Shown here: in pieces, positions 1-64,000 of the stretch
How the letters are laid out: the number at the start of each line of letters is the position of its first letter
How positions within the stretch are numbered: position 1 is the stretch's first letter
DNA from: Alphaproteobacteria bacterium
Lineage (GTDB): Bacteria > Pseudomonadota > Alphaproteobacteria > UBA2966
NCBI GenBank assembly: GCA_018650465.1
Contig: JABIFY010000092.1
Location: forward strand, 15,477-79,476
Direction: 5' to 3'
Length of the DNA: 64,000 bases
Notes under the pieces: model-generated
What the model saw: the letters and a program-made list of their open reading frames with translations, nothing else
Told to the model about the DNA's origin: nothing
Database searches by the model: none
Position numbers and translations under genes: made by a program

Positions 1-294
1 GACCTGACATCCGCTGTAGTATATCATTTTGATCGTGAAGAAATCGTTATGGACGTTCTCAATTTTGCGCAACGTGATGCGCATGTGACGGCACACAAAA
101 TGTTGTTGTCCGAGATGATGAAGTATGTCTCAAAGTATGAGGCTTCGAATGATGTTCAGGATGCGCAGAAAATTGTTGAAATTCTGAACAACTGGTTGCT
201 CGACCATATTGGAGAAACAAGAAAAATCTATCCCGCACTGGCGAAGGGGCGAAATCAAGATATTCGAAGATCTCTTGAAGGTCTGGTGGGCTGA
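1..294 (+). CDS. Hemerythrin-like metal-binding protein (5'-truncated by window edge)
   Basis: Frame is open from nt 1. Translation HFDREEIV...H..L...W...HI..ET matches the hemerythrin His/Glu diiron ligand spacing. Stop at 292-294. Confidence 0.6.
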   Translation, partial: DLTSAVVYHFDREEIVMDVLNFAQRDAHVTAHKMLLSEMMKYVSKYEASNDVQDAQKIVEILNNWLLDHIGETRKIYPALAKGRNQDIRRSLEGLVG

Positions 295-372
295 CGATGA
301 AGTGTTGTTTGTGATTGTTTTGAAAGAAACTGAGTTAATGTACTTATCCAGAAACCATAAACGGGCTGCGCA

Positions 373-1578
373 ATGACCCGGTCCATTCTCGTTGTGGATG
401 ACGAACTGGGTATTTGTGAGTTTGTCCAGGATGTTGCACAAGACATGTCGTTCGATGTTGCCATAACGACAAGCGCATCAGAAATAGTCTCTGTGCAGTT
501 CGATGCACTGGACGCCATTGTAATGGATTTGTCGATGCCAAATATGGATGGTATCGAATTGATCCGATATCTGGCAGAAAACGGATGTTCAGCAGCACTT
601 ATTTTGATGAGTGGCCTGGATAGTGGTGTTTTGGCAACAGCCGAACGTCTGGCCAGAGATCGGGGATTGACTGTTCTGGGGGCGATCACAAAGCCTATTG
701 ATATTCTGACCCTGGAAAAACTGCTGGAACTGGTGCCTTTGATCGACCGTCACCAGGAAGTATCAAATTCAGGTTCAATGGTCGACAAGAGCGATTTTTC
801 TGTCCAAGAGCTTACTCAAGCAGTTTCGCAAGGGCAAATCAAACCCTGGTTTCAGCCACGAATAAACCTTGCAGATATGGCCTTTGTCGGGGTTGAAGCT
901 CTTGCCAGATGGCAGCATCCGGTCAAGGGCATGATTCCGCCTGACAGATTTATTCCTCTGGCCGAGGAAAGCGGTTTAATTGATGAGTTGACTGTCAGCA
1001 TGGTTGAACAATCCCTTGCCGAAGTTGCCCGTTGGCAAACCGAAAATTTGACTCTGGATGTGTCAATAAACTATTCCGCCCTCTCCCTGGCGGATCTGGG
1101 TTTGCCAGATTATTTGGCGGGCCTTGTGGCGGCCCGGGATTTGAAAGCTGATCGGGTAACGGTTGAAGTGACGGAAAGCTCGGTGCTGACTGAAATCCAG
1201 AACTCCCTTGATGTTCTCACTCGTTTGCGCATGAAAGGGTTTCAATTGTCCATTGACGATTTCGGAACCGGGTTTTCTTCCATGCAGCAATTGCAGAATA
1301 TTCCCTTCACAGAACTGAAAATAGACCAGTCCTTTGTCAAAAGGGCCTTGAGCGACAAGGATGCCAAAGCGATTGTTGAAACGACGGTAGACTTGGGGCG
1401 TCGTCTGGTTATGTCGGTCATTGCTGAAGGGGTCGAAGACCTCGAGACACTTGAGCTATTGAAAAACTACCAGTGCAACCAGGTTCAAGGCTATTTCATT
1501 GCGAAGCCCATGCCTGGTAATCAAATTCTGGAATGGGCCACGATGTGGCCATCTGTAGCATCTGGTTACACGGGCTGA
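373..1578 (+). CDS. Response-regulator receiver + EAL domain c-di-GMP phosphodiesterase
   Basis: ATG start. N-terminal REC (VVDDELG, phospho-acceptor in IVMDLSMPNMDG). C-terminal EAL with EALARW, DDFGTGFSS, KIDQSF and EGVE motifs intact. Confidence 0.85.
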   Translation: MTRSILVVDDELGICEFVQDVAQDMSFDVAITTSASEIVSVQFDALDAIVMDLSMPNMDGIELIRYLAENGCSAALILMSGLDSGVLATAERLARDRGLTVLGAITKPIDILTLEKLLELVPLIDRHQEVSNSGSMVDKSDFSVQELTQAVSQGQIKPWFQPRINLADMAFVGVEALARWQHPVKGMIPPDRFIPLAEESGLIDELTVSMVEQSLAEVARWQTENLTLDVSINYSALSLADLGLPDYLAGLVAARDLKADRVTVEVTESSVLTEIQNSLDVLTRLRMKGFQLSIDDFGTGFSSMQQLQNIPFTELKIDQSFVKRALSDKDAKAIVETTVDLGRRLVMSVIAEGVEDLETLELLKNYQCNQVQGYFIAKPMPGNQILEWATMWPSVASGYTG

Positions 1579-1724
1579 CTTTAAGTCCCTTGCGGGCCTG
1601 AAATGTACCGGCTAATCTTTCGTCGAAAACCACTGGTCTCAATCGCATTTTAGCGGCAATATTCGCGTTCATGAGCCATGCTGGCAATGAACCGTTGAAG
1701 AAACTGACCCCCAAAGGAAGAGCA

Positions 1725-3353
1725 ATGCTTGGAATAATGCAAGATCGGCCGATGCTGATCTCAACTCTGATTGATTACGCTGCCCAATATCACGGAGAGG
1801 GTGAAATAGTTTCGAGGACGGTTGAGGGACCGATCCACAGATATACATATACCGACGCGCAGAAACGTTCCAAACAACTGGCGAAGGCCTTACTGAAGCT
1901 TGACGTAAAACTGGGGGATCGGGTCGCAACCCTGGCGTGGAACGGATTTCGCCATTTCGAACTCTATTATGGTGTCTCTGGCCTGGGTGCAGTCTTGCAC
2001 ACGATTAATCCCCGCCTGTTCGCTGAGCAAATCATCTATATCGTCAATCATGCCGAAGACGATTACATCTTTACGGATCTTACTTTTGTACCGCTGCTGG
2101 AACAGGTTCAGGATCAGTTTGAGGGCGTGAAAGGCTTTGTCATCATGACAGACGAAGCCAATATGCCTGAAACGACTTTGAACAATGTATTGTGCTACGA
2201 AACCTTGATTGACGCTGAAGACGATGAATTTGAGTGGCCGACATTCGATGAGAATACGGCGTCTTCGCTATGTTACACATCCGGCACAACGGGCAACCCC
2301 AAAGGCGTGCTCTATTCACATCGCTCAACTGTCATCCACAGTTTCATTGTTTGTATGAAAGACACGCTCGGCCTGTCGAGTATGGAAACTGTGTTGCCGG
2401 TCGTGCCCATGTTTCACGCCAATTGCTGGGGTATCGCCTATGCGGCACCTATGTGTGGCGCCAAGCTGGTCTTTCCTGGCGCCGGGATGGATGGTGCCAG
2501 TGTTTATGAATTGTTGAACGACGAAAAAGTTACGATGACTGCCGGTGTGCCGACGGTCTGGCTAATGTTGCTCAATCACATGCGGGAAAACAAACTGACA
2601 CTGGACACCGTTTCGCGTGTTGTGTGCGGTGGCTCCGCTGCCCCACGGGCAATGATTGAAGAATTTGAAGAAGCTCACGGTGCCGTTTTGATCCATGCCT
2701 GGGGCATGACAGAAATGAGCCCGATCGGCACTTGCGGTACGCTCAAGACCGGCATGGAAAATTATTCACCGAAAGAACGTTACGACGTTCAGGAAAAGCA
2801 GGGCCGGGGCATTTACGGCGTCGAAATGAAAATCATCGACGACGACAACGAGGAACAACCGAGAGACGGTGTCGCCTTTGGCAGGCTAATGGTTCGAGGC
2901 CCTGCCATTTGCTCTGGCTATTTCAAGGGTGACGGCGGTGACGTACTGGATGACGATGGCTGGTTTGACACTGGTGATGTGGCCAATATTAGTCCTCAAG
3001 GCTACATGCAAATTGTTGACCGTTCCAAGGACGTCATTAAAACCGGTGGCGAATGGATCAGTTCCATTGATCTTGAAAATACTGCTGTTGGCCATCCGGA
3101 TGTGGTGGAAGCCTGTGTTATCGGTGTGTACCACCCCAAGTGGGACGAGCGGCCCTTGATGTTGATCATCAAATCAGCAGGCAGCGACCTTGATCGTGAA
3201 GGTGTGCTGGCTTATCTGGAAGACAAGATTGTTAAATGGTGGGCGCCCGATGACGTCGTCTTTGTTGACGAATTGCCTCATACAGCGACAGGCAAGTTGT
3301 TGAAATCAAAATTGCGGGAAGAATACAAGGACTACAAGCTCCCAACGGCTTGA
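1725..3353 (+). CDS. Long-chain fatty-acid-CoA ligase (AMP-binding family)
   Basis: [20 protein letters not shown]-terminus typical of FadD-like ligases. AMP-binding motif [12 protein letters not shown]. Start taken at the internal ATG 1725 rather than the ORF-track start 1671. Confidence 0.85.
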
Positions 3354-3380
3354 TCGTCTTAAACGGCACCTGAAAAAGCA

Positions 3381-3417
3381 CGCCCTCTGCGAAAGTATTC
3401 GCAGAGGGCGTTTCTTT
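3381..3417. terminator. Bidirectional rho-independent terminator
   Basis: Perfect 13-bp stem CGCCCTCTGCGAA / TTCGCAGAGGGCG with loop AGTA. It is flanked by an A-tract (ctgaaaaa) and a T-tract (tttcttt). Sits between convergent genes ending at 3353 (+) and 3416 (-). Confidence 0.75.
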
Positions 3418-4324
3418 ATCCGGGGCTATATTCTGATGATAATGAGGGAATGCCCTCGCTGCGGGCCTCTCCGGTTTCGGTCAAATGGATCAGATGAGAA
3501 AGAACTGACCTTTGTGCTGCCGGGTGCAAAAAGGCAGGCACATCTGCATACATGGTTTCCACCATTTCCGGGATACCGCGAATGCCATCTTTCAGACATT
3601 TCAGGATTTGGCTGTTTCGGGCATTTCGGTGCTCGATATAACTTCTGACAAAATCTTGTGGGTTTTCAATGGCCGGGCCGTGACAGGGGCGGTAAAGCAC
3701 GTCGTCCCGGGGTAGCAATAGATCCAGGCTGCGCATATAGGCCTGCATGTCACCGTCCGGGGGTGCCACGATTGTCGTCGACCAGCCCATGACATGGTCA
3801 CCGGTAAACACGGTCTTTTCTTCCCTCAAGGCAAAACAGATGTGGTTCGATGTGTGGCCAGGTGTATGCAAAGCTTCGAATGTCCAGCCATCGCCTTCGA
3901 TAATATCCCCGTGGCGCAGTTTGTGATCCGGCTTGAAGTCGTGATCGGCGCCTTCCTCGACAATACCGCCGGCTTCTGGTCTGCCAGACCCATGCGGTCC
4001 AAACCCCCATGTTTGTGCACCTGTTCGTTCCTTTAAAGCGGCGGCAGCCGGGGAATGGTCCTTATGGGTATGGGTGACCAGAATATGACTAACGTTGCGC
4101 CCCTGCACGGCTTTCAGCGTAGCCTCAATATGATTTTCGAGATCGGGGCCGGGATCAATGATGGCAACATTCTTTTCGCCGACGATAAAAGTTCCCGTGC
4201 CCTTGAAGGTGAAGGGGCCTGAATTATCGGCAACAACCCGGCGCACCAGGGGGGACATTATCTGGGCGGCGCCATATTCAACATCGTCATCCCTGTTAAA
4301 TGGTATCCCGTTACTCATGTGCAT
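3416..4324 (-). CDS. MBL-fold metallo-hydrolase
   Basis: HTHKDH (HxHxDH) zinc-binding motif and beta-lactamase-like fold pattern. Confidence 0.75.
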   Translation of the reverse strand: MHMSNGIPFNRDDDVEYGAAQIMSPLVRRVVADNSGPFTFKGTGTFIVGEKNVAIIDPGPDLENHIEATLKAVQGRNVSHILVTHTHKDHSPAAAALKERTGAQTWGFGPHGSGRPEAGGIVEEGADHDFKPDHKLRHGDIIEGDGWTFEALHTPGHTSNHICFALREEKTVFTGDHVMGWSTTIVAPPDGDMQAYMRSLDLLLPRDDVLYRPCHGPAIENPQDFVRSYIEHRNARNSQILKCLKDGIRGIPEMVETMYADVPAFLHPAAQRSVLSHLIHLTETGEARSEGIPSLSSEYSPG

Positions 4325-4455
4325 TTTCCTGGTTGGAGAAGTTTGAACTTAGGTATTATCTGGAGCATTTCCGGGTTTAACGGAAACGCAGCGTTGCCTC
4401 AAGTTAAAGGTTTGCGTCAAACATAACCGCAGAAATGATTCCGTTTAAGCCAGAA

Positions 4456-5157
4456 TCACTCTAACTGTTGGGCACGAAGAAAAGCCCTTGTGTGAAATTC
4501 AGATTGAGCAGAAACATAAACATATTCAGTGCCAACCGGACAAGCATGACGGGCAAGGCAGCCAGTGGTCTTGCAAGTTTCACCCGCCGGATCATGGAGC
4601 ATATGAGCTGTGCATGCCGGAACGTCATATTGGCTTCCATCAAAGGCGCTAACCGGACAGGCATTTAGACAAGGCCGGTCTTCACAACGATCACAGGGCG
4701 ACGGCGCAGGTTCATTTGCTGGTAATTCCAGTTGTTGCTCAAATACCAAGGCTCCCCTGTAAGCATGCCAGAGGCCATAAGTCGGGTGGATGAGGGGACC
4801 GGTAGGAGACGGGTAAACGGGTTCTGCCCGTTGGGCCCACTTCTGAAAGGGTAACCAGGGCGGGCCACCAAACGGATAAAGCGCTTCGACCAGCCCGAAA
4901 CCATCTGTTTGCAAAACAATCTGTCCCAGTATGCGTTTGGTCCAGCGGTCCAAAGGATTGATCGCATTGTCGAGATTTTCCGGACTGTCATGAAACTTAT
5001 GCCACATGGCCGGGCCGGTGTTGCCAATAAGCACAACAGTTTTTGCGACCGATCCATTTGTAAGGGGGGGGACGGCGTCTTTGCTGCCTGGATAAAATCC
5101 ACCGCGGCAAGAAAGAGAAAACGTCTCCAGCAATGAAGCCAATTGCGGAATAATCAT
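4456..5157 (-). CDS. 4Fe-4S ferredoxin-type domain protein (function unknown)
   Basis: C-terminal Cys clusters CDRCEDRPCLNACP and CKTTGCLARHACP. The N-terminal approximately 150 aa are not assignable by eye. Confidence 0.5.
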   Translation of the reverse strand: MIIPQLASLLETFSLSCRGGFYPGSKDAVPPLTNGSVAKTVVLIGNTGPAMWHKFHDSPENLDNAINPLDRWTKRILGQIVLQTDGFGLVEALYPFGGPPWLPFQKWAQRAEPVYPSPTGPLIHPTYGLWHAYRGALVFEQQLELPANEPAPSPCDRCEDRPCLNACPVSAFDGSQYDVPACTAHMLHDPAGETCKTTGCLARHACPVGTEYVYVSAQSEFHTRAFLRAQQLE

Positions 5158-5429
5158 GGAAACATCAATTTGCAGTCAGAGGAAGTACAATTATCAGGCC
5201 GGTAAACCTGAAATTCGAAGAAATCAACGTTGCGGCTGTATCTCAATTAAATCAAGCCTATATAGATCACAATGTACACACCTGTAGCGTCCGGCCTGCC
5301 GGGTTTATACTGTTGAGTTCGACTTGATGAATTCAACCAGGTGAATCAGAGCGGGCAATCGACATAAAATAATACCCGCTTGGGCAACATCCGGTATTTG
5401 TGCGGGGCAATTAGTGATAATGGTAAGAA

Positions 5430-6902
5430 ATGAATTTATTGAATGATGCTGATATACGGGATTTGCAATCCTTCGATTCGCCCGAAGCCGCCATTTCGCG
5501 CATGGAAGAAATTTATGACGAAGGTTGCGAGCTTCTGAGGGCGCATTTCGACCGCTTTGCCGCGGGTGAACGCGGTTTTGAAAAGGTCGATGCCTGTTAT
5601 CCCTATCTACGTATTGAAGTGCCTTCCGTATCGCAACAACAACGGGGTTCCTTGTCCTATGGCGCAGTGGCTGAGGCTGGTGTCTATGGCACCACGGTTA
5701 CCAAGCCTTCCTTGTTTCGCAGCTATTATCTGGAGCAAATCGGCTTGCTACTGAAAAACCATGACGTGCCGATCCAGGTCGGTATTTCAAACCGGCAAAT
5801 TCCCTTGACCTTTGCTATGGAATCCCTGACTTCGGATCTGAAAGCCGATGAAGTTTCTTTGTTGGCTGACATGTTTCATCTGCCGGACCTGGCTCGAATT
5901 GACGACCGGGTTGCTAATGGGACATATCGTGGGCAAGCAGGTGAGCCCCACCCCCTGTCGCTGTTTAGCGCGGAAAGAGTTGATCTCTCCCTGTCCAGGC
6001 TAAACCATTATACGGGAACGTCTCCTGAGCATTTTCAGGGATTTGTTTTATTTACGAACTATCAAAGATATGTGGACGAATTTGTTGAATATGGTCGTCA
6101 GGAAATTGAGACGGGCGATACCTTCAGAGCATTTGTCGAGCCGGGTAACGCAATTTCCTGTAACCCGCGTCTGACTGATTCTGCTTCTTCTGGTGAGCTC
6201 GCGACCAAGTTGCCGCAAATGCCCGCCTATCACCTTGTCAAAGACGGGCATATGGGTGTCACCCTGATCAATATTGGTGTTGGGCCATCGAACGCGAAAA
6301 CGATTACGGATCATGTGGCTGTTTTGCGACCCCATTGCTGGCTGATGATCGGTCACTGTGGGGGCTTGCGCAGAAGTCAGCGTCTTGGTGATTATGTTTT
6401 GGCCCATGCCTATGGTCGGCTGGATAATGTCTTGAACAATGACCTGCCGCCAGAAATTCCGATACCTGCCATTGCCGAGATTCAAGTGGCCTTAAGTGCG
6501 GCCGTGGCCAAGGTCAGCGGTGATACAGCTGCCGATATGAAACAACATTTGCGGACCGGCACGGTCGTGACAACGGATGACCGGGATTGGGAATTACGCC
6601 ACGATGCCTTGTCGACTTATTTCAACCAGACCAGAGCAATTGCCGTTGATATGGAGTCTGCCACAATAGCCGCCAACGGTTATCGCTTGCGGGTACCATA
6701 CGGCACCTTGTTATGTGTTTCGGATAAACCCATGCATGGGGAAATCAAATTGCCTGGTATGGCCAATGCTTTTTACCAGGAACGGGTCAGTCAGCACTTC
6801 AAGATCGGGCTTGAGACGATCAGCATGTTGCGTGAAGAAGTTGATCAACGTGTCTTGCATTCACGCAAACTACGCAGCTTTGATGAACCGGCTTTTCGTT
6901 AG
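5430..6902 (+). CDS. amn: AMP nucleosidase
   Basis: Near-colinear match to E. coli Amn. Landmarks include LFRSYYLEQ, RLNHYTGTSPEHFQGFVLFTNYQRYVDEFV, LINIGVGPSNAKTITDHVAVLRP, LRTGTVVTTDDRDWELR, AVDMESATIAANGYR and the C-terminal HSRKLRSFDEPAFR. Confidence 0.9.
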   Translation: MNLLNDADIRDLQSFDSPEAAISRMEEIYDEGCELLRAHFDRFAAGERGFEKVDACYPYLRIEVPSVSQQQRGSLSYGAVAEAGVYGTTVTKPSLFRSYYLEQIGLLLKNHDVPIQVGISNRQIPLTFAMESLTSDLKADEVSLLADMFHLPDLARIDDRVANGTYRGQAGEPHPLSLFSAERVDLSLSRLNHYTGTSPEHFQGFVLFTNYQRYVDEFVEYGRQEIETGDTFRAFVEPGNAISCNPRLTDSASSGELATKLPQMPAYHLVKDGHMGVTLINIGVGPSNAKTITDHVAVLRPHCWLMIGHCGGLRRSQRLGDYVLAHAYGRLDNVLNNDLPPEIPIPAIAEIQVALSAAVAKVSGDTAADMKQHLRTGTVVTTDDRDWELRHDALSTYFNQTRAIAVDMESATIAANGYRLRVPYGTLLCVSDKPMHGEIKLPGMANAFYQERVSQHFKIGLETISMLREEVDQRVLHSRKLRSFDEPAFR

Positions 6903-6980
6903 GGCAAACCCAGTTTAAACGGAACTGCTCTAATCGCTGAATATCTGGTAATTGGGCCCCGGACGTCCTATCTATGGTAG

Positions 6981-7382
6981 ATGGGAAAGCGACACTTATA
7001 TCTGGTTCTGGGCTTTGCCTTTTTTGGCATTGGCGTTGCCGGTGTCGTGCTGCCTGTTTTGCCGACCACGCCCTTTATGTTGCTGGCCCTGTGGGCCTTT
7101 TCCAATAGTTCTGAACGTTTTCATAACTGGCTGTATAACCATCCGAAATTTGGACCATCCTTGCAAAAATGGCGATCACATGGTGTTGTTCCCAGGCGCG
7201 CCAAGGTATCTGCATTAACCGTCATGGCGTGCAGCCTTACATTTTTGACGATGTTTACCGAAGTGCATTGGGCAGTCATGTTTTCAGCCGCAGCGCTCAT
7301 GTTGATCGGTGCAACTTTCTTGATGACGCGACCCAGTCAGATTCCCGTCGAATATGATGATCCGACGGATCGTGTCCTTTAA
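6981..7382 (+). CDS. ybaN: DUF454 inner-membrane protein (YbaN family)
   Basis: GVVLPVLPTTPFMLLALWAFSNSSERFHNWL matches the YbaN signature. Two-TM topology. Confidence 0.8.
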   Translation: MGKRHLYLVLGFAFFGIGVAGVVLPVLPTTPFMLLALWAFSNSSERFHNWLYNHPKFGPSLQKWRSHGVVPRRAKVSALTVMACSLTFLTMFTEVHWAVMFSAAALMLIGATFLMTRPSQIPVEYDDPTDRVL

Positions 7383-7414
7383 ATTTGGTGCAGACAGGTC
7401 TGGCTGGAAGCTGA

Positions 7415-8623
7415 TTACCAGGTCGTTTTTTGCTTGATAACATCAACGGCTTTTTCAAAATTGAGCGGCTTTGACATATAATACCCTTGGCCATATTGGC
7501 AGCCCAGGGCCCTCAGCGTATCCATTTGGGCTTTTTCCTCGATGCCCTCGGCGACAATGTTTGTGCGCAGAGCAAGGGCCAGCTGGGCAATGCCATTTAC
7601 CACACGAAGACTGTTTGTCGATTTGTCCATATTAACGACAAATGTGCGGTCAATCTTGATGGTGTCCAGCGGGAACTGGTGCAGATAACTCAGGCTTGAA
7701 TATCCTGTACCAAAATCATCAAGCGCAATCGACGTGCCGAGGCTTTTCAACTTTTTCAAGGCCTCGGTCGCGTGGGCGAAGTTTTCCACCATCATTGTTT
7801 CGGTGATTTCCAGCTTGATGTTGGCTGGATTCACCCCGCTCGTGGAAATGATCTCCGCGAGGGTGTCAATTTCCTTCAGCTCCGACAGCTGTAGGCCCGA
7901 AACATTGACGCTCATGAACGGCGAGGGTTTATCAGGAAAGGCGGTGGCGAATTCTGCCATCAGGGTCTTGTGTTGTTCAAGCGATGTTTCCAATGCCCAG
8001 CGACCCAATTCAACGATGTAACCGGTCTCTTCTGCCAGAGGAATGAATTCAACAGGTGAGATGAAGGTGCCGTCTGCCTTTTGCCAGCGCATCAAGGCTT
8101 CAAAGCCGGCAAGGTGGCCGTCATCCAACGAGACGATCGGCTGGAAATGCATTTCGAATTCGTTGTTCGCAAGGGCCTGCCGCATATCTTTTTCAATATT
8201 GATACGACTGAAAGCCAGATCCCTGATTTCGTCGAGCGATGCATCCGTGCCATTGTTGGGAAGTTCTTTGCCAACCAGCAAATGCTGTGTTTCTCGAAAT
8301 CGATTGAGGATGACCCGAATGATCAGGTTCATCATCGGATTATCTGAGCGCAGGTTTCCCATGTAACGGGCTCGCTGAATGACAATAACATCCGTTTTTT
8401 GGGAGGCCCGAACGGAGGCAGAACGTGGAGCGTCATCAATCATCGACATTTCGCCGAAGATTTCACCAGCGCCAAGTGTTGCGATAACAACTTCCTTGCC
8501 GTCCTGAATATTGGAGATTTCAACTTCTCCATTCTCAATCATATAAGCGTTTCGCCCCTGATCACCGATTCGGAATATTTCGTCACCAGCAGCAAAAGAT
8601 TTTGAATAGATCATGTCGGACAT
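7415..8623 (-). CDS. Cyclic-nucleotide-binding (CAP-like) domain + EAL domain c-di-GMP phosphodiesterase
   Basis: N-terminal cNMP-binding signature (GEVEI...FGEMSMIDDAPRSASVRA). EAL domain with EALMRW, DDFGTGYSSLSYL, KIDRTF and EGIE motifs. Confidence 0.85.
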   Translation of the reverse strand: MSDMIYSKSFAAGDEIFRIGDQGRNAYMIENGEVEISNIQDGKEVVIATLGAGEIFGEMSMIDDAPRSASVRASQKTDVIVIQRARYMGNLRSDNPMMNLIIRVILNRFRETQHLLVGKELPNNGTDASLDEIRDLAFSRINIEKDMRQALANNEFEMHFQPIVSLDDGHLAGFEALMRWQKADGTFISPVEFIPLAEETGYIVELGRWALETSLEQHKTLMAEFATAFPDKPSPFMSVNVSGLQLSELKEIDTLAEIISTSGVNPANIKLEITETMMVENFAHATEALKKLKSLGTSIALDDFGTGYSSLSYLHQFPLDTIKIDRTFVVNMDKSTNSLRVVNGIAQLALALRTNIVAEGIEEKAQMDTLRALGCQYGQGYYMSKPLNFEKAVDVIKQKTTW

Positions 8624-8760
8624 TCAGGCGTACCCCGGTAATGAACAATGTTGAACTCGAACTTGCAAATCTTAACAGTTAATAGTTAAGAGATGATATG
8701 AGTAATTAACATTGTGAATTTCAACCCGGCCCCACGTCCCGAATGCAATGTTCTGCGTGG

Positions 8761-8790
8761 CTGACAATGACTGACAATGACTGCCAATGA
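8761..8790. repeat. 10-bp tandem direct repeat x3 (CTGACAATGA CTGACAATGA CTGCCAATGA)
   Basis: Seen directly. Lies in the 190-bp gap between the ispB stop (8815) and the cNMP-EAL start (8623). Confidence 0.9.
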
Positions 8791-8814
8791 CTAGCCCGTG
8801 GGCGTCAGTTGGTG

Positions 8815-9837
8815 TCAGTGGGCTCTTTCAATACAAAAATCAACAACATCAACCAGCGCTTGCTGTTCTTCACCTGCCGGGAAAAATCCGAGGGCATCGC
8901 GGGCTTTTGCGCCATAATGACGTGCGCGTTCAACCGTGTCTGCAAGGGCGCCATGTTTTTCCAGAAGCGCCATGGCCGTTTCCAGGTCACCTTCCTGTTG
9001 ATCCAGCTCTTCCAGTGTTTTGATCCAGAAAGCTCGCTCTTGGTCGTCGCCTCTGCGAAAGGCGAGGATGATCGGCAATGTAATTTTGCCTTCGCGAAAA
9101 TCATCGCCGACTGTTTTGCCCAAGGTCGCCTGTTTTGCAGAAAAATCAAGCACATCGTCAATCAACTGAAAAGTAATGCCGATGTTCCTGCCATATGATT
9201 CCAGCGCTTCTTCTTCTGCCTTTGGCCGGTCGGCGACAACAGCGCCGATACGGCACGCAGCCGAGAACAATGCTGCCGTTTTATTGCTGATAACTTCAAG
9301 ATAGGCATCTTCTGAAGTTGAGGTGTCGTTGGATGTTACCAACTGCTGAACTTCACCTTCTGCAATAACAGCTGAAGCCGTTGATAAAATATCCAGGACC
9401 TTCAATGAGCCATCCTTGACCATCAACTGAAAGGCGCGGCTGAACAGAAAATCCCCGACCAGGACGCTGGCCTGATTGCCCCACAAGGCATTGGCTGTGG
9501 CATTGCCGCGACGTAAATCACTTTCATCGACAACATCATCATGCAGCAGCGTGGCGGTATGAATGAATTCTACGCAGGCCGCTAGCTGGATGTGACGCTC
9601 ACCGGAATACCCACACATATGGGCACTGGCCAGTGTCATTAACGGGCGCAGGCGCTTGCCGCCGGAAGCAACAAGATGTCCGGCAAGTTCAGGGATCAGG
9701 GGAACGCGGCTCGACATGCGGTCGACGATGACCCTGTTGACCTTGGACAGGTCGTCAGCCACCAATGACTGGAGTTTCTTCAGGGATGCCTTTTTTGCGC
9801 TATCGCTTTTGGTTCCCAGTGGTACAACAACACCCAC
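8815..9837 (-). CDS. ispB: Octaprenyl-diphosphate synthase (polyprenyl synthetase)
   Basis: Both aspartate-rich motifs are present (LLHDDVVDESDLRRG; FQLIDDVLDF). Length 340 aa. Confidence 0.85.
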   Translation of the reverse strand: MGVVVPLGTKSDSAKKASLKKLQSLVADDLSKVNRVIVDRMSSRVPLIPELAGHLVASGGKRLRPLMTLASAHMCGYSGERHIQLAACVEFIHTATLLHDDVVDESDLRRGNATANALWGNQASVLVGDFLFSRAFQLMVKDGSLKVLDILSTASAVIAEGEVQQLVTSNDTSTSEDAYLEVISNKTAALFSAACRIGAVVADRPKAEEEALESYGRNIGITFQLIDDVLDFSAKQATLGKTVGDDFREGKITLPIILAFRRGDDQERAFWIKTLEELDQQEGDLETAMALLEKHGALADTVERARHYGAKARDALGFFPAGEEQQALVDVVDFCIERAH

Positions 9838-10102
9838 AAAACCACCTTTCGTGACAATGGACTATTTCATTTAAAGAATAAGGTGGGGGTTGAACGGCGG
9901 TCAAGCACCTGCCCGAAAAATTCACCTATATCGTTGATTTTGCGACGATTTGGCGCAATCGTAGAGCATTATGATTGAAGTCCTGCGCACTAGAGTGTTT
10001 TAATTCTGATTGAAACACTTGATGCTGCAACCCGTTGCAAAGTATGGAATATATGAAACGAGGCGATTCCGATAAGATCGGAATCGCTTTAATGACGTTG
10101 TC

Positions 10103-10291
10103 TTGCTTTCGTTCGTTTCGGCATTGCTGGAGGACGCGGATATTGACGCCCTGGTCTTCGATACACATGCGTCAGTTATGGAGGGTAGCCTTGGTGTCTT
10201 GCCGCGGCGTATTATGGTTGCCGATAGCGACCAGTATTACGCGCGGAAGGTGATTGAGCAGGCAATGGACGATCGTGGTGTCAAAAACTGA
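10103..10291 (+). CDS. DUF2007-like small protein (TTG start; true N-terminus uncertain)
   Basis: LSFVSALLEDADI...SVMEGSLGVLPRRIMVADSD resembles DUF2007 proteins commonly found next to ispB in alphaproteobacteria. Only a TTG start is available in frame. Confidence 0.5.
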   Translation: MLSFVSALLEDADIDALVFDTHASVMEGSLGVLPRRIMVADSDQYYARKVIEQAMDDRGVKN

Positions 10292-11015
10292 ACATACTGT
10301 TCTGGACGGAAGTCTGGTCCTGAACCAGCCAGCTACGGGCTACAGGGCTGCAATTGATCCGGTCTTGTTGGCCGCATCAGTGGTTGCCCGTGCCGGTGAC
10401 AGGATACTTGACCTCGGGACCGGCATTGGAACGGCGGCCTTGTGCCTGGCCCAACGGTGTCCTGACGTTCAAATCGTCGGACTGGAATTGCAAAGTGAGC
10501 TGGCCGGGCTTGCCCGCGAAAATGCAGAGCAGAATAAACTGTGTGCGTTAGTGAATATCCTGGAAGGGGACATCAATTGCCCACCTGCGTCCCTTGGCGA
10601 CGCAACATTTGACCAGGTTATCGCCAATCCGCCCTTTTATCGGGCTGATCAGGCGCAGGTGTCGCCAAATCAGATCAAGGCTGTGGCAAATGTGGAAGGG
10701 GCTGGAGGGCTTGAAGCCTGGGTTGTTTCCGCCCGCCAGTTTTTGAAGGAAGGCGGCATTTTGACAATTATTCATACCGCTGACCGCCTGGCGGACCTTG
10801 TAGATGTGGTAGGAAATTATCAATTTGGCAGTGTCGAAATAATGCCTTTCTGGCCGAAGCAAGGACGTCCGGCCAAACGCGTAATTGTACGTTGTCGCAA
10901 AGGTGGCAAGGGCGCAACTGTCCTGCATGGCGGGCTGGTCTTGCACAATGCTGACGGTGGTTTCACGCGCGAAGCTGACAAAATCCTTAAAGAGTCCGTC
11001 AGTCTGGATTTTTGA
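10254..11015 (+). CDS. tRNA (adenine-N6)-methyltransferase family (YfiC/TrmN6-like)
   Basis: ILDLGTGIGTAAL SAM-binding loop and NPPF catalytic motif (VIANPPFY). Overlaps the preceding ORF, so the start is probably at the GTGs at 10275/10278 rather than the TTG at 10254. Confidence 0.75.
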   Translation: MSRQWTIVVSKTEHTVLDGSLVLNQPATGYRAAIDPVLLAASVVARAGDRILDLGTGIGTAALCLAQRCPDVQIVGLELQSELAGLARENAEQNKLCALVNILEGDINCPPASLGDATFDQVIANPPFYRADQAQVSPNQIKAVANVEGAGGLEAWVVSARQFLKEGGILTIIHTADRLADLVDVVGNYQFGSVEIMPFWPKQGRPAKRVIVRCRKGGKGATVLHGGLVLHNADGGFTREADKILKESVSLDF

Positions 11016-11095
11016 TAAAAATCCCTTTTTTTGAAAAACCGCGATGAGGCAACGCTGCGCTTCCGTGAGACCCGGAAACGCTCTAGAATTCACCC

Positions 11096-11980
11096 ATGGA
11101 AATAAACTTAACAAATTGGCTAACCTGGCTACCGTTTGATCGGTTTCGCAGTCCCCGCCCGGTTGTGGCCGTTATTCGTTTGTCTGGCGTTATTGGTCAG
11201 GGCGGGCGATTTCAGCAGGGATTGAATATTCATGCCCTGGGCAGCAGCCTGGAAACCGCTTTCAAGACCAGCGGACTAACAGCGGTGGCACTTGCCATCA
11301 ATTCTCCTGGTGGTGCCCCGGCTCAATCCAATTTGATCTATGCGCGTATTCGTGCGCTGGCCGCTGAAAAGGAAATGCCCGTTCTTGCATTCGCTGAAGA
11401 TGTTGCGGCTTCGGGCGGTTATTGGCTGGCTTGTGCGGCAGATGAAATCTATGCGGATGTTAATTCAATTGTAGGCTCAATCGGTGTCGTCTCGGCCGGG
11501 TTTGGCTTTCAGGACATGCTGGAGAAAGTTGGTGTTGAGCGCCGCATTCATGCTCAAGGTGATCGCAAGGCCATGCTGGACCCCTTCGAGCCGGAGCGAG
11601 AATCTGATGTTAAGCGCTTGCTGGCGATCCAGAAAAATATCCACGACAATTTCAAGAACCTGGTCAGGGAACGGCGGGGCGAGCGAGTGAAAATCAGCGA
11701 CCGCAAACTCTTTTCCGGTGATATTTGGACGGGGCGTGAAGCTCTGGATGCCGGTCTGATTGATGGCCTTGGCGAAATGCGCGAAATTTTGCACCAGAAA
11801 TACGGTGATGACGTAAAAATCCGCGAGGTCGGCAGAAAGTCATCTTTCCTGAAAAGACTGATCGGACGCGGCAGTGCCTCAGCGCCAGACCTGAATTTTG
11901 AGAACCCCTTGGGAAACCTGCCCGGCCAATTGCTGACAGCAATTGAAGACCGGGCATTCTGGTCTCGTTTTGGTCTCTAG
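11096..11980 (+). CDS. S49 family peptidase (SppA-like, short form)
   Basis: INSPGGAPAQSN and DVAASGGYWLACAADEIYA catalytic-serine region typical of the S49/ClpP fold. Confidence 0.75.
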   Translation: MEINLTNWLTWLPFDRFRSPRPVVAVIRLSGVIGQGGRFQQGLNIHALGSSLETAFKTSGLTAVALAINSPGGAPAQSNLIYARIRALAAEKEMPVLAFAEDVAASGGYWLACAADEIYADVNSIVGSIGVVSAGFGFQDMLEKVGVERRIHAQGDRKAMLDPFEPERESDVKRLLAIQKNIHDNFKNLVRERRGERVKISDRKLFSGDIWTGREALDAGLIDGLGEMREILHQKYGDDVKIREVGRKSSFLKRLIGRGSASAPDLNFENPLGNLPGQLLTAIEDRAFWSRFGL

Positions 11981-11983
11981 ATT

Positions 11984-13123
11984 TTAATAACCGGACAAGG
12001 TCGCAAAACGATCCCGGTGCCAGGCGGATGAACCAAAGGTATGTTCTGCCACCCGGGCCCGCTTGAGATAAAGACCGGAATCATGTTCATCCGTCATGCC
12101 AATGCCACCATGCATTTGCACACCTTCACTGGAGATCAGGTGCATGGCATCGCCAACCTTTGCCTTGGCAAAACTGGCCATGGCAGGCATATCATCGCGG
12201 CCTTCATCAACAGCTGTCAGTGCTTCCATAACGACTGAATTGCAGATTTCCAGTTCGCCAAACATCTTTACGGCACGATGCTGCAAAGCCTGAAATGTGC
12301 CAATGGGTTGGCCAAACTGATGGCGCTCCTTCAGATATTCCAGTGTAAATTCAAAGACTTGTTGGGCAGCGCCCAGCATCTCGGCGGCCAGGGCGATCCG
12401 GCCACGGTCAAGCACAGCATCCAGTATATCGGCACCTTTATCCTGCGTCCCCAGCAAGTCACCCGCATCCAGACGAACATTGCCAAATTTGACATTGGAA
12501 GCATTTCGATTGTCGACCATGGAAAGGGCCTCAATCTCGACACCGTCTGAATCAGCCGCCACGACAAATAATGAAATGCCATCGCGGTCTGTGCCTTTGC
12601 CAGATGTCCGGGCGGAGACGATCAGTTGATTGGCAACGTGGCCATCCAGAACCTGGCATTTGTTACCGTTCAGCACCCAACCGTCACCATCGGCCGTAGC
12701 CGTTGTTTCGACGCCATATGGAGCGTGATGGGCACCTTCCTCTGCCGCCAGGGCCAACAGGCATTTGCCCTCGGCAATCGCGGGCAAGAAAGTTGATTTC
12801 TGTTCATCCGATCCACCCAACATCAAGGCTGAGCTACCCAGCACGATGGTGGACACCAGGGGTGATGGCAACAAAGTGCGCCCGGTTTCCTCCAGCACAA
12901 CGCCCAAGCCCTGAAAGCCAAAGTCGGCACCGCCAAATTCTTCCGGAATAATCACGCCAGCCCAGCCAAGTTCGGCCATTTCTGTCCACAGGGCCTTGTC
13001 AAATCCATCGGCGTTTTCTTCGTCCCGGATTTTGCGGAAGGCACTGACAGGTCCCTTGTCACTGACAAAGTCACGCGCGGAATCGCGCAACATGTTTTGT
13101 TCTTCGTTTAAGATCATCGCCAT
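11984..13123 (-). CDS. Acyl-CoA dehydrogenase family protein
   Basis: ACAD-fold pattern throughout. Last gene of the minus-strand beta-oxidation operon. Confidence 0.8.
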   Translation of the reverse strand: MAMILNEEQNMLRDSARDFVSDKGPVSAFRKIRDEENADGFDKALWTEMAELGWAGVIIPEEFGGADFGFQGLGVVLEETGRTLLPSPLVSTIVLGSSALMLGGSDEQKSTFLPAIAEGKCLLALAAEEGAHHAPYGVETTATADGDGWVLNGNKCQVLDGHVANQLIVSARTSGKGTDRDGISLFVVAADSDGVEIEALSMVDNRNASNVKFGNVRLDAGDLLGTQDKGADILDAVLDRGRIALAAEMLGAAQQVFEFTLEYLKERHQFGQPIGTFQALQHRAVKMFGELEICNSVVMEALTAVDEGRDDMPAMASFAKAKVGDAMHLISSEGVQMHGGIGMTDEHDSGLYLKRARVAEHTFGSSAWHRDRFATLSGY

Positions 13124-13138
13124 GAAACTGTTCCTGAA

Positions 13139-14335
13139 CTACTGATGGTCGCGCAGGCCAAGAACCTGCTTGGCGACAACATTGGTGTTAATCTCCGAAG
13201 TGCCACCTTCGATGGAGTTGCCTTTTGAGCGCAGCCACTGGCGGGTCGCCGCAATTTCATCTTCGCTGAAGCTATCGCCTGACCAGCCCAAACCCTGGGC
13301 CCCCATGGCTTCAACGGTCAGCTCGCAACGATCCTGATTGATTTTGGCACCATAGGATTTAAACAAAGATGACGCGGCACTGGGACCGGACCCCTGCGTC
13401 GCTTCCAAGGCAACCCGCTTCAGAGTCAGCTGGAAGCCAAGGTCTTCCATACGATGGGTCACAATGCGTTCCCGCAGGCTGGCGTCGGCCAGTTTGCCGT
13501 CGTCGTTTGTGCCGACATAATTACGGGCAACAAATTCAAGTGGCACGGGTTCTGAACCTGTGACGGCACCAAAATTGGAAATCGACGTACGCTCGTGCTG
13601 CAACAATCGTTTGGCAATGGTCCAGCCCGCGTTCAGCTTGCCAACCAAATGAGATTGCGGCACCCGTACATCTCTAAAGAATGTTTCACAGAACGGGGAT
13701 GATCCAGAGATCAGTTTGATCGGCCGGGTCTCTACTCCCTCTGTTTCCATATCAAACAGAATGAAACTGATACCTTCATGTTTGACCGATGTGTCTGTGC
13801 GGACCAGGCAGAATATCCAGTCAGCCTGATCAGCATAGGATGTCCAAACCTTCTGCCCATTGATCACATAGTCATCACCATCTGGCACAGCGCGGGTTTG
13901 CAAGCCGGCAAGGTCGGAACCTGCACCCGGTTCGGAATAACCCTGACACCAACGGATTTCACCGCGAACGATTTGCGGCAGGAATTTCAGTTTCTGTTCT
14001 TCACTGGCAAACTCCAGCAAGGCTGGGCCCAACATCCAGAGACCAAAGCTGAACAAAGCCGGTCGCGCGTTGATGCGTTTCAACTCGCTTTGCAGGATCA
14101 TGTTTTGATCCTTGCTTAAGCCCCCGCCACCGTATTCGGTGGGCCAAACAGGGGCCGTCCAACCGCGCGCCGACATGCGTTCCAACCAGATTTTGGAATC
14201 AGGATTGGGGAATTGTGCGTTGCGGCCACCCCAGACAATTTCATTTTCGCTCATGGGCTCACGCATGGAGGCCGGGCAATTTTTCTCAAGCCAATCGCGC
14301 GTTTCCTGGCGGAACTGTTCCTGATCAGTCATCAT
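13139..14335 (-). CDS. Acyl-CoA dehydrogenase family protein
   Basis: ACAD N-terminal, middle and C-terminal domain pattern (WTAPVWPTEYGGGG, QGYSEPGAGSD). Sits 16 bp upstream of the second ACAD. Confidence 0.8.
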   Translation of the reverse strand: MMTDQEQFRQETRDWLEKNCPASMREPMSENEIVWGGRNAQFPNPDSKIWLERMSARGWTAPVWPTEYGGGGLSKDQNMILQSELKRINARPALFSFGLWMLGPALLEFASEEQKLKFLPQIVRGEIRWCQGYSEPGAGSDLAGLQTRAVPDGDDYVINGQKVWTSYADQADWIFCLVRTDTSVKHEGISFILFDMETEGVETRPIKLISGSSPFCETFFRDVRVPQSHLVGKLNAGWTIAKRLLQHERTSISNFGAVTGSEPVPLEFVARNYVGTNDDGKLADASLRERIVTHRMEDLGFQLTLKRVALEATQGSGPSAASSLFKSYGAKINQDRCELTVEAMGAQGLGWSGDSFSEDEIAATRQWLRSKGNSIEGGTSEINTNVVAKQVLGLRDHQ

Positions 14336-14344
14336 TCAAACTTT

Positions 14345-15250
14345 CTATTTTGTGGCTTCAGCAGCTTGTTGCAAAAACTTTTGTGTCTGGTCCGAAGCAC
14401 CGTTCATTTCACGCAAGGAAGACAGATCAGAAATCTGATCCCAGTTCTGCGCAACATCGTCGGCGCTCGCACCAGCAGAAATATGCATGCCTTCCGATTC
14501 CTGGATGGCTGCGATGGCGAAGCTGCCAGCACCCGCACATAGAATGTTCCGGGTTGGTGCCTGGTCTGATGCCAGATAGACAACGCCAGCGGTGACGCTT
14601 TCGGGCTGCAAAAGACCGTGGAATTCAGCGGGAATGATGTCCTTTGTCATTCGGGTCAAGGCCACAGGTGCGATGGTGTTGACGAAGATGTTGTTCTTGC
14701 GACCTTCCAGCACCAGCGTATTCATGAAGCCAACGACGCCCATTTTGGCAGCGCCATAGTTCGCCTGGCCAAAGTTGCCATATAGTCCGCTGGCAGATGT
14801 TGTCATGACAATGCGGCCATAATTCTGCTCACGCATGACCGCCCAAACAGCCTTGGTGCAATTGACGGAGCCGATCAGGTGGACATCAACAACAACCTGG
14901 AAATCAGCAACTTCCATTTTGTTGAACGACTTGTCGCGCAAGATTCCGGCGTTATTGATCAGAACATCAATCCGGCCCCAGGCATCCATCACTAATGCAA
15001 CCATGGCGTTGACACTGTCCAGTTTCGTGACGTCTGTCCCGTCTGCCATGGCTGTACCGCCAGAGGCTTCGATTTCAGCAACAACTGCATTTGCAGCCGC
15101 ACTGGAACCACCACTGCCATCCACTGCACCGCCAAAGTCGTTTACAACGACCTTGGCGCCACGTGCAGCAAGTTCCAGGGCGTGACTGCGGCCAAGACCG
15201 CCGCCAGCACCCGTGACAATCGCAACTTGACCGTCAAAACTTATTGTCAT
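14345..15250 (-). CDS. SDR-family (R)-3-hydroxyacyl-CoA dehydrogenase, MFE-2/HSD17B4-like
   Basis: VAIVTGAGGGLGRSHALELAARGAKVVVNDFGG...DGSGGSSAAANAVVAEI is the hallmark of the MFE-2 N-terminal dehydrogenase. Catalytic YxxxK present. Confidence 0.75.
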   Translation of the reverse strand: MTISFDGQVAIVTGAGGGLGRSHALELAARGAKVVVNDFGGAVDGSGGSSAAANAVVAEIEASGGTAMADGTDVTKLDSVNAMVALVMDAWGRIDVLINNAGILRDKSFNKMEVADFQVVVDVHLIGSVNCTKAVWAVMREQNYGRIVMTTSASGLYGNFGQANYGAAKMGVVGFMNTLVLEGRKNNIFVNTIAPVALTRMTKDIIPAEFHGLLQPESVTAGVVYLASDQAPTRNILCAGAGSFAIAAIQESEGMHISAGASADDVAQNWDQISDLSSLREMNGASDQTQKFLQQAAEATK

Positions 15251-15365
15251 TCTATATAGCCCCTACTAAAGCGAGTCCGGTTTTACCCGAATTGCCTCGT
15301 TTCATTTTATCGTTGCTTTTCAATGCCTCGTCGTAATCCCGTGTTTCAGAACAAGGCTGAAACAC

Positions 15366-16550
15366 TTAGAGGATTTCGAACAGGCCAGCGGCACCCATGC
15401 CACCACCAACACACATTGTGATGACGGCGTATTTGACGCCTCGACGCTTGCCTTCGATCAAGGCGTGCCCGGTCATGCGGGCACCGCTCATGCCATAGGG
15501 ATGACCGATGGAGATCGAGCCACCATTGACGTTCAGGTTTTCATCCGGAATGCCCAACTTGTCACGGCAATACAGAACCTGCACAGCAAATGCTTCGTTC
15601 AGTTCCCACAGGCCAATGTCATCCATTTTCAGGCCATTGCGTTCCAGAAGCTTTGGAATGGCGTACACAGGACCGATGCCCATTTCATCAGGCTCGCAAC
15701 CAGCGACGGCCATGCCACGATAGATGCCCAAAGGCTCAAGGCCTTTTTGTTCGGCCAATTTGGCGTTCATGACAACTGATGCCGAGGCACCATCCGACAA
15801 CTGACTGGCGTTGCCCGCGGTAATGACCTTGTCTTCGCCCAGGACAGGCTTCAGGGATTGCAGGCCTTCAAGGGTTGTGCTGGCCCGATTACATTCGTCG
15901 CCTGTGACGGTGACTTCGTGAATGGAAACCTCTTTGGTCTCCTTGTTCATTTTGCCCCATTGGGCTGTGACTGGAACGATCTCATCGTCAAACTTGCCTG
16001 CTTCCTGGGCGGCAGCGGTACGTTGCTGGCTTTGCAGGCTGTAGGCATCCTGATCTTCGCGGCTGATACCATAGCGCGATGCGACAGTTTCAGCTGTGTT
16101 CAGCATATTCATGTAAATATTCGGAGCGATTTCCAGCAAAGCCGGATCAGCAGCGCGGTACGTGTTCATATGTTCGTTCTGCACCAGGCTGATGGAATCA
16201 AGTCCACCGCCAACGGCAATCGGCATGCCGTCATCACTGACTTGTTTGGACGCCGTTGCAATGGCCATCAAACCAGATGAACATTGACGATCCATGGTCA
16301 TGCCAGAGACGGTTACCGGACAGCCAGCACGCAGGGCGATCTGACGGGCGACGTTGCCGCCTGTGCTACCTTGCTGCAAGGCTGCACCCATGATGACGTC
16401 ATCAACTTCACCGGCTTCAATGCCAGCGCGCTGAATAGCGGCAGAAACAGCATGACTGCCCAGGGTCGGGCCTTCGGTATTATTGAACGAACCTCTGAAC
16501 GCTTTTCCGATGGGGGTGCGGGCGGTTGATACGATTACGGCTTCAGCCAT
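15366..16550 (-). CDS. Acetyl-CoA C-acyltransferase (3-ketoacyl-CoA thiolase)
   Basis: [13 protein letters not shown]-terminus. Thiolase active-site Cys context present. C-terminal GGGMG.AGLFE. Confidence 0.85.
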
Positions 16551-16615
16551 GGGGTCTCTCCTGAAATTGATAAAGGGGGATTGTTTGATTATTGATGTGT
16601 GACTAACGGTGTTGT

Positions 16616-17416
16616 TCAGCGACCCTTAAAGACGGGCGGGCGTTTTTCTACAAAAGCTTTGGCTGCTTCCTGATGATCTTCCGTCATGCCGCTGCGGGAA
16701 TGATGTAAGGCTTCCATATCCAGCATATCTCTTAAAGGCGCGCCACCTTCTGCGGCATTCAGATTACGTTTCATATAACGATAGGCGATCCGGGGACCCG
16801 CAGCCAGCCCTTCGGCAAGTCCCAGCGCTTCGGCCTCATATTCTGCGTCAGGAAATACATGATTGACCATGCCCAAGGTCAAGGCTTCGTCCGCCATCAC
16901 AAGTGCCGCTGTATAATAAAGTTCGCGCGCCTTGGCGGTACCAACCAGGTGGGTCAGGTAATAACTGCCACCGAAGTCACCAGAATAGCCAACTTTGGCA
17001 AAAGCCGTTGTGAATTTAGCCGATGCGGCAGCAATGCGCATGTCGCAGGAAAGTGCCAAGGAAAGCCCGGCACCGGCTGCGGCGCCACCGACCATGGCAA
17101 TAGTTGGCTTCGGCATTTCATGCAGCAGGCGGGATGTTTCCATTACGGCCCGCAATTGCTGGGTTTTTGCTTCAAGAGATTCAGCCTCAAATTCCTCGCC
17201 TGCGGCCATGGCCTTGACGTCACCGCCAGCACAAAAGGCACCACCGGCACCGGTGAGCACGACACAACCGATGGACTCATCAGCCGACAGACGGCCCAGT
17301 TTTTCCAGCATGGACAACAGCATTTCTGTGCTCATGGCGTTGCGCCGATCCGGGCGGTTCATGGTCAGGATGGCAACACCACCGCGAATTTCTTCCAATA
17401 GATGGTCGGTCATTTT
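16616..17416 (-). CDS. Enoyl-CoA hydratase/isomerase (crotonase family)
   Basis: Oxyanion-hole signature [12 protein letters not shown]. Start placed at the internal Met (MTDHLLEEI), which leaves an 8-nt gap to tesB instead of an overlap. Confidence 0.8.
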
Positions 17417-17423
17417 TTGTTCC

Positions 17424-18284
17424 TTATTTGTCGTGAAGCCGGGCGAGGCCTTCCTGGGTGACGGATGCAATCAGGATGCCCTCCCTGGAATAGATTTCGC
17501 CGCGATTAAAACCTCTGGCCCCGGAAGCACTGGGGCTGTCCTGGGCGTAGAGCATCCACTCGTCTGCCTTGAAGGCGCGATGAAACCACATGGCATGATC
17601 CAGGCTGGCCATTTGAATATTCTGGGTGAGGAACCCCAAACCGTGGGGTCCAAGACTGGTTTCCAACAACGACATGTCCGAGGCATAAGCCAAAACACAT
17701 TTGTGGATGCTCGGATCATCCGGCAGTTCATGGCGCGCCTTGAACCAGACGTTTTTGGCGGCGTCCCGGATGGGTGGGTCGGTTGGATCGTGTGGATTAA
17801 CCGGGCGTATTTCCACAGGACGTTCCCGTGAATACCAGGCCCTGTATTTCTCAGGGATTTTATCCATTATATCGGCACGAAGATCTTGTTCCGACTTCAG
17901 ATCTTCCGGCATGGGCACGTCCGGCATTGTACTTTGATGATCAAGGCCTTCTTCTGAAATCTGATAAGACACAGACATGCTGAAGATGGCTTTGCCGTGT
18001 TGGATGCCGTTTACCCGACGGGTGGTGAAGCTTTTGCCATCCCTGATCCGGTCGACGTCATATATAATGGGTATTTCCGGATCGCCTGGCCGCAAGAAAT
18101 AGCCATGCAGGGAATGGGCCTCCCGATCTTCAACAGTTCTTGAAGCCGCGACCAGTGCCTGGCCCAGAACCTGGCCACCAAAAACACGAACCATTCGTTC
18201 CTTGGGGCTAAAGCCACGAAACAGGTTTACTTCGATCTGTTCAAGGTCAAGCAGTCCAACCAGCTGGTCGAGTGGATCAGTCAT
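17424..18284 (-). CDS. tesB: Acyl-CoA thioesterase II
   Basis: LLDLEQIEVNLFRG...RVFGGQVLGQAL...DGKSF matches the TesB double hot-dog fold. Confidence 0.85.
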   Translation of the reverse strand: MTDPLDQLVGLLDLEQIEVNLFRGFSPKERMVRVFGGQVLGQALVAASRTVEDREAHSLHGYFLRPGDPEIPIIYDVDRIRDGKSFTTRRVNGIQHGKAIFSMSVSYQISEEGLDHQSTMPDVPMPEDLKSEQDLRADIMDKIPEKYRAWYSRERPVEIRPVNPHDPTDPPIRDAAKNVWFKARHELPDDPSIHKCVLAYASDMSLLETSLGPHGLGFLTQNIQMASLDHAMWFHRAFKADEWMLYAQDSPSASGARGFNRGEIYSREGILIASVTQEGLARLHDK

Positions 18285-18301
18285 TCAAAGGGCGTCCTTT
18301 A

Positions 18302-19882
18302 TCAACTGTTTTTCCAGTAAGGTTCCCGCAGTTCACGTTTGAGAATCTTGCCGATCGTGCTGCGCGGCAGTGTTTCTACAAACTCGATGCCCGACAACCG
18401 TTGTGCCTTGCCCAGTTTACTATTTGCCCAGGCCGTCAAATCCTCTGCCGATGCCTTGGCACCGGGTTCCGCAACAACCAGACCAAGCGGTGTTTCGCCC
18501 CACTGATCGGACGGAATACCAATGACCGCAATATCAGCAACATCCGGATGATCGGTCAGAACGGCTTCCAGATCGGCGGCATAGATATTAAAGCCGCCAG
18601 AAATGATCATATCCTTGATTCGATCCAGCAGGAACAAAAAGCCGTCTTCGTCAAACCGGCCCATGTCGCCTGTGCGGAAAAACGTAATACCCTCAGGGGA
18701 TTGCCACAGCATATCATCTGTCAGGTCCTGGCGTTTGTAATATCCGGCCATCATACCCTGCGACCGTCCGACAACTTCACCGATTTCACCTTGCGCCAAT
18801 TCATTGCCTTCAGCGTCGATAAGTCTGATGTCAGCGGTTTCAGCCGGCACGCCAACAGATTCCAGCTTGGTTGGAAAATCCGTGCAACTCAGGATCGTTG
18901 ATCCGCCGCCTTCTGTCAGGCCATAGATTTCCAGCATCTTGCCGGGCCAGCGGGCGACGATCTGTTGTTTGATGCCAATACGTAGCGGTGCACTTGTGGA
19001 AAACTTCAGCTCGTACGAAGACAGGTCGGTTTTGTCGAAATCTTCGTGGTCAAGCACACGCTGGTACTGAACCGGGACCAGCATGGCAGTGTTCACTTTT
19101 TCGGCTTCCGACAAACGAAGGAACTCATCGGCTTTGAACTTTTCCATCAAAACAACGGTTCCACCCCAGGCCAGCGTCGGTAGAGCCACGACCAGGGTGG
19201 TGTTTGAATAAAAAGGTGTCGACACCAGGGAAATGGTATTTTCATCGATGCCCGATACGCCAAAGCGTTCCACGTGGAATGCCCGCATGTCATGATTTTG
19301 CTGGATGCCTTTGGGTACGCCGGTAGTGCCCGACGAATAGATGATGTTGAAGCCGTAGTCGGGTTTTATTTCAATTTCAGGGTCGGCGTCATCAGCAGCA
19401 TCCCGCCAGGCAGTGAAATTCTGCCAGCCATCGGCTTCAAAATCCGCAGCAATGAGACCGTTTTGTATCATGTTTGGGAAATTTTGTCCGTCAGAAGCTA
19501 GCAAATTACGCATGTTTTCTGAGATCATCAGCACCCTGGAATCGGAGTCATTGATCATCACTTCAAGCTGTTCAGCCGACGCCATACCCGACAAAGGAAC
19601 AACACAAGCACCTGCTCTCAACGCGCCAACAAACATCTCCGCATAAGCCAGTGACGTCGACGCCAGCACGGCAACCTTGTCTTCAGGCTTGATCCCCATC
19701 CCGATCAAGGCGTTGGCGACCTGGTCAACATGACGGGCGAAATCCCTCCAGGAAGTCCGCTCACCTTTATAAATGATCGCCGGGTGATCACCACGCTCCC
19801 GGCCCATTCGGGCGATCTGGCCTGGAACGTCAGTGAATGCGGCGGCGCTGGAGCCATCCGTGGAAGCGTTGGATAAAGTCAT
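18302..19882 (-). CDS. Acyl-CoA synthetase (AMP-binding)
   Basis: YSSGTTGVPKG AMP-binding motif. C-terminal GKI...E ligase signature. Confidence 0.85.
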   Translation of the reverse strand: MTLSNASTDGSSAAAFTDVPGQIARMGRERGDHPAIIYKGERTSWRDFARHVDQVANALIGMGIKPEDKVAVLASTSLAYAEMFVGALRAGACVVPLSGMASAEQLEVMINDSDSRVLMISENMRNLLASDGQNFPNMIQNGLIAADFEADGWQNFTAWRDAADDADPEIEIKPDYGFNIIYSSGTTGVPKGIQQNHDMRAFHVERFGVSGIDENTISLVSTPFYSNTTLVVALPTLAWGGTVVLMEKFKADEFLRLSEAEKVNTAMLVPVQYQRVLDHEDFDKTDLSSYELKFSTSAPLRIGIKQQIVARWPGKMLEIYGLTEGGGSTILSCTDFPTKLESVGVPAETADIRLIDAEGNELAQGEIGEVVGRSQGMMAGYYKRQDLTDDMLWQSPEGITFFRTGDMGRFDEDGFLFLLDRIKDMIISGGFNIYAADLEAVLTDHPDVADIAVIGIPSDQWGETPLGLVVAEPGAKASAEDLTAWANSKLGKAQRLSGIEFVETLPRSTIGKILKRELREPYWKNS

Positions 19883-19907
19883 CTATCGAGAATTCCTATA
19901 GGGCACG

Positions 19908-21560
19908 TCAGGAGGATCGCAAACGATCAATCGTAGTATATGCAGAAATATGTTCAAGGCTGCTTTGGATGTTGATCAAGGCTGGCCCGGGATGCTCAAG
20001 GGCTTGTTGCAAGACCGGACCAATTTCATCGCTGTCAGTAACGGTCAAACCCAGGGCGCCATAAGCTGTTGCCATCATTGCAAAATCTGGATTATTCAAC
20101 ACCGTTGCTGAGACCCGTCCCGGGAAATGTTTTTCCTGATGGGCTCTGATCGTGCCGTAAGCACCATTGTTCGACAGCAATATTTTTATCGGTAATTCAT
20201 ATTGTACTGCCGTGGCCATTTCATTTCCCGTCATCATGAAACCACCATCCCCCACCAGGCAAATGACTTGCCGGTGTGGTTGGCGCAAGGCAGCTGCAAC
20301 GGCGGCAGGCACACCCATGCCCATGGCGCCAGCAACAGCGCCCAGCAGTGTGTGATCCTTGCCAAACATAAAGTGGCGATGAAGCCAACTGCCAAAGTTG
20401 CCGGCATCAGTAGCAATGACCGCGTCGTCGGCAATCTGTTTTTGTAGTTCCGCTATGACAAACCCAAAATCCAGCCCATCAGGGGCGGAAGACGCCGACC
20501 ACTCTGAAAGCTTTTTGGCGTGACTATTCAGGCGTTTGATCCATTCCTTGCGGCCCGCTGGAGGCGCCGGAACTGTATGTACACCAAGGGCTTGAACGAA
20601 CTCATTGCTTCGACAAATCAGGCCAAGCTCTGTCTCGTAAACCTTGCCCGGCACATAAGCGTCCGGGTAAATATGGACCAGAGGCTGGGCGGGTTCAGGG
20701 GCTTGAGGCAATACATAACCTTGTGTTGTTGCGTCGCCCAGGCGCGTGCCTAACGCAATGATCAGGTCCGCTTCTAACATGATATCGACTTGCGGTCGCG
20801 GAATGTTGTAACCCAGATAGCCACCGAAATTCGCATGATCATTCGGGAAAAGGTCCTGGTGTTTGAAGGAGGGAACAACAGATACGCCCCAGCTCTCCGC
20901 CATGGCCACAAGTTCTGGTTTCAGGCCAACGGTATCACCGCCAACAATAACAAGTGGACGAATGGAATTTGCAATTAGTTCAGCCACTTGCGCGACGTCA
21001 TCCTGAACCGGTGCCGGTACAATAACTTGCTGCTGCGGTTCCAGTTTGGCTTCAACCTCATCATCAAGCATGTCTTCCGGCAAGACAATGACAACCGGCC
21101 CCTGAGTAGGGGTTTTGGAAATCCGCACGGCGGCGGCAATGACTTCAGGCAGAGTTTCCGGATCAGTGACGGTATGAACCCATTTTGCCATGTCTTCAAA
21201 AGTTGTTTCGTAATCAACTTCCTGGAAAGCGCCACGCCCCAAATCATCACGTGCGACCTGACCAACAAAGAGGATCAAAGGTGCCGCATCCTGTTCAGCC
21301 GTGTGGACGGCAATAGAAGCGTTTGTCGCCCCTGGACCCCGGCTGACAAAGGCGACGCCTGGCTCGCCGGTTAGTTTGGCATCAGCAACAGCCATAAAAC
21401 CTGCACCACCTTCGTGACGGCAGGTAATAACATCAAAATTATTGGCAGATGCAATGGCGTCCAGGACAGGCAAATAGCTTTCGCCTGGCACGCAAAAACC
21501 CCTGTTCAGGTCATGATGTTGGAGGCAATCAATAAGAAGGTCGGCCGCGCGACGGGTCAT
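19908..21560 (-). CDS. Thiamine-diphosphate-dependent enzyme (acetolactate-synthase/oxalyl-CoA-decarboxylase-like fold)
   Basis: TPP N-terminal PYR domain (GFCVPGESYLPVLDAI...GPGATNASIAVHTA) and C-terminal PP domain (GDGGFMMTGNEMATA). Start taken at the internal Met (MTRRAADLL). Confidence 0.7.
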   Translation of the reverse strand: MTRRAADLLIDCLQHHDLNRGFCVPGESYLPVLDAIASANNFDVITCRHEGGAGFMAVADAKLTGEPGVAFVSRGPGATNASIAVHTAEQDAAPLILFVGQVARDDLGRGAFQEVDYETTFEDMAKWVHTVTDPETLPEVIAAAVRISKTPTQGPVVIVLPEDMLDDEVEAKLEPQQQVIVPAPVQDDVAQVAELIANSIRPLVIVGGDTVGLKPELVAMAESWGVSVVPSFKHQDLFPNDHANFGGYLGYNIPRPQVDIMLEADLIIALGTRLGDATTQGYVLPQAPEPAQPLVHIYPDAYVPGKVYETELGLICRSNEFVQALGVHTVPAPPAGRKEWIKRLNSHAKKLSEWSASSAPDGLDFGFVIAELQKQIADDAVIATDAGNFGSWLHRHFMFGKDHTLLGAVAGAMGMGVPAAVAAALRQPHRQVICLVGDGGFMMTGNEMATAVQYELPIKILLSNNGAYGTIRAHQEKHFPGRVSATVLNNPDFAMMATAYGALGLTVTDSDEIGPVLQQALEHPGPALINIQSSLEHISAYTTIDRLRSS

Positions 21561-21690
21561 GGCGTTCTTTGGGTAATCAAGGTGACAGGAAACATCAATT
21601 TTGATGTGGGGGGACCAGGATTGTACCCATGACAAGTCTGTTCAGCAATCACCTCTCACGCTGTTTCTCGCGCCGGACAAATAAAGCTGG

Positions 21691-22542
21691 CTAGACTGCG
21701 TAGGCCGGAGCTTGGGCAAGCAATGACATCGCCTGATCTCCCGACAGGGGGCGGCTGAACAAAAACCCTTGGAATTCATTACATTTCAGCGGCCGCAAGG
21801 CATCCAGTTGGGCAGGTTCTTCAATGCCTTCGGCCACAACTTTCAACCCGAGGTCCTTGGCCATGTTGACCATACCCTTTACCAGCAAAGCATCTTTGTG
21901 ATTGTCGGGAATATTGCGGATAAAAGATTGATCTATCTTGACCGCGCCTATCGGTAGTTTGCGTACATAGTCAAGCGACGCATATCCGGCCCCAAAATCA
22001 TCCAGGGCAAACTTCACGCCGATATCACGAAGACGCAGCATGGTGTTGACGACCTGATCTATATTATCAAGCCGTGTAGATTCAGTTACTTCTAGCTCCA
22101 GGTCGCCAGGTTCAACGCATGTGGCTTCCAGCAAACGTTCCACCATATCAGCAAAGGCTGGTTCAAGCAGTTGGCGGGGGGAAACGTTTACAGCGAGACC
22201 TCCTGGTTTGAGTCCGGTCTCTTTCCATTGGCGATGCGTTGCCAGCGCGTTGAACAGTACCCATTCCCCCAGTTCAGTGATCATCCCGGTTTCTTCGGCG
22301 ACAGGGATAAATCGTTCGGGTTCAATCATCCCGAGATGGGGGTGGTGCCACCGAACCAGAGCTTCGCAGCCCTTGATCCGACCACTGACGGTATCGATAC
22401 GAGGTTGATAATGCACAGAAAGTTCGTCCCGGCGCAGGCCGTTGCGCAGAACTGTATACAAACCGGTCGCCAGAGATTGGCGGCTCACGCCTCGTCGCCG
22501 TTCAGCGGAAGCTGGTCTTTGAAAGGTGGTATCGTCACGCAT
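21691..22542 (-). CDS. Stand-alone EAL domain c-di-GMP phosphodiesterase
   Basis: EALVRWHHP, DDFGAGYASLDYV, KIDQSF and EGIEE motifs. No sensory domain. Confidence 0.8.
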   Translation of the reverse strand: MRDDTTFQRPASAERRRGVSRQSLATGLYTVLRNGLRRDELSVHYQPRIDTVSGRIKGCEALVRWHHPHLGMIEPERFIPVAEETGMITELGEWVLFNALATHRQWKETGLKPGGLAVNVSPRQLLEPAFADMVERLLEATCVEPGDLELEVTESTRLDNIDQVVNTMLRLRDIGVKFALDDFGAGYASLDYVRKLPIGAVKIDQSFIRNIPDNHKDALLVKGMVNMAKDLGLKVVAEGIEEPAQLDALRPLKCNEFQGFLFSRPLSGDQAMSLLAQAPAYAV

Positions 22543-22618
22543 ATTTTCTGGTTCCTGTGCAGCCCTTGCGGACTTTGTTCTGCAGCACTATGGGCCAAGA
22601 GAGTTAACGGACAGTTGC

Positions 22619-23593
22619 TTAATGTGACATTATTTTGTGGCCCAGACCGGATGGTAAGGGGGCGTGTCTGTCGCGAATCCAGGACAAGATGTCCCGCCAG
22701 ACGATTTTCGACTGCAAATCACGTAATAACATGTGAAATCCGTCCGGATATATGGCTTCAGTCCTGTTGTTTTTCAACATTTTCAGCAATTCCTGATGCG
22801 CGTGGCCAGGAATAAGCTGATCGTCACCGGCACCCAGAACAAGAGCATACTGGTCGATCTGGTTAGCGCCTTCCAGGGCTGCCCCCATCAGGTGCACCAG
22901 CCCGTATAACGTGTCGACACGAGTTGATTTGATTATCAGCGGATCACGGCCCAAGGCACGTAACATTGGAATATTGTCAGAAGGCTTGATCCGCAAGCCT
23001 TCGCCGGTCAGGAGATTGGCTGGCACCGTATGCGCGCCAAGCCACAGAATAAGCCGGTAAAACGGGTTCATGGTCCCGGGGCCCCAGACAGCAGGACCAA
23101 CAAGGATAACGCCATCAACCGCTTTCAGCACAGCCTTCCGGTTTGGATCCCCAAGCGCCGTCAGAATAACTGCGGCCCCCATGCTGCTGCCCAGCAGATA
23201 AATTGGTAATTCCGGATGCCGATGATTTACGGCCCGGACTGCGTCGCCAAGGTCTGCAGCCATGGTCGGGGTGCTGGACCAGTATCCGGTATGCGGCGCT
23301 TGGCCAAAACCACGCTGATCATAAGCATATATCGTCAGCCCCTTGGCAGCCCACCAATCAGCGGGTTGTTCAAAGGCGCGGGAATAATCGTTAAATCCAT
23401 GCAAGGCAATAACGACCGCTTTTGGGGTGCCGTTTTTTGCCGGCCACTGGCGGAGCGGCAGGCGAACCTGATCTGCTGTGACAAGCACTTGGGTATCAAG
23501 GCTTGGCAAGGCGATCCGGTCGCCGCCTGGATGATATTGCGGGGCGCATGCAGCCAGGTTTGTCAGGATGATCAAACTGGAGAAGAGCCGCAT
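22619..23593 (-). CDS. Alpha/beta hydrolase (lysophospholipase-like), lipoprotein
   Basis: Lipobox signal peptide MRLFSSLIILTNLAAC. Nucleophile elbow GSSMGAAV. HGFNDYS oxyanion-region motif. Confidence 0.7.
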   Translation of the reverse strand: MRLFSSLIILTNLAACAPQYHPGGDRIALPSLDTQVLVTADQVRLPLRQWPAKNGTPKAVVIALHGFNDYSRAFEQPADWWAAKGLTIYAYDQRGFGQAPHTGYWSSTPTMAADLGDAVRAVNHRHPELPIYLLGSSMGAAVILTALGDPNRKAVLKAVDGVILVGPAVWGPGTMNPFYRLILWLGAHTVPANLLTGEGLRIKPSDNIPMLRALGRDPLIIKSTRVDTLYGLVHLMGAALEGANQIDQYALVLGAGDDQLIPGHAHQELLKMLKNNRTEAIYPDGFHMLLRDLQSKIVWRDILSWIRDRHAPLPSGLGHKIMSH

Positions 23594-23830
23594 CTATATT
23601 CCCTGTTTCGTTTCTGCGCCATCGGCGATCAGAGTGAAAATCCTGGTTGCGAAACTGTGACCTGCCCGTCCAGATTTTTGCAGACAGTCAACATGCCATT
23701 TTGCGGCGCACCTTCAACATCCAGATTGGCAAAAACCAGATCACCAACGCGAAGCATATCGGAGGCCCGATCAAAGTGTCCACAGGCCAAAACCTGTTGA
23801 ACGGAATCCTTCGAACGATAGTGCCAAAGT

Positions 23831-24232
23831 GTGAATCCATTCGCATATGATGTGAAACTTGAAGCGGCTCCTGGCCGGGTCCGGGTCATGTTTGGCGGCG
23901 AAGCCATCGTTGATACCACCCAGGCATTTGTCTTGCTGGAAACACGCCATGCGCCTGTTTATTATTTTGCCACGTCGGATGTGAAGGCCTCGGCCTTGTC
24001 CCCGACGGACCACAGCTCACATTGTCCCTTCAAGGGGGACGCCAGTTATTGGTCCCTCAAGGTTGGGGGCCAGGTCTCGGAAAATGCGGTCTGGAACTAT
24101 CCAACCCCGCTGCCGGAAGTTCCACAACTCGCAAGTTTGATGGCATTTTACCCCGATCGGGTCGACAGCTGGTGGCTGGACGATGTAGAGATTGAGGTAC
24201 CTGTGATCGCGGCTGACTATAAAGCCGCTTGA
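23831..24232 (+). CDS. DUF427 domain protein
   Basis: Two DUF427 half-repeats (RVRVMFGGEAIVDTTQAFVLLETRHAPVYYF; AVWNYPTPLPE...FYPDRVDSWW). Confidence 0.65.
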   Translation: MNPFAYDVKLEAAPGRVRVMFGGEAIVDTTQAFVLLETRHAPVYYFATSDVKASALSPTDHSSHCPFKGDASYWSLKVGGQVSENAVWNYPTPLPEVPQLASLMAFYPDRVDSWWLDDVEIEVPVIAADYKAA

Positions 24233-24284
24233 TCAGCAGGCCCCATCAGCCAATTCCGGCCCCCCCCATCGTTAAAACTTTCCC

Positions 24285-25592
24285 ATGATAATTCTTTCCC
24301 GCATTCGATCCGAACTGGCTTTTGTGTGCATCGATCCGCGCCTGCTGGCCTTTGGTTTTCTGGTGACCATGTGTTCGACGTTCGGGCAAACCTTTTTTAT
24401 CTCGCTGTATGCCGATTACATCAAAGCGGATTTTTCACTTACGAATGGCGAGTTTGGCGCGGCTTATTCCATGGGCACCATCGCCAGTGCCGCAATTCTG
24501 ACCTGGTCGGGGCATTGGATTGATCGTCTTGATTTACGGCTGTGGACAAAGATTGTCATCGGCGTGTTTATCCTGGCCTGCCTGACCATGGCCATGGCGC
24601 AGAATTTTGTCACCCTGGTCATCGCCATATTCCTGTTACGCCAGGCGGGACAGGGGCTGATGACACACACGGCCATGACCAGCCAGGCGCGATATCATGA
24701 CAAGGCACGAGGGCGGGCTGTGGCCACCGCAGGCCTGGGCTTTCCGGCGGCGGAATCCTTTGTGCCGATGCTGGGCGTCTTGTTGGCCATTGCCATTGGC
24801 TGGCGTGAAACGTGGTTTCTGTATGCCGGCTTTATGATTGTCGGGCTATTACCTCTTGTCATGTGGTTGCTCAAAGGGCACGACCAGCGCCATGCGCAAT
24901 ATTTGCTGCGGGACGCAAAATCTGTGGCAGTCGACGAAGAAAAGGGCGGCCAAAAGTCTGATACCGGCGCAAGTTATATGCACAAGGTGCTTTCCCATTC
25001 CCGGCGGCATTGGCAGCGGCGCGAGGTGCTTCGCGATTATCGCTTTTATGTTCTTCTGCCGGTTATCCTGGCACCTTCCTTCATTTCAACAGGTTTGTTT
25101 TTTCATCAAAATCAGCTTGCCTCGGACAAGGGCTGGCTCTTGTTACAATGGGCTGGCACATTTCCGGCACTGGCAGTTGCATCTGTCGTGGGCGCAATTG
25201 TAGCGGGATTTGTGACGGACCGGATCGGCGCTGTCCGGTTGTTGCCTTATGTGTTACCGCCGCTTGGCCTGGCTTGTTTTGTTTTGTCTCAGTCCGATTC
25301 CATCTGGATCGCCTGGAGTTTCATGGCCTTATTGGGCGTGACAACGGGCACATTACAAACATTTTTCGGGGCCTTCTGGGCCGAGGCTTACGGCACCCGT
25401 CACCTGGGCGGGATACGCGCCCTGGCAACCGCTTTGATGGTGCTGTCCAGTGCCTTGTCGCCAGTGATCATGGGCCTGCTGATTGATGCCCATGTTTCCA
25501 TGAATGTGATTGCCCTGGCTTGTGCGGCCTATTGCATCTTTGGCACGGCGGTTGCTGTTCTCTCCAGCCGGATATACCAAAAAACCTTGTAA
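24285..25592 (+). CDS. MFS transporter
   Basis: About 12 predicted TM helices in a 6+6 arrangement with a central cytoplasmic loop. Confidence 0.7.
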   Translation: MIILSRIRSELAFVCIDPRLLAFGFLVTMCSTFGQTFFISLYADYIKADFSLTNGEFGAAYSMGTIASAAILTWSGHWIDRLDLRLWTKIVIGVFILACLTMAMAQNFVTLVIAIFLLRQAGQGLMTHTAMTSQARYHDKARGRAVATAGLGFPAAESFVPMLGVLLAIAIGWRETWFLYAGFMIVGLLPLVMWLLKGHDQRHAQYLLRDAKSVAVDEEKGGQKSDTGASYMHKVLSHSRRHWQRREVLRDYRFYVLLPVILAPSFISTGLFFHQNQLASDKGWLLLQWAGTFPALAVASVVGAIVAGFVTDRIGAVRLLPYVLPPLGLACFVLSQSDSIWIAWSFMALLGVTTGTLQTFFGAFWAEAYGTRHLGGIRALATALMVLSSALSPVIMGLLIDAHVSMNVIALACAAYCIFGTAVAVLSSRIYQKTL

Positions 25593-25660
25593 ACCTTGCT
25601 TGTCGGCACAAATGCCTTACATCAGCTTGTCGTTGACAATTATCAAGCTGGATAGGGTAA

Positions 25661-26017
25661 ATGAAAGACGATACGGGCGGATATCCGCATGAAATTACCG
25701 TTGCGACTTTGGCCGCTGCACTGGAAGATATTGGTGGCCTCGATGCCACAAAAGTTACGCTGCTGGATGTACGTGAACAGGTCGAAGTACAAACCTGTGC
25801 CATGGCAGACTTCGTGCACATCCCCTTGATGGACGTACCGCGTGAGTTCGCGTCCTTGCCACGGGATCATGCACTTGTTGTTGTCTGCCACCACGGCATG
25901 CGCAGTGCCCAGGCCGTAGGCTTTTTACGCCAACAAGGTTTTGAAAATGCGATCAATCTGCAAGGCGGCATCGACGCCTGGGCCAGGCAGATCGACACCT
26001 CCATGCCGACCTACTAA
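25661..26017 (+). CDS. Rhodanese-like sulfurtransferase domain protein
   Basis: Active-site Cys loop VVVCHHGMRSAQA followed by GGIDAW. Confidence 0.8.
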   Translation: MKDDTGGYPHEITVATLAAALEDIGGLDATKVTLLDVREQVEVQTCAMADFVHIPLMDVPREFASLPRDHALVVVCHHGMRSAQAVGFLRQQGFENAINLQGGIDAWARQIDTSMPTY

Positions 26018-26032
26018 GCCATCCCAAACAGA

Positions 26033-26548
26033 TTAAACGTTGCCGCCAGCCTCGCTGTAGGCCATGGATAGTTCTGCGTCGTCTTCCGGCTCCAGAATTT
26101 GCTCCAGGGCGGGCAGAAATCCCATTTCTTCCTTTTGAATGTGGAAGACTTCACGCTCAACCAGTTCCAGTCCCTGGGCATGAAATGCTGACCAACTGGC
26201 ATCATCAAATCCATTTTCCAAGGCGTCTTTGGCCTTCGCAAGTAAGGCTTCAGCCAGTGGTCTGATGATCTCGTGTTCTTCCTTCAGCATGGTTGGAATG
26301 CCAGGGTCAACATATTCTGAGAATGTGGGAAATAACCTGCTTTCTTCAAAGGCAAAATGCCCTTTGACATCTGCTTCCAGAACGGCAATCAGTCCCGTTA
26401 ACAGGCTGCGCCAGGTTGGGTCATCTGCTGTGGGGACAGCGCTGGCACCCTGGCGGTTCAGATCAGTTTCCAGTTTTTCCAACATGGCGAGCGTCGCCAC
26501 GTGATCGCGGTGCAGGGCCTTGGTAATACTCAACTCGAATTCAAACAT
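26033..26548 (-). CDS. Hemerythrin HHE cation-binding domain protein
   Basis: H..H...E...HFAFEE..LFP...EH His/Glu spacing. Confidence 0.65.
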   Translation of the reverse strand: MFEFELSITKALHRDHVATLAMLEKLETDLNRQGASAVPTADDPTWRSLLTGLIAVLEADVKGHFAFEESRLFPTFSEYVDPGIPTMLKEEHEIIRPLAEALLAKAKDALENGFDDASWSAFHAQGLELVEREVFHIQKEEMGFLPALEQILEPEDDAELSMAYSEAGGNV

Positions 26549-26571
26549 TCTTCAATCCACTTTTGGGGACG

Positions 26572-27870
26572 TTAGTTTTCTGCTGCGGTCCGGTGATAGG
26601 TAAAAAAGCTTCGCAGCACTGAGAAACAGAACCAGGCAAAGCCAGCCGCACCGATAAATCCAACCAACCCGGCAACCCTCAATCCATCCGGTTGATCCAG
26701 CGCAATACTGGTTGCCCCCACAACAATGGCGAGGCCATGACAGATGGCATGCAGTTTCAGGGGGGAGCCTTGGGCCAATTCGGATAACCTTGGTGGTTTG
26801 TGATTTCGTTTCGACATATTCATTGCTGCCAAAAATGGCACAATCCGCTGCAACATGCCCTTGATGTAGGTCAAGAGCCAGCCAAACAGCAACACAAAGC
26901 CAAACAGGGCAGGTCCCTGATCACCGAGCAGGTCGAGCGCCAGGGCGAAGCCACAAATAATACTGAGCAACATCATGCCCCAGGCACCTTTAATCATGAA
27001 AAAGGAAAGTCCCAGCTTTTTACGCATGCCATTTTCCAGGCACCAGACCATGCCTTTAATATGAAGAGCTGCACCCGCCAGCCCGGCAACAGCGGCTAGG
27101 GCGATCAACTCAGGCAGGGCAAAATTCAATCCGGCAATCGTGCCCGCCAAGCCTGTCACCAACAGGGTGTAAGAAACCCAACCTTGCTTGCCTGGGGCAT
27201 TTTGTGACAACGCAAACATTGGCACCAGAATGTTGCCAAACCCCACTGCCAGAAACCCCATAAACCCGCAGGCCGCCAGCACCATGTGCTGGGCCGCGAC
27301 GCTCTCGTGATCCATCAGCCAGGCAAATTCAAAATCAAGTACCAGGGCAACCCCCAGTCCCAACAATCCAAATAATGCGGCCATGGAAATCCATGCATGG
27401 GCAACGGCCAGTTTCAAAGTTGTCGAACGCCACAGCAGGCTGGTGATGACATGCAGGAAGACCATCAAGGTCAAGGTTATTAATAACGCGCCACAAGACA
27501 TCAAAAACTGATTGCTTAGAAAAAAACCTGACAACAAACACGCAAGTCCCGGCAGAAACAGCCAGATCAACAGTTTGGCGGGCAACAGGCTTTTGTGGCC
27601 AAGGCCGGTGGCGACAGGCAGCAGCTGGATTGCAGCACCTATGGCCGTTGCCACCATAACGCCCAATGTCAACAAATGCAGGACAGCCAACACAGGTCCC
27701 GGCCCGCCGGCGTAGGATGGAATGTCATCGGCAGTATAGATCACGCCCAGCCAGACACCTGCGTGACAAACCACCGCGACCAGAAAAAACACGAAGGGCA
27801 GCATGGGCGGCAACAGCCTTTGTTGCGCCCCCATCAAAATCATGCCCGGTAGCTGTGGCGCCTTTTTCAT
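26572..27870 (-). CDS. Polytopic membrane protein of unknown function (His-rich TM helices; possibly NnrS-like)
   Basis: About 12 hydrophobic segments with conserved-looking intramembrane His (HLLTLGV, AHAWISMAAL, HMVLAACGF, HIKGMVW). The family was not identified. Confidence 0.45.
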   Translation of the reverse strand: MKKAPQLPGMILMGAQQRLLPPMLPFVFFLVAVVCHAGVWLGVIYTADDIPSYAGGPGPVLAVLHLLTLGVMVATAIGAAIQLLPVATGLGHKSLLPAKLLIWLFLPGLACLLSGFFLSNQFLMSCGALLITLTLMVFLHVITSLLWRSTTLKLAVAHAWISMAALFGLLGLGVALVLDFEFAWLMDHESVAAQHMVLAACGFMGFLAVGFGNILVPMFALSQNAPGKQGWVSYTLLVTGLAGTIAGLNFALPELIALAAVAGLAGAALHIKGMVWCLENGMRKKLGLSFFMIKGAWGMMLLSIICGFALALDLLGDQGPALFGFVLLFGWLLTYIKGMLQRIVPFLAAMNMSKRNHKPPRLSELAQGSPLKLHAICHGLAIVVGATSIALDQPDGLRVAGLVGFIGAAGFAWFCFSVLRSFFTYHRTAAEN

Positions 27871-28124
27871 GCTGATAATCTTTTCAGGTGCAGTTCAATA
27901 TTCCCGGGGGCTTCATTCAGATAATCCCAATCCCAGTCGATTTCATTAAGCTCCGGAAACAAATAAACCGGGTCTCTCTCCAGACTGACGATTACCTCCG
28001 TTGCATCCGGATTTGCTTCGATCCAGCCCATGATGGCGACAAAGGGACCGGGCGGCTCCATACCGATCGTATTGATACGAGGCCGTCCATCCTCACCGGT
28101 GCTGATTTGAGCTTCGATTGTCAT
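27867..28124 (-). CDS. Small conserved hypothetical protein (about 85 aa; possibly DUF2249-like)
   Basis: Start taken at the internal Met (MTIEAQ...). Its stop overlaps the start of the membrane-protein gene by 4 nt (ATGA). The upstream approximately 90 codons of the ORF-track version look non-coding. Confidence 0.4.
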   Translation of the reverse strand: MTIEAQISTGEDGRPRINTIGMEPPGPFVAIMGWIEANPDATEVIVSLERDPVYLFPELNEIDWDWDYLNEAPGNIELHLKRLSA

Positions 28125-28496
28125 TTTTTTGCCATTATTCTGATTTAGTACTGCAGCATTACGAGAGCATTTCTGACTTCGACGGAAACGCTGCGATGCG
28201 TATTGCTCATGCAGGACGCCTGATAGATATGTGGTGGCGATTCCGTCAAGACCGAAATCGCCATAGTTGGTGAAGCTGGAGAGATTGCCTTGCCTTTGGT
28301 CATGAAAGCACCATTTTCCAATGTACGATAGGCTGGATTTGACCGCCGGAATGAATCTTATTATACCTTCGCCCCGGATTGATCCGGTTTTGCACAAAAT
28401 TTAAGATTTGTCGTGTAGATAGAGTGTCCAAATTCACAGGAATGTCGGGAGCCGCTCTTGCTTCCCATACAGATATTGATGTTACGGAGTTTTGAA

Positions 28497-29084
28497 ATGC
28501 GTGCTTTTTTTACGGCCTTATTGCTATTGATCATTGCTGTCCCGCAAGCAATTGCCGGTGATTTTGAAGATGGCATGGAAGCCTACCGCGCCAAGGATTA
28601 TGGGAAAGCCAGGATTTTGTGGCTGCCTTTGGCACAAGGTGGTCATACTTTTGCGATGAATAATGTCGGCATGATGTACAAAAAGGGCAACGGCGTTCCC
28701 CAGGACCACAAAAAGGCCGTAAAATATTTCAAACAATCATCTGATCAAGGGTTTAGCTTGGCCAGCTATAATCTGGCAGCCATGTATCAATCTGGAAAAG
28801 GCGTAAAGAAAAATCGGAAAGCTGCCTTTAAATGGATGCTCAAAGCTGCCGAGAAACGATTTGGCAAAGCGCAAATCAAGCTTGGACGATGGTACAAAAT
28901 TGGCTTTGGTGTGAAAAAGAGCAAGGTCAAGGCGCTGGAATGGTTTTTGATCGCCGAAAATAACTCCAAGGGAAGACTTGCCGAGTTGGCCGCAAAGGAA
29001 ATAAAAAAAGTGAAAACAATCCTTAGCGAAGCAGAAATTGCCAAGGCGACAGATGCTGCTGAGTCGTTTGTTCCAGCTTCCTGA
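28497..29084 (+). CDS. Secreted Sel1-repeat (TPR-like) protein
   Basis: Signal peptide MRAFFTALLLLIIAVPQAIAG. At least four Sel1 repeats (AMNNVGMMYKKGNGVPQDHKKAVKYFKQSSDQG; AMYQSGKGVKKNRKAAFKWMLKAAE). Confidence 0.8.
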   Translation: MRAFFTALLLLIIAVPQAIAGDFEDGMEAYRAKDYGKARILWLPLAQGGHTFAMNNVGMMYKKGNGVPQDHKKAVKYFKQSSDQGFSLASYNLAAMYQSGKGVKKNRKAAFKWMLKAAEKRFGKAQIKLGRWYKIGFGVKKSKVKALEWFLIAENNSKGRLAELAAKEIKKVKTILSEAEIAKATDAAESFVPAS

Positions 29085-29096
29085 TCTTTGTTGCGC

Positions 29097-29915
29097 CTAA
29101 GCCGTCAAGCCGCCATCCACGACTATTTCGGTGCCGGTTACATATCTGGCTTCGTCTGAGGCCAAAAAAACGGCTGCCCAACCAACATCCCAGGCTGTTC
29201 CCATCTTGCCCGTCGGGCACATGGCATCTCTCATAGCGATCGTCTCGTCAATGTCGCCGGCACCATATTGGTCAGCAATCCGGTCCATGACCAGGGGTGT
29301 ATTCATCAGACCCGGGACAATCGTGTTCGCACGGATACCTGCTGCGGCATATTGCCGGGCGACGGATTTGGAGAACTGGATCAAACCGGCTTTGGCAGTG
29401 GCGTAAGATACCATGTCGCGACCCAGATAGCTGGTGCCCGCAACTGATGAAACATTCAGAATGCTACCTTTACCCTGATTAACCATATGCGGCAGCGCAT
29501 ATTTACAGCCGAGAAAAGCTGTTTTCAGGTTCAAGTCCAGATTGCCTTGCCACTCAGAGACCGACATTTCGACTGGGCCACCGGGGATAGAGCCGCCAAC
29601 ATTGTTCATTAAAATGTCGATCTGGCCAAATTGATCGATGCAGGCCGCAACTACTTTTTCGATATCGCTTTCGTTGGTCGCATCAGCGGTCATTGTCTCG
29701 CAGGATCCGCCCTCCCGTTCGATGATTTTCCTGGTGTCAGCGACAGCATCGGCGCGCAAATCGACGGCAAAAACGCGGGCGCCTTCTCTGGCAAAAAGTG
29801 TGGCAGCGGTCTTGCCATTTCCCCAACCACCCAAATCACCGTCTGTGGCAGCCGTTGTGCCAACTGATCCAGCTCCAATGATCAATGCTGTTTTTCCGGC
29901 AAGACGTTCAGCCAT
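29097..29915 (-). CDS. SDR family oxidoreductase
   Basis: TALIIGAGSVG Rossmann motif with an unusual insertion. NNVGG and YxxxK are present. Confidence 0.75.
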   Translation of the reverse strand: MAERLAGKTALIIGAGSVGTTAATDGDLGGWGNGKTAATLFAREGARVFAVDLRADAVADTRKIIEREGGSCETMTADATNESDIEKVVAACIDQFGQIDILMNNVGGSIPGGPVEMSVSEWQGNLDLNLKTAFLGCKYALPHMVNQGKGSILNVSSVAGTSYLGRDMVSYATAKAGLIQFSKSVARQYAAAGIRANTIVPGLMNTPLVMDRIADQYGAGDIDETIAMRDAMCPTGKMGTAWDVGWAAVFLASDEARYVTGTEIVVDGGLTA

Positions 29916-30017
29916 TTACTTGTTTCCCCATTTTTGGTCACATTCTGTTAACTACGTTCTGATATGCACAAGTAGTGATATTTTAGAATAGCCACGAATC
30001 CAATATAGAATTCGACA

Positions 30018-31286
30018 TTGGATTCCACAATGAGCGTGCGACCAGAAGCCAGGGGTGCGGACAGGATGTCTGACGAAGACGAAGTCATTGACGACGAAGC
30101 TGTTGCGGCGGAGTGGGAAGCCTCGATGTTGGCGGAAGCCGGCGGGGACGAAGAGGAAGGCGTGGACGACGACGCTGTTGCCGCCGAATGGGAAGCCCAG
30201 ATGGCGGCCGAAGGCGGTGGCGATGAAGGTGGCGGTGATGACGATGCCATGGCCGAGGAGTGGGCCGCTATGGCCGACGGCGATGGTGATGGCGAAGATG
30301 AAGACGATGACATGGGGTCGACCCAGTCGACGCGTGTTCTTGACCAGGACGAAATCGACAGCCTGCTCGGCTTTGACAATGATGGTGACGGCGAGGAAGA
30401 AACTTCCGGCATCAAGGCGATCATCAACAGTGCGCTGGTTTCATACGAACGACTTCCCATGCTGGAGATCGTTTTTGACCGCCTGGTCCGGTTGATGTCG
30501 ACGTCCTTGCGTAACTTTACCTCAGATAATGTTGAAGTTTCGCTGGATAACATCACGTCAATTCGATTTGGCGATTACCTCAATTCCATTCCCTTGCCAG
30601 CTATTCTCAGTGTATTCCGAGCGGTTGAATGGGATAACTTCGGTTTGATCGTTGTTGATTCAGCCATGATCTATTCGATTGTGGATGTGCTGCTTGGCGG
30701 ACGTCGAGGCACTGCGGCTATGCGTGTTGAAGGTCGTCCATACACGACCATTGAACGAAACCTGGTTGAGCGCCTGGTGACCGTTGTGCTGGCCGATATG
30801 GGTGCGGCATTTGAGCCCCTTAGCCCTGTTAGCTTTAATTATGACCGCCTGGAAACCAATCCACGCTTTGCAACGGTTGCGCGACCTGCAAACGCGGCTA
30901 TTTTGATCAAGCTTCGGGTTGATATGGAAGACCGCGGCGGTCGTTTGGAAATAATGTTGCCATACGCCACGCTTGAGCCCATTCGTGAATTGCTGTTGCA
31001 GCAGTTCATGGGCGAGAAATTTGGCCGGGATACAATCTGGGAAAGCCACCTGGCAACAGAGCTCTGGTCGACCGAAATCTCTATTGAAGCTGTGCTTGAC
31101 GAACAAACAATGTCTTTGACAGATGTTATGAATTTTTCGGTTGGTGAAACCTTGATGTTGAACAGTGCGCCAGACGACCAGATTGAGTTGCGCTGCGGCG
31201 GCATTCCCCTGATGACCGGTAAGATGGGCCGGGTTGGGAATTCAATTTCAATTCGTGTGGACAATGGTATCGAATCGCGAAACTGA
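30018..31286 (+). CDS. fliM: Flagellar motor switch protein FliM with acidic tandem-repeat N-terminal extension
   Basis: Colinear with E. coli FliM (CheY-binding LDQDEIDSLL, RLPMLEIVFDRL, VDVLLGGRRG, IMLPYATLEPIRELL, C-terminal SpoA/FliN-like LRCGGIPLMTGKMG). It is preceded by about 100 aa of Asp/Glu-rich repeats (DDEAVAAEWEA x3). Confidence 0.85.
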   Translation: MDSTMSVRPEARGADRMSDEDEVIDDEAVAAEWEASMLAEAGGDEEEGVDDDAVAAEWEAQMAAEGGGDEGGGDDDAMAEEWAAMADGDGDGEDEDDDMGSTQSTRVLDQDEIDSLLGFDNDGDGEEETSGIKAIINSALVSYERLPMLEIVFDRLVRLMSTSLRNFTSDNVEVSLDNITSIRFGDYLNSIPLPAILSVFRAVEWDNFGLIVVDSAMIYSIVDVLLGGRRGTAAMRVEGRPYTTIERNLVERLVTVVLADMGAAFEPLSPVSFNYDRLETNPRFATVARPANAAILIKLRVDMEDRGGRLEIMLPYATLEPIRELLLQQFMGEKFGRDTIWESHLATELWSTEISIEAVLDEQTMSLTDVMNFSVGETLMLNSAPDDQIELRCGGIPLMTGKMGRVGNSISIRVDNGIESRN

Positions 31287-31297
31287 GTTTTTCACAT

Positions 31298-31651
31298 GTG
31301 ATCAAGCCACAAACCGCTCCTTCGCAGGGGCGGTTTTCTTTTGGAATCTGTCCAACTCCCCATTCTATCGAAAATGATATTAGGCTAATATTTGGTTCGG
31401 CTGGAGAAGCGGTCCTGTTGGCCAACGATACGCCTTATGGTCTGGCAGTCGCTGTATGGACGAAAAATTCTGCCCGGATGCATCGCCTGGGCCGCAAGAT
31501 TGAAGCCTGTATTCAATGGATGAATTGTTGGTTCTTGCGGGATCTCAGGACGCCGTTCGGCGGTTCAAAACCATCCGGTATTGGTCGCGAGGGCGGCGTG
31601 CATTCACTGGAATTCTATACCGATTTGCGTAATATCTGCGTCAAGCTTTAG
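31298..31651 (+). pseudogene. Remnant of an NAD-dependent aldehyde dehydrogenase (2-hydroxymuconic-semialdehyde-dehydrogenase-like), C-terminal about 95 aa only
   Basis: LLANDTPYGLAVAVWTKNSARMHRLGRKIEACIQWMNCWF...PFGGSKPSGIGREGG matches the ALDH C-terminus. The catalytic Cys and Rossmann domains are absent, and there is no upstream ALDH-coding frame. Confidence 0.7.
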
Positions 31652-31665
31652 GAGCAACTGACGAC

Positions 31666-32460
31666 ATGACAACAACGAACGAAAGCATCGAAAAAGCGGC
31701 AGCCGCCATTCGCAAAGCCTACGATACTGGCGAGGCTTGTGCTCCCGTGCGAGAGTTTATTGGTGAGACGGATCTGGATGCAGCTTATGCAGTTCAGGAA
31801 ATTAACACCAAACACTGGCTCGACACCGGCCGTCGACCTGTCGGGCGGAAAATTGGTCTGACGTCAAAAGTTGTGCAGACCCAATTGGGTGTGGATCAGC
31901 CTGACTACGGCATGCTCTATGCGGACATGGATGTCGGCGATAGTGAAGAAGTGGCTCTTGGTCGGGTCATTCAGCCACGGGTAGAAGCTGAAATATTTTT
32001 TGTTCTGGGCGATGACCTCGATGAAGAACAACTCACGACTGCCGATGTGATGAACGCCATTGACTACGCCGTTGCCGGAATTGAAATCGTTGGATCTCGC
32101 GTCGCTGAATGGAATATCCGCATTACCGATACGATTGCTGATAATGCGTCCTCCGGCCTGTTTGTGCTGGGCCAGCAACCTAAACTGATTTCCGAATTTG
32201 ATTTGCGCTTGTGTGGCATGGTCATGGAACGCAAGGGTGAGCCGGTTTCCGTGGGGGCAGGTGCCGCATGTCTCGGCAGCCCGATCAACGCAACTTTGTG
32301 GCTGGCCAGAATGATGGCGAAGGTCGGTCGTCCCTTGATGCGTGGCGATATTGTTCTGTCTGGTGCCCTGGGCCCTATGGTGCCTGTCTCACCTGGAGAT
32401 GTCGTTGAAGCACGGATAAGCGGGCTGGGTTCAGTTCGTGCCGTCTTTGCGCCTGAATAA
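31666..32460 (+). CDS. 2-oxopent-4-enoate (2-keto-4-pentenoate) hydratase family (XylJ/DmpE/MhpD-like)
   Basis: Member of the MhpD/4-OD fold family. Assigned as the hydratase from its position immediately upstream of the acetaldehyde dehydrogenase and aldolase genes. Confidence 0.6.
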   Translation: MTTTNESIEKAAAAIRKAYDTGEACAPVREFIGETDLDAAYAVQEINTKHWLDTGRRPVGRKIGLTSKVVQTQLGVDQPDYGMLYADMDVGDSEEVALGRVIQPRVEAEIFFVLGDDLDEEQLTTADVMNAIDYAVAGIEIVGSRVAEWNIRITDTIADNASSGLFVLGQQPKLISEFDLRLCGMVMERKGEPVSVGAGAACLGSPINATLWLARMMAKVGRPLMRGDIVLSGALGPMVPVSPGDVVEARISGLGSVRAVFAPE

Positions 32461-32478
32461 ACTTTAGGGAAACAAATT

Positions 32479-33417
32479 ATGAAAGCCAAAGTGGCGATTA
32501 TTGGTTCCGGAAATATTGGAACCGATTTGATGATCAAGATACAACGCATGTCGCAGGTGCTGGAAATGGCCGCAATGGTTGGTATTGATGCAGATTCGGA
32601 TGGATTGAAACGAGCCACTGAAACGGGCGTCGCTACAACCTATAAAGGCCTTGAGGGACTGACGAAACTGGATTGTTATGCCGATATCAAAGTCGTGTTC
32701 GATGCAACATCTGCTGGTGCTCACAAGGCACATTCCGAGCGACTGATCGCGGATGGCAAGCAAGTCATTGACTTGACCCCGGCAGCAGTCGGTCCGTTTG
32801 TGGTACCGGTGGTCAATATGGACGAGCATCAAAATGAGCCAAATATGAACATGGTGACCTGCGGCGGCCAGGCGACAATCCCGATTGTTGCTGCTGTGCG
32901 ACGGGTTGTGGATCGTGTGGTTTATGGTGAAATTGTCGCTTCTATTTCTTCAAAATCGGCAGGACCAGGTACCCGAGCAAATATTGATGAGTTTACAGTG
33001 ACCACAGCCAAAGGCATTGAAACCGTGGGCGGTGCCGAAAGGGGCAAGGCGATTATTGTCATGAACCCGGCCGAGCCCCCGATGATCATGCGAGACACAG
33101 TGTACACCTTCAGCCAGGGTGGCAACGAAGACGCGATCCGGGATTCCATCCAGACTATGGTTGCTGAAGTTCAAAAATATGTTCCAGGGTATCGTTTGAA
33201 ACAGGAAGTTCAGTTTGAACATTTTGGCGATAATCAAAAACTCAACATTCCTGATGTCGGTCAGACGGCTGGACTGAAAACAACGGTCTTTCTGGAGGTT
33301 GAAGGCGCTGCACACTATTTACCCGCCTATGCCGGAAATCTTGACATCATGACGTCATCTGCTTTGGCAACCGCTGAACGCTGGGTTGAAACCAAGCTTG
33401 ATGAAAAGGCTGCCTGA
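32479..33417 (+). CDS. Acetaldehyde dehydrogenase (acetylating)
   Basis: [22 protein letters not shown]-terminus and overall DmpF/MhpF pattern. Confidence 0.85.
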
Positions 33418-33419
33418 TC

Positions 33420-34484
33420 ATGAATGCAACTCAAACGCCTGATAAAATATATATCCAGGATGTAACCCTGCGGGATGGGATGCATGCTGTGCGTCACCAG
33501 TTTGATCTGGACACAGTGCAGTCAATTTCGCGGGCGCTGGATGAAGCGCATGTGGATGCCATCGAGATTTGCCATGGCGACGGTTTAACGGGCACCTCCT
33601 TCAACTATGGTTTCGGCTCGCATTCTGACAATGACTGGATTGCCGCCGTTGCCGATGTCGTTGAACAGGCGAAGGTTACTGTTTTGCTGATCCCCGGGAT
33701 CGGCACGATTGAAAACCTGAAATCGGCCTATGACGCCGGTGCCCGCAGTGTCCGTATTGCCACGCACTGCACCGAAGCTGATGTTTCGAAACAACATATT
33801 GAAGCGGCCCGCGAAATGGGTATGGATACGGTCGGATTTTTGATGATGGCCCATATGATTCCTGCACAGGAACTTTTAGCCCAGGCATTGTTGATGGAAT
33901 CTTATGGTGCTGAATGTGTTTATGTAACCGACAGCGCCGGAGCCTTGTTGCAGGATGAAGTGGCGGAGCGAGTGCGAATTTTTCGGGATGCATTGAAGCC
34001 TGAAACGGGTATTGGTATCCATTGCCACCACAATCTTTCGCTTGGTGTCGCCAGCTCTGTGTCAGCTGTCCAGAATGGCGCGACAAGAGTTGATGCTTCG
34101 CTGGCCGGGAACGGGGCTGGTGCCGGCAATACACCGCTTGAAGTTCTGATTGCGGTATTCAATCGCATGGGTATCGAAAGTGGGTGTGATCTCTACAAAT
34201 TGATGGATGCGGCGGATGATCTTGTTCGTCCATTACAAGATCGTCCTGTGCGGGTTGACCGTGAAAGTTTGTCGCTGGGGTATGCTGGAGTCTATTCCAG
34301 CTTCTTGCGTCATGCCGAAAATGCTTCTGAAACCTATGGCATTGATACCCGTGAAATGCTTGTAGAGCTGGGGCGTCGTCGCATGGTCGGTGGCCAGGAA
34401 GACATGATTGTCGATGTGGCACTGGACCTGGTGAAGAGCAGGCAAGAAGCGGGCGCTGAAAATTCTGAAGAGGCAACAACATGA
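33420..34484 (+). CDS. 4-hydroxy-2-oxovalerate aldolase
   Basis: [12 protein letters not shown]...EICHGDGL DmpG/MhpE signature. Start is 3 nt after the previous stop. Confidence 0.85.
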
Positions 34485-35251
34485 GTAATCTTGGAAACCT
34501 GGCGGAAATTGTTGATGAAGCTGCGCGAACGGCAACTGCGGTACCGCAATTGACTATTGATACACCGGATTTGACGCCAGAAGACGGTTATGCCGTGCAG
34601 GCCCTCGCCATGGCGAGGCGCCTTTCACGTGGTGAAAAACGTGTTGGCGTGAAGATGGGCCTGACCAGTCGGGCCAAAATGATTCAGGTGAATGTGGAAG
34701 AGGTCATCTGGGGTCGCTTAACAGATGGCATGCGGGTCGAAGAAGGCGGTTTCACATCCATGTCGAAATATGTGCACCCCCGGGTGGAGCCTGAAATTGC
34801 TTTTTTGATGGGTGCGCCTCTGTCAGGGGATGTCAGTGCCGTTGAAGCTATGAACGCTGTGGAAGCTGTTGCGCCTGCCATGGAAATCATCGATAGCCGC
34901 TACAAGGATTTCAAATTTACCTGGGCAGATGTTGTTGCAGACAATTGTTCATCTTCCGGGTTTGTGATTGGGAATTGGTGTGCACCGGACAGCGATATCG
35001 CAAATGCGGGCATGGTCATGGAAATTGATGGGCAAGCCCGGCAAATCGGGTCCAGTGCTGCGATCCTGGGCAATCCGGTGCGGTCGCTGGTCGCGGCGGC
35101 CCGCATGGTGTCCCAATGGGGCGAACGTCTGGAAGCCGGGTACATTGTGATGGCAGGTGGGGCGACGGCCGCCGAACCTCTGGCTGCGGGCATGAGCATC
35201 CGGAATACAGTTCAGGGACTTGGCAGTGTGTCGTTTCAGGTAGAGGCCTGA
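34481..35251 (+). CDS. 4-oxalocrotonate decarboxylase family (XylI/DmpH-like)
   Basis: Second MhpD-fold paralogue, placed after the aldolase as in dmp/xyl operons. 4-nt overlap with the upstream gene. Confidence 0.55.
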
Positions 35252-35352
35252 GCAACAAGTATCACGCAGGCGCGATATCTGCGACAATATACCACGTCGT
35301 TGCCGGGGTCGTTTTCATTTTCAATAGATCGGTCTGATCAAAAGAGGCCGAC

Positions 35353-36360
35353 ATGACCCATACTGAACCGATGCGTGACATAGCCCATCTGGGCCATATC
35401 GAATTGCTCTCACCCAAGCCTGACGAAAGTTTCCGCTATTTCACAGAGCTGCTGGGCATGGAATGTGTGCACCGCGAGGGACAGTCAGTCTATTTGCGGG
35501 GGTACGGAGACAATGCTTCAACAACCTTGAAGTTATCCGAATCTGACAAGCCAGGTGTCGGCCATGTGGGTTGGCGTGCCATCAGCCCCCAGGCATTGGA
35601 ACGCAGGGCGGCGGAGATTGAGAAAACCGGTCTTGGCCTTGGTTGGAGCAATGGGGACTTTGGCCATGGTCGCGCTTATCAGTTTTTTGATCCGGATGGA
35701 CACAAGCAGGAAATTTACTACGAGGAAGACCGCTACATTGCACCGGATGACAAGCGATCAACCCTGAAAAATCTACCCATGAAATACCCCGGTCGCGGCG
35801 TCGGTGTGCGGCGGACAGACCATCTGGCCTTGCTTTGTAAAGACGTCGGACCCAATCGTGAATTCGCCCAGGAAAATCTGGGTTTGCAACTGCGTGAACA
35901 AGTGCTTTTCGACGAGGGTAAATTTGAAGTCGGCTCGTGGATGAGTTCAACTGCCGTTCATCATGAAATGGCTTATGTTGCCGATGTCAAAGGCTTGAGC
36001 GGTCGATTGCATCATGTTTCGTTCTGGGTCGATAATCGAGAAGATGTGTTGCGGGCGGCCGATATCCTTATGGAAAATGGAATCGAAATCGAGGCAGGGC
36101 CATCGCGTCATAATAATTCCCAGGCCTTCTATCTCTATTCCTTTGAACCCGGTGGCAACCGCATCGAAATCTACTCAAGCGGGTTTTTGGTTTTTGCACC
36201 AGACTGGCAACCTGTCATCTGGAACGAACAAGAACGCGGTACAGGCGTTTATTGGGGCGCAGCCTTGCCGGACAGTTTTTTGAATTATGGAACACCAGAC
36301 CCGGAAACACATGGATTGCCGACCCCAGCCAGCGATATACCCGGCGTTGATCCGCTGTAA
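35353..36360 (+). CDS. Catechol 2,3-dioxygenase (type I extradiol dioxygenase, VOC superfamily)
   Basis: Colinear with XylE, including GRLHHVSFWVDNREDVLRAADIL...GPSRHNNSQAFYLYSFEPGGNRIEIY. Confidence 0.8.
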   Translation: MTHTEPMRDIAHLGHIELLSPKPDESFRYFTELLGMECVHREGQSVYLRGYGDNASTTLKLSESDKPGVGHVGWRAISPQALERRAAEIEKTGLGLGWSNGDFGHGRAYQFFDPDGHKQEIYYEEDRYIAPDDKRSTLKNLPMKYPGRGVGVRRTDHLALLCKDVGPNREFAQENLGLQLREQVLFDEGKFEVGSWMSSTAVHHEMAYVADVKGLSGRLHHVSFWVDNREDVLRAADILMENGIEIEAGPSRHNNSQAFYLYSFEPGGNRIEIYSSGFLVFAPDWQPVIWNEQERGTGVYWGAALPDSFLNYGTPDPETHGLPTPASDIPGVDPL

Positions 36361-36641
36361 ATACTGTCTGGACTATTCTGGAAGGTCAGCCAGGGCATCT
36401 CTGATTTCTTGTAGATTGCAGGGCTTGCGAATAATCGGAATGATGCCCCCAAATCTTCCTGGGTTTGTTCCATATTTTCATTACTATTCAAGGCCTTGAT
36501 GCCGCGCTGCGTTTTCAAAAGAGCCGCACAGACCAAACCAAATGATAATCTATTTTATCGACAAAGCATTGTTGCTCGCAGGATGAGTGCCGGATACTCT
36601 TGAATAGCTAATTCCCCAATAATTTCCTTCCGAAATACAAA

Positions 36642-37055
36642 ATGAAAATCCATATACATCAAATCTCCGTTGAGTGGGGCGATTGTGACCCTGCCGGCAT
36701 TGTATTTTATCCGAACTATTACCGCTGGATGGACGAAGCAACCTTTCATTTGTTTGACAGTGCAGGTTACGGTTGGACGGAAATTCGAGAAAAATTTGGC
36801 CCCCCCGGATTACCTTTGGTAGCCACACATGCGGAATATCGCATTCCAGGCTTTTTTGGTGACAAAATGAGTATCGAAGTCGGCGTTTCCGAATGGGGAA
36901 CCAAATCACTAACTGTGTCCCACCGCTTTATGAAAGACGGCAAGCTGGCAGTTGAAGGTTGGGAAAAGCGCATCTGGAGCGAGGGTGATCCGGGGGCCGG
37001 CAAAAAAATTGTAACGGCTCCCATCCCCGAAGAAGTGAAGGTCGCGCTGAGTTAA
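36642..37055 (+). CDS. 4HBT-fold acyl-CoA thioesterase (YbgC-like)
   Basis: Catalytic-region motif WGDCDPAGIVFYPNY (DxxGxV). Confidence 0.7.
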   Translation: MKIHIHQISVEWGDCDPAGIVFYPNYYRWMDEATFHLFDSAGYGWTEIREKFGPPGLPLVATHAEYRIPGFFGDKMSIEVGVSEWGTKSLTVSHRFMKDGKLAVEGWEKRIWSEGDPGAGKKIVTAPIPEEVKVALS

Positions 37056-37084
37056 ACCGGATCATTGAATCAAGGACAGGAATT

Positions 37085-37918
37085 ATGACCAGTGGAGTAG
37101 TCGCAAGCGCAATCGTGCCCCATACACCTCGCATGGGCGTTGAGGAATCCGCACCGGATTTTGTCCGTCCACTTATCCAGGGACAACGCGATCTTGGTGA
37201 AGAACTACGCGCGCTCAAACCAGATGTAATTGTCTTGCAGTCCAGCCACTGGGTCAGCACATTTAATTGGTACGTGACTGTTAACAAAATCCATGAAGGT
37301 GTTTGCATCGCCGACGAAGCACCAGACCTTATTCCCGGCTCCCCTTACAAATACGATGGTGATCCAGAATTCGGACAGGCCGTTGTCGATGCGCTCAAAG
37401 GGGCAGGCCTGGCTGTTGGTTTGATGGATTCACCCCATTTCAAATGGGATTATGCCTCATATGTGCCGCTGCATTATCTCGACCCGGAAGCAACGATCCC
37501 GGTCGTCTTGCTGCCATCCGTCATATGTTCTGATCTGAATGAAAACATCAGGGTTGGTGGACTTGTACATGAGGCCGCAGTCAAGGAGGGCAAAAAAGTT
37601 GTTTACCTGGGCAGTTGCGCCCTCGCTCACAAAGTTGTCCGTGGGCCCCATTTGTGGCCATCACAGGAGCATATGGATACAGATAAAAAGCTGATTTCCA
37701 TGTTCTGTGACGGCGAAATAGATGCGTTGATTGATTGGCTGCCTGCTTATGCTCACGATGTTGTCACCGAAATGGGGGGGCGACCCCTTGCCGGGATGTT
37801 GGGGGCAACTGCTGCCATGGCCGGGGATACTGGTCGTGTCCGTGGCAAACAATGGGGTCCCTACGGACAAAGTTCCGGATCTGGCAATGCCAGCATTTGT
37901 GTTTTGCCAGCAGACTAA
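37085..37918 (+). CDS. Class III extradiol ring-cleavage dioxygenase, LigB family (AmnB/HpaD-like)
   Basis: AIVPHTPR N-terminus, PDVIVLQSSHW, WDYASYVPLHYL and LGSCALAHK match LigB-family landmarks. Confidence 0.65.
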   Translation: MTSGVVASAIVPHTPRMGVEESAPDFVRPLIQGQRDLGEELRALKPDVIVLQSSHWVSTFNWYVTVNKIHEGVCIADEAPDLIPGSPYKYDGDPEFGQAVVDALKGAGLAVGLMDSPHFKWDYASYVPLHYLDPEATIPVVLLPSVICSDLNENIRVGGLVHEAAVKEGKKVVYLGSCALAHKVVRGPHLWPSQEHMDTDKKLISMFCDGEIDALIDWLPAYAHDVVTEMGGRPLAGMLGATAAMAGDTGRVRGKQWGPYGQSSGSGNASICVLPAD

Positions 37919-37948
37919 TTCGTAAATAATACAGAACGGAATTTAACC

Positions 37949-40084
37949 ATGGGTGCTGAACGGTCTTTTGCCAAGGAAGTACAACAACTTCGCGCGGGCG
38001 AGGGGGAGGTATTTTTTGGCGAAGGCATCCTCGCTGTTACCAAAGGTTTGCTGCAGTCAGGTGTGGCCTATGTTGGCGGCTATCAAGGAGCACCTGTTTC
38101 ACATTTGATTGATGTGCTGGTAGATGCCGAAGACTTGATGACTGAACTGGGTATGCATGTAGAAACCTGCGCCAGTGAAGCGGCGGCAGCCGCCTTGCTG
38201 GGCGCATCAATTAATTATCCTTTACGCGGTGCCGTGACCTGGAAGTCCATCGTAGGTACCAACGTTGCGGCTGATGGCTTGTCCAATCTGTGCTCACCGG
38301 GGGTCATGGGCGGGGCATTGATTGTTGTTGGCGAGGATTACGGTGAAGGCGCCAGCATCATCCAGGAGCGTACCCTCGCCATGGCCATGAAGTCGACGAT
38401 CTGGCTTTTTGATCCCAGACCGGATTTGCAGAATATCGTCGACATGGTGGAGCAATCATTCGAGCTATCCGAAGCCTCCAATACGCCTGTGATGATGCAG
38501 CTACGTATCAGGTCCTGCCATGTCCAGGGAGAATTCATAGCCAAAAATAATCGCGCACCGAAAGTTGGCACCAAAAACCGTTTCACCGATCCGGCGGTGT
38601 TTGACTATGACCGTCTGGCGCATCCACCCGTGACCTTCAGTCATGAAAAGCTGAAAGTCTCTGCCCGCTTGCCGGCCGCACAGCGCTACATCGTTGAACA
38701 TGGCCTGAATGAACTGATCGAAGGTGAGCAAAAATCGGTCGGCATCATCGTCCAGGGAGGGATTTACAATATCCTCATGCGACGCTTGCAGGTCATGGGG
38801 TTAGCCGATGCTTTCGGAAACAGCAAGATACCCGTGTTGGTGTTGAATGTGACCCATCCGCTGGTGCCGGATCAGATAACGGATTTCTGTGCCGGTAAAA
38901 ATGCTGTTCTGATGGTCGAGGAAGGCAATCCCGAATTTATGGAACATCAGGTTAGCTCCCTGCTGCGCAAGGCTGACCTTTCAACCAAACTACACGGTAA
39001 GGACATCCTGCCGGCGGCTGGCGAATATACAGCTGATGTTTTGCAGCAGGGGCTGGTTTCATTTTTCGAGCTGGCCATGCCGACGGGCATTCACAAGTCC
39101 CATATACAGGACCTGGTCGCTCGTAGCGATGATGCGCGCATGGGCGGTAAGGTAGCCCTTGGTCAGCCATCACCGCCCAGACCTCCCCAGTTCTGCACGG
39201 GTTGCCCGGAACGCCCGGTTTTTTCGGCGATCAAGATCATCGAGCAGGAAACAGGGAAGGTGCATATCGCGGCTGATATCGGCTGTCACGCCTTTGCGAC
39301 CTTTGAACCATTTTCCATGGGGAATTCCATTCTTGGTTACGGCATGTCGCTGGCCAGTGCCGCCGCAGTTGCCCCTTTTCAGGAACGGCGCTCTATATCC
39401 ATTATGGGGGATGGTGGCTTTTGGCATAACGGCCTGACCAGCGGTGTCGTCAGCACCATGTTGAACGCTGGTGATTCTATTCTGATCATCATGCAGAACG
39501 GCTATACGTCTGCGACCGGCCAGCAATTTATCCCCAACAGTGCCGCCGGCCGTCACAAGGAGCCGCCGGGTATGGACATCGCCAAGACATTGAAAGGGTT
39601 GGGTGTTCCGTGGATGAAGACGATCCGGACATATTCTGTATCTGTAATGGTCGATACTTTGCGGGAAGCTTTGACGACGGACGTACCGGGCCTGAAGGTC
39701 ATTATCGCCGATGGTGAATGTCAGCTTGCGCGGCAACGACGACTGCGGGGTGAAAATGCCGGAAAACTGGAACGGGGCGAACGCGTTGTCACGCCGCGAT
39801 TTGGCATCGATGATGAAATTTGCTCAGGCGATCATTCCTGCATTCGACTTTCAGGTTGCCCCAGTCTTGGTATCAAGGACAATCCAAATCCGCTCAAATC
39901 TGATCCGGTCGCGACGATTGAGCCCACATGCGTTGGCTGTGGAATGTGCGGTGAAGTCTCCCACGCAGCAACGCTTTGCCCTTCCTTTTACCAAATCGAA
40001 AAAGTGACCAATCCAGGAGTTTTCGAGAATATGCTTGCAACCGTTCGACGCGGCGCAATCGGATTTTTGGGAGGCGGAGCGTGA
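37949..40084 (+). CDS. iorA: Indolepyruvate/2-oxoacid:ferredoxin oxidoreductase alpha subunit (ThDP-binding)
   Basis: ThDP motif GDGGFWHNG. Ferredoxin-type Cys clusters CTGCPERP and CVGCGMCGEV. IorA-type domain order. Confidence 0.75.
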   Translation: MGAERSFAKEVQQLRAGEGEVFFGEGILAVTKGLLQSGVAYVGGYQGAPVSHLIDVLVDAEDLMTELGMHVETCASEAAAAALLGASINYPLRGAVTWKSIVGTNVAADGLSNLCSPGVMGGALIVVGEDYGEGASIIQERTLAMAMKSTIWLFDPRPDLQNIVDMVEQSFELSEASNTPVMMQLRIRSCHVQGEFIAKNNRAPKVGTKNRFTDPAVFDYDRLAHPPVTFSHEKLKVSARLPAAQRYIVEHGLNELIEGEQKSVGIIVQGGIYNILMRRLQVMGLADAFGNSKIPVLVLNVTHPLVPDQITDFCAGKNAVLMVEEGNPEFMEHQVSSLLRKADLSTKLHGKDILPAAGEYTADVLQQGLVSFFELAMPTGIHKSHIQDLVARSDDARMGGKVALGQPSPPRPPQFCTGCPERPVFSAIKIIEQETGKVHIAADIGCHAFATFEPFSMGNSILGYGMSLASAAAVAPFQERRSISIMGDGGFWHNGLTSGVVSTMLNAGDSILIIMQNGYTSATGQQFIPNSAAGRHKEPPGMDIAKTLKGLGVPWMKTIRTYSVSVMVDTLREALTTDVPGLKVIIADGECQLARQRRLRGENAGKLERGERVVTPRFGIDDEICSGDHSCIRLSGCPSLGIKDNPNPLKSDPVATIEPTCVGCGMCGEVSHAATLCPSFYQIEKVTNPGVFENMLATVRRGAIGFLGGGA

Positions 40085-41565
40085 TGGAACTAAGTACTGT
40101 TCGCCCGATTACCCTTTTGATTGCAGCCATGGGCGGCGAAGGTGGTGGTGTGTTAACCAGCTGGATCGTCAACGCCGCGAGAAGCTGCGGTTTGCCGGTT
40201 CAAGCAACCTCCATCCCCGGAGTGGCCCAGCGCACAGGTGCAACCACATATTATATAGAAATTTGGCCAGAGGTCTTGTCTGTGGGGGCCACAAAACCGG
40301 TGCTGGCATTGGCCCCGGCCATTGGTGAAATAGATATTCTGGCGGCAACAGAATATGTTGAAACGGGTCGCATGATCGAAGCAGGCTATGTCACGCCTGA
40401 TCGCACGACCTTGATTGCGTCAAATCATCGTGTTTTCACTACGCATGAAAAACTGGCGATGGGGGATGGTCGTGCAGATGTCGCGCCGATAAAAAAAGCC
40501 ATTAAAGAGCGCGCGAAAAGAGCCGTTGTCGTCGATATGCGCGAAGCCTCAAGCAAAAGTGGCGCGGTGATCAATGCCGTTATGCTGGGGGCCATATGCG
40601 GTGCCGGTGTCTTGCCAATTACTAGAAATGTTTTTGAAGATGGCATTCAGGCTGAAGGCAAGGCTGTTGAAGCAAACCTGCGGGGCTTTAAAGCCGGACT
40701 TGACGCAGCCACAACCCGCGCAAATTCCGATGAAGTTACTGAGGCTTCGGTCGCCGTCCATTCTGCGCTGTCGCATGCGATCAGCAATGATTTTCCTCTG
40801 GCGGCGCATCAAACCCTGATACATGCGACTACTCGACTGATTGATTATCAGGATATCGCTTATGCGACAGCCTATCTCGAAAAACTGAAGCCTTTCGCGC
40901 AAGGTGATCAGGAACTTTTAGTCAGTGTCGGCCGAAATCTCGCCGTCCGGATGGCCTATGAGGATGTTTACCGTGTTGCCCAGGTGAAAGCCCACCCAGA
41001 CCGCCTGATGCGAATCAGGAAGGAAGCTCGCGCTCAAACCGGTGAGCCAATCAAGGTCAGGGAATTCTTCAAACCGCGACTATCTGAAATCAGTGATGCC
41101 TTGCCCGCAGGGCTGGGGCGTTGGCTTCAATCCCTGGCAGAGCGCAATCCTGGACTTGCGCAAAAATCGTGGCCCATGTTGATCGAAACAACCTCTGTTT
41201 CGGGATATCTGCGAATTCGGGTTTTGTCAGGATTGAGACGCATCCGTCGGTCGACCCTTCGTTTCAAAACAGAAGAACAAGCGATCACGAACTGGTTGGC
41301 GTACGTTGGCAAAGCCATGGAGACAAGTCACAAGGCTGCCATGCAAGTCTCGGAATGTTCCAGTTTGATCAAAGGGTATGGCGATACCCACAAGCGCGGC
41401 GTTAGAAGCTATAGTGCCATCATGAATCAACTCGTTGTGCCTGCCGTTACGGGCGACAAGTTTACTGACCAATTGGCCGCAGATATTTATGCCGCCAGAA
41501 CGGCAGCTTTGGCTGATCCGGAAGGCAAAAACCTGATGGCAGTTCTGGAAGGTATGGCGGCATGA
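40084..41565 (+). CDS. iorB: Indolepyruvate/2-oxoacid:ferredoxin oxidoreductase beta subunit
   Basis: ITLLIAAMGGEGGGVL...ATSIPGVAQRTGATTYYIE matches the IorB / PFOR-gamma fold. Its ATG overlaps the iorA stop (TGATG). Confidence 0.75.
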   Translation: MELSTVRPITLLIAAMGGEGGGVLTSWIVNAARSCGLPVQATSIPGVAQRTGATTYYIEIWPEVLSVGATKPVLALAPAIGEIDILAATEYVETGRMIEAGYVTPDRTTLIASNHRVFTTHEKLAMGDGRADVAPIKKAIKERAKRAVVVDMREASSKSGAVINAVMLGAICGAGVLPITRNVFEDGIQAEGKAVEANLRGFKAGLDAATTRANSDEVTEASVAVHSALSHAISNDFPLAAHQTLIHATTRLIDYQDIAYATAYLEKLKPFAQGDQELLVSVGRNLAVRMAYEDVYRVAQVKAHPDRLMRIRKEARAQTGEPIKVREFFKPRLSEISDALPAGLGRWLQSLAERNPGLAQKSWPMLIETTSVSGYLRIRVLSGLRRIRRSTLRFKTEEQAITNWLAYVGKAMETSHKAAMQVSECSSLIKGYGDTHKRGVRSYSAIMNQLVVPAVTGDKFTDQLAADIYAARTAALADPEGKNLMAVLEGMAA

Positions 41566-42968
41566 CGGGCACGACAACGAACCTCGACACCGGTGAAATG
41601 ATGGCTCTTTATGCCAGCGGCGACTTGTCTCCAGTGACAGTTGCTGAGGATCTGTTTGTGAGTATCGAAAAACAGGAACCGGTTCTGAATGCTTTCCAGG
41701 TGCTGGACCAGGAAGCCGCCCTGTCACAGGCACGTGCCAGTGAAGCACGATGGCACCGCGGTAAACCGATGGGCGATCTTGATGGTGTGCCGGTCAGTAT
41801 CAAGGAACTGATCCTGACAAAAGGCTGGCCAACCCGGCAAGGGTCGCTGACGACGGACGCTGATCAGGCCTGGGATGTTGATGCGCCTGCCGTTGCCCGG
41901 TTACGTGAAGCAGGGGCTGTATTGTTTGGAAAAACTACTTCTCCTGAATTTGGCTGGAAGGGAATAACAGACAGTCCTTTAAGTGGCGTCACCCGAAACC
42001 CGTGGAACCCGGATTATTCCCCTGGAGGTTCCAGTGGCGGGGCAGGAGCTGCCGTCGCTGCCGGTCTCGGGCCCCTGGCCCTGGGGACAGATGGCGGCGG
42101 TTCGATACGAATACCTGCCAGTTATTGCGGTTTGTTCGGCATTAAACCGACATTCGGCCGGGTGCCTTCCTGGCCTCAGGACAGTGCTTATTCGACATTG
42201 GTCAGCAGTGGCCCTCTGTCGCGTAACGTTGCTGACGCGGCCCGCATGTTGAATGTCATTACACGACCGGATTATCGCGACTGGTATGCCTTGCCGCCGG
42301 AAAAAGTGGACTACCTCGATCAACTGTCACGTCGCGTAAAGGGTTTACGTATTGGATACAGTCCATCTCTGGGCGGGGCCAAAGTGACGCCAGAAGTTGC
42401 CGGGATTGTTGCAAAAGCCATTGATACCTTCGCTGATCTGGGTGCTCACGTTGAGATCGTCGACGACATCATTGAGCCCTTGCGCCCCAGGTTTGAAGAC
42501 TATTGGGTTGCCGGATTTGCAGCTATTTATCGCAATGTACCGGTTGGCATGCGGGATCACCTGGACCCTGGTTTCAGGAAACTTGCCGAACGAGGTTTAT
42601 CAGTTGATCTGGAAGGGTATTACAAGGGACTTGCGGCGAGGGTAACGCTGGCAGAAGAATTCAGCCGTTTTTACGAAAATCATGATTTGTTAATGACCCC
42701 GACCATGCCATCCACTGCGCCCAAAGCCGATGTTATCTACCATTCCGAAACATTCGATCGCTGGAATGATGCGGTTCCATATACCGTCCCGTTCAACCTG
42801 ACAGGGTTGCCCGCAGCTTCCGTTCCGGCTGGACTTGATTCAAGGCAACTCCCTGTCGGCCTGCAAATTGTTGGCCCCAGGTTTGCCGAGTTTCGCATTT
42901 TGGCGGCAGCCGCCGCTTTTGAGCAGGTCAGACCATTTCCGACACTGCTGAAACCAGGCAACGACTGA
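41562..42968 (+). CDS. Amidase-signature family amidase
   Basis: GGSSGGAGAAVAAG signature and Ser-cisSer-Lys triad context. 4-nt overlap with iorB. Confidence 0.8.
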   Translation: MTGTTTNLDTGEMMALYASGDLSPVTVAEDLFVSIEKQEPVLNAFQVLDQEAALSQARASEARWHRGKPMGDLDGVPVSIKELILTKGWPTRQGSLTTDADQAWDVDAPAVARLREAGAVLFGKTTSPEFGWKGITDSPLSGVTRNPWNPDYSPGGSSGGAGAAVAAGLGPLALGTDGGGSIRIPASYCGLFGIKPTFGRVPSWPQDSAYSTLVSSGPLSRNVADAARMLNVITRPDYRDWYALPPEKVDYLDQLSRRVKGLRIGYSPSLGGAKVTPEVAGIVAKAIDTFADLGAHVEIVDDIIEPLRPRFEDYWVAGFAAIYRNVPVGMRDHLDPGFRKLAERGLSVDLEGYYKGLAARVTLAEEFSRFYENHDLLMTPTMPSTAPKADVIYHSETFDRWNDAVPYTVPFNLTGLPAASVPAGLDSRQLPVGLQIVGPRFAEFRILAAAAAFEQVRPFPTLLKPGND

Positions 42969-43181
42969 TAGCAGTCAGACATGCCTGCTACGGCAGAGCA
43001 TAATATTGAATTGCAAAGCCAACAGGTCATTCTGCTATTGTTTGTAACGCCAAATAGATAGAATTGTTACAAATTGACTTAAAAATGACATTCTTCTGAA
43101 ACAATTGCTGCTGATACTCGTATCAGGATTTGTGACTGTCAGTGTAGTCAACGTGATGGTGGTGCAATTCATGTTGATCAA

Positions 43182-45971
43182 TTGGAATTTGGTGCAAGAA
43201 GGGAACCGTTCGTGCTGCAAGCCAAATCAAGAGTTCTTTATGTGGAGGACTACCAATACCTTGGGATTTTGTTCCAGAAGGTCATGGCCCGTCTTGGCCT
43301 CGATATAGATTTGGCAGCAACGGGACGTGAAGGCCTTGAGAAATTTAACGACAATCCCTACGACGTTGTTGTCCTGGACTACCACTTGCCGGATATGACC
43401 GGAATTGATATTGCCCGCGAGCTATTGGAGAACAATCCTGATCAGGCCGTTGTTTTGGTAACGGGTCGCGGTGACGAGCAAACCGCTGTAAATGCTCTCA
43501 GTTTGGGTATCGCTGAATATCTGGTCAAAGACAACCAAAATATCTTTCTTGAAAAGCTGCCTGAAGTTGTCAAGAAATTATTGCTGGAAGGCGAAAAACG
43601 GCGGGAAAAAGAAGAACAAAGTGCTGCCTTGCGAGAAAGTGAAGCACGTTACCGTGCATTGTTCGAAAGTTCACTTCAAGGCATCGTCGTTCACGCGAAT
43701 TACCAACCCCTGTTTGCCAATCAAGCATTCGCAAGCATGCACGGATATGCTGATGCAGTAGAGATATGTACTCTCGAAAGCATCCTGTCCCTGTTGCCGG
43801 ACGATGAACGAGAAGCATATAAAAAGGCAACCACCTCTGTGGCCTTGGGGAGCGAGCAAACCTGGGATCATGATCATCGGGGTGTGCGCAAGGACGGCGG
43901 AACTGTTTGGTTGGATATTCGCGGGCAACAGATCCAGTGGGAAGGCAATTCTGCCATGCAGATTGTCGCAGTTGATACGACGGCGCGAAGGGAAGCGCAG
44001 TTCGAACTGGAGCAACGTGAAGCCCGCTTGCGAGAAAGCGAAGCCATGTTGCAAGCCATTCAGGAAAACTTGCCTGCGGCTCTCAATATCAAGGAAGAAG
44101 ACGGGCGCTTCACCTATGTAAACAAACAATTCAGATTGCGTTACAAGGAAAAAACAGAAAATGCGATTGGCCTCACTGCTTTCGATCTGTTTGATTCTGA
44201 AACTGCAAAGATAATTCAGGCGCATGATGCAAAGCTTCTGCGGGATGGCAACGTATCAAGTGAAGAAGTAGAAATGACCTGGCCAGACGGCAGGCCGCTT
44301 TTCGTCGAGAATATCAAGTTCCCTGTAATCTTCGGTGGCAAAAGATTTATTGGAACGATCAGTCTGGATATCACCAGGCAAAAAGAAGCATTTTTGGACC
44401 TGCAGCGAAGTGAAAAACTACTTCAAGAGTCGGAAAACTATCTTCACGAACTTATCCAGACTGCCAATGCACCGATCATTTCACTGGACAGTGAATTCCA
44501 TATTACGGACTGGAACAAGGCAGCTGAAAACATCACTGGTTATGAAAAAAGTGAGGTCCTGCAGAGCAATTTTGTTGAGCGTCTTGTCACCGAAGATATG
44601 CAACAACAAGTCAAGGAAATGCTGGTTGACAACCTTGGGGACTCCCACACCAATAATGCAAAGATTACACTGCGCACAAAATTTGGTGAGTATGCAACTG
44701 TCTTGTTCAGTACCTCTGCGCGTCGCGGTGAAGATAACAAAATTGCAGGCTTGGTCTGTATTGGACAAGATGTCACCTTGCTGATGCAAGCTCAGGACCA
44801 ACTATCGCAATCCCAAAAAATGGAAGCAGTGGGCCAGCTGACTGGCGGCATTGCACATGATTTTAATAATCTGCTGCAGATTATTTCCGGTGCCACAACC
44901 ATGCTGGAAGAACTGCATGGTAAAGAAAGCACACTAAGTAAATGGATTCGCCAAATTGAAGAAGCTGTGGACCGCGGTGGAAGTTTGACTTCTCAGCTTC
45001 TGGCTTTCTCGCGACAGCAAAACCTTAGCCCGACTGTTGTGCGGCCCGGCAAAGTGATTTCTGAAATAGAGGCATTGCTACAACGAACACTTGGTGAAGA
45101 TATTCATTGGAATATTCTTGTGTCAGGCGTTACACCTCTGGTCAATGTTGACGCGCATGCCTTGCAAAATGCCATCATCAATCTCTGCGTAAACTCCAGG
45201 GCCGCGATGCCCGCTGGTGGGGAGTTGTCAATCAAGGTTGCCGAGACGGAAATTGCGGAAGATGAAGTGGTCGATGATGATATTGTTGCCGCTGGATCGT
45301 TTGTTGAGATTTCAGTTTCTGACAATGGTGAGGGTATGACGCCGGAGATTCTTGAAAATGCGATCAATCCATTTTTCTCAACCAAGCCTGTCGGTGAAGG
45401 AACCGGACTTGGTTTGAGCATGGTCTACGGCTTTAGCCGCCAATCAGGTGGCTTGACCAGGATTGACAGTAAAGTTGGCGTCGGCACGCGTGTCAGCATA
45501 TTGTTGCCGGTTACGAAATCGGCGGTCGATGACGACGCGACACCTGATTTGATCGCCGGGAACGATCCGGAACAATCGTCACAGCAACCTGAGGTCGTCG
45601 TAATTTCCGGACCAATTCTTGTTGTTGAAGACAATAAAGAGGTCAGGGATACAACCTGCGCCATGCTTGAGGTGTTTGGCTACGAATTTGTTGAAGCTGA
45701 AAATGCCAGCAATGCCTTGGAGATTCTTTCTCAGCGGCCAGACATAAATACGGTTTTCAGCGATGTTGTGATGCCAGGCGGCATGAGTGGATTTGACCTT
45801 GCCAAAAAGCTGGGAGAATCGGGTCGAAAGTACAATGTGTTGCTGACGTCAGGCTATCCCGACAAATTGAGCCACGGAAATTCGATTGTCGACCATTCCA
45901 TTCAAATGATTGCCAAGCCCTTCTCGATAGCAGACCTTGAAACGGCGCTGGGCAATTTAGTCAGGAGCTAA
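43182..45971 (+). CDS. Hybrid sensor histidine kinase: REC-PAS(x2-3)-HisKA-HATPase-REC
   Basis: N-terminal receiver (VVVLDYHLPDMTG). H-box [21 protein letters not shown]. HATPase G-boxes. C-terminal receiver (ILVVEDN...DVVMPGGMSG). TTG start at 43182, so the true start may be the GTG at 43212. Confidence 0.8.
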   Translation: MEFGARREPFVLQAKSRVLYVEDYQYLGILFQKVMARLGLDIDLAATGREGLEKFNDNPYDVVVLDYHLPDMTGIDIARELLENNPDQAVVLVTGRGDEQTAVNALSLGIAEYLVKDNQNIFLEKLPEVVKKLLLEGEKRREKEEQSAALRESEARYRALFESSLQGIVVHANYQPLFANQAFASMHGYADAVEICTLESILSLLPDDEREAYKKATTSVALGSEQTWDHDHRGVRKDGGTVWLDIRGQQIQWEGNSAMQIVAVDTTARREAQFELEQREARLRESEAMLQAIQENLPAALNIKEEDGRFTYVNKQFRLRYKEKTENAIGLTAFDLFDSETAKIIQAHDAKLLRDGNVSSEEVEMTWPDGRPLFVENIKFPVIFGGKRFIGTISLDITRQKEAFLDLQRSEKLLQESENYLHELIQTANAPIISLDSEFHITDWNKAAENITGYEKSEVLQSNFVERLVTEDMQQQVKEMLVDNLGDSHTNNAKITLRTKFGEYATVLFSTSARRGEDNKIAGLVCIGQDVTLLMQAQDQLSQSQKMEAVGQLTGGIAHDFNNLLQIISGATTMLEELHGKESTLSKWIRQIEEAVDRGGSLTSQLLAFSRQQNLSPTVVRPGKVISEIEALLQRTLGEDIHWNILVSGVTPLVNVDAHALQNAIINLCVNSRAAMPAGGELSIKVAETEIAEDEVVDDDIVAAGSFVEISVSDNGEGMTPEILENAINPFFSTKPVGEGTGLGLSMVYGFSRQSGGLTRIDSKVGVGTRVSILLPVTKSAVDDDATPDLIAGNDPEQSSQQPEVVVISGPILVVEDNKEVRDTTCAMLEVFGYEFVEAENASNALEILSQRPDINTVFSDVVMPGGMSGFDLAKKLGESGRKYNVLLTSGYPDKLSHGNSIVDHSIQMIAKPFSIADLETALGNLVRS

Positions 45972-45991
45972 AGCGTTTTCTAAGATCTATC

Positions 45992-46006
45992 TGGAACGCC
46001 TGTTGC
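45992..46006 (+). promoter_or_regulatory. Sigma-54 (-24/-12)-like element TGGAACgcctgTTGCT
   Basis: GG and GC dinucleotides at the consensus 10-nt spacing (TGGCAC-N5-TTGC, one mismatch). Lies about 130 bp upstream of the aldehyde dehydrogenase start. Confidence 0.3.
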
Positions 46007-46139
46007 TCTTGATCTGTTGAAAAACCCAGATATTCCATACATTTATTGTTGATGTCGGTTTATTTGCTGGTCCCGTTGTCAGCAGGTGGTTTTTCGTGGG
46101 AAAACACAGGTTCTGAATATAGAAGAGGATGCAGGTAGT

Positions 46140-47567
46140 ATGCTGATCAACGGAAATTGGACCGAAGCCCCTGAAGGCGCTTTGTTTGACGTTATTAACC
46201 CGGCAAATGGAGACGTGGTGGGGCAAGTGCCGGATGGTAATGCAGCATCTGCCCGATCCGCCATTGAAGCGGCTGCGGCTGCCTTTGGTTCCTGGTCAAA
46301 AACTACTGCACATGCCAGATCTGCAATCCTTTACAAGGCCTGGCAACTGATGCTGGAGCGCAAGGAGGACCTGGCCCGGACGATGACGCTGGAGCAGGGA
46401 AAACCGCTGCGTGCGGCGACGACCGAAGTTCAGTATGCAGCTGATTTTCTGCTTTGGTTCGCCGAAGAAGCAAAGCGAAGCTATGGGGAAACCATCCCCT
46501 CGGCCCGGGCCGATCAACGCTTTATTGTATCTCATTATCCGGTTGGTGTGGTTGCCGCGATTACGCCGTGGAATTACCCCGTTTCCATGATTACCCGAAA
46601 AGTGGGCCCGGCGTTGGCTGCGGGCTGTACCGTTGTATTAAAACCGGCTGAGGCCACACCGCTGTGTGCAATCAAGGTTTTCGAAATATTGACAGAAGCT
46701 GGCCTGCCTGACGGTGTCATCAACCTTGTAACAACAAGCAATCCAGCACCGGTGGGCGAAGAATTTGTTTCCAACCCCCTGGTGCGGAAACTCACCTTCA
46801 CCGGCTCGACCGCTGTCGGCAAGATGCTGGCTGGCAAAGCTGCCGGCAACATGAAGCGTGTGTCCTGTGAATTGGGCGGCCATGCGCCGTTTCTGGTATT
46901 TGATGACGCTGACCCGGTACACGCGGCCAAGGGCGTGCAGTTGGTGAAATTTCTGAACACCGGCCAGGCTTGCATCAGTCCTAACCGTATATTTGTGCAC
47001 CAGTCCAAAGTCGATGCCTTTGTCGATACCCTGCAATCGCGGGTCGCGAACATGAAGGCGGGCTCAGGCATGGAAGATGGTGTGACCATCGGACCACTTG
47101 TTGATGAGCGCGCCGTTGCCAAGGTTTCTGCCCAGGTCGATGATGCCGTCGCCAAGGGAGCTGAAGTCGTTTGCGGCGGTAATCGGTTGCTTTCCAACGG
47201 ACTGGAAAAAGGATTCTTTTATGCACCAACGGTGCTTAGGGGTGTGACGCCGGACATGTTGATCTACCGCGAGGAAACTTTTGGACCGGTCGCCCCGATC
47301 ATCACCTTTGACGATGATCAGGAAGCGCTGAAAATGGCAAATGATACAAATTATGGCCTCGCGGCTTATGTTTACACACGCGATATCTCACGCGCCATGC
47401 GCATGTTTGAAGCGCTGGAATTTGGCATTATCGGGGTGAACGATATTAACCCCAGCGCCGCATCGGCACCGTTTGGCGGCATGAAGGACAGTGGTCTTGG
47501 CCGCGAGGGCAGTCGTGAAGGTATGGCTGAATATCTTGAAACCAAACTGGGTGGCTTCGCGATTTAG
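46140..47567 (+). CDS. NAD(P)-dependent aldehyde dehydrogenase (succinate-semialdehyde-dehydrogenase-like)
   Basis: MLINGNWTEAP...VINPANGDV N-terminus. ELGGHAP and catalytic Cys (QACISPNR) are present. Confidence 0.8.
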   Translation: MLINGNWTEAPEGALFDVINPANGDVVGQVPDGNAASARSAIEAAAAAFGSWSKTTAHARSAILYKAWQLMLERKEDLARTMTLEQGKPLRAATTEVQYAADFLLWFAEEAKRSYGETIPSARADQRFIVSHYPVGVVAAITPWNYPVSMITRKVGPALAAGCTVVLKPAEATPLCAIKVFEILTEAGLPDGVINLVTTSNPAPVGEEFVSNPLVRKLTFTGSTAVGKMLAGKAAGNMKRVSCELGGHAPFLVFDDADPVHAAKGVQLVKFLNTGQACISPNRIFVHQSKVDAFVDTLQSRVANMKAGSGMEDGVTIGPLVDERAVAKVSAQVDDAVAKGAEVVCGGNRLLSNGLEKGFFYAPTVLRGVTPDMLIYREETFGPVAPIITFDDDQEALKMANDTNYGLAAYVYTRDISRAMRMFEALEFGIIGVNDINPSAASAPFGGMKDSGLGREGSREGMAEYLETKLGGFAI

Positions 47568-47599
47568 GAATTGGTTAAAAACGGACTTGTAATTTGCGA

Positions 47600-47618
47600 T
47601 AATAAATACTATTTATTA
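47600..47618. promoter_or_regulatory. Perfect AT-rich palindrome TAATAAATA-c-TATTTATTA (operator-like), with an imperfect second copy at 47630-47646
   Basis: Seen directly. Lies in the 160-bp gap upstream of the MDR oxidoreductase gene. Confidence 0.4.
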
Positions 47619-47728
47619 ATTGAAGTTTCTAATAAATAGTATTTTTGGAAATATGTAACCACAGTATTCCGGCCTTTTCTGACACAGGCAAACGCCTTGA
47701 AAACCGGTGCAAAACAAGGACCGTTGAT

Positions 47729-48742
47729 ATGAAATCCATTGGTTTCACCCACTCTCTTGCCGTTGACGAAGCGCAAAGCCTGTTTGAATTTGATACGCCA
47801 GATCCCGTAGCGGTTGGCCGCGACTTACTGGTTGATGTCAAAGCTGTTTCCGTTAATCCGGCTGATGCCAAACGACGCCTTCGCACAGCCGTTGATGCCC
47901 CGCACGAAACCCCGCTGGTGTTGGGTTACGACGCTGTTGGTGTTGTGGCGGCGATTGGATCGGACGTATCAAACTTTGCTGTTGGCGATGAGGTCTGGTA
48001 CGCCGGAGATGCAAACCGCCCCGGCAGCAACGCCCAGCGCCAACTGGTCGACGAGCGTGTCGTGGGCCGCAAGCCGTCGAACCTTTCCTGGGCCGAAGCC
48101 GCGGCCATGCCGCTGACCGGACTGACATCGTTCGAGATGTTATTTGACCGCTTCGGTATTGCCGAAAGCAGCGGCAAGGGCAAATCCTTGTTGGTCATCG
48201 GCGGTGCCGGTGGTGTGGGATCGCTGACAATCCAGTTGGCCCGCAAACTGACAGACCTGACGGTAATCGCCACCGCGTCAAGGCCGGAAACCGCAGAATG
48301 GTGCCGGGAAATGGGCGCCCATGAAATTGTTGATCACCGTGATCTGGTCGCTGAGGTTCAGGGCAAAGGCTTTGAAACCGTTGAATATATTGCCAATTAC
48401 GCCGACACCTCGCAGCACTGGGACGCCATGTCGACGCTGGTAGCACCGCAAGGCAAGCTGGGCTGCATCGTTGAAACCGACGATCTGATCGATGTCACCA
48501 GTCTGCAAGGAAAATCGGCTTCCCTGCATTGGGAATTGATGTTTACCCGTTCCATGTTTGGCACCGATGATGTGGCCCGCCAGCACGATATTCTGAACCG
48601 TATCGCGGATCTGGTGGAGAGTGGCGATATCCGTTCGACCCTGCGCCAAACTTTGAACGGTTTTTCGGCCGATGTGCTGAAAGACGGGCACCGGATCATC
48701 GAAACCGGCCAGGTATTCGGCAAGCTGGTCATCGAATACTGA
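47729..48742 (+). CDS. Zinc-independent MDR-family quinone oxidoreductase/alcohol dehydrogenase (YhdH/Qor-like)
   Basis: MDR fold with nucleotide-binding loop VIGGAGGVGS. Confidence 0.75.
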   Translation: MKSIGFTHSLAVDEAQSLFEFDTPDPVAVGRDLLVDVKAVSVNPADAKRRLRTAVDAPHETPLVLGYDAVGVVAAIGSDVSNFAVGDEVWYAGDANRPGSNAQRQLVDERVVGRKPSNLSWAEAAAMPLTGLTSFEMLFDRFGIAESSGKGKSLLVIGGAGGVGSLTIQLARKLTDLTVIATASRPETAEWCREMGAHEIVDHRDLVAEVQGKGFETVEYIANYADTSQHWDAMSTLVAPQGKLGCIVETDDLIDVTSLQGKSASLHWELMFTRSMFGTDDVARQHDILNRIADLVESGDIRSTLRQTLNGFSADVLKDGHRIIETGQVFGKLVIEY

Positions 48743-48774
48743 AGCGAATATCAAGCCTGATTCCATAAGGAAAA

Positions 48775-48841
48775 GCGGCGGCATTTTGTAGCAATTGAGA
48801 CCCTTTTTGGGATCATTTTGTCGCAAATGCTGCCGTTTTTT
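48775..48841. terminator. Candidate bidirectional terminator (long compound hairpin + T6)
   Basis: GCGGCGGCATTTTG ... CAAATGCTGCCG stem with an inner ACCC-TTTTT-GGG hairpin. Flanked by aaaa and tttttt. Lies between the convergent MDR and galE genes. Confidence 0.35.
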
Positions 48842-48847
48842 ATGGAT

Positions 48848-49867
48848 TCAGGACGTTATTTCAGGTGTGAAACGCTTTCGGTGCCAGGCCCAGGCATCAG
48901 TGACAATCGTCTCGATATCGCTGCGCACAGCTTGCCAGGAAAGTAATTTATACGCTAATGACGGATCGGCCACCAGGCGGGGTGGATCACCGGCACGTCT
49001 GGCTGCATCGGTCGTTGGAATTGTTGACCCCGTCACCCGACTGGCGGCATCGATCACTTCGCGCACTGAGGCACCCGTGCCGGTCCCGAGATTAAGCGCC
49101 AGGGATTTTCCGTCTTTCAGTAAATGATCGAGCGCCGCTACATGGGCCCGGGCCAAATCCGAGACGTGAATATAATCACGCACGGCGGTGCCGTCGGCGG
49201 TTGCATAATCATTGCCAAAAATCCGGATCCCGTCTCGTCTACCCAGGGCCGCATCCAGGATGATTGGAATGAGATGGGTTTCAGGATTGTGATGTTCACC
49301 GATTTCTTCATCCGGGTCTGCTCCCGCCGCGTTGAAATACCGCAAACAGGCCGAGCGCAAGCCGTGGTCCACGCCGGACGCCTGGATCATTTCTTCACAG
49401 GCAAGCTTGGTTTCGCCATAGGGGTTGCCAGGCTTTTTGCCGGCGGCTTCGTCAATCAGATCGACGTCCGGTTCGCCAAAGATTGCGGCGGTTGATGAAA
49501 ACACCAGGGGCGGAACGTTGCCAGAGAATTCAGATGTCGTCATGGCGTCCAGCAAATTCCGGGTGCCACCACAATTAACTTGTTTGTACAAATCCGGTTG
49601 TTCTACCGATTGGCCCACCAGCGAGAGGGCGGCAAAGTGCATCACGGCGATGGGCCGGGTTTGTGCGACAGCATCTTTTAAGGCGACCGCATCCCGCACG
49701 TCGCCCTCGATGACCGGTCCCCAGCGAACAAAGTCCCGATGGCCGGTGCTGAAATTATCAAACACGACGGGCGCATAACCTGCCTTGGCCAATGCCTTGG
49801 CGCAATGGCTGCCGACATACCCGGCCCCGCCGGTGACAAGAATATTTTTTTGTTCCTGTTTCGTCAT
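48848..49867 (-). CDS. galE: UDP-glucose 4-epimerase
   Basis: ILVTGGAGYVGSH Rossmann motif, YxxxK and overall GalE colinearity. Confidence 0.85.
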   Translation of the reverse strand: MTKQEQKNILVTGGAGYVGSHCAKALAKAGYAPVVFDNFSTGHRDFVRWGPVIEGDVRDAVALKDAVAQTRPIAVMHFAALSLVGQSVEQPDLYKQVNCGGTRNLLDAMTTSEFSGNVPPLVFSSTAAIFGEPDVDLIDEAAGKKPGNPYGETKLACEEMIQASGVDHGLRSACLRYFNAAGADPDEEIGEHHNPETHLIPIILDAALGRRDGIRIFGNDYATADGTAVRDYIHVSDLARAHVAALDHLLKDGKSLALNLGTGTGASVREVIDAASRVTGSTIPTTDAARRAGDPPRLVADPSLAYKLLSWQAVRSDIETIVTDAWAWHRKRFTPEITS

Positions 49868-49952
49868 TTGCCGTGATCATAGGGCGGTAATTGAGACCTG
49901 ACGAGGCGGCAAAAGACAAATATCTTGACTCCCAAATACCGTTTGCATACTA

Positions 49953-50825
49953 ATGATTAATACATTGACTGGGAGGGAAGTTCTGTTGCGTTATTTCCTG
50001 CCGGATACGGTTGCTGAGGCGACCGCCGGACTAGCTGAAAAAAATTATCGGATCGTTGCGGGCGGCACGGATTTTTACCCCGCCCTGGCTGATCAGCCTG
50101 TGCGCGACGACGTCATGGATATTTCCGGCCTGCAAGCTTTGCGCGGCATCGCCCGGGAAACCAAACACACCCGCATTGGTGCCCTTGCCACCTGGACAGA
50201 TATTGCCCGGGCGGAGCTGCCAAATAAATTCCGCGGCCTGCAACTGGCGGCGCGTGAAGTGGGGGCTTTGCAAATACAGAATGTGGCGACCGTTGCAGGC
50301 AATCTTTGCAATGCCTCGCCCGCGGCGGACGGCGTGCCGCCCCTGTTGACCCTGAATGCGCAAGTCGAAATCTCCGCTGCGAACGGCCAGCGTGTTTTAC
50401 CGCTGGATCAGTTCATCCTTGGCAACAGGCGCACGGCGCTGGAGCCAAATGAAATGCTGACCGCCATTTTGATCCCGAATGATGCAGAAGCGGCAAACAG
50501 TCATTTTATGAAACTGGGCTCCCGGCAATATCTGGTTATCTCCTACGTCATGGTGGCGACTTTGCTGGAAGCAGACGATTCCGGCATTATCACCCAGGCC
50601 CGGGTTTCGGTTGGCGCCTGTTCCGAGGTGGCGTGCCGTCTTGCCGATCTTGAAGCGGCACTCGTTGGGCAACCCTTGACAACGACCAGTGCTGTCGTGC
50701 GGCCCGACCATCTGTCCATCCTTGCGCCCATCGATGATATTCGGGCGTCGGCTGATTATCGCCTGGCGGCAGCGTTGGAATATACCAGGCGCAGCCTTTC
50801 GGCCTGTACGGAGGGTCTGTTATGA
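49953..50825 (+). CDS. Xanthine-dehydrogenase-family FAD-binding subunit (CoxM/XdhB-like)
   Basis: RIVAGGTDFYP FAD-binding motif and C-terminal CO-dehydrogenase flavoprotein domain. Confidence 0.8.
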   Translation: MINTLTGREVLLRYFLPDTVAEATAGLAEKNYRIVAGGTDFYPALADQPVRDDVMDISGLQALRGIARETKHTRIGALATWTDIARAELPNKFRGLQLAAREVGALQIQNVATVAGNLCNASPAADGVPPLLTLNAQVEISAANGQRVLPLDQFILGNRRTALEPNEMLTAILIPNDAEAANSHFMKLGSRQYLVISYVMVATLLEADDSGIITQARVSVGACSEVACRLADLEAALVGQPLTTTSAVVRPDHLSILAPIDDIRASADYRLAAALEYTRRSLSACTEGLL

Positions 50826-53581
50826 CATCACCTGGTACGAGTGGGTCTGTCGACTTTTCCCTGAACGGAAAACCGGTTTCAGTTTCCGTTGATCCCACGC
50901 GTCGGCTGTCACAAGTGCTGCGCGAAGACCTTGGTCAGACCGGCACCAAAATAGGTTGTAATGCGGGCGACTGCGGGGCCTGTACGGTGTTGGCCGATGG
51001 CCTTTCGGTTTGTGCCTGCATGGTACCTGTCGGGCGGTTGCAGGGTGCGCAAATCCAGACCGTGGAGGGATTGGCTGAAGCGGGCATTCCCAATCGACTG
51101 CAAAAAGCATTTTTGCATTTTGGCGCCGCCCAGTGTGGCATTTGTACGCCGGGTATGTTGATGGCGGCCACCGCATTGCTGGCGGAAAACGCCCGTCCCG
51201 ATGAAGCCCAGGTAAAAGACGCGCTGGGCGGTGTGCTTTGCCGCTGTACAGGATATCGCAAGATCATCCAGGCGGTGATGGCTGCCCATGATTTTGATGC
51301 CGAACCTTTGCGGGCTGAAACCGGCACGGCAGTGGGCACTCGCCTTAACCGGCTTGATGGTGAAGAAAAGGTTCTCGGCACAGATTTGTTTGGTGATGAC
51401 GTTGCTGGACAAGGTGCACTCGTCCTCAAGGTTATTCGCTCACCTTATCATCGGGCGTCATTTTCCTTCGGGGATACAGGCGGGTTACTGGTGACAACAC
51501 CTGGCCTGATCAAAATCCTGACCGCCAGCGATATTCCGGGCAGAAATTTACATGGCGTTATTCCGGATACTGTCGATCAACCAGTCTTTGCCGTGGCTGA
51601 AACCCGTTTCAAGGGCGAGGCGATTGCTGCCGTGGTTGGGGATGCCGACGCCGTGGACAAGTTTGATGTGTCGGACTTTCCCGTGACCTGGACGGAACGA
51701 CCCGCGTACCTGACGCCGGAAAAGGCTTTGGCTGACAATGCACCCCTGATACATGCCAACCGGCCCGGAAATATCCTGATGAACGGCATCGTGCAGCGCG
51801 GTGATCTGGCGGCCGGCTTCGCGCACAAAGACGCCACGATTGCCGAAGGCGATTTCATCACCGGCTTTGTTGAGCACGGTTATATTGAACCGGAAGCGGG
51901 CCTGGCCCAACGTGTGGGCGACCGACTTGAAATGCATGTTTGCACCCAGTCGCCCTATATGGATCGCGATGACACGGCAGCTATTCTTGGTATCGCCAAA
52001 GAAGATGTGCGCATCATACCGACGGCGGTTGGCGGTGGCTTTGGCAGCAAGCTTGATCTCTCGGTCCAGCCCTATATCGCACTGGCCGCCTGGTTGCTGG
52101 ATCGCCCTGTGCGCATGACCTACAGCCGCCAGGAAACCATGATGTCGACAACCAAACGACATCCTTCAGCCATCAAGGCCAGAATCTCTGCAGACAAACA
52201 GGGCAAGCTGTTATCCATGGATTTCAACGGCGTGTTCAACACCGGGGCCTATGCTTCGTGGGGACCGACGGTTGGCAATCGGGTGCCGGTACATGCCTCG
52301 GGTCCTTATATATATGATGCCTATCGCGCCCGCAGTCAGGCGGTGCATACCCATTGCGTGCCGTCCGGTGCCTTCCGGGGATTTGGTGTGCCGCAATCTT
52401 CCATTGTGCAGGAAACCCTGTTTGATGAACTGGCGGACAAGCTGGCCATTGATCGGCTGGACTTTCGTTTGCGCAACGCCCTGGTGAACGGTGCAACGAC
52501 GGTTTGTGGCCAGGTCTTCAGCGAAGGTGTGGGCATCAAGGATTGCCTGCAAAGTCTGAAACCCCATTGGGACCGGGCCTTGTCTGAAGCTGATGGTTTC
52601 AATGCCGCATCAGATGGCAGCTTGCGACGCGGTGTGGGTGTGGCGGGCATGTGGTACGGCTGTGGCAACACGTCGCTGCCCAATCCGTCGACCATCAAGG
52701 TTGCCATTCGCAATGATGGCCAGGTGGTTCTGTTCCAGGGTGCTGTGGATGTGGGGCAGGGGGCCAACACCGTTATCACACAAATCTGTGCTGATGCCGC
52801 AGGCCTGGACATCCTCAATTTTTCTCTTGTCTATGGTGATACCGATCTAACGGCGGACGCGGGTAAAACCTCAGCCTCACGCCAAACCTTTATCAGTGGC
52901 AAGGCGTCATACCTCGCGGGCCAGGATTTGCGCAAAAAAATCCTGCGTATGGTCAATGCCAGTGAAGATGCGCGCCTCGCCATTAATGGCAGCAAAATTA
53001 CCGCCATCGATACAGCCGGGCGAAATGATATCGATCTGGCTGCCTTGCCGGCGGATGAAGATGGATTTGTCTTTACTGGTGAAGGAACCTTTGATCCACC
53101 TACCGTGGCCCTCGATGAAAATGGCCAGGGTGAACCCTATGCGGTTTTTGGATATGGCGCACATATGATGGAACTGGAAGTCGATACCCGCCTGGGCACG
53201 GTACGCTTGATCAAGCTGACGGCCGCCCATGATGTGGGCAAAGCCATTAACCCAACCCTGATTGAAGGCCAGATCGAAGGCGGTGCAGCCCAGGGACTGG
53301 GCCTCGCTCTGATGGAAGAATTTGTGCCGGGCCGCACCGAAAATCTGCACGATTATTTGATTCCGACCATTGGCGATGTGCCCGAGGTGGAATCGATCCT
53401 TGTTGAAGTGCCCAACGCACATGGTCCTTACGGGGCCAAAGGCATAGGTGAACAAGTTCTGATCCCGACTGCGCCAGCCATCCTCAATGCCATCCGACAT
53501 GCCACGGGTGCGGTTTTACGGGATATGCCCGCAACGCCAGAAAAAGTGCGCAATGCAGTTTTGCGGGCGAAAGGGAATTAG
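50822..53581 (+). CDS. Xanthine-dehydrogenase-family fused [2Fe-2S] + molybdopterin-binding subunit
   Basis: N-terminal plant-type and second 2Fe-2S Cys motifs (CNAGDCGACTV; CGICTPG). Large aldehyde-oxidase/XDH Mo-binding body. 4-nt overlap with the FAD subunit. Confidence 0.8.
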   Translation: MTSPGTSGSVDFSLNGKPVSVSVDPTRRLSQVLREDLGQTGTKIGCNAGDCGACTVLADGLSVCACMVPVGRLQGAQIQTVEGLAEAGIPNRLQKAFLHFGAAQCGICTPGMLMAATALLAENARPDEAQVKDALGGVLCRCTGYRKIIQAVMAAHDFDAEPLRAETGTAVGTRLNRLDGEEKVLGTDLFGDDVAGQGALVLKVIRSPYHRASFSFGDTGGLLVTTPGLIKILTASDIPGRNLHGVIPDTVDQPVFAVAETRFKGEAIAAVVGDADAVDKFDVSDFPVTWTERPAYLTPEKALADNAPLIHANRPGNILMNGIVQRGDLAAGFAHKDATIAEGDFITGFVEHGYIEPEAGLAQRVGDRLEMHVCTQSPYMDRDDTAAILGIAKEDVRIIPTAVGGGFGSKLDLSVQPYIALAAWLLDRPVRMTYSRQETMMSTTKRHPSAIKARISADKQGKLLSMDFNGVFNTGAYASWGPTVGNRVPVHASGPYIYDAYRARSQAVHTHCVPSGAFRGFGVPQSSIVQETLFDELADKLAIDRLDFRLRNALVNGATTVCGQVFSEGVGIKDCLQSLKPHWDRALSEADGFNAASDGSLRRGVGVAGMWYGCGNTSLPNPSTIKVAIRNDGQVVLFQGAVDVGQGANTVITQICADAAGLDILNFSLVYGDTDLTADAGKTSASRQTFISGKASYLAGQDLRKKILRMVNASEDARLAINGSKITAIDTAGRNDIDLAALPADEDGFVFTGEGTFDPPTVALDENGQGEPYAVFGYGAHMMELEVDTRLGTVRLIKLTAAHDVGKAINPTLIEGQIEGGAAQGLGLALMEEFVPGRTENLHDYLIPTIGDVPEVESILVEVPNAHGPYGAKGIGEQVLIPTAPAILNAIRHATGAVLRDMPATPEKVRNAVLRAKGN

Positions 53582-53583
53582 TG

Positions 53584-55080
53584 ATGCCAGATGACAAAGA
53601 AGACCTCGTCGTTTGTGATGCCTGCCCGGTACGTTGTCGCATCAAACAAGGCCGCCCCGGTGCGTGCGATCGATATGCAAATGTTGATGGCCTGCTGACC
53701 CGCGTTGACCCGCTAACCGTGGTTGAACGGGCCGAAACCCACGGCACACCCCTGGTGCCTTTCCTGAAAAATGATCAGGAATGGAGCGGTGATCTGGTGC
53801 AGTCTGAAAACACCTTTGTCACTGCTGTGGGTGCTGGCACCACCTATCCCGACTATAAACCGGCCCCTTTCATAGTCTCCAGCGAGGTGGACGGTGTGGA
53901 TATGGTGACCGTGGTCACAGAAGGCATCTACAGCTACTGCGGCGTCAAGATCAAGGTCGATACAGATCGCCACCTGGGCCATGAAGCCGCCTCAGTACGG
54001 GTCGACGGCGAAGTCGTTGGCCATGTCACGACAGGTGAATACGGATCACAAATGATGTCCCTCGGCGGTGTTGCCCATCTGACCGGCGGCAGTAAAAAAG
54101 AAGGCCGCGTGACCTGTCAGACCCTGATGGATTTGTGCAATTGCAAGCCGGTCAAGCTGACGATTGATGACGGCGTGTCGATCATTGTTGAGGCCGGCAA
54201 GGCCCCGATCATTGATGACGTGACGGAGGAACGCATGCGCGTTGGTTGTGGCTCCGCCGCAATCGGTATGTTCGCCATGCAGTGGCAGCCCCTGGTCGAC
54301 GAAGTCGTTGTGGTAGATGATCACATCACCGGCGTGATGTCAGAACACGAAGCCGGAAAAGTTCTGGATGTACCGCCCACGGGTATTTCCATCAACGGCC
54401 GTCGCTCGACCCCCGGTCGCTATTTCAAGGTCGCCGAACCAGGTACGGGTTGGGGTGGTACAGATATCAGCGATCCCCTGTCGATCCTCAACGACTTTAA
54501 GCCAGCAGATGCCAAACCAGGCACAACCCTGTTGATGGTCTCGACCACCGGCGAACATTATGCTTATTTTGTGCTGGACGATAATCTGAAACCTGTCGAA
54601 GAACCCTTGCCGGATGTCTTGATGGCCTCGGTCGAACGGGTGCGGGAAAATTGTGAACCGGCATTATGTTCTGTGTTGTTCATTGGCGGTGCCGGTGGCT
54701 CGCTTCGGGCAGGCGTTACCGAAAATCCCGTCAAGCTGACCATGTCCGTGAAGGACGCCTTGACCAATGTTACCAGCGGCGGAGCGGAAACCTTTGTCTG
54801 GCCTGGCGGGGGCATTACCTACATGGTCGACGTGACGCGCATGCCTGAAAATTCCTTTGGTTATGTCCCCACACCGGCCATCGTCGCCCCCATCGAATTT
54901 TCCATGCGTCTTGAAGATTACGCGGCCCTGGGTGGCCATATGGAGTCGATTGTGCCTTTGGCCGAGGTGCTAAAGGATCCGAACCTTCGTCCTGTGGAAC
55001 AGGGCGAAAGTTCCTGGCCCATGGAAAAGAGCCAGTATAAATGGCCAGATGAGCAAAAAGACGAGCGCAAAGATGAATAG
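53584..55080 (+). CDS. Cys-rich conserved protein, possible 6-hydroxynicotinate-reductase (Hnr)-like
   Basis: N-terminal CDACPVRCRIKQGRPGACDRY Cys cluster. No other fold recognisable by eye. Starts 3 nt after the Mo-subunit stop. Confidence 0.45.
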   Translation: MPDDKEDLVVCDACPVRCRIKQGRPGACDRYANVDGLLTRVDPLTVVERAETHGTPLVPFLKNDQEWSGDLVQSENTFVTAVGAGTTYPDYKPAPFIVSSEVDGVDMVTVVTEGIYSYCGVKIKVDTDRHLGHEAASVRVDGEVVGHVTTGEYGSQMMSLGGVAHLTGGSKKEGRVTCQTLMDLCNCKPVKLTIDDGVSIIVEAGKAPIIDDVTEERMRVGCGSAAIGMFAMQWQPLVDEVVVVDDHITGVMSEHEAGKVLDVPPTGISINGRRSTPGRYFKVAEPGTGWGGTDISDPLSILNDFKPADAKPGTTLLMVSTTGEHYAYFVLDDNLKPVEEPLPDVLMASVERVRENCEPALCSVLFIGGAGGSLRAGVTENPVKLTMSVKDALTNVTSGGAETFVWPGGGITYMVDVTRMPENSFGYVPTPAIVAPIEFSMRLEDYAALGGHMESIVPLAEVLKDPNLRPVEQGESSWPMEKSQYKWPDEQKDERKDE

Positions 55081-56173
55081 CGCTTTTGCCCGCATTTTGC
55101 CCGACGGCAAACGCCTGCATTTGCAGCAAGGCCCCATTGATCTGGTGATCGATGCAGATGGCGATGAGGCTGAAGTTGCCTTGGCTTTTGAGCAGGCGAT
55201 GCGGGCCTTCGAGCCTGTGTTGACGGATTTGGTAGCGGAATTGGAAGTGTTGCGGAAGGTCCTGGCGCCACACTCCTCTACCGTCATGCGCGGGCTTGAC
55301 CCGCGTACCCACGCCTTCGGGGAACAGGTCTGCCAGAAGGCGAATTTCCTGAGTTCTGCATCATCCTCAAATGACCAGAGTTCTGCGCCTGAAGATAAAT
55401 GCCGTCAAGACGTGGGTACCCGTGTCAAGCACGGGCATGACGGACGTGGGGTGCAGTTTTACGATCCGAATAAATCCAATCCTGTCGCGAACATCATGAC
55501 ATCCGCCGCAGCCAACTTCGCAGCCCACAACGTCAGCCCCATGATCGCCGTCGCCGGGTCCGTCGCCGACTACATCCTGGATAAAATGCTGGCAGGGCGA
55601 ACGCTGAATCGAGTCTACGTCAATAACGGTGGCGATATATCACTGTATCTGAACGACGGCCACAGCTTTGATATCGGTATCGTCGACCGGGTTGATGCAC
55701 CCGAAATTTCCGCCACGGCTCATATCACATCCAATGACACCGTTCGTGGCGTCGCGACCAGCGGCTGGAGAGGACGCAGTTTCTCGCTTGGTGTGGCTGA
55801 CGCGGTAACCGTCCTTGCCCCGACGGCGGCTCTGGCAGACGCTGCCGCAACTCTGATCGCCAATGAAGTTGATCCCGGCCCTTGTTTTGAAATTTCCCGC
55901 ACGCCGGCCCATGACCTGGACCCCGACAGTGACCTCGGCGCACGACTGGTGACAACCGATGTCCAGCCTTTGTCGGCCCGGCAAAAAGACCTGGCCCTGC
56001 AACGCGGTCAGGACCTGGCCCGGACTTTTGTTCGGGACGGTTTGATCACGGCTGCTGCCTTGTCCCTGCAGGGCAGTACGCGCATGGCCGGGGACCTCAA
56101 TCCCAAAATTAGTCTCAATAACAACGTTGCCCCAAACAATCCTGATCCGGAGAAAAAATATGCCCGCGGTTGA
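55073..56173 (+). CDS. Conserved hypothetical protein (C-terminal region possibly UPF0280/ApbE-like)
   Basis: ATG overlaps the upstream stop by 8 nt. Segment PMIAVAGSVADYILDKM...VYVNNGGDISL is weakly reminiscent of UPF0280. Confidence 0.35.
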   Translation: MNSAFARILPDGKRLHLQQGPIDLVIDADGDEAEVALAFEQAMRAFEPVLTDLVAELEVLRKVLAPHSSTVMRGLDPRTHAFGEQVCQKANFLSSASSSNDQSSAPEDKCRQDVGTRVKHGHDGRGVQFYDPNKSNPVANIMTSAAANFAAHNVSPMIAVAGSVADYILDKMLAGRTLNRVYVNNGGDISLYLNDGHSFDIGIVDRVDAPEISATAHITSNDTVRGVATSGWRGRSFSLGVADAVTVLAPTAALADAAATLIANEVDPGPCFEISRTPAHDLDPDSDLGARLVTTDVQPLSARQKDLALQRGQDLARTFVRDGLITAAALSLQGSTRMAGDLNPKISLNNNVAPNNPDPEKKYARG

Positions 56174-56744
56174 ACTCAGAAAACAAATCATATCCGTCGA
56201 GGAAACCTGGCACGAAGGTGGCCCGGTTGCACAAACACCCAACCGCCGGGCCAGTGGCATGATCATCATCAAAAATCCCTTCGCCGGAAAATATGTGGAA
56301 GATATCCAGCCTTTCATTGAAGATCTGAAACCCTTTGGTCTGGCCCTGGCGACTGCTGTGCTGGATGCTCTGGGTGGCGATGGTTCTGCCATTGAAGGTT
56401 ATGGCAAGGGTGCCATCATCGGCGAGGCCGGAGAGCTGGAGCATGGTGCCCTGTGGCATCCCGCCGGTGGTTATGCCATGCGGGCCCTGTTGGATGGCAC
56501 CAAGGCCATTGTTGCCTCAACCAAAAAAGTTGGTGGGGTCGGGGCCCGGCTGGATGTACCGATCACCCATACCAATGCATCTTATGTGCGCAGTCATTTT
56601 GATGCCATGGAAGTGGGCTGCAATGATGCGCCGCGCGCCAACGAGCTGGCCTACATACTGGTCATGAGCACCGGACCCCGCGTCCACAGCCGGTCTGGCG
56701 GTCTGGAAGTAGCCGACGTTAAAGGAGAGGATGGATTAAAATGA
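56160..56744 (+). CDS. Amino-acid-synthesis family (PF06684/DUF1185-like) protein, paralogue 1
   Basis: Shared motifs with the downstream paralogue: NPFAG, GELEH, YVRSHFDAMEV, NDAPRANE. Confidence 0.45.
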   Translation: MPAVELRKQIISVEETWHEGGPVAQTPNRRASGMIIIKNPFAGKYVEDIQPFIEDLKPFGLALATAVLDALGGDGSAIEGYGKGAIIGEAGELEHGALWHPAGGYAMRALLDGTKAIVASTKKVGGVGARLDVPITHTNASYVRSHFDAMEVGCNDAPRANELAYILVMSTGPRVHSRSGGLEVADVKGEDGLK

Positions 56745-57328
56745 CTACTGCAATAATTCGCAAGATCATCACTGTTGTCGACGAAACTCACATTGAAATG
56801 GGCAAGGCCATCTCGCCCGCAACCCGGCGGGCTGCGGCCATCGCCGTCATCGCCAACCCCTTTGCGGGCAGCTATACGGAAGACCTCGATCCTCTGATGG
56901 AAATCGGTGCGGAGCTGGGCGGTATATTGGGCGCGCGCGCCGTTGAGGCTTTGGGGATCACGCCGGAGCAGGCCGAGAGCTATGGCAAAGCGGCCATCGT
57001 TGGTGAAAATGGTGAGTTGGAACATGCAGCTGCAATTTTACATCCCAAACTGGGTGCCCCCTTGCGCAAGGCCGTCGAAAAGGGTGCTGCTCTGGTGCCT
57101 TCTGCCAAGAAGATGGGCGGTCCTGGTACGCCCATGGATGTGCCCCTCGGTCACAAGGAAGCCGCCTATGTGCGCAGCCATTTCGATGCCATGGAAGTGC
57201 GCGTCAATGATGCCCCGCGGGCCAATGAAATTCTGGTCGCCGTTTGTGTCACGGACAGCGGGCGGCCTTTGCCAAGGGTCGGTGGTCTGACCCATGAAGA
57301 TGCCGAAGGCAAAGACGGCTTGCGCTAG
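56741..57328 (+). CDS. Amino-acid-synthesis family (PF06684/DUF1185-like) protein, paralogue 2
   Basis: About 45-50% identical to paralogue 1 over the full length. 4-nt overlap. Confidence 0.45.
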   Translation: MTTAIIRKIITVVDETHIEMGKAISPATRRAAAIAVIANPFAGSYTEDLDPLMEIGAELGGILGARAVEALGITPEQAESYGKAAIVGENGELEHAAAILHPKLGAPLRKAVEKGAALVPSAKKMGGPGTPMDVPLGHKEAAYVRSHFDAMEVRVNDAPRANEILVAVCVTDSGRPLPRVGGLTHEDAEGKDGLR

Positions 57329-57342
57329 GCTGGACCCCGAAT

Positions 57343-58401
57343 ATGCAATTCATCCATAACAGCTGGTACGTGGCAGGTTGGTCGAAAGAGTTCACGCGTG
57401 AGCTAAGCAAAGCCACGATCCTTGGCGAAAACATCGTCTTCTACCGCACTGAAGCCGGCACCGTTACGGCCCTGGAAGATCGTTGTCCGCATAAACTGTT
57501 GCCTTTGTCCGAAGGTCGGTTGATCGGTGATGATTTGCAGTGCGGTTATCACGGCGTGACCTTTGGCTGCGACGGTAAATGTGTGCGGGTGCCGGGCCAA
57601 TCAGTGCTGCCTAAAAGCGCCTGGGTGCGCCACTTCCCCACGTTCGAGCGTCACAATATTGTCTGGATCTGGATGGGTGATGAGGGCAAAGCGGATGAAA
57701 GTCTGGTCTTTGATTTGCCGGAACTTTCCAGTCCTGACTATGCGCCGCACCAGGGCAATCCGCTGCCTTATGCCTCAAACTATCTGAATGTGGCCGACAA
57801 TCTGTGCGACCCGGCCCATGTCAGTTTCGTGCACCCGACAACGCTGGGCAATCCTGAGATGGAGGATTTGCCTATTGATTCCGAAATGACGGGGGATGGC
57901 ACAGTGATTACCTCGCGCTGGACCCGCGATACCCCGCCTGTGGGTGTGTTTCAGGGACTGTCGGGCTTTGGCGTGAATTTCCGGGGCAACGTAGATCGCT
58001 GGCAATATTACATCATGAATGTGCCGTGTGTGGCCGTGATCGATTTTGGCAGTGCTGAGGTCTCGCAAGAAATAACTTATGACCGACGGGCGGAAGGTGT
58101 GCATATATATGCCATTCATTTTCTGACGCCCGTGGACGAGTTCCGCACGATTGATCGTTGGATGCATGTGCGAAATTTTGCTCTGCAGGACAAAGCCGTC
58201 GGTGGTGCCATGAATGATCTTTTTAATGTGGCCTTCGCCGAAGATAAAGTTATCCTCGAGGCGATCCAGATTGAGGAACGCCGCCCCAGATCAGCTGAGC
58301 AAGAACAACGACGGCCCTTGCGCATTGCTATCGACAAGGGATCAAACCTCTATCGTCGTCGTATTGATGAGTTGATCAAACAGGAACAGGTGAATGACTG
58401 A
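57343..58401 (+). CDS. Rieske non-haem iron oxygenase alpha subunit, VanA/GbcA/NdmA family
   Basis: Rieske CPHK...CGYHG, mononuclear-Fe motif DNLCDPAHVSFVH. Colinear with the vanillate O-demethylase oxygenase N-terminus (WYVAG...IVFYR...ALEDRCPH). Confidence 0.75.
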   Translation: MQFIHNSWYVAGWSKEFTRELSKATILGENIVFYRTEAGTVTALEDRCPHKLLPLSEGRLIGDDLQCGYHGVTFGCDGKCVRVPGQSVLPKSAWVRHFPTFERHNIVWIWMGDEGKADESLVFDLPELSSPDYAPHQGNPLPYASNYLNVADNLCDPAHVSFVHPTTLGNPEMEDLPIDSEMTGDGTVITSRWTRDTPPVGVFQGLSGFGVNFRGNVDRWQYYIMNVPCVAVIDFGSAEVSQEITYDRRAEGVHIYAIHFLTPVDEFRTIDRWMHVRNFALQDKAVGGAMNDLFNVAFAEDKVILEAIQIEERRPRSAEQEQRRPLRIAIDKGSNLYRRRIDELIKQEQVND

Positions 58402-58819
58402 AGATCGGAAAGGCTACGCCCTGGACGATCAGGTCGGGTTTATCCTGCGCGAAGTTGGCCAGCGCCACAGCACGATTTTTGCGGGCAAGATGATTGAGCG
58501 CCTCACGCCCACCCAGTTTGCCGCCATGGCCAAGCTGATCGAGGTCGGTGATTGTTCGCAAAATCAACTGGGCCGCCACACAGCGATGGATGTGGCCACG
58601 ATCAAGGGCGTTGTGGATCGTTTGGCCAAGCGCGGATTTGTGGACAGTCATGCCGACGACAAAGACGCCCGCCGCCGTATCGTTTGCCTGACCGATACGG
58701 GTCGCGATGTGGCCTTGCGGGCCATCCAGGTTGCGGGAGACATCACCCGGGAAACATTGAAACCCTTGTCAGAAGCCGGGCAAAAACAGCTGCTGAAGCT
58801 GTTGAGGGAATTACGTTAA
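58394..58819 (+). CDS. MarR family transcriptional regulator
   Basis: Winged-helix segment LTPTQFAAMAKL...QNQLGRHTAMDVATIKGVVDRLAKRGFV...DARRR. Confidence 0.75.
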   Translation: MTEDRKGYALDDQVGFILREVGQRHSTIFAGKMIERLTPTQFAAMAKLIEVGDCSQNQLGRHTAMDVATIKGVVDRLAKRGFVDSHADDKDARRRIVCLTDTGRDVALRAIQVAGDITRETLKPLSEAGQKQLLKLLRELR

Positions 58820-58867
58820 TCGGGCATTCTGGCCCAAATCAAAATAGCATGACAGGGAAGTAATATA

Positions 58868-59974
58868 ATGAAAACACGTGCAGCCATCGCCACCCAGGCC
58901 GGAAAACCGCTTGTTATTGAAGAAGTCGATCTGGACGGACCACAGCCCGGCGAGGTTCTGGTTGAAATCAAGGCGACAGGCGTTTGTCACACGGATGCTT
59001 TCACCCTGTCTGGCGATGATCCGGAAGGGGCCTTTCCGGCGATCCTGGGTCACGAAGGGGCCGGTATTGTGCGGGAAATTGGCAAAGGCGTAACTTCCGT
59101 GGAAGTGGGCGATCATGTGATCCCGCTTTACACGCCCGAGTGCCGGGAATGCGAATACTGCCTCAATCACAAGACCAATCTTTGTCAGTGCATTCGGGAA
59201 ACCCAGGGTGCGGGGGTCATGCCCGATGGCTCCAGCCGCTTTTCCCTGAACGGCAAAAAAATCCTGCATTATATGGGCTGTTCTACCTTTTCGAATTTTA
59301 CCGTGTTGCCGGAAATTGCCGTCGCCAAGGTGCGTAAAGACGCGCCGTTTGAACAAATTTGTTATATCGGTTGCGGTGTCACAACCGGCGTCGGGGCCGT
59401 CGCCCTGGATGCCAAGGTCGAGCCCGGCTCCAACGTCGTGGTCTTTGGCCTCGGCGGCATTGGCCTGAATGTGGTGCAGGGTGCGCGCATGGTGGGGGCC
59501 AACAAGATTATCGGCGTCGATCTGAATGATGGCCGGGTGGAGTTGGCGAAAAAATTCGGCATGACCGACTTCATCAACCCCAGTGAATGCGACAATGTTG
59601 TCGAAGCCATCATGGATATGACCAATGGGGGTGCTGATTATTCCTTCGAATGTATCGGCAATACCATGACCATGCGTCAGGCCCTGGAATGCTGTCACAA
59701 GGGTTGGGGCGAAAGCATCATCATTGGCGTCGCTGGTGCCGGTCAGGAAATTTCCACGCGCCCGTTCCAGCTGGTTACCGGCCGGGTCTGGCGTGGTACA
59801 GCCTTTGGCGGCGCCCGTGGCCGGACTGATGTGCCAAAGATTGTCGACTGGTACATGGACGGCAAAATCAACATCGACGACTTGATCACCCACACCATGC
59901 CGTTGGATGAAATCAACAATGCTTTCGATCTGATGCACAAGGGCGAGTCAATTCGCTCTGTTGTTTTGTATTAG
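58868..59974 (+). CDS. frmA: S-(hydroxymethyl)glutathione dehydrogenase / class III alcohol dehydrogenase
   Basis: Colinear with ADH3 ([50 protein letters not shown]). Confidence 0.85.
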
Positions 59975-60014
59975 GAACGATTATTTTTGGCGACTACTCT
60001 GGGGGGAAAGAACA

Positions 60015-61172
60015 ATGTCTAAACTTGTCATCAAAAATATCGGCCTGGTGCTCAGTGGCGATCTGGATAATCCGGTGTTGGATGCGGACACTATCGCCAC
60101 AGAAGATGGCAAGATCACCGGCATTGGGGCTGAGAAAGACTTTGATCAGGAAGGGGCCACGGTCGTTGATGCCAAAGGCACGACTGTCACCCCCGGTCTG
60201 ATCGACAGCCATGTGCACCCGGTCGCGGGCGACTGGACCCCACGTCAAAGCCAGCTCAACTGGATCGATTCAAGCTTGCATGGTGGCGTCACCACCATGA
60301 TCTCGGCCGGCGAGGTGCACTATCCAGGACGGGCCAAGGATATCGTTGGCCTGAAAGCGCTGGCGATCACGGCGCAGCGAGCCTTTGATAATCTGCGCCC
60401 CTCGGGGGTCAAGGTGCATGCCGGTGCGCCGGTCATTGAACAGGGCATGGTCGAACAGGATTTCAAAGAGTTGGCCGAGGCTGGCGTAAAACTGCTGGGT
60501 GAAATTGGCCTGGGCAGCGTCAAGGCCGGGGCGGAGGCCAAACAGATGGTCACCTGGGCCCGAAAATATGGCATTCAAAGTACCATCCACACCGGTGGCC
60601 CTTCCATTCCAGGCTCTGGCCTGATCGACAAGGACGTGGTGCTGGAAGCTGATGCCGATATCATCGGCCACATCAATGGCGGGCACACGGCTTTGCCTGA
60701 CGACCAGATCACCTGTCTTTGTGAAAGCTGCGGTCGTGGCATCGAAATCGTGCATAACGGCAACGAGCGCTCCGCTCTGCTGGCCCTGAATTGCGCTCGT
60801 GAACTGAAGCAGATGGAACGCGTTATCCTTGGCACGGACGGCCCGGCTGGTTCCGGTGTACAGCCCTTGGGAATTTTGCGTATGGTGTCCATGTTGTCAG
60901 CCCTGGGCCAGGTGCCCGCAGAAATCGCCCTGTGTTTTGCCACCGGCAATACGGCCCGCATGCGTGATCTGAATTGCGGCATTATCGAAGTCGGACGTGA
61001 GGCCGATTTTGTGATTATGGACCGGGCCCAGCATTCTCCGGCGGAAACCATTCTGGAGAGTATCCAGCTTGGTGATCTGCCGGGCGTCGGCATGACCATT
61101 ATTGATGGTGTCATCCGCAGCGAACGCAGCCGCAATACCCCACCCGCCAACACCCTGCCCGAAGTAATCTAG
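60015..61172 (+). CDS. Amidohydrolase-superfamily protein, enamidase-like
   Basis: MSKLVIKNIGLVLSGD N-terminus. Metal-binding HVHPV. Size and layout are consistent with the single-domain amidohydrolase group that includes enamidase. Strong SD (GGGGGGAAAG) upstream. Confidence 0.55.
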   Translation: MSKLVIKNIGLVLSGDLDNPVLDADTIATEDGKITGIGAEKDFDQEGATVVDAKGTTVTPGLIDSHVHPVAGDWTPRQSQLNWIDSSLHGGVTTMISAGEVHYPGRAKDIVGLKALAITAQRAFDNLRPSGVKVHAGAPVIEQGMVEQDFKELAEAGVKLLGEIGLGSVKAGAEAKQMVTWARKYGIQSTIHTGGPSIPGSGLIDKDVVLEADADIIGHINGGHTALPDDQITCLCESCGRGIEIVHNGNERSALLALNCARELKQMERVILGTDGPAGSGVQPLGILRMVSMLSALGQVPAEIALCFATGNTARMRDLNCGIIEVGREADFVIMDRAQHSPAETILESIQLGDLPGVGMTIIDGVIRSERSRNTPPANTLPEVI

Positions 61173-61285
61173 CTATCTGTTATTAAACAATAAATCAAAT
61201 ATCTGGCGACAAGGCTTGAACCGGACCCGTAATCAGGTTTGAATCGTTCAAAATCCCTTTCCTTCGAAACCCACAGGACCCCGTC

Positions 61286-62995
61286 ATGCGTAAACATTTG
61301 ACCCTCAATCTTGCCACCCGCGACGCCAGCAGCAAAACTGTTGAAGGCGAAGACCTGGCCCGTGCCGGGCGCTGGTTGATCGCCCGCACGTTGCTGGACG
61401 AAGGTGCGGCGACCGTTGATCCCCTGTCGCCAGGTAACCCGCTGATTTTTTCTGCCGGTCCGTTTGCAGGCACCAACTTCTCCAATGCCAACCGTTTGTC
61501 TGTAGGCTGCAAAAGCCCGCTGACCGGTGGCATCAAGGAAGCGAACTCTGGTGGTACATTCGCTTACGCCATGGGCCAGAACGAAATGTCCGGCATTACC
61601 TTCTGCGAGGCTTCGGACGATTGGGTTGTCATCCACATCAACAAAGAAGGCGATGTAACTTACGATGATGCCACGCCTTACATGGGCAAAAGCAACTTCG
61701 AAGCCGCCGATATGCTGATCGAAAAATACGGCAAGAAAATCTCCTATGCCCTGTGCGGTCCCGTCGGCGAATACCAGGGCCTGATGTCGGCCATCGCTTT
61801 CCCCGATCCTGAAGGTGGCCCAACCCGCTTTGCCGCCCGTGGTGGCGTGGGCGCCGTGATGGGCAGCAAAAAGGTCAAGGCTGTGATCATCGAACAGATC
61901 AAGATGCCAACCTTTGTGGACCGTAAAAAGGTCATGAGCCACGTCAAGGACTATGGTGCCAAACTGGGCGAGGAAGCCGCTATTCAAACTTTTGCTGATT
62001 ACGGCACCGCCATTGTGGCCGACCTCACCAACAAGATCGGCGGGCTGCCGGTGAACAATTTCAGCAAGGGCCAGCAGGTCAACTCCAAGGAACAAACCTT
62101 CGAGATGGGCGGCACCTTTATTCACGACCTGAACAAATCCCGTGGCGGCGAAACGACCCACGCCTGCATGCCGGGCTGCTTGATCCGTTGCAGCAATAAC
62201 TTTCATGGTGAAGACGGCGAATCCATTACCGCCCCGCTGGAATATGAAACCATCGGCTTGATGGGTACCAACTGTGGTCTGACCCACCCCGACCAGGTGG
62301 CGCGGGTCAACCAGGTGGCCAATGATTTGGGCATCGATACCATCGAAATCGGTTGCACCATCGGCGTACTGATGGAAGCAGGCGAGGGCGAATTTGGTGA
62401 CGAAGCCTTTATGATGCAGGTGCTGGAAGATATCCGCGCTGGCAATGAAAAGGGCAAACTATATGCGCAAGGCACCCAGCGGGTCGGCGAACATTTTAAC
62501 GTCAAACGCATTCCCGCCATCAAGAAACAAGGCATCAGTGCCTATGACCCGCGTGTGATCGAGGTCACAGGTATGAGCATGATGTTAACCGCCCAGGGCG
62601 CGGATCATACGGCCGGAAACATGCCGGGCTATCCTTGCAAAGACAAGACCACCGAAGACCTGATGGCCGTCAGCATGGACAGCCAAATGAACTGCGCCGC
62701 CGCCGACAGCCTCGGCCTGTGCATCTTTGGTCGCTCGGTGACCGAAACCAATTCCCAGCTGATCGTCGATGCCATCAACGCCGCCTTTGGCACCAGCCTG
62801 GAGCCATCCTTCGTGCCGAAACTGGGCACTGCCGCCCTGAAACTGGAAGACGAGTTCAACCGCGCCGCTGGCTTCACCGCAGCCGACGACGAACTGCCTG
62901 ACTTCTTCAACACCGAAGCGCTTGCCCCCACCGGCAAAACCAACCGCCACCAGGTGGGCGACCTGCATACCTTCCGCGAAAACTGGTGGAATTAA
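61286..62995 (+). CDS. Aldehyde:ferredoxin oxidoreductase (AOR) family tungsto/molybdo-pterin enzyme
   Basis: AOR N-terminal domain (LIFSAGPFAGT, SVGCKSPLTGG, RGGVGAVMGSKKVKAVII). 4Fe-4S and pterin region (HACMPGCLIRCSN, LEYETIGLMGTNCGL). Confidence 0.75.
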   Translation: MRKHLTLNLATRDASSKTVEGEDLARAGRWLIARTLLDEGAATVDPLSPGNPLIFSAGPFAGTNFSNANRLSVGCKSPLTGGIKEANSGGTFAYAMGQNEMSGITFCEASDDWVVIHINKEGDVTYDDATPYMGKSNFEAADMLIEKYGKKISYALCGPVGEYQGLMSAIAFPDPEGGPTRFAARGGVGAVMGSKKVKAVIIEQIKMPTFVDRKKVMSHVKDYGAKLGEEAAIQTFADYGTAIVADLTNKIGGLPVNNFSKGQQVNSKEQTFEMGGTFIHDLNKSRGGETTHACMPGCLIRCSNNFHGEDGESITAPLEYETIGLMGTNCGLTHPDQVARVNQVANDLGIDTIEIGCTIGVLMEAGEGEFGDEAFMMQVLEDIRAGNEKGKLYAQGTQRVGEHFNVKRIPAIKKQGISAYDPRVIEVTGMSMMLTAQGADHTAGNMPGYPCKDKTTEDLMAVSMDSQMNCAAADSLGLCIFGRSVTETNSQLIVDAINAAFGTSLEPSFVPKLGTAALKLEDEFNRAAGFTAADDELPDFFNTEALAPTGKTNRHQVGDLHTFRENWWN

Positions 62996-63030
62996 GGCTG
63001 CGAACACGGCACGCGAACAAGGCACGCAAT

Positions 63031-63069
63031 TTAGATATCCGAATTAGATATCCGAATTAGATATCCAAA
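63031..63069. repeat. 13-bp tandem repeat x3 (TTAGATATCCGAA; third copy TTAGATATCCAAA)
   Basis: Seen directly. Each unit carries a GATATC palindrome. Lies between the convergent AOR and histidine-kinase genes. Confidence 0.9.
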
Positions 63070-63073
63070 CTAC

Positions 63074-63113
63074 GGGGGCATGACCTGATTTTCTTCAAAT
63101 CAGGATCGTGCCC
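63074..63113. terminator. Candidate terminator hairpin
   Basis: GGGGCA-tga-CCTGATTT (loop tcttc) AAATCAGG-atcg-TGCCCC, an imperfect stem followed by ttaatt. Confidence 0.4.
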
Positions 63114-63197
63114 CTTAATTCGCCACACCGTACGATCAGACCTGGCCGATCAGACCGGGCCACAATTGTTATTTTGGGTTAATCTTGTCTTTGCGTC

Positions 63198-64000
63198 TTA
63201 TCCCCGCGTTTGGGGTAAATAAAGGCTGATGGTGGTTCCTTTTCCGACTTCGCTGTCGACCGTAATGTGGCCCATGGATTGTTTTATGAAGCCGTAGACC
63301 ATACTGAGGCCAAGGCCGGTGCCGACGCCGGATATTTTGGTCGTGAAAAAGGGTTCGAACACTTTTTCAAGAACATCGGGGGGCATGCCTGTGCCTGTGT
63401 CGATCACTTTGACTTCAACATAGTCACCAGGCACCACCTCATCATTTTCTGCGGCGAAGACTTGATCAAGGATAACATTGGCCGTTTTGATGGTCAGGGT
63501 GCCGCCGTGGGGCATAGCGTCACGCGCGTTGATAGACAGGTTGAGCAAGGCGTCTTCAAATTGGTGCGGGTCGATTTCTGCCTGGGCCAATTCCTCGCCG
63601 CACATGGTTGAAAGCGAAATTGTTTCTCCCAGGGTTCGTTGCAGCATTTCTTCAAAGCCCTGAACCATTTCATTGATGTCTGTCGCCTGAGGTGACAGGG
63701 TTTTCTTCCGGGAAAATACCAGTAAACGGCTGGTCAGGGACGAGCCTCGATCAACGGCATTGATGATCGCATTTATGCTAAATAACGCATCCTTGTCCTC
63801 ACCCACCTTGTCCGACAACATTTCGGCATTGCCGACCATGACACTCAGCAGATTGTTGAAGTCGTGGGCAATTCCCCCGGTGAGTTGTCCAACAGCTTCC
63901 ATCTTCTGGGCATGGCGAAGTTGCTCTTCCAGCAAGTTGGACCTGGTCAGATCTGTGGCGATAGTGCCAATCCCCTTGATCTCTCCATCGTCGCCATAGA
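63198..64000 (-). CDS. Sensor histidine kinase (HisKA + HATPase), N-terminus beyond window
   Basis: H-box [21 protein letters not shown] is nearly identical to the kinase at 43182. HATPase N, G1 and G2 boxes present. The reading frame is open to nt 64000 (…[27 protein letters not shown]). Confidence 0.8.

Follow-up and report, generated by a model that had tools for sequence, protein, structure and literature searches.

An alphaproteobacterial operon pairing a membrane protein of the heme-copper oxidase fold with a DUF2249 protein and a hemerythrin

Three adjacent genes on the minus strand of the window (the whole 64,000-nucleotide stretch of DNA analyzed here) form an operon that encodes a small DUF2249 protein, a 12-helix membrane protein with the fold of heme-copper oxidase subunit I, and a hemerythrin-like di-iron protein, and this trio is widely conserved across Alphaproteobacteria. 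The operon is most likely an NO or low-oxygen stress module of the kind outlined by earlier computational work. In the specific form that we favor, to which we give a probability of roughly 45%, the three proteins would form a module that faces the cytoplasm and serves in redox reactions or protection under NO or low O2, with a non-catalytic relative of the heme-copper oxidases at its core.

Operon structure and conservation

The genes are arranged on the minus strand in the order DUF2249 gene (28124-27867), 12-TM gene (27870-26572), and hemerythrin gene (26548-26033). The layout proposed in a sequence-only reading of this DNA, with three open reading frames on one strand, an ATGA coupling, and a 23-nt gap, is correct at each of these positions: the DUF2249 gene ends in a TGA that shares the ATGA at 27870-27867 with the start codon of the 432-aa gene, and 23 nt separate the end of the 432-aa gene (26572) from the start of the 171-aa gene (26548). 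We place the start of the 85-aa reading frame at the ATG at 28124, which is kept in an 81%-identical ortholog and in 4 other close homologs. A longer version in the open reading frame list, beginning at a TTG at 28397, was rejected because the extension is not conserved.

More than 500 homologs of the membrane protein were found. Relatives occur in 445 alphaproteobacterial species-level genomes, including those of cultivable Rhodopseudomonas and Magnetovibrio, and sequence clustering divides the core of the family into at least 185 clusters and the wider group into more than 2,000. The small reading frame, which might have turned out to lack conservation in syntenic loci, lies directly upstream of the membrane gene in 78 of 82 loci examined, with one more locus truncated by a contig end, and the commonest spacing between the two genes is a 4-nt overlap. 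A hemerythrin gene follows directly downstream in 50 of these loci, and another 22 have one in the 6-kb flank. Homolog numbers and conserved gene order together rule out a chance arrangement of open reading frames and confirm that the three-gene operon is real.

In the window, the operon is surrounded by rhodanese, MFS, DUF427, EAL, Sel1, and SDR genes, and a sequence search found no local paralogs in the window or in the fetched loci. Horizontal acquisition is unsupported, the G+C content of the operon being that of its surroundings. A functional tie to the convergent rhodanese gene, as a pairing of a TusA-like protein with a rhodanese, was rejected because the DUF2249 protein contains no cysteine and because no rhodanese gene follows in either relative inspected at this position, where the next gene encodes a cNMP-binding channel (L001/L002) or an SDR protein (L003).

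Genomic context in relatives

Some relatives of the operon are found among genes of denitrification. On pSymA of S. meliloti, a paralogous module with the order DUF2249, membrane protein, 2xDUF2249, and FeS assembly sits between nirK-nnrS and hemN-norB, 2 kb from nnrS, and the gene that comes next after the paralog is of the FeS_assembly_P (DUF59) type. A literature search with the locus tags of this module returned no matches. In 4 Rhodopseudomonas loci, the module comes after nosD...apbE. The annotated neighbors in the window include no NO-related gene, and NnrS, NorB, and NirK were found within 6 kb in none of the 82 loci (0/82), observations that count against the NO or low-O2 reading.

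Another kind of neighborhood recurs in part of the family. In about 24 to 32 of the 82 loci, the genes immediately upstream of DUF2249 form a xanthine-dehydrogenase-family trio (2Fe-2S, Mo, and FAD subunits). A GNAT gene comes next in 37 loci, BadFG and HGD-D genes are nearby in 24 and 22, respectively, and 27 loci have an Rrf2 regulator gene within 6 kb. That about 30 of the 82 loci adjoin xanthine-dehydrogenase-family and BadFG/HGD-D genes also counts against the NO or low-O2 reading, suggesting a different or broader role. The operon might then be an accessory of O2-sensitive anaerobic metabolism, providing O2 scavenging or electron transfer for Mo hydroxylases and ATP-dependent BadFG/HGD-D-type reductases, with the window copy as a free-standing version. 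Locus L003, where a hemerythrin gene lies next to ferredoxin and BadFG genes, fits such a role as well. However, this context is confined to sub-clades of Hyphomicrobiales and Rhodobacterales; neither the window and its closest relatives nor the loci in the nos and pSymA contexts show it. The BadFG genes, moreover, are on the opposite strand, and adjacency without common orientation is weak evidence. We therefore consider a role of this kind unlikely.

Fold and histidines of the membrane protein

The second gene (26572..27870, minus strand) encodes a protein of 432 amino acids, for which an AF2 model gives 12 transmembrane helices, as had been predicted, with both the N- and C-termini in the cytoplasm. 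Structure comparison identifies the fold as that of subunit I of the heme-copper oxidases and NO reductases, with 12 helices in three-fold pseudo-symmetry, built of 3 homologous 4-TM units. The top structural matches are CcoN of the cbb3 oxidase (3mk7_A) and NorB of cNOR (4xyd_A and 3o0r_B), at a sequence identity of about 12%. PDB sequence searches with the 432-aa sequence and with a family profile found no match, and the protein has no match in Pfam, including NnrS and COX1 (PF00115). Local COX1 matches appear in distant relatives only, for instance in P0388 with 36 bits over about 55 residues.

The label "His-rich" given to this protein from its sequence overstates the case, since 12 of its 432 residues (2.8%) are histidines, but 6 of these are conserved: H36, H65, H195, H270, H374, and H378. 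They lie in TM1, TM2, TM6, TM8, and, for the last 2, TM11, in agreement with the earlier placement of histidines inside predicted helices. H65 (TM2) is present in 206 of 206 family members and H195 (TM6) in 205 of 206, in a set that takes in members only 21% to 26% identical to the window protein as well as the pSymA paralog, and once these are included, the 2 residues are the sole invariant histidines. They sit at equal depth, 6 to 7 residues from the periplasmic ends of their helices. From this position, H65 and H195 are predicted to be the bis-His ligands of a single low-spin b-type heme near the periplasmic side, which would make the protein not an oxidase but a membrane cytochrome.

The other 4 histidines (H36, H270, H374, and H378) are conserved in this clade only and are left unaccounted for by the single-heme model. 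Three of them, H270 in TM8 and H374/H378 in TM11, cluster in the cytoplasmic half of the protein, 5 to 9 residues from the inner surface. Such a cluster could be taken for part of an iron or metal homeostasis device in which the membrane protein moves or chelates metal through His-lined helices and the hemerythrin serves as an iron store or sensor. The FeS_assembly_P gene next to the pSymA paralog would fit this, as would the relation of some oxidase homologs to cellular iron homeostasis that is attributed to Pei et al. 2014 in a later summary (PMC11218638). The cytoplasm-side histidines, however, are missing from the wider family, no transporter with this fold is known, and metal-uptake genes do not recur among the neighbor clusters in the flanks of the 82 loci, so that we regard a metal homeostasis device as quite improbable.

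Comparison with heme-copper oxidases and NO reductases

The window protein and the catalytic subunit of oxidases and NO reductases share the 12-TM core fold and its three-fold pseudo-symmetry. In the oxidases, TM2, TM6, and TM10 are the metal-ligand helices, and the universal histidines of the window protein fall in 2 of these, TM2 and TM6. The full sets of ligands differ, with the histidines of the oxidases in TM2, 6, 7, 7, 10, and 10 and those of the window protein in TM1, 2, 6, 8, 11, and 11, and the alignment contains no conserved histidine in TM7 or TM10 of the family. Because the His-His pair of TM7 and the His-x-His of TM10, the histidines by which oxidases hold CuB/FeB and the two hemes, are absent, the window protein has neither a binuclear center nor the canonical heme pair.

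The partners differ as well. Oxidases work with a cytochrome c or CuA partner subunit, whereas the window protein is accompanied by a soluble DUF2249 protein and a hemerythrin. An electron-entry partner (CoxB, CcoO, or NorC) is absent from the operon, and proteins of these types are not among the recurrent neighbor clusters of the 82 loci in a general, untargeted clustering. These comparisons bear on whether the membrane protein could itself be catalytic, as a novel kind of terminal oxidase or nitric oxide reductase. Its best structural matches are the catalytic subunits of exactly these enzymes, and the number of conserved histidines, 6, is the same as in oxidases, but they are in the wrong helices, 3 of them lie near the cytoplasmic side and away from the position of the binuclear center, and both a partner subunit and a Pfam COX1 match are lacking. 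Catalysis within the membrane protein is accordingly the least credible of the readings considered here, and we think it very improbable.

Relationship to NnrS and other oxidase homologs

NnrS, a product of NO regulons, is a 12-TM protein that contains heme and copper. It resembles the window protein in its 12 helices, its length of about 400 amino acids, and its occurrence in Proteobacteria, and by eye both NnrS and this family carry a conserved histidine followed by G...P...TG-type motifs in the helices that bear metal ligands. The patterns of conserved histidines differ, with H67/H69, H172, H262, H284, H312, and H334 in an NnrS alignment and those in TM1, 2, 6, 8, and 11 in this family. As reported in the literature, nnrS is a member of NO regulons (PMC1274295), and V. 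cholerae requires it to resist NO (PMC3345576).

The sequence-only reading saw no clear match to NnrS, and the window protein indeed gives no Pfam NnrS (PF05940) hit. Among 37 relatives, however, 13 match this profile weakly at E<=1 (best E 2.4e-7), with P0078 the only one above the gathering score (30.9 bits versus 28), and because of these matches we regard the 432-aa protein as a remote relative of NnrS. An unrelated transporter family, an outcome that would have spoken against the earlier reading, is not what the protein maps to. Direct profile comparison with hhalign did not reach significance, giving E 0.37 against one NnrS sequence and E 0.034 against a low-diversity NnrS alignment, and a comparison of the 4-TM units one by one with NnrS was uninformative.

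The best HMMER alignment to NnrS is shifted by 4 helices, pairing TM5-12 of the family with TM1-8 of NnrS. When the three 4-TM units are re-ordered and Pfam is scanned again, the alignments cover the whole NnrS or COX1 profile, at scores about equal to those of the original order (30.4 versus 30.9, 41.5 versus 36.0, and 24.3 versus 25.8 bits). These scores are compatible with a displacement by one unit and are not decisive. In sequence alignments, the family seems to be out of register with NnrS and COX1 by one 4-helix unit, which would mean either circular permutation or independent assembly of the units.

The 432-aa protein is an NnrS-like "HCO-homology" protein, a class that has already been described computationally. 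Pei, Li, Kinch, and Grishin (2014, Protein Sci 23:1220) reportedly defined HCO-homology families of 12-TM proteins made of three 4-TM evolutionary units. Most of these proteins are said to have 2 conserved histidines, as possible ligands of a single heme, and a fold similar to MAPEG trimers, and their genes are said to be linked to DUF2249, denitrification, and NO detoxification. The three 4-TM units, the 2 universal histidines, the DUF2249 link, and the MAPEG-like fold are all seen in the family of the window protein. The association with DUF2249 is found in the 78 of 82 loci and in natural gene fusions, and that with denitrification or NO genes is supported by the pSymA and Rhodopseudomonas nos contexts; the window is without such denitrification or NO-gene neighbors. 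The 4 extra histidines and the near-obligatory hemerythrin may be undescribed for the HCO-homology families. A link of DUF2249 to oxidase homologs and to hemerythrins had been drawn before (PMC11218638).

The DUF2249 protein

The first gene of the operon (27867..28124, minus strand) encodes a cytoplasmic protein of 85 amino acids. A Pfam scan, proposed as a check of the suspicion that this was a DUF2249 protein, returned DUF2249 (PF10006) with 34.4 bits against a gathering cut-off of 29.5. The protein has a TusA/YeeD-like fold. TusA itself carries a CPxP motif with the cysteine that bears the persulfide. The 85-aa protein lacks this active-site cysteine of TusA/SirA (PF01206), has no cysteine at all, and shows instead a conserved EPPxP stretch just ahead of the first helix. 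With no cysteine and no counterpart of CPxP, a sulfur relay by this protein is excluded. In some relatives, natural fusions join DUF2249 to the cytoplasmic N-terminus of the membrane protein, and in several close relatives of the operon, the single-domain form is replaced by tandem-DUF2249 proteins.

DUF2249 proteins have been encountered in nitrate respiration elsewhere. DUF2249 genes of Haloferax are induced under denitrification (PMC11218638), and Thermus DrpA and DrpB are DUF2249 proteins acting in nitrate respiration, DrpA consisting of a single DUF2249 and DrpB, which is membrane-associated, of DUF1858 and 2 DUF2249 domains (PMC6282519). DrpA is similar to the window protein in its small size and in the overlap of its gene with the next, and it occurs in a context of respiratory and N-oxide genes. 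The Drp operon of Thermus thermophilus, unlike that of the window, contains neither an oxidase-fold membrane protein nor a hemerythrin.

Both Drp proteins affect how the nar and dnr operons are expressed (PMC6282519), and a sensor or regulatory module has to be weighed here too, in which the hemerythrin or the heme would sense O2 or NO and DUF2249 would relay the signal to transcription, as proposed for DrpA/DrpB. The tandem-DUF2249 proteins of the close relatives have a DrpB-like length, and Rrf2 regulator genes are found near 27 of the 82 loci, in keeping with such a role. Yet neither the operon itself nor any fusion in the relatives checked supplies an output domain (DNA-binding, kinase, cyclase, or other). 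DrpA is reported to be periplasmic (PMC6282519), whereas DUF2249 in this family is found fused to a cytoplasmic terminus, and the conserved histidines of DrpA homologs (PMC11218638) are unmatched in the DUF2249 of this operon, whose homolog alignment contains no conserved histidine. On balance, we doubt that the operon is a sensor.

The hemerythrin

The third gene (26033..26548, minus strand) encodes a cytoplasmic, hemerythrin-like di-iron protein of 171 amino acids that matches Pfam Hemerythrin (PF01814) with 63 bits and E 4e-17. A complete set of putative di-iron ligands (H13/H16, H64-x3-E68, H92, and H136-x3-E140) is conserved at 98% to 100% in 73 operon-linked homologs, in keeping with the di-iron hemerythrin recognized earlier. 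The four-helix hemerythrin-like domain and the His/Glu di-iron ligands are shared with YtfE/RIC and NorA-type proteins. YtfE/RIC proteins differ in having a ScdA_N domain, which this hemerythrin lacks, and in size and motifs.

Identity with RIC/YtfE was rejected: the score of 17.4 bits against TIGR03652, covering the C-terminal part of the model only, is far below the cut-off of 204.7, and the ScdA_N domain is missing. The match between the hemerythrin and YtfE in the PDB has an E value of 0.2. That the hemerythrin is not a RIC/YtfE protein by these thresholds, like the E value of 0.034 in the NnrS profile comparison, counts against the NO or low-O2 reading.

Upstream region

The operon is preceded by a non-coding region (28125..28457, minus strand) that it shares with a divergent Sel1-repeat gene (28458-29084, plus strand) and that probably holds a promoter and a long leader. 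A candidate -10 box, TATAAT, can be read at 28365-28360 on the minus strand, while a consensus scan of the region found no sigma-70 consensus promoter and no terminator of note, and no Rfam family was found in the leader or elsewhere in the window. Alignment with the orthologous region of locus L004 reveals islands of conservation, among them a leader block, TCATGACCAAAGGCAAGGCAATC (28283..28305, minus strand), that differs by 1 base in L004, where the surrounding intergenic DNA has diverged and is about 100 nt shorter. Within the block, at 28303, lies the start ATG of a short upstream open reading frame, which begins MTKGK(A/E)I and is 52 aa long in the window, 10 aa long in L004, and in frame with DUF2249 in P0389.

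Perfect FNR/FixK-type boxes precede the operon in at least 9 relatives; in 6 of them, boxes of the form TTGAY-N4-ATCAA lie 63 to 73 nt upstream of DUF2249, and in others they lie farther upstream. The looser pattern TTG-N8-CAA occurs in 20 of 74 upstream regions of relatives, against a background of about 0.08 per region. A motif scan of the region upstream of the window's own operon found no FNR/NnrR-type box, which is a further observation counting against the NO or low-O2 reading.

Proposed function

The likeness to NnrS/DUF2249/hemerythrin-type modules of NO or O2 stress that the sequence-only reading had suggested is supported by the DUF2249 match, the hemerythrin, and the remote kinship with NnrS; the role in NO or O2 itself we infer from genomic context. 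In the stress module that we favor, DUF2249 would act as an adaptor that docks on the cytoplasmic face of the membrane protein, by analogy with the TusA-like YeeD (TsuB) on YeeE (TsuA). The hemerythrin would be the soluble working part and bind NO or O2 or, alternatively, might repair or buffer iron centers in the manner of YtfE/RIC and NorA, which are di-iron proteins too. Through the membrane cytochrome, the hemerythrin would be connected to the respiratory chain, which would supply or accept electrons, and the physiological role, as reported for NnrS, would be to shield iron-dependent metabolism under NO or low-O2 stress.

A bolder possibility gives the clade-specific histidines a part in electron transfer. 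A second redox or metal site at H270 and H374/H378 could, together with the heme at H65/H195, form a transmembrane electron wire that feeds the di-iron hemerythrin, with DUF2249 docking, so that the whole would amount to an NO (or O2) reductase split into 2 components. We hold this to be a long shot. If it were true, a di-iron protein in the cytoplasm would carry out the chemistry and the oxidase-like subunit would only conduct electrons through the membrane, an arrangement that, to our knowledge, has not been described for the heme-copper oxidase superfamily; only in that event would the operon embody a new principle.

Knowledge of the heme-copper oxidase fold comes almost wholly from NO reductases and from oxidases that pump protons. 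NnrS and the other homology families, which are its non-catalytic relatives, occur widely in contexts of NO and denitrification, but essentially no biochemistry on them is known. The present family offers a clean handle on such relatives, with a high-confidence model, 2 universal histidines, 2 fixed soluble partners, and natural fusions. Solving the role of the trio would give a function to DUF2249, a domain of thousands of proteins that is induced in denitrifying archaea and bacteria, and would clarify how NnrS-type proteins protect against NO. The practical gain would be a better annotation of genes for N-oxide and low-oxygen stress in marine and soil Alphaproteobacteria.

A three-gene operon on the minus strand

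Three ORFs are tightly packed on the minus strand, from 28124 down to 26033, an arrangement already described by the sequence-only reading and borne out by the ORF coordinates. The first encodes 85 aa (ATG 28124 to TGA 27867) and is a DUF2249 protein by Pfam (34.4 bits against a cut-off of 29.5), its stop overlapping the start of the second in an ATGA. The second, a 432-aa membrane protein (27870-26572), is followed after 23 nt by a 171-aa protein (26548-26033) that was taken for a hemerythrin and is recognized as such by Pfam (Hemerythrin, 63 bits). The block forms a self-contained unit, since it lies between a rhodanese gene that converges on it (25661-26017) and a Sel1-repeat gene that diverges from it (28458-29084); its G+C content is that of its surroundings. 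The start at ATG 28124 is kept in an 81%-identical orthologue and in other close homologues; the longer mechanical ORF of the DUF2249 gene extends to TTG 28397, and this extension is not conserved.

Nearby, at 30018-31286 on the plus strand, lies a gene for a FliM/FliN_C flagellar switch protein with an unusual N-terminal extension of ~130 aa, very acidic and with repeated AVAAEWEA-x-M-x-AE-GGDE-like units. Antisense to it runs a long ORF (29948-30556) that looks like a shadow of this gene.

An oxidase fold with two invariant histidines

Scanning the 432-aa protein against Pfam and NCBIfam gave no family match, in keeping with the early impression that it does not clearly match NnrS (PF05940). 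It has more than 500 homologues, none of them named, with an identical sequence in a marine alphaproteobacterial MAG and relatives in 445 species-level genomes. Where a class is named, the best 80 loci listed are almost all from Alphaproteobacteria, including Rhodospirillales, Hyphomicrobiales, Rhodobacterales, Sphingomonadales, and other orders. In a profile search of 1.84 billion representatives, the number of clusters rose from 185 at E ≤ 1e-30 to 2,115 at E ≤ 1e-3, and we therefore see a tight family nested in a much larger one.

An AF2 model built from an alignment of 37 sequences (pLDDT 91.3, pTM 0.91) has 12 TM helices, and Foldseek searches with this model support the fold of heme-copper oxidase and NOR subunit I. 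Since 382 of the 432 residues align sequentially, the twelve helices pair one to one with those of the oxidase fold. Loops assigned to the cytoplasm hold 11 K/R and outside loops hold none, which indicates the oxidase topology, with the N- and C-termini both inside. Three 4-helix units within the protein resemble each other detectably (hhalign E = 2e-5, 5e-5, and 5e-3).

From the initial description as a "His-rich" 12-TM protein, the twelve helices stand and the richness in histidine does not: only 12 of the 432 residues are His, and six of these are conserved. Counted over 206 full-length relatives, these are H65 in TM2 (206), H195 in TM6 (205), H378 in TM11 (193), H270 in TM8 (179, with mostly Tyr in the remainder), H374 in TM11 (174), and H36 in TM1 (169). 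H65 and H195 are the sole invariant histidines in an alignment that includes 21-26%-identical members and a Sinorhizobium meliloti paralogue. H65 is 6 residues and H195 7 residues away from the periplasmic end of its helix, and in oxidases the metal ligands sit on helices TM2, TM6, and TM10. On the cytoplasmic side, H270, H374, and H378 are set 5-9 residues in from the ends of TM8 and TM11.

In oxidases and NORs, the metal-holding histidines are found on TM2, TM6, TM7 (two), and TM10 (two). The family has no conserved His in TM7 or TM10. The membrane protein shares the fold and is most probably not an oxidase; that it is a true new oxidase or NOR is very improbable. The simplest reading would be one bis-His low-spin heme by the outer face, together with a feature of the inner half that is peculiar to this clade, perhaps a second site or residues of a proton path. 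A second site would suit a two-site transmembrane electron wire supplying a soluble di-iron NO/O2 reductase, an arrangement that we consider quite doubtful.

Relationship to NnrS, oxidases, and HCO-homology proteins

Weak Pfam NnrS matches were found in 13 of 37 family members, one of which (homologue P0078) passes the threshold of 28 with 30.9 bits; the alignment pairs TM5-12 of the family with NnrS TM1-8. Distant members match Pfam COX1 (PF00115) locally, their own TM2-3 aligning with profile positions 347-400, which we take to be the TM10-11 region with the heme histidines. With the three units re-ordered, the alignments extend over the whole NnrS and COX1 profiles, and the scores stay about the same. 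An hhalign comparison with a low-diversity NnrS alignment gave a match that was not significant and a register that was unshifted. On these comparisons, the family is a remote relative of NnrS and the oxidases, with a possible displacement of its sequence register by one unit.

The "HCO-homology" proteins of Pei, Li, Kinch, and Grishin in 2014 reportedly include NnrS and other three-unit 12-TM proteins, and are said to have mostly two conserved histidines, to be tied to DUF2249, denitrification, and NO detoxification, and to resemble MAPEG trimers. PMC11218638 gives a summary of that work. Our family fits this description. Since such NnrS-related, DUF2249-linked oxidase homologues have been described computationally since 2014, this is not a new kind of system; the family is a new, uncharacterized addition to that class.

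DUF2249 and hemerythrin partners

Across 82 non-redundant loci, a DUF2249 gene lies immediately upstream on the same strand in 78, so that the small ORF, whose conservation had been a check set for the first interpretation, is retained at syntenic loci. The commonest spacing is a 4-nt overlap, as in the window, and in some relatives DUF2249 is fused to the N-terminus of the membrane protein. The next gene downstream encodes a hemerythrin in 50 loci, and 22 more have one elsewhere within 6 kb. The ligands H13/H16, H64-x3-E68, H92, and H136-x3-E140 occur in 98-100% of 73 operon-linked homologues, and the hemerythrin retains a full di-iron set. That the module, with its di-iron protein, serves as a metal-homeostasis device is improbable. 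Assignment of the hemerythrin to RIC/YtfE was rejected, as it falls below the family thresholds.

In some close relatives (about 50% identity), a tandem-DUF2249 protein of 190-285 aa, sometimes with an extra N-terminal region, replaces the single-domain one (loci L006 2289-2867, L008, L010, L011 5140-5997, L012 5183-5995, and L013). In Thermus, nitrate respiration is modulated by the DUF2249 proteins DrpA and DrpB (PMC6282519). The tandem proteins are like DrpB in length and layout; Pfam finds no DUF1858 in them at E ≤ 0.001. A DrpAB-like sensor is a conceivable function for the module, and one we regard as unlikely.

Genomic context of the module

No NO-related genes are among the neighbours of the window operon, and NnrS, NorB, and NirK are found within 6 kb in 0 of the 82 loci. 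On S. meliloti pSymA, a paralogous module lies between nirK-nnrS and hemN-norB (17400-20103, minus strand, in locus L084, which spans pSymA 670000-715000). Its four genes encode a DUF2249 protein (155 aa); a 452-aa homologue of the window's membrane protein, without a Pfam match and linked by phmmer at E < 1e-5 to 35 of the loci; a protein with two DUF2249 domains, the second of which also matches Pfam TusA; and an FeS_assembly_P (DUF59) protein. A literature search on the likely locus tags gave no match, and the module is apparently uncharacterized. In four Rhodopseudomonas loci, the module comes after nosD...apbE. Denitrifying Haloferax strongly induces its DUF2249 genes (PMC11218638). The nnrS gene is a member of NO regulons, and Vibrio cholerae requires it to resist NO (PMC1274295, PMC3345576).

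A different setting is seen in about 30 Hyphomicrobiales and Rhodobacterales loci (L076 2003-12647; similarly L003, L016, L020, L039, L044, and others), where a xanthine-dehydrogenase-family trio (2Fe-2S, Mo, and FAD subunits) immediately precedes the module and a GNAT gene comes after it. Close by are BadFG/HGD-D-type (benzoyl-CoA-reductase-like) genes in divergent orientation, together with genes for a ferredoxin and an Rrf2 regulator. With such neighbours, the module might serve oxygen-sensitive aromatic or Mo-enzyme metabolism as an accessory or as an O2 scavenger, a role to which we give a low probability.

About 22 kb from the operon, at 49953-53581 on the plus strand, two ORFs resemble by eye a xanthine-dehydrogenase-family enzyme, the enzyme type adjoining the module in other genomes. 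The first would be an FAD-binding subunit and the second a fused 2Fe-2S and Mo subunit with a GCNAGDCGACTV motif, also seen by eye.

Upstream boxes and operon leader

No FNR/NnrR-type box was found upstream of the window operon. Six Rhodospirillales-type relatives have perfect FNR/FixK boxes (TTGAY-N4-ATCAA) 63-73 nt upstream of DUF2249, and others have them farther upstream; by our estimate, chance alone would yield about 0.1 perfect boxes in the 20 kb scanned. The window itself has a perfect FNR-type box, TTGACAATTATCAA, at 25633-25646, 15 nt before the rhodanese ATG (25661) and too close for the classical activating position if translation does start at that ATG. Another perfect match (26861-26874), inside the membrane-protein coding sequence, is probably due to chance.

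A 23-nt block of the operon leader, TCATGACCAAAGGCAAGGCAATC (28283-28305, minus strand), is nearly unchanged in the 81%-identical orthologue (L004), in which the remaining intergenic DNA has diverged and is about 100 nt shorter. A short ORF starting in this block (28303-28145, MTKGK(A/E)I...) has 52 aa in the window and 10 aa in L004, and is in frame with DUF2249 in homologue P0389. The block could be a leader peptide, a regulator, or an RNA element; an Rfam search of the leader returned no family.

A proposed function

The proposal of an NnrS/DUF2249/hemerythrin-type NO or O2 stress module was essentially right, and the finding is genuine. Our favoured reading, to which we give a probability of roughly 0.45, is a non-catalytic membrane cytochrome acting with DUF2249 and hemerythrin under NO or low-O2 stress. 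The membrane protein would be an oxidase-fold cytochrome with one heme on H65/H195 and without a catalytic centre. On the cytoplasmic side, DUF2249 would dock as its adaptor and the di-iron hemerythrin would be the NO- or O2-reactive, or iron-repairing, part. The membrane protein would couple the hemerythrin to the membrane redox chain, with a presumed direction of electron flow, and NO or low O2 would be the physiological trigger for a protective role. The finding is of value because the family is well defined and widespread and has no Pfam model of its own, and because it offers a confidently modelled structure, a minimal set of ligands, fixed partners, and carriers that can be cultivated.

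Follow-up and report, generated by a model that had tools for sequence, protein, structure and literature searches.

FliM occupies the middle of the C ring; its middle domain binds FliG, its C-terminal domain binds FliN and its N-terminal peptide captures CheY-P. In the enteric proteins of Salmonella and E. coli (334 aa; 8umd), the CheY peptide is located at the extreme N-terminus and neither an acidic tail nor a tryptophan motif is found. In Caulobacter crescentus, FliM residues 47–62 bind CleD and are needed for switching (PMC5677366), the CheY/Cle site includes I57/D58 (PMC5677366; PMC7534056), and the Cle proteins use the CheY-P-binding FliM peptide (PMC5677366). As this site lies at residues 47–62, a tail precedes it in C. 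crescentus too; the Caulobacter studies use the tail only within a construct of residues 2–65 and contain no analysis of it (PMC5677366; PMC7534056). The literature that was searched, with incomplete coverage, held nothing on such an extension, on its motif or on solitary fliM genes in Alphaproteobacteria.

The DNA analysed here, referred to as the window, is a whole stretch of 64 kb with a single fliM gene, whose product shares with Caulobacter FliM the domain order and a CheY helix placed internally behind an acidic tail. The window protein carries three copies of a tryptophan motif in a tail of about 89 aa, whereas the Caulobacter tail is about 47 aa long and the FliM proteins of C. zeae and Caulobacter sp. 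(66–69% identity over the aligned region) carry one related copy (DDQAAMAQWAAE). Caulobacter fliM is part of a fliLM operon; in contrast, the window fliM is not beside fliL. With Salmonella/E. coli FliM the alignment runs end to end, residues 90–401 of the window protein against 4–320, and takes in the CheY-binding peptide, the middle domain and the FliN-like C-terminal domain. A closer counterpart is the FliM of the Rhodospirillaceae metagenome-assembled genome (MAG) GCA_964343605.1 (L001/L004, P0006), which is 83–85% identical and has the three-motif tail with its 25-codon duplication; its gene occupies the canonical flgF | fliL fliM orf173 cluster, while that of the window has moved. Taken as a whole, the locus is most likely explained by a sole functional fliM, relocated in a marine Rhodospirillales-like alphaproteobacterium and bearing the tail of its lineage with putative docking helices.

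Identity, start codon and selective constraint of fliM

The open reading frame (ORF) list places a plus-strand frame at 30018..31286, and its product was identified as FliM by several independent models, in agreement with the preliminary description. PF02154 (FliM) matched with 220.1 bits against a cut-off of 27 (E 3.2e-65, model positions 3–192 of 192), PF01052 (FliMN_C, SpoA) with 62.5 bits against 23.8 (E 3.5e-17), and the NCBIfam FliM equivalog TIGR01397 with 315 bits against 219.6, positions 1–319 of 320 of the model being aligned to residues 90–402. A sequence search of the PDB matched solved FliM structures, including those of the middle domain. The middle domain (PF02154) is encoded at 30420..30995 on the plus strand, residues 119–310 of the 406-aa protein or 135–326 of a longer 422-aa reading, and the C-terminal FliN-like (SpoA) domain, recognised by both PF01052 and TIGR01397, at 31059..31265 on the same strand. 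By its family, the window protein is assigned as a standard C-ring switch protein.

The longer reading begins at a TTG at 30018 and was rejected, as an ATG at 30066 is conserved and the stretch upstream of it carries indels. The start region at 30066 (GGACAGGATGTCTGACGA) is common to four related contigs, which keep GGACAGG-ATG-TCTGACGA at this place, and the homologues P0001 and P0003–P0006 begin with MSD(E/D). Between the TTG at 30018 and the ATG at 30066, the related contigs differ by an indel of 1 nt and an insertion of 21 nt that break the frame, so this stretch is noncoding. The coding sequence accordingly lies at 30066..31286 on the plus strand, 406 aa and a stop rather than 422 aa, and is backed by the Pfam and TIGR01397 matches, the conserved start and a dN/dS of 0.03. 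The preliminary description had allowed that a mis-called start might leave the repeats untranslated; the TTG start was indeed wrong, yet the error amounts to 16 codons and the repeats, being downstream of the ATG, are still translated. An antisense ORF of 202 aa (29948–30556) has a Ser/Pro-rich product and is probably a mere shadow of the repeats.

The peptide LDQDEIDSLL (residues 92–101) precedes the middle domain, does not vary among 85 relatives and is predicted to be the CheY-P-binding peptide from its likeness to LSQxEIDxLL, a motif defined in PMC5677366. The wider region (residues 90–103, RVLDQDEIDSLLGF; 30333..30374, plus strand) is invariant at R90, L92, Q94 and E96–F103 in the 85-sequence alignment and is the counterpart of Caulobacter FliM residues 47–62.

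Selective constraint was estimated by the Nei–Gojobori method over the solitary copies of three lineages, and gave dN/dS of 0.027–0.032 overall, 0.014–0.020 for the core and 0.06–0.08 for the extension, figures which are approximate as dS exceeds 1 and is saturated. The ORF is full length with its frame intact, and every residue that is invariant across the family in the 85-sequence alignment is kept; together with the dN/dS of 0.03, nothing in this set marks a pseudogene. The relocated fliM is most likely functional and under strong purifying selection.

The acidic tail and its tryptophan motif

Both the TIGR01397 model and Salmonella FliM (8umd_C, from its residue 4) start aligning at residue 90, and thus about 89 residues are extra. 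This extension is rich in Asp, Glu and Gly, with Asp and Glu making up 40% of it, and contains three copies of the motif D-D-D-A-[VM]-A-A-E-W-E-A-M, centred on W17, W42 and W66, so that three acidic repeats do precede the CheY-binding peptide as had been described from the sequence. Tandem Repeats Finder (TRF) detected a 75-nt tandem repeat of 2.1 copies with 79% matches at 30072–30228, followed by the third, more diverged motif. All three copies are on the plus strand. Copy 1 (residues 9–27, DDEAVAAEWEASMLAEAGG; 30090..30146) and copy 2 (residues 34–52, DDDAVAAEWEAQMAAEGGG; 30165..30221) are of the WEAxM type and are a 25-codon tandem duplicate of each other, and copy 3 (residues 58–72, DDDAMAEEWAAMADG; 30237..30281) is of the distal W-[EA]-A-M type; an example of a tryptophan-motif peptide is DDDAVAAEWEAQMAAEG.

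An AlphaFold2 run with the 85-sequence alignment, from which confidence and secondary structure were read, predicted helices at residues 10–25, 35–49 and 60–70 that coincide with the three motifs, the first being amphipathic, and a further helix at 94–100 for the CheY peptide. The mean pLDDT was 86 for the block of residues 11–20; helix 60–70 was of lower confidence and the linkers were of low confidence. When the PDB was searched with the extension alone, only chance-level matches were returned (E 0.35 and 2.1).

Systematic comparison across Alphaproteobacteria was done to place this tail. The homology search returned alphaproteobacterial FliM proteins of 360–417 aa, and among the matches listed, an acidic extension of 42–102 aa lies before the CheY motif in 120 of 120 homologues, nearly all of which carry the tryptophan motif as well; in genome loci with an assignable start, the extension spans about 24–79 aa. 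The motif statistics were drawn from the listed homologues and 110 FliM genes of fetched loci (230 sequences), anchored on the tryptophan. The consensus from 170 unique instances is D-[DQ]-[DE]-A-[MVL]-A-A-E-W-[EA]-A-M-A, in which positions −4, 0 and +3/+4 relative to the tryptophan are hydrophobic. Two copies per protein are the commonest number (100 of the 230 sequences), against none in 57, one in 55 and three in 18, so that the window protein, with three, is among those with the most copies. Its acidic extension carries three copies of [MVL]-A-A-E-W-[EA]-A-M, each predicted to be helical. A six-frame regular-expression search of 126 loci and the window gave no convincing instance of the motif outside FliM.

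With reference to taxonomy, the motif is present in Caulobacter (MADEIDDQAAMAQWAAE...), Asticcacaulis, Maricaulis, Parvibaculaceae, Minwuia, Zavarzinia, Tagaea and Acetobacteraceae and in many Rhodospirillales-type MAGs, and the distal W[EA]AM copy, to which copy 3 belongs, is found in many orders. In Rhizomicrobium, Brevundimonas and Phenylobacterium the motif is degenerate or absent and a shorter acidic tail is still there; the motif is therefore dispensable for basic FliM function. The duplication of copies 1 and 2 is common to the closest relatives (L001, P0002–P0006), whereas L092, P0007 and P0009 are without it and have two motifs, a distribution from which the third copy appears to have been gained in a sublineage by the 25-codon (75-nt) tandem duplication. 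The preliminary description had named an extension ubiquitous and invariant in the family as what would count against it, and this is largely what the sequences show: the extension is not peculiar to this gene but a lineage feature, the usual alphaproteobacterial acidic tail, although its length and copy number vary.

Solitary location and flanking genes

When about 50 ORFs across the 64 kb were scanned with Pfam, no flagellar or chemotaxis gene other than fliM was detected, the remaining genes being metabolic, transport and signalling genes; the reported lack of flagellar neighbours is hence correct. This is unusual when set against the reference loci surveyed by tblastn with the L001 flagellar proteins, as fliM directly follows fliL in 80 of 80 reference-genome loci from many alphaproteobacterial orders, with flgF-flgG-flgA-flgH divergent on the upstream side; on the downstream side lie an ORF of 173 aa, a gene resembling flbB and one for a large TPR protein. 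In the window and in the related contigs L084, L085 and L086, fliM is not downstream of fliL. The FliM proteins of P0002, P0003 and P0005 are 88–92% identical to that of the window and their genes are in the same neighbourhood, preceded by genes for hemerythrin, a 432-aa protein, DUF2249, Sel1 and a short-chain dehydrogenase (SDR). At least four related lineages have a solitary fliM in this neighbourhood. The junction between fliM and the fragment that follows it is reproduced with 99.9–100% identity in two independent assemblies, L125 (ENA) and L126 (JGI), and the solitary arrangement is no assembly artefact.

That fragment is the C-terminal end of an aldehyde dehydrogenase, as the preliminary description had it. 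The ORF of 117 codons at 31298–31651 ends in 86 codons (31391..31651, plus strand; positions 381–460 of 461 of the Pfam Aldedh model) that are 85% identical to residues 407–492 of the enzyme of L086, which has an intact 492-aa aldehyde dehydrogenase at the equivalent position; the window is shorter than L086 by about 1.35 kb. The fragment is a deletion remnant, and its truncation is unrelated to fliM. In L084 and L085, thioesterase and TPP-enzyme genes come directly after fliM, and their window counterparts are at 36642 and 37949; relative to these contigs, the meta-cleavage genes (31.7–36.4 kb) and a LigB-type dioxygenase gene (37085–37918) of the window are insertions. The 3′ flank of fliM is thus a variable insertion site.

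The empty slot and the probable relocation of fliM

A metagenome scan with the L001 FliL as query recovered five contigs, L087–L091, that carry flgI, fliX, dksA, flgH, flgA, flgG, flgF | fliL, orf173, the flbB-like gene, cheY, cheZ and others. These clusters are the presumed counterpart of the solitary gene. In L087–L091 the orf173 start follows the fliL stop after 14–17 nt, with GGAG in some, and fliM is absent from all five, of which L087 breaks off just inside orf173. By comparison, the sister contigs L092, L093 and L001 and all other loci with enough sequence have fliM in the slot after fliL. A single JGI sample, Ga0316204, yielded both L088 and the solitary-fliM contig L085.

The two sets of contigs are alike in divergence and composition. 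Identity to L001 is 85–86% for FliL in the empty-slot set and 84–86% for FliM in the solitary set, and DNA identity within the sets is 72–81% and 73–78%, respectively. The GC content of most contigs is 51–53%, compared with 58% in L001, and tetranucleotide usage in the window correlates with that of L090 (r = 0.92) as highly as with that of other solitary-fliM contigs. Consistent with this, the solitary and empty-slot contigs are inferred to belong to the same genomes, a link made across separate contigs by one shared sample, by matching composition and divergence and by the complementarity of the two arrangements. None of the loci examined combined the two arrangements. The data are most simply read as one relocation and not as a duplication: in the ancestor shared by a small clade, fliM would have left the otherwise fixed flgF | fliL-fliM-orf173-flbB-like operon and come to lie between the short-chain dehydrogenase gene and metabolic genes. 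The label of orphan does not imply an unusual role; the gene is best explained by a single relocated fliM in a genome whose flagellar cluster has the slot left empty, as in L087–L091.

Other explanations of the solitary gene were weighed against this relocation. An extra, specialised fliM paralogue kept beside a canonical copy and serving a second motor or some task outside motility, could be suggested by the unusual site among metabolic genes and by the three motif copies, but it is unlikely: clusters of matching divergence and composition, assigned to the same genomes as described above, have a cleanly empty fliM slot, the protein is 84–86% identical to canonical-site orthologues and shares the three-motif layout of L001, the core dN/dS of about 0.02 betrays no relaxation or divergence of the post-duplication type, and the two arrangements were never seen in one locus. 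It is very improbable that the gene is a decaying leftover of a degraded flagellar system. Its want of flagellar neighbours and the pseudogene fragment beside it, in a stretch where genes have been gained and lost, would suit such decay, but a full-length ORF with all invariant FliM residues, a dN/dS of about 0.03 over three lineages with dS above 1, a conserved upstream block and terminator, and complete flagellar clusters in what is presumed to be the same clade all point the other way. An assembly chimera, or horizontal acquisition of the gene on the meta-cleavage gene island, is extremely improbable even though the right flank varies between relatives, only some of which have the island, as the identical fliM/fragment junction recurs in two other assemblies, the left flank from hemerythrin to SDR is conserved with fliM in contigs free of the island, and the closest FliM relatives look like neighbours by vertical descent.

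The relocation removes a false lead: the solitary fliM would not encode a new kind of signalling protein or be a relic, and would instead be a relocated housekeeping motor gene with the tail typical of its lineage. It provides a compact case of operon break-up without loss of function, in which the emptied junction was recovered along with the present site and the gene was apparently excised from an operon of otherwise fixed order across at least 80 alphaproteobacterial species.

Possible role of the tail

The tryptophan helices are probably docking motifs. The tail could act as a flexible acidic tether projecting from the outer side of the C ring, from which amphipathic helices centred on tryptophan would dock a motor-associated partner near the CheY site, more motif copies giving higher local avidity. 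Partner candidates may be CheY-family regulators (CheY-like or Cle-type), the hydrophobic patch of a FliN-type domain or another switch-associated protein. We put forward, tentatively and at somewhat less than even confidence, that these helices constitute an undescribed alphaproteobacterial linear docking motif whose copies (0–3) would tune recruitment, and that relocation into a separate transcription unit would allow FliM dosage to be set independently of fliL.

The main rival is an acidic flexible spacer or cation-binding tail, in line with a role raised in the preliminary description, which would set the reach or the charge of the CheY peptide and whose repeats would have no specific partner. 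Such a spacer accords with the composition, very rich in Asp, Glu and Gly, with the length range of about 24–102 aa, with linkers predicted to be disordered and with the several genera that are without the motif and keep the acidic tail. It accounts for composition and losses but not for a fixed consensus of 12 residues flanking the tryptophan, with hydrophobic periodicity conserved across distant orders; the helices are moreover confidently predicted, and the extension dN/dS of 0.06–0.08 is tighter than expected of a spacer defined by composition only. We therefore hold the spacer to be rather doubtful, albeit worth retaining. Docking helices of the proposed kind might explain the sorting of many CheY-like proteins at the motor in these bacteria, and the conserved tryptophan motif, on which nothing was found in the literature searched, is also present in the model organism Caulobacter.

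Upstream block, putative terminator and probable transcription unit

Two noncoding features flank the relocated gene. A block of about 55 nt, TGGTCAC..TCTGTTAACTACGTTCTGATATGCAC...GTGATATTTTA (29931..29985, plus strand), sits between the divergent SDR and fliM genes and includes a GTTAAC palindrome at 29947–29952. The block is nearly invariant in the window, L084, L085 and L086, whose flanking coding DNA is only 73–79% identical; this near-invariance makes it a plausible promoter or operator, for fliM or for the divergent SDR gene. A scan with the sigma-70 consensus found promoter-like sites in no greater number than in shuffled sequence.

Downstream, a hairpin resembling an intrinsic terminator, with an 11-bp stem and a T-run, is present at 31311..31344 on the plus strand, 25 nt after the fliM stop. 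By eye, L084/L085 and L086 each have their own, different hairpin and T-run at the same position, 20–30 nt past the stop. As a lineage-specific hairpin with a T-run follows the stop in each, fliM is probably monocistronic, and the relocated gene would be a separate transcription unit with an upstream block and a terminator of its own.

The upstream regions of fliL in five clusters share an element, TTTCAAC-N3-CTTGTTAACCAWC-N5-RCTAGCAT, that is CtrA-box-like. A promoter shared with fliL was considered and rejected, as a position-weight matrix of the fliL element ranks the fliM block 755th in the window. By eye, a TGTTAAC core is common to the fliM upstream block and the fliL element.

Flagellar clusters with and without fliM

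In the flagellar clusters of five metagenome contigs (L087–L091), fliM is cleanly absent between fliL and the next open reading frame, the two being separated by a gap of only 14–17 nt, as exemplified by L090 (10001–11036) and L088 (1533–2597). This empty slot is apparently the donor site of the relocated fliM. Two genes lie 3' of fliM in the canonical arrangement and can be followed both in L001, a related locus where fliM is retained after fliL (11178–12365), and in the fliM-less L090 (10506–11747). The first encodes a product of 173–177 aa with no family match, and in L001 the start of this gene and the stop of fliM overlap. The second encodes a protein roughly 205 aa long that weakly resembles FlbB, a collar protein of spirochaetes (34 bits, under the cut-off). 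At least one of the two was found by tblastn in nearly all loci having sequence 3' of fliM.

A conserved element, TTTCAAC-N3-CTTGTTAACCAWC-N5-RCTAGCAT, was located about 90–100 nt 5' of fliL in five related clusters, namely L001 (approximately 9285–9325), its canonical sister contig L092, and the fliM-less L090, L088 and L087. Judged by eye, it resembles the CtrA box (TcAA-N7-TTAAC).

Surroundings of the solitary fliM

A 202-aa Ser/Pro-rich open reading frame on the reverse strand (29948–30556) overlaps the fliM repeat region in antisense and is regarded as a shadow cast by these GA-rich repeats rather than a gene. On the 5' side, a trio comprising hemerythrin, a 432-aa protein without any match in Pfam or NCBIfam and a DUF2249 protein (26033–28397) adjoins Sel1/SDR/fliM and is kept in the contigs of two close FliM homologues (P0002 and P0005), with part of it visible in the shorter contig of a third (P0003).

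On the 3' side, a meta-cleavage pathway gene set was observed at 31298–37918, containing hydratase, acetaldehyde dehydrogenase, HOA aldolase, a 4-OD-like gene, extradiol dioxygenase and LigB-type dioxygenase. Comparison with L084 and L085, related contigs that also carry a solitary fliM, identifies this set as an insertion. In its first gene, an aldehyde dehydrogenase, a roughly 1.35-kb deletion has spared just the last 86 codons; the solitary-fliM contig L086 has no such deletion.

Three EAL-domain (c-di-GMP phosphodiesterase-type) genes were also noted within the single 64-kb window, encoding REC-EAL (373–1578), cNMP-binding-EAL (7415–8623) and stand-alone EAL (21691–22542) proteins, the last being syntenic in the P0002 contig. 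Further along the window, two large open reading frames of 499 and 374 aa (53581–56173), both without a Pfam match, have a xanthine-dehydrogenase-family enzyme on one side and a pair of PF06684 (AA_synth) genes on the other.

Follow-up and report, generated by a model that had tools for sequence, protein, structure and literature searches.

Catechol meta-cleavage operons of the dmp/xyl type are known from Pseudomonas sp. CF600 (dmpBCDEFGHI) and from the TOL plasmid (xylEGFJQKIH), and mosaic aromatic-catabolic clusters are well known to contain gene relics and partial genes. A full dmp/xyl-type gene set was also observed in a metagenomic example (L064). The locus described here lies in a stretch of 64 kb, referred to as the window, from an uncultured marine alphaproteobacterium. 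It shares with dmp/xyl the enzyme families and the core order of dehydrogenase, hydratase, acetaldehyde dehydrogenase, aldolase and 4-oxalocrotonate decarboxylase (4-OD), with the difference that its 2-hydroxymuconic semialdehyde dehydrogenase (HMSD) is represented by an ORF of 117 codons that is very probably a pseudogene relic left by a deletion. Feature coordinates are collected in Table 1.

Table 1. Features of the locus, with window coordinates, strand and supporting evidence.
Feature	Position	Strand	Evidence
Orphan fliM	30018..31286	+	Pfam FliM PF02154 and FliMN_C PF01052; TIGR01397 315 bits, cut-off 220
Intrinsic-terminator-like hairpin and T tract after fliM	31311..31345	+	hairpin 31311-31336, 11-bp stem, then TTTTCTTTT
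Zone holding deletion junction	31346..31390	.	local alignment to sister spacer
2-Oxopent-4-enoate (2-keto-4-pentenoate) hydratase, intact	31666..32460	+	NF008461 338.8 bits, cut-off 350; dmpE model 257 bits
Acetylating acetaldehyde dehydrogenase (DmpF type), intact	32479..33417	+	TIGR03215 454 bits, cut-off 282
4-Hydroxy-2-oxovalerate aldolase (DmpG type), intact	33420..34484	+	TIGR03217 565 bits, cut-off 286
4-Oxalocrotonate-decarboxylase-like gene, intact	34481..35251	+	best model TIGR03218, 236 bits, cut-off 350
Type I extradiol (catechol 2,3-) dioxygenase, intact	35353..36360	+	TIGR03211 315.7 bits, cut-off 320.2
Second deletion scar	36361..36641	.	281 nt in place of sisters' 3,963 nt
Relic of hybrid histidine kinase, last ~22 codons	36382..36447	-	tblastn with L012 kinase residues 951-972
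Degenerate palindrome copy ATTTTATCGACAAAGC, 3 mismatches	36552..36567	+	positional homology, 84% over 25 nt
Thioesterase	36642-37055	+	Pfam/NCBIfam; first gene of downstream operon 36642..42968
LigB-type dioxygenase	37085-37918	+	Pfam/NCBIfam; downstream operon
IOR-like alpha subunit	37949-40084	+	Pfam/NCBIfam; downstream operon
IOR-like beta subunit	40084-41565	+	Pfam/NCBIfam; downstream operon
Amidase	41562-42968	+	Pfam/NCBIfam; downstream operon

Identity and extent of the dehydrogenase relic

The relic ORF (31298-31651, + strand) has a GTG start. The Pfam Aldedh profile was matched by residues 34-112 only (profile positions 381-460 of 461, E 3e-21), and TIGR03216, the NCBIfam model of 2-hydroxymuconic semialdehyde dehydrogenase, by residues 32-117 (profile positions 396-481 of 481). 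TIGR03216 was the best family match (E 3e-39), followed by HpaE (6e-27); its 134.9 bits, where the full-protein cut-off is 693, place the ORF outside the full-length family. When the intact HMSD of the sister species was used as tblastn query, its residues 407-492 were aligned to 31391-31648 at 85% identity and without gaps, and residues 1-406 gave no match in the window except for a 35% identical paralogue at 46143-47546. The surviving HMSD sequence consists of 86 codons and the stop codon (31391-31651, + strand), and codons 1-31 of the ORF are non-dehydrogenase, intergenic sequence across the fliM terminator hairpin. A clade signature, RMHRLGRKIEA-IQWMNCW, is common to the relic and its HMSD orthologue, and the best profile match together with the identity to the syntenic sister marks the segment as orthologous to HMSD, to the exclusion of other ALDH families. 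In ALDH-superfamily enzymes, the part covered by TIGR03216 positions 1-395 (about the first 400 residues) carries the catalytic Cys and Glu as well as the NAD-binding domain. This region is absent from the relic, in which only the residues equivalent to 407-492 remain, so that it cannot be an enzyme and is, judged by its sequence, a pseudogene and no member of the HMSD/AMSDH enzyme family. The earlier note had placed an HMSD-type C-terminal remnant of about 95 codons directly after fliM; its type and place stand, its length is corrected to 86 codons by tblastn and TIGR03216, and a tblastn check of the kind that it had proposed, with the sister enzyme as query, found the remainder of the gene gone from the 64 kb, as described above.

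Downstream genes and missing pathway steps

All five genes from the hydratase to the dioxygenase were open and of full length, and the dioxygenase is the 3'-most gene of the cluster; the earlier note had reported this position and had called the first four genes intact. The hydratase gene has its own AGGAG ribosome-binding site, which overlaps the stop codon of the relic. Membership of the lower pathway is carried by the aldolase and the acetaldehyde dehydrogenase, both above cut-off, with the hydratase just under its own. The best solved relatives of the dioxygenase are the catechol 2,3-dioxygenases 3lm4 and 7q2a, and catechol is a candidate substrate.

No 4-oxalocrotonate tautomerase (4-OT) was found in the window with three 4-OT sequences from related loci as tblastn queries (best E 0.46), and the same queries gave no match in contigs L001-L012. 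No homologue of HMS hydrolase was found in the window either (best E 1.9); an abhydrolase gene at 22619-23593 is without an NCBIfam match. These searches agree with the earlier note, which had seen neither ORF in the sequence. No replacement dehydrogenase, hydrolase or tautomerase was found within ~84 kb (the window plus 10-kb flanks on each side), and over this distance neither semialdehyde route is complete, the HMSD being truncated and the hydrolase absent. As the downstream genes were kept while HMSD is dead, we infer that semialdehyde oxidation is supplied elsewhere in the genome or is no longer needed, the retained genes being fed further down the pathway.

Verification of the junction

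The relic ORF lay beside fliM and the hydratase gene in all nine of the matches listed (23 contigs read). Across the junction, 6,800 nt were 100% identical in L001, L002, L003 and L007, with one mismatch in L006. Contigs with the junction came from JGI, from ENA (with k141-style and NODE-style names) and from an NCBI MAG, were built with differing assemblers and ranged from 10 to 143 kb. The fliM-relic junction is real. An assembly artefact had been named in the earlier note as the outcome that would overturn its reading. The source data are of the metagenome type, from an organism known from MAGs only, and an assembly or binning artefact, for example a chimeric contig, was weighed; given the identical junction in independent JGI, ENA and NCBI contigs, 100% over 6.8 kb, and lineage-specific substitutions in the relic, which would not arise by joining intact sequences into a chimera, such an origin is extremely improbable.

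The terminator-like hairpin after fliM has a folding energy of -17.6 kcal/mol (z = -2.5). The junction zone behind it could contain a degenerate version of the operator that lies upstream of HMSD in the sister (ATTCTATCG-AAAAT). Similarity of the 54-nt junction zone to the sister spacer did not reach significance (as high a score in 170 of 2000 and in 293 of 2000 shuffles), and the left breakpoint is for this reason placed only between the terminator and ~31390. No insertion sequence or repeat tied to the HMSD deletion was found, and GC content is without discontinuity across 29-37 kb.

Sister loci and the ancestral arrangement

In two sister populations, L012 and L066/L067, fliM is followed by a 240-nt spacer, an intact HMSD of 492 aa and the hydratase gene, in the order seen in the window. 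On TIGR03216 (cut-off 693) the sister enzyme reaches 874 bits, and the L012 hydratase is 92% identical to that of the window. The catechol dioxygenase has the same position in the window, L012, L066 and L067, and the thioesterase-LigB-IOR module is also present in L012, as far as the contig reaches.

The gene before the relic is a genuine fliM, as had been noted earlier: ORF 30018-31286 has the FliM domain and a FliN-like C-terminal domain and lies above the equivalog cut-off. The TIGR01397 alignment covers residues 106-418, and canonical FliM starts near residue 106; the ~100 residues before it form an acidic repeat extension, and the position of the true start codon is uncertain. The FliM core is 97% identical to that of L012, with a dN/dS of 0.018. 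Another reading is that insertion of fliM, or of the block to which it belongs, cost the dehydrogenase gene its 5' part; the earlier note had suggested a fliM insertion at the breakpoint. The fliM gene is indeed out of place: no other flagellar gene was found within ~84 kb (window and 10-kb flanks), in the relative L069 fliM lies inside a flgF / fliL-fliM / cheZ cluster, and none of 80 other fliM loci shares the neighbours found here. However, the same Sel1-SDR-fliM block stands immediately 5' of the dehydrogenase gene in three sister contigs (L012, L066 and L067), where that gene is intact and preceded by a 240-nt spacer of its own. Relocation of fliM must therefore precede the truncation, and insertion as its cause is ruled out by the sister arrangement and is given next to no probability. 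From this synteny, the truncation is a simple internal deletion beside a pre-existing fliM. The rearrangement scar and the loss of the dehydrogenase step at this locus, which the earlier note had recognized, are borne out by the intact sister gene. Its use of the mosaic features as signs of the recombination scar is not supported, as the 3'-placed dioxygenase and the absence of 4-OT and hydrolase are common to sisters with intact HMSD; these features are ancestral to the clade, older than the truncation and unrelated to that event.

From the sisters, the ancestral gene order in this small clade of uncultured marine Alphaproteobacteria would have been orphan fliM with its terminator, a regulatory spacer of ~240 nt, HMSD, hydratase, acetaldehyde dehydrogenase, aldolase, the 4-OD-like gene and catechol 2,3-dioxygenase, followed by oppositely oriented genes for a GntR regulator and a hybrid kinase and then by thioesterase, LigB, IOR and amidase, with the same 16-bp palindrome, a probable GntR operator, in front of each of the two forward operons. 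A first deletion in the lineage of the window caused a net loss of 1,354 nt and took most of the spacer and HMSD codons 1-406; from the net length, the promoter was probably lost too.

Second deletion and palindrome

The second scar separates the catechol dioxygenase gene from the thioesterase-LigB-IOR operon. In the sisters, the minus strand of this interval encodes a GntR/FCD regulator and a hybrid histidine kinase; both were removed in the lineage of the window, with a net loss of 3,682 nt. When the whole window was searched by tblastn, the kinase relic was 59% identical to its query (E 0.087); the nucleotide comparison gave 76% over 42 nt (E 2.5e-4).

The palindrome ATTTTATCGATAAAAT (16 bp, perfect) occurs in exactly two copies in L012, with 0 mismatches, before the HMSD operon and before the thioesterase-LigB-IOR operon, and by this placement is a probable GntR operator. 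The window has one degenerate copy, retained at the thioesterase promoter. The presence of one palindrome before both L012 operons suggests that their association is old, not new. The pathway had been proposed to be rewired to the LigB/IOR module; the shared palindrome speaks against the newness of that link, and the closeness of the two operons, now 281 nt apart, is confirmed and was brought about by the second deletion.

Substitution analysis and fate of the operon

Amino-acid changes in the relic were counted as 11 derived in the window against 1 in the sister (binomial p 0.006), two of them (D to G and G to C) at positions that do not vary among 12 other sequences. The four neighbouring genes tested had 32 window-derived against 36 sister-derived changes in total, and the 4-OD-like gene among them 9 against 8, with a dN/dS of 0.018. 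Derived replacements per codon were 0.128 in the relic against 0.027 in the neighbours (Fisher p 7e-5). Four of the 11 relic changes fall within its first five codons and might be part of the junction; when these are set aside, 7 changes stand against 1 (binomial p 0.07), and the per-codon comparison gives a Fisher p of 0.01. Neutral simulations at the divergence that the relic implies (0.027-0.052 per site) left the whole set of five ORFs open in only 1.4% to 0.1% of runs; at 0.015 per site, the lowest value tried, the share was 11%. Because dS between the window and the sisters is saturated, the age of the deletion is a rough estimate only. From these counts, the relic appears to be drifting and decaying, and evolution of the four tested genes at the sister's rate, with five open ORFs, argues that the five intact downstream genes are probably still expressed and used. 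Transcription of the operon would now depend on read-through of the fliM terminator or on a new promoter at or within the relic, which are the candidates considered.

Silencing of the whole meta-cleavage operon, with downstream genes that have not had time to decay, was weighed against this reading. The net loss of 1,354 nt takes most of the regulatory spacer, a terminator hairpin stands directly upstream, no sigma-70-like site was found on the + strand between 31287 and 31665 (which includes the relic), the GntR and kinase genes are gone, and HMSD, hydrolase and 4-OT were not found within ~84 kb. Against it, derived replacements per codon are roughly fivefold higher in the relic than in the four neighbours, which are balanced with the sister, and five open ORFs almost never persist in the simulations at the relic's divergence. 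The runs at 0.015 per site mean that silencing is weakened only, and we regard it as unlikely.

That the relic is kept because it supplies the hydratase operon with a new promoter or leader, or because it encodes a functional small protein, is distinctly unlikely. The operon requires some source of transcription, gene callers predict a product of 117 or 125 aa, and the 258 nt of the relic are gap-free against the sister, in frame and without a stop codon, which fits a fairly recent event and is compatible with some residual role. But replacements are accelerated, including at family-invariant sites, no promoter-like site was found in the relic, no Shine-Dalgarno sequence was found before its GTG, and the first 31 codons cross the terminator hairpin; by a rough estimate from the relic's implied divergence and a typical indel-to-substitution ratio, less than one indel is expected, so that the open frame is unremarkable.

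That both deletions represent adaptive streamlining rather than decay is considered very unlikely. If it were true, removal of GntR, kinase, HMSD and promoter would have joined the constrained genes to the thioesterase-LigB-IOR-amidase operon in a route without an ALDH-family semialdehyde dehydrogenase, hydrolase or tautomerase, the aldehyde being handled, for example, by the molybdenum enzyme at 49953-53581 or the AFOR at 61286-62995, and the 4-OD-like protein would have been kept for an oxalocrotonate-independent role. Ordinary gene decay is the reading preferred here: the truncation has left an ordinary pseudogene in an operon of known type.

Comparison with known systems

The locus is mostly a caution for pathway reconstruction in this oxygen-minimum-zone alphaproteobacterium. 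Short fragments of the HMSD family in JGI data carry the full enzyme name and the relic ORF is called as a protein; a non-existent dehydrogenase step could in this way enter a reconstruction. The locus likewise offers a clean and datable case of reductive change within a catabolic regulon, in which two deletions took away both regulators and one enzyme, the genes left behind are still constrained, and the absent 4-OT and hydrolase and the 3' dioxygenase are features of the clade and not damage.

As in dmp/xyl, the aldolase and the acetaldehyde dehydrogenase of the window pass the NCBIfam equivalog cut-offs; unlike there, the hydratase, the 4-OD-like protein and the dioxygenase lie below or just below theirs, the dehydrogenase is reduced to 86 codons, and HMS hydrolase and 4-OT are absent from the window and its sisters. 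In the relatives L013, L016, L017 and L018, 4-OT directly follows 4-OD, whereas the window and sisters are without it. The dioxygenase is 3'-placed and only 25-28% identical to the upstream dioxygenase of L019, L034 and L055. The intact sister protein also scores 663 bits against structures of 2-aminomuconate-6-semialdehyde dehydrogenase (AMSDH; PDB 4I1W, 4NPI), and the relic corresponds to the last 86 residues of this orthologue. The ancestral substrate could have been the hydroxy- or the amino-semialdehyde. In L065 the HMSD gene is split by an IS, whereas the deletion in the window is without a linked insertion sequence or repeat. Like the relics of mosaic clusters, the window holds a deletion-truncated gene inside an otherwise functional catabolic operon.

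Gene layout of the locus

The plus-strand interval 30018-42968 is a series of co-directional ORFs, to which families were assigned by Pfam and NCBIfam (table; coordinates without a locus prefix are window positions). A dense group of aldehyde- and aromatic-related genes lies downstream. An Rfam scan of the whole window gave no matches. On the minus strand, a conserved 432-aa ORF without a Pfam match (26572-27870), found in the window's species and in its sisters, is flanked by a DUF2249 gene and a hemerythrin gene.

Features of the locus and of the downstream gene group
Feature	Position	Strand	Assignment or place
fliM	30018-31286	+	Pfam/NCBIfam
117-codon ORF	31298-31651	+	Pfam/NCBIfam
2-oxopent-4-enoate hydratase	31666-32460	+	Pfam/NCBIfam
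Acylating acetaldehyde dehydrogenase	32479-33417	+	Pfam/NCBIfam
4-Hydroxy-2-oxovalerate aldolase	33420-34484	+	Pfam/NCBIfam
4-Oxalocrotonate decarboxylase (4-OD)-like gene, paralogue of hydratase	34481-35251	+	Pfam/NCBIfam
Type I extradiol dioxygenase, catechol 2,3-dioxygenase kind	35353-36360	+	Pfam/NCBIfam
Thioesterase, LigB-type dioxygenase, two IOR-like subunits, amidase	36642-42968	+	After extradiol dioxygenase; Pfam/NCBIfam
Succinate-semialdehyde-type aldehyde dehydrogenase	46086-47567		Downstream group
Zn-dependent alcohol dehydrogenase	within 46086-62995		Downstream group
Three-domain molybdenum hydroxylase	49953-53581		Downstream group
Two AA_synth genes, Rieske/VanA oxygenase, MarR, amidohydrolase	within 46086-62995		Downstream group
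Tungsten-type aldehyde:ferredoxin oxidoreductase	61286-62995		Downstream group

Identity and extent of the dehydrogenase relic

The aldehyde dehydrogenase match in the 117-codon ORF was confined to the final 86 residues, corresponding to positions 381-460 of 461 of Pfam Aldedh and 396-481 of 481 of TIGR03216, the model for 2-hydroxymuconic semialdehyde dehydrogenase (HMSD), on which the ORF scored 135 bits (full-protein cut-off 693). When the intact enzyme of a sister population was used in tblastn, residues 407-492 aligned without gaps to 31391-31648 (85% identity), and residues 1-406 gave no match in the window except a 35%-identical paralogue of succinate-semialdehyde type (46143-47546). 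The remnant after fliM described in an earlier note is thus real, but the surviving codons number 86, not about 95. Profile positions 1-395, which in aldehyde dehydrogenases hold the nucleotide-binding domain and the catalytic residues, are missing from the relic.

The first 31 codons of the ORF are not dehydrogenase sequence. They start 12 nt past the fliM stop, with no Shine-Dalgarno sequence at the start, and cross an 11-bp hairpin and then TTTTCTTTT, which together look like the fliM terminator. No sigma-70-like site was found in 31287-31665, and the terminator-like element lies upstream.

The junction in independent assemblies

Contigs with the hydratase protein occurred in 52 blocks of the assembly collection; the gene neighbourhood was read on 23 of these contigs and is shown for nine places. 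The relic ORF lay between fliM and the hydratase gene in 9/9 places, its predicted length being 117 aa with some gene callers and 125 aa with others, on contigs from JGI, ENA and an NCBI MAG (GCA_018699195.1) whose name styles differ. Over 6,800 nt across the junction, four contigs of the window's species from other assemblies (L001, L002, L003 and L007) were 100% identical to the window and a fifth (L006) was one base off. An assembly artefact hiding an intact gene, as the earlier note had considered, is contradicted by this same junction in independent contigs. No intact allele of the same species was found, the closest full-length proteins being those of the sisters (100% and 97%) and the next 82%. 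A relic-specific 29-mer had no exact match in a scan of the JGI metagenome collection, which seemingly does not contain the JGI samples from which the relic is known.

The window's population appears nearly clonal across several samples and assemblers (100% identity over 6.8 kb, 29901-36700 versus L001-L009). Nucleotide identity to the sister species is only about 78-82%, and one of them co-occurs with the window's species in at least one sample (JGI 3300072015).

Sister loci and the first deletion

A sister was found by scanning species-representative genomes with the hydratase protein. Its locus L012, from the MAG 'Alphaproteobacteria bacterium SI054_bin61' (hydratase 92% and FliM core 97% identical to the window), has the order Sel1, SDR (minus strand), fliM, intact 492-aa dehydrogenase, hydratase, acetaldehyde dehydrogenase, aldolase, 4-OD-like gene and dioxygenase, then thioesterase, LigB and IOR. 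The L012 dehydrogenase scored 874 bits on TIGR03216 and 663 bits against solved 2-aminomuconate-6-semialdehyde dehydrogenases (AMSDH). A second sister population (L066/L067) has the same gene order and a dehydrogenase 97% identical to that of L012.

The distance from the fliM stop to HMSD codon 407 is 1,458 nt in L012 versus 104 nt in the window, a net loss of 1,354 nt. Since fliM stands upstream of an intact HMSD gene in the sisters, it was already the neighbour; the dehydrogenase gene was shortened by an internal deletion rather than by insertion of fliM. The recombination scar proposed in the earlier note was therefore correctly recognized, and its suggestion that fliM had been inserted at the breakpoint was wrong.

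In both sisters the spacer before the dehydrogenase gene carries a perfect 16-bp palindrome, ATTTTATCGATAAAAT, with TTGACA directly after it. Immediately ahead of the relic, window positions 31362-31378 read ATTCTATCG-AAAATGAT, which may be the remainder of this palindrome. Local alignment of the junction zone (31337-31390) to the sister spacers was not significant (8-15% of shuffles scored as well), so an exact left breakpoint was rejected and is bracketed only, within 31346-31390. From the net length we infer that the dehydrogenase promoter was deleted. A search of the sister sequence for direct repeats or microhomology as a cause of the deletion turned up short matches at chance level only; the single 17-nt pair with suitable spacing (L012 3316 and 4632) was incompatible with the observed junction.

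fliM itself is an orphan in this clade (in the window, L012:1920-3131 and L066:6561-7763), with no other flagellar genes within about 84 kb of the window's copy, and its neighbours were shared by 0/80 other fliM loci. In L069, a relative (FliM 80% identical), the gene lies inside a flgF / fliL-fliM / DUF6468 / CheZ cluster. The FliM core is strongly constrained (dN/dS 0.018 at 97% identity to L012). Upstream of the canonical N-terminus (...VLDQDEIDSLLG motif), about 100 residues are putatively encoded by 30018-30330; they are acidic and would contain the motif D-x-A-V-A-A-E-W-E-A-x-M in three imperfect copies. L069 FliM likewise has an extension of about 110 residues.

A second deletion and the lost regulators

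The interval between dioxygenase and thioesterase is 3,963 nt in the sisters, where it holds two minus-strand genes, one for a hybrid histidine kinase (974 aa) and one for a GntR/FCD regulator (241 aa), versus 281 nt in the window. These 281 nt retain the kinase's last 22 or so codons (36382-36447, minus strand) and the thioesterase promoter region, including a palindrome copy with three mismatches (36552-36567); no GntR homologue was found in the window. The L012 locus has exactly two perfect copies of the palindrome, one upstream of the dehydrogenase gene (L012:3271-3286) and one in the divergent GntR/thioesterase promoter region (L012:13449-13464); the copies are degenerate in the window, where the GntR/FCD gene is deleted.

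Judged from these sequence patterns, the palindrome probably serves as the GntR/FCD operator, and its two copies in L012 suggest that one regulator controlled both operons. Given the two copies in L012, the connection of the meta-cleavage genes to the LigB/IOR module looks ancestral. In the window's lineage the regulators were lost via a second deletion, by which the two operons were drawn together. The proposed rewiring to LigB/IOR is thus at best partly right: the operons have been brought together, but their connection looks older.

Probable drift of the relic and constraint on the downstream genes

Pairwise dN/dS of the relic against L012 was 0.04, but dS was saturated; the value was uninformative as a test of function, mostly reflecting the long past inside an intact gene, and a relative-rate test was used instead. 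With 11 outgroup sequences to polarise them, the 13 amino-acid differences divided into 11 window-derived, one L012-derived and one ambiguous (binomial p 0.006), and two of the window-derived changes hit sites invariant in 12/12 other sequences. The corresponding window:sister counts were 10:7 for hydratase, 11:13 for acetaldehyde dehydrogenase, 2:8 for aldolase and 9:8 for the 4-OD-like gene (total 32:36), giving 0.128 derived changes per codon in the relic versus 0.027 in the four tested genes (Fisher p 7e-5). Relic codons 1-5 account for four of the 11 changes, which may be part of the junction itself; leaving these four out gave a ratio of 7:1 (p 0.07), with the per-codon excess still present (p 0.01).

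Assuming neutral drift of the relic since the deletion, the excess replacements correspond to roughly 0.03-0.05 substitutions per site. In neutral simulations at this distance, the share of runs that kept all five downstream genes open was 1.4% to 0.1%; at 0.015 per site it was 11%. Together with the balanced rates in four genes, this argues that purifying selection probably still acted on hydratase, acetaldehyde dehydrogenase, aldolase, 4-OD-like gene and dioxygenase once the dehydrogenase had gone.

Missing pathway steps

No 4-oxalocrotonate tautomerase (4-OT) was found in the window by tblastn with three tautomerases from related loci, where the gene comes after 4-OD (best E 0.46), and no HMS hydrolase (best E 1.9), in agreement with the earlier reading. 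The abhydrolase at 22619-23593 had no NCBIfam match, and an extra 10 kb on each side of the window contained none of these families. The sisters likewise lack tautomerase and hydrolase and have the dioxygenase at the 3' end. The features for which the cluster had been called mosaic are therefore present but older than the truncation, and not tied to it.

The full-length aldehyde dehydrogenase at 46086-47567 was rejected as a replacement, since it scored 603 bits on the succinate-semialdehyde dehydrogenase model versus 349 on that for HMSD and shares only 35% identity with the sister enzyme. With the dehydrogenase lost, the locus encodes no predicted enzyme for the ring-cleavage semialdehyde; either another part of the genome supplies this step, or the lower-pathway genes that were kept receive their substrate at a point beyond it.

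Comparison with known systems

With the 117-aa product as query, a homologue search listed no protein longer than 201 aa, despite higher-identity full-length relatives such as the L012 enzyme; short queries seem to fetch mainly fragments, many of which bear the full enzyme name in JGI annotation. Recurrent C-terminal HMSD relics were rejected, as the two short fragments checked on long contigs were different things: one came from a long-read assembly riddled with frameshifts (L064), the other from a gene split by an IS (L065).

The LigB-type dioxygenase has weak similarity to homoprotocatechuate 2,3-dioxygenase and 2-aminophenol 1,6-dioxygenase, and accompanies such dehydrogenase operons in several Alphaproteobacteria (the window, L012, L016:13891-14715 and L068:636-1478). 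In view of this dioxygenase, the AMSDH-like dehydrogenase, the amidase and the missing 4-OT, an aminophenol-like or hydroxyanthranilate-like compound, rather than catechol, might have been the substrate of the ancestral regulon. Nothing usable was found in the literature on amidase-type 2-aminomuconate deaminases.

By gene content the locus corresponds to dmp/xyl-type meta-cleavage operons; L064 was a full canonical example of this type among the search results. The present cluster differs in its 3' dioxygenase, which is only 25-28% identical to the upstream-placed dioxygenases of the loci L019, L034 and L055, in lacking hydrolase and tautomerase and, in the window, in its truncated dehydrogenase. 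Truncated genes are commonplace in catabolic clusters, and the relic is a deletion-derived pseudogene, real but ordinary, in a known kind of operon.

Follow-up and report, generated by a model that had tools for sequence, protein, structure and literature searches.

Gene content and spacing of the locus

The window, i.e., the whole stretch of 64,000 nucleotides analysed, belongs to an uncultured marine Alphaproteobacteria bacterium and harbors at 36642-42968 five co-directional open reading frames, encoding a thioesterase (TE), a LigB-type dioxygenase (LigB), IorA, IorB, and an amidase (Table 1). In this order, intergenic distances of 29, 30, -1, and -4 nt were measured, and 281 nt separate the gene for catechol 2,3-dioxygenase (C23O) from that for TE. 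Both the tight packing described in an earlier note on this DNA (gaps of 30, 31, -1, and -4 nt) and its gap of about 280 bp behind the catechol 2,3-dioxygenase were reproduced, the former to within 1 nt, and its family assignments (thioesterase, LigB-type, IorAB, and amidase) were upheld by Pfam and NCBIfam. Inspection of the catalytic motifs revealed that those of LigB, the amidase, and IorA are all intact. Since the matching gene order was also found in independent metagenome assemblies, with 73-92% protein identity, it reflects neither chance nor an assembly artefact.

Table 1. Annotated features in the window (TE, thioesterase; HMS, 2-hydroxymuconic semialdehyde)
Feature	Position	Strand	Basis and remarks
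HMS dehydrogenase, 3' remnant	31298..31651	+	TIGR03216; last ~86 codons
2-oxopent-4-enoate hydratase	31666-32460	+	Pfam, NCBIfam
Acetylating acetaldehyde dehydrogenase	32479-33417	+	Pfam, NCBIfam
4-hydroxy-2-oxovalerate aldolase	33420-34484	+	Pfam, NCBIfam
4-oxalocrotonate-decarboxylase-like protein	34481-35251	+	Pfam, NCBIfam
C23O, vicinal-oxygen-chelate type	35353..36360	+	PF00903 twice
Conserved leader/promoter-proximal region before TE	36552..36641	+	90 nt; blastn vs. L008, L089
TE, 4HBT-type hotdog acyl-CoA thioesterase	36642..37055	+	PF13279, PF03061; 137 aa
LigB, single-subunit class III (LigB-superfamily) extradiol dioxygenase	37085..37918	+	PF02900; 277 aa
IorA, TPP-/Fe-S-binding subunit of indolepyruvate-type 2-oxoacid:ferredoxin oxidoreductase	37949..40084	+	PF02775 (TPP_enzyme_C); 711 aa
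IorB, POR + DUF6537 subunit	40084..41565	+	PF01558, PF20169, NF006179; 493 aa from ATG
Amidase-signature hydrolase	41562..42968	+	PF01425, NF004815; 468 aa; 4-nt overlap with IorB
Hybrid sensor kinase (receiver, PAS domains, HisKA, HATPase)	43182..45971	+	Pfam
Succinate-semialdehyde-dehydrogenase-like aldehyde dehydrogenase	46086..47567	+	TIGR01780, 603 bits (cutoff 646)

Within the 281-nt gap, conservation is confined to the 90 nt that immediately precede the TE gene; in blastn analysis, these showed about 76% identity to the sister MAG L008 and to L089. No consensus promoter was found in these 90 nt, and scans for consensus promoters and terminators resulted in nothing above chance; we infer that the five genes are co-transcribed. 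The hybrid sensor kinase is likely a regulator of the locus, and a similar kinase is encoded downstream of the amidase in relatives and downstream of an amidohydrolase in L174. The aldehyde dehydrogenase further downstream has a 93% identical counterpart directly after IorB in L001, L008, and L089.

IorAB, the amidase, and the ring-cleavage enzymes

IorA displayed similarity to IOR_alpha, carries the TPP motif GDGG487 and a C-terminal Cys cluster, and is 58-75% identical to homologues in about 60 metagenome loci and 92% identical to that of L089. The ATG of IorB overlaps the IorA stop codon; its product scored 536 bits against the IorB family NF006179 (cutoff 348), and an identical protein is present in an alphaproteobacterial MAG at NCBI. 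The amidase reached 594 bits against NF004815 (cutoff 506), contains intact GGSSGG155 and GGGS motifs, and has aryl acylamidase 4yj6 (1e-65) as its closest solved relative. For TE, the nearest solved structures were the 4-hydroxybenzoyl-CoA thioesterases 5wh9 (3e-27) and 1bvq (1e-17).

Based on the match of IorA and IorB to indolepyruvate oxidoreductase families and a distant similarity of the amidase to indoleacetamide hydrolase (NF005688, 212 bits), the locus might serve formation or turnover of indole-3-acetate (IAA), IorAB and TE converting indole-3-pyruvate via indole-3-acetyl-CoA into IAA and the amidase releasing IAA from indole-3-acetamide. We regard this reading, which takes up the indole-3-pyruvate and indole-3-acetamide idea of the earlier note, as very improbable, since the amidase score lies far below the IaaH cutoff of 532, IorA falls short of the archaeal IOR equivalog models (TIGR03336, 267 vs. 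651 bits), and the extradiol dioxygenase would be left without a substrate or role. Moreover, the family names stem from a single archaeal enzyme, which accepts a broad range of arylpyruvates.

The genes upstream of TE represent a lower meta pathway of the Dmp/Xyl type (catechol type), not of the Hpa type, together with C23O, which scored 315.7 bits against TIGR03211 (cutoff 320). The lower-pathway genes from the hydratase to the decarboxylase-like protein share 90-96% identity with the sister MAG. Directly after the FliM gene, the HMS dehydrogenase remnant forms the left boundary of the meta-cleavage insertion: it covers positions 396-481 of the 481 positions of TIGR03216, tblastn with a full-length homologue matched only at residues 440-525, and DNA homology to L008 begins at about 31406. 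Since the meta genes are of the Dmp/Xyl type and the dehydrogenase is truncated, a route from DOPA via homoprotocatechuate into them, as proposed earlier, is not favoured. No CMD-type, PraH-type, or 4-oxalocrotonate tautomerase gene was found in the window, so that, given the truncated dehydrogenase, it is not obvious how a carboxylated ring-fission product would enter the lower pathway encoded next to it; within the five genes, there is no ring hydroxylase.

LigB scored 72 bits against PF02900 (cutoff 26), its Fe ligands H13, H55, and E229 as well as H182 are invariant, and its AlphaFold model (pLDDT 96) resembles the structures of HpaD and AmnB (TM 0.88-0.90). The class III homoprotocatechuate 2,3-dioxygenase HpaD/HpcB shares fold, metal ligands, and similar length with LigB and provided the best sequence match in the PDB (8iq8, 3e-18; TM 0.88). 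However, at 23-25% identity and 86 bits against TIGR02298 (cutoff 316), LigB is not HpaD-like by family membership, contrary to the earlier note, and hpaEFGHI-type downstream genes are absent from the window. Of the relatives suggested there for comparison, MhpB and YgiD showed no significant similarity to LigB. With 546 homologues at E<=1e-10, LigB is a member of a large uncharacterised subfamily, for which 80 genome loci were kept in a neighbourhood survey. The nearest annotated relative retrieved is a plasmid gene of Priestia megaterium (37% identity, E=7e-56), whose cluster with an IclR regulator, amidohydrolase, aldehyde dehydrogenase, FAA-family decarboxylase, and 4-OT looks like one for protocatechuate 2,3-cleavage. 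Elsewhere, genes of the LigB family neighbour meta-pathway genes, aldehyde dehydrogenases, aryl-CoA-ligase-like genes, VanA-like demethylases, and TRAP transporters, and in many relatives a CMD-family protein is the partner of LigB.

The LigB model is no more distant from AmnB/AmnA (TM 0.88-0.90; phmmer 1e-14) than from HpaD, among solved structures the amidase comes nearest to an aryl acylamidase, and the amn pathway needs no tautomerase, the gene for which is missing here. These points would agree with an aminophenol or anilide route, in which LigB would be a 2-aminophenol-type dioxygenase, the amidase an aryl acylamidase or a 2-aminomuconate deaminase (CnbZ-type), and the product would reach the lower pathway via 4-oxalocrotonate. 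CnbZ of Comamonas CNB-1 is an amidase-signature 2-aminomuconate deaminase. Nevertheless, such a route seems very improbable, as known aminophenol dioxygenases consist of two subunits and a second LigB-fold gene is absent here, the amidase tracks IorAB across relatives and not LigB or the meta genes, and IorAB and TE would have no role.

Modular conservation in related genomes

In relatives, TE, IorA, IorB, amidase, and sensor kinase directly follow the same FliM gene without LigB and without meta-cleavage genes, and the flanks of this core are identical (hemerythrin, DUF2249, Sel1, SDR, and FliM). One sister genome displays the order TE-LigB-IorA-IorB but lacks the amidase, which follows IorB in three relatives and is absent from L001, L008, and L089. 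TE-IorA-IorB was detected again at 58% IorB identity, there next to a PAS kinase and another kind of amide-type hydrolase (Amidohydro_3). Thus, the conserved core is TE-IorAB, mostly with amidase and kinase, and the set is not, as pictured earlier, an obligatory operon appended to meta-cleavage genes. LigB and the 5'-truncated meta block appear to have joined the TE-IorAB locus and not vice versa, and the five genes form a composite of two or three separate modules, not one indivisible unit.

TE homologues adjoin LigB in some genomes and IorAB in others. Of the 80 genome loci of the LigB family, 10 carry them upstream of LigB, about half of these 10 without an intervening gene, and two are isolated TE-LigB pairs amid housekeeping genes. 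At 1-4 kb upstream of IorA, they are present in about half of the 27 loci with enough flank, namely in 13 more distant ones. In a neighbor-joining tree, the TE of the window grouped first with the IorAB-linked TE of L174 (65%) and next with the LigB-linked TE of L016 (55%). A 67% identical TE is set among aromatic amino-acid catabolic genes, i.e., for an aromatic ammonia-lyase, aminotransferase, amino-acid dehydrogenase, D-amino-acid oxidase, and phenol hydroxylase. The recurrent pairing of TE with either partner supports a sequence from a 2-oxoacid via acyl-CoA and a free aromatic acid to ring cleavage.

Since the presence of LigB and of the amidase varies independently of the core, adjacency of these genes need not imply a shared pathway. 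It is conceivable, if rather doubtful, that the juxtaposition is incidental: LigB would serve only the meta block as a second ring-cleavage dioxygenase for a catechol or protocatechuate-like compound, TE-IorAB-amidase-kinase would be an independent, older module for 2-oxoacids or amino acids/amides, and the spacing would result from insertion into an existing operon. Besides the relatives harboring TE-IorAB-amidase without LigB or meta genes, this is suggested by the window, P0123, and L008, in which LigB occurs together with the meta block, by Telmatospirillum and other genomes with a LigB homologue inside a complete meta operon lacking IorAB, and by the rarity of loci holding both LigB and IorB (3 among about 80 loci for LigB, 1 among about 80 for IorB). 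On the other hand, LigB sits precisely between TE and IorA and not beside the meta block, and the same TE family accompanies LigB in ten other genome loci and IorAB in others, a pattern that is difficult to account for if TE does not serve both.

Candidate route and related systems

Our preferred, though tentative, reading is a mosaic catabolic cluster in which LigB and the meta block were added to a TE-IorAB core (plus amidase and kinase) to give a route for an aromatic 2-oxoacid. By oxidative decarboxylation, IorAB would turn a 2-oxoacid, in all likelihood aromatic (arylpyruvate or arylglyoxylate), into acyl-CoA with reduction of ferredoxin, TE would hydrolyse this product to the free aromatic acid and regenerate CoA, and the amidase may act on an amide precursor sharing the carbon skeleton of the IorAB substrate. 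In the sub-lineage of the window, TE and IorA flank an added single-subunit LigB-type extradiol dioxygenase, and an added catechol-type lower meta block that includes a C23O of its own separates FliM from TE; a dihydroxylated acid set free by TE would then undergo ring cleavage and be converted to pyruvate and acetyl-CoA. We infer the order of reactions and the aromatic identity of the substrate; the IorAB family is very large, and the succinate-semialdehyde-dehydrogenase-like downstream enzyme would also fit aliphatic 2-oxoacids. As a thioester that is formed and then hydrolysed means wasted energy, CoA rescue or proofreading would be an alternative role for TE. Overall, we consider the pathway a plausible candidate and do not regard the locus as a fixed new operon.

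A literature search revealed no described pathway of this gene composition, in agreement with the earlier note, whose general logic (2-oxoacid oxidoreductase to acyl-CoA, thioesterase to acid, then extradiol dioxygenase) was also right. Among related systems, PraA, the protocatechuate 2,3-dioxygenase of Paenibacillus sp. JJ-1b, is like LigB a single-subunit LigB-superfamily extradiol dioxygenase of about 280 aa, a likeness judged through the Priestia megaterium relative (37%), and the pra pathway likewise links its dioxygenase to Dmp/Xyl-type lower meta-pathway genes. To our knowledge, it has no thioesterase, CoA-ligase, or IorAB partners. Conversely, the window lacks a PraH-type decarboxylase (PraH being of the amidohydrolase type, PMC6362003), a tautomerase, and an intact HMS dehydrogenase.

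With respect to IorAB, a counterpart of the same family is Ior1/IorAB of Phaeobacter, an alphaproteobacterial IOR-family 2-oxoacid:ferredoxin oxidoreductase. Experimentally, the IOR of this aerobic marine alphaproteobacterium converts phenylpyruvate to phenylacetyl-CoA (PMC5577590), and roseobacter Ior1 makes arylacetyl-CoA in an oxygen-respiring marine bacterium (PMC5577590, PMC6122490). In Phaeobacter, this CoA ester is channelled as such into the Paa epoxidation pathway, whereas the window has no paa genes near the locus, the putative operon includes a thioesterase, and the ring would be opened by extradiol cleavage.

In 4-chlorobenzoate degradation by FcbABC with 4-hydroxybenzoyl-CoA thioesterase, a 4HBT-fold thioesterase also frees a hydroxylated aromatic acid for a ring-cleavage enzyme. 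Similarly, gentisyl-CoA thioesterase BH1999, a 4HBT-fold enzyme encoded beside gentisate dioxygenase, acts ahead of ring cleavage. In these systems, the thioester is produced by an ATP-dependent ligase and the dioxygenase is cupin-type, while in the window a ferredoxin-reducing 2-oxoacid oxidoreductase would supply the thioester and the dioxygenase belongs to the LigB type.

Phenylglyoxylate:acceptor oxidoreductase PadEFGHI, a member of the 2-oxoacid:ferredoxin oxidoreductase family, converts an aryl 2-oxoacid to aroyl-CoA by CoA-dependent oxidative decarboxylation. It has five subunits, compared to IorA and IorB in the window, and functions in anaerobic phenylalanine/phenylacetate degradation followed by reduction of benzoyl-CoA, whereas hydrolysis and oxygenolytic cleavage would follow here. 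By analogy, such aroyl-CoA chemistry would suit a TE similar to 4-hydroxybenzoyl-CoA thioesterases and a LigB near PraA-like enzymes, and such aroyl (protocatechuate-like) products are no less compatible with the locus than the homoprotocatechuate and indole compounds proposed earlier.

The five-gene locus and its transcription signals

Comparison with the ORF coordinates bore out the five + strand ORFs of the earlier note, and profile searches supported the family of each, namely a 4HBT thioesterase (TE), a LigB-type extradiol dioxygenase (LigB), IorA, IorB, and an amidase. They lie downstream of a catechol 2,3-dioxygenase gene (C23O), and their catalytic motifs are intact. All five products belong to known superfamilies; none reaches the curated equivalog model of a characterised enzyme.

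Coordinates of the five genes and of the preceding dioxygenase gene
Feature	Coordinates	Strand or position	Basis
C23O, VOC-type	35353-36360	upstream of TE	profile search
TE	36642-37055	+	4HBT_2/4HBT profiles
LigB	37085-37918	+	PF02900 profile
IorA	37949-40084	+	TPP-binding domain, IOR-alpha similarity
IorB	40084-41565	+	POR plus DUF6537; NF006179 above cutoff
amidase	41562-42968	+	PF01425; NF004815 above cutoff

The spacing also agreed with the earlier description, measuring 281 nt from C23O to TE and then 29, 30, -1, and -4 nt. Consensus scans resulted in 8 promoter-like sites (12 expected) and 18 terminator-like sites (15 expected), none above chance, and were therefore uninformative. An Rfam search of 29-49 kb gave zero matches, i.e., neither a riboswitch nor a leader RNA, and a repeat search around LigB, the amidase, and the meta-cleavage genes revealed no IS ends, target duplications, or long repeats. 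Since these scans and searches added nothing, we infer co-transcription of the five genes from their spacing (30 nt or less, or overlaps) and from a conserved leader of 90 nt in front of TE. GC and GC3 of the five genes were the same as those of their neighbours, so that there was no compositional sign of recent transfer.

Related loci and the meta-cleavage block

Close relatives of the locus were all metagenomic. An identical IorB protein was found in an NCBI "Alphaproteobacteria bacterium" MAG, and the closest genome in the species-level collection was the alphaproteobacterial MAG SI054_bin61 (LigB identity of 87%). Altogether, four arrangements were recovered. The window and a 142-kb JGI contig, both with the full five-gene set, share the order meta genes, C23O, TE-LigB-IorA-IorB-amidase, and hybrid kinase, the JGI contig displaying an additional kinase gene before TE on the opposite strand. 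Loci L001, L007, L008, and L089 revealed meta genes, C23O, a kinase and a GntR gene (both on the - strand), TE-LigB-IorA-IorB, and an aldehyde dehydrogenase gene, with neither the amidase nor the downstream kinase. A GntR or kinase remnant was looked for in the 281-nt gap of the window, and none was present. Contigs P0127 and P0128 (IorB identity of 70-71%) harbored FliM followed directly by TE-IorA-IorB-amidase-kinase, without LigB and without meta genes; their upstream order (hemerythrin, a 432-aa gene, DUF2249, Sel1, SDR, FliM) matches the 26-31 kb region of the window. Finally, locus L174 (IorB 58% and TE 65% identical) showed the order TE-IorA-IorB-DUF2390-unknown-Amidohydro_3-PAS kinase.

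Based on these four arrangements, the stable core comprises TE, IorAB, an amide-type hydrolase, and a sensor kinase. LigB, inserted between TE and IorA, and the 5.3-kb block of lower meta-pathway genes plus C23O between FliM and TE occur in some lineages only. Thus, the proposal of an operon appended to meta-cleavage genes is better reversed, with LigB and the meta block apparently added to a TE-IorAB-amidase locus. Nor are the genes kept together as a single five-gene operon, as the amidase is missing in L001, L008, and L089 and LigB on P0127 and P0128; as an "operon", the set of five is confined to particular lineages and built from modules. Catabolic islands of mosaic make-up are common.

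The meta block encodes a hydratase, an acetylating acetaldehyde dehydrogenase, a 4-hydroxy-2-oxovalerate aldolase, a 4-oxalocrotonate-decarboxylase-like protein, and C23O. It opens with the C-terminal c. 86 codons of a 2-hydroxymuconic semialdehyde (HMS) dehydrogenase gene (31287-31651), a remnant beginning 11 nt past the FliM stop codon; in the sister MAG, at least the last c. 290 codons are found, at the edge of the fetched locus. Probably, the window has lost the dehydrogenative branch and the meta block's own promoter, or the junction represents a recombination or assembly breakpoint. The locus may be regarded as an operon assembly in progress, in which one TE gene is common to two modules and the inserted meta-cleavage block carries a truncated first gene.

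The FliM-like gene itself (30018-31286) is an orphan with FliM and FliN-C domains and no flagellar neighbours, which in its longest ORF displays an N-terminal extension of c. 130 residues and occupies the same place beside the TE-IorAB locus in related contigs.

Family assignment of the encoded enzymes

LigB had been described as an HpaD/AmnB-like class III enzyme, of which the superfamily, the fold, and the iron ligands held, and the HpaD equivalog and the two-subunit layout of AmnBA did not. It matched PF02900 with 72.1 bits (cutoff 26.3), and its Fe(II) ligands H13, H55, and E229 and catalytic H182 are invariant in 32 family members and align with the same residues of both HpaD sequences and of a Priestia megaterium plasmid enzyme. 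The AlphaFold model (pLDDT 96.2) gave TM scores of 0.88-0.90 to 8iq8, 7txy, 8ihg, and 3vsi, the predicted fold superposing equally well on HpaD and on aminophenol dioxygenases. The HpaD model TIGR02298 was matched with only 86.5 bits (cutoff 315.95) and the E. coli and Phaeobacter HpaD with 23-25% identity. No hpaE/F/G/H/I-type genes were found beside LigB, whose neighbours are of the Dmp/Xyl type; the models for HpaH and HpaE scored below those for Dmp, Mhp, and SSADH. Because LigB is far from HpaD and hpa-type lower genes are absent, a homoprotocatechuate pathway was down-weighted. The ring-cleavage product of homoprotocatechuate absorbs at about 380 nm. Similarity to AmnB was likewise low (E=1e-14, 20-26% identity), and AmnBA needs two adjacent LigB-fold subunits, of which the cluster encodes one. 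An aminophenol or anilide route, which could draw on the fold similarity to aminophenol dioxygenases and on an aryl acylamidase as the closest solved structure of the amidase, is therefore judged very improbable. A literature search for CnbZ-type deaminases, which would be relevant to such a route, yielded no usable result. Nor was LigB significantly similar to YgiD (NF007914, YgiD/DODA, 22 bits, cutoff 233; BLASTP to E. coli YgiD E=0.002 over 101 residues) or to E. coli MhpB (BLASTP E>=0.3, no NCBIfam match, Foldseek TM 0.63).

The Priestia enzyme was 37% identical to LigB (E=7e-56). Its gene lies with those for an IclR regulator, an amidohydrolase, an aldehyde dehydrogenase, an FAA-family enzyme, and a 4-oxalocrotonate tautomerase, a make-up resembling the published pra cluster for protocatechuate 2,3-cleavage; PraA of Paenibacillus JJ-1b (BAH79099) was compared through this pra-like gene as a proxy. 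The 5-carboxy-HMS formed from protocatechuate by PraA is reported to absorb at about 350 nm (PMC13254512). Searches revealed 546 LigB homologues at E<=1e-10, of which the best 120 were 49-100% identical and none of those listed carried an experimental name. The subfamily ranges over Alpha-, Beta-, Gamma-, and Deltaproteobacteria, Binataceae, Acidobacteria, and SAR324. Among 80 genome loci, a small CMD-family gene (PF02627) directly adjoined LigB in 16 (L021, L024, L062, L071, L087, and 11 others), and an aryl-CoA-ligase-like gene was located nearby in equally many. Ten loci displayed a TE homologue upstream of LigB, about half of them with TE immediately before it; aldehyde dehydrogenase genes were found in about 11 loci and meta-pathway hydratase or decarboxylase genes in about 8. 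TRAP transporters also recurred, and a single locus displayed a VanA-like O-demethylase together with an IclR regulator. In Burkholderiales, an operon of FAA-hydrolase, CoA ligase, CMD, and LigB lies beside a TRAP transporter, and in Telmatospirillum, LigB closes a complete HMSD-hydratase-ADH-aldolase-4OD-4OT operon. These neighbours suggest that LigB cleaves the ring of a carboxylated dihydroxy-aromatic compound, without fixing the particular substrate.

Reading the LigB-CMD pairs as an analogue of PraA/PraH was dropped, since PraH, the decarboxylase of the pra cluster, is of the amidohydrolase type (ACMSD-like) and not a CMD (PMC6362003); CMD may be a non-homologous replacement for a PraH-type decarboxylase. 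A short, divergently oriented MetE-like gene (PF01717 Meth_synt_2, c. 370 aa) was also observed beside a LigB homologue in locus L005 (8776-9879), and one of the same kind beside a TE homologue in locus L175 (8683-9801).

TE belongs to the 4HBT hotdog family (PF13279 68.4 bits, PF03061 33.5 bits) and carries the motif GDCDPAGIVFYPNY near its N-terminus, the position of the catalytic Asp being assigned by eye and not by structural alignment. Its closest solved relatives are 4-hydroxybenzoyl-CoA thioesterases (5wh9 at 3e-27), and the YbgC/FadM model TIGR00051 was matched with 39 bits, below the cutoff of 68.7. Some TE homologues adjoin LigB in the absence of IorAB, including two isolated TE-LigB pairs (L063 and L069, about 9476-10825) flanked by genes for an ABC-F ATPase, ferrochelatase, and DnaK. 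Because this unit sits among housekeeping genes, the TE-LigB pair may work on its own. Homologues without LigB were found beside IorAB or a few kb upstream, soil-type loci displaying the order ECH, CoA ligase, SDR, TE, TRAP transporter, IorA, IorB, and TPP enzyme; altogether, TE was found in about half of the IorAB loci with enough upstream flank. In a neighbour-joining tree without bootstrap, the TE of the window grouped first with that of L174, which is linked to IorAB, and then with that of L016, which is linked to LigB. A TE with 67% identity sits elsewhere among aromatic amino-acid catabolic genes. This double linkage is the strongest argument that TE, LigB, and IorAB would be connected via an acyl-CoA intermediate. 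That they are independent modules instead is a lesser but real possibility, and the locus would then be an ordinary catabolic gene island.

IorA (711 aa) adjoins IorB with a 1-nt overlap and revealed a GDGG...N TPP motif and Cys clusters. The archaeal-type equivalogs TIGR03336/TIGR03334 were missed by both subunits (IorA 266.7 vs. 650.9 bits, IorB 43 vs. 205.8 bits); IorB exceeded NF006179 (536 bits, cutoff 348), which places it in the bacterial IorB family with POR plus DUF6537. The family numbers thousands of proteins (7944 with a score at E<=1e-20), with IorA identities of 58-75% over about 60 metagenome loci and 92% in the sister-lineage contig L089. Queried against PDB sequences, IorA and IorB (493 aa, DUF6537) gave no hits at E<=1e-5 and 1e-3, and no solved or characterised close relative appeared in the sequence searches. 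The sole precedent for a putative arylpyruvate specificity of the bacterial IorB family is the literature on the Phaeobacter IOR, shown experimentally to convert phenylpyruvate to phenylacetyl-CoA (PMC5577590; PMC6122490).

The amidase belongs to the amidase signature family (PF01425 336.9 bits; NF004815 594 bits, cutoff 506), with the Ser-cisSer-Lys signature represented by GGSSGG at residue 155 and GGGS at about 176-179. Its distribution tracks IorAB rather than LigB. A role in converting indole-3-acetamide was not supported, the IaaH model NF005688 being matched with only 212.6 bits (cutoff 532). Indole-acetate metabolism, for which an Ior-type oxidoreductase and an amidase had been invoked, was down-weighted because it leaves the dioxygenase without a role, and we consider it very improbable.

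Putative route and remaining gene clusters of the window

In agreement with the earlier note, a literature search found no description of this five-gene combination. We rate the locus as a putative peripheral funnel into extradiol cleavage. The best reading, held tentatively and with somewhat less than even confidence, is that IorAB would convert an aromatic 2-oxoacid to its acyl-CoA and TE would release the free acid, which in LigB-bearing lineages would be ring-cleaved, being already dihydroxylated or hydroxylated elsewhere; the amidase would derive the skeleton from an amide, with the kinase as a putative substrate sensor. Judged by the affinities of TE and LigB, a course from arylglyoxylate via aroyl-CoA to a protocatechuate-like acid would fit at least as well as one from arylpyruvate to arylacetate. 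Against a complete pathway in the window stand the lack of a hydroxylase in the operon and of a decarboxylase or tautomerase for the carboxylated fission product, as well as the truncated HMS dehydrogenase; PraH-like, CMD, and 4-OT genes gave no match anywhere in the 64 kb, so that the PraA-type companion set is incomplete.

If the IorAB-TE-LigB chain is real, it would be a new peripheral route from aromatic amino-acid- or lignin-derived 2-oxoacids to extradiol cleavage, needing neither an ATP-consuming ligase nor a decarboxylase/aldehyde step, and two large groups without annotation, the PraA-like LigB subfamily and bacterial IorAB with DUF6537, would obtain their first function. A bolder and unlikely version is that the LigB subfamily and its dedicated TE form a thioester-gated extradiol module, in which aromatic acids would be handled as CoA esters and freed only at the dioxygenase step, the ATP-dependent ligase being replaced here by the ferredoxin-reducing IorAB. 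An alphaproteobacterium of the oxygen-minimum-zone type could thereby bring an aromatic 2-oxoacid or amide to oxygenolytic ring cleavage and conserve low-potential electrons; if true, anaerobic-style activation and aerobic ring fission would be combined in a way not previously described. The locus brings to light two large families without annotation and a repeated association of TE with LigB or with IorAB, and is useful for annotating aromatic catabolism in low-oxygen marine MAGs.

Downstream, a catabolic island (49953-62995) harbors a xanthine-dehydrogenase-family Mo-hydroxylase (FAD subunit and fused 2Fe-2S/Mo subunit), two unknown ORFs, two PF06684 "AA_synth" paralogues, a VanA-like Rieske oxygenase, a MarR gene, a Zn-ADH, an amidohydrolase, and a tungsten-type aldehyde:ferredoxin oxidoreductase, a content that suggests aromatic or N-heteroaromatic catabolism by oxygen-sensitive enzymes. 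On the - strand, a beta-oxidation-like cluster (11984-21635) encodes a TPP enzyme (NF006052 family), an acyl-CoA ligase, a thioesterase II, an enoyl-CoA hydratase, a thiolase, an SDR, and two acyl-CoA dehydrogenases, families overlapping the IorAB neighbours of soil metagenome loci (ECH, CoA ligase, SDR, TPP enzyme). Also on the - strand, the genes for a hemerythrin, an unknown 432-aa protein, and a DUF2249 protein (26033-28397) form a trio kept upstream in relatives, which may be an oxygen or NO sensing/handling set, consistent with a low-oxygen habitat.
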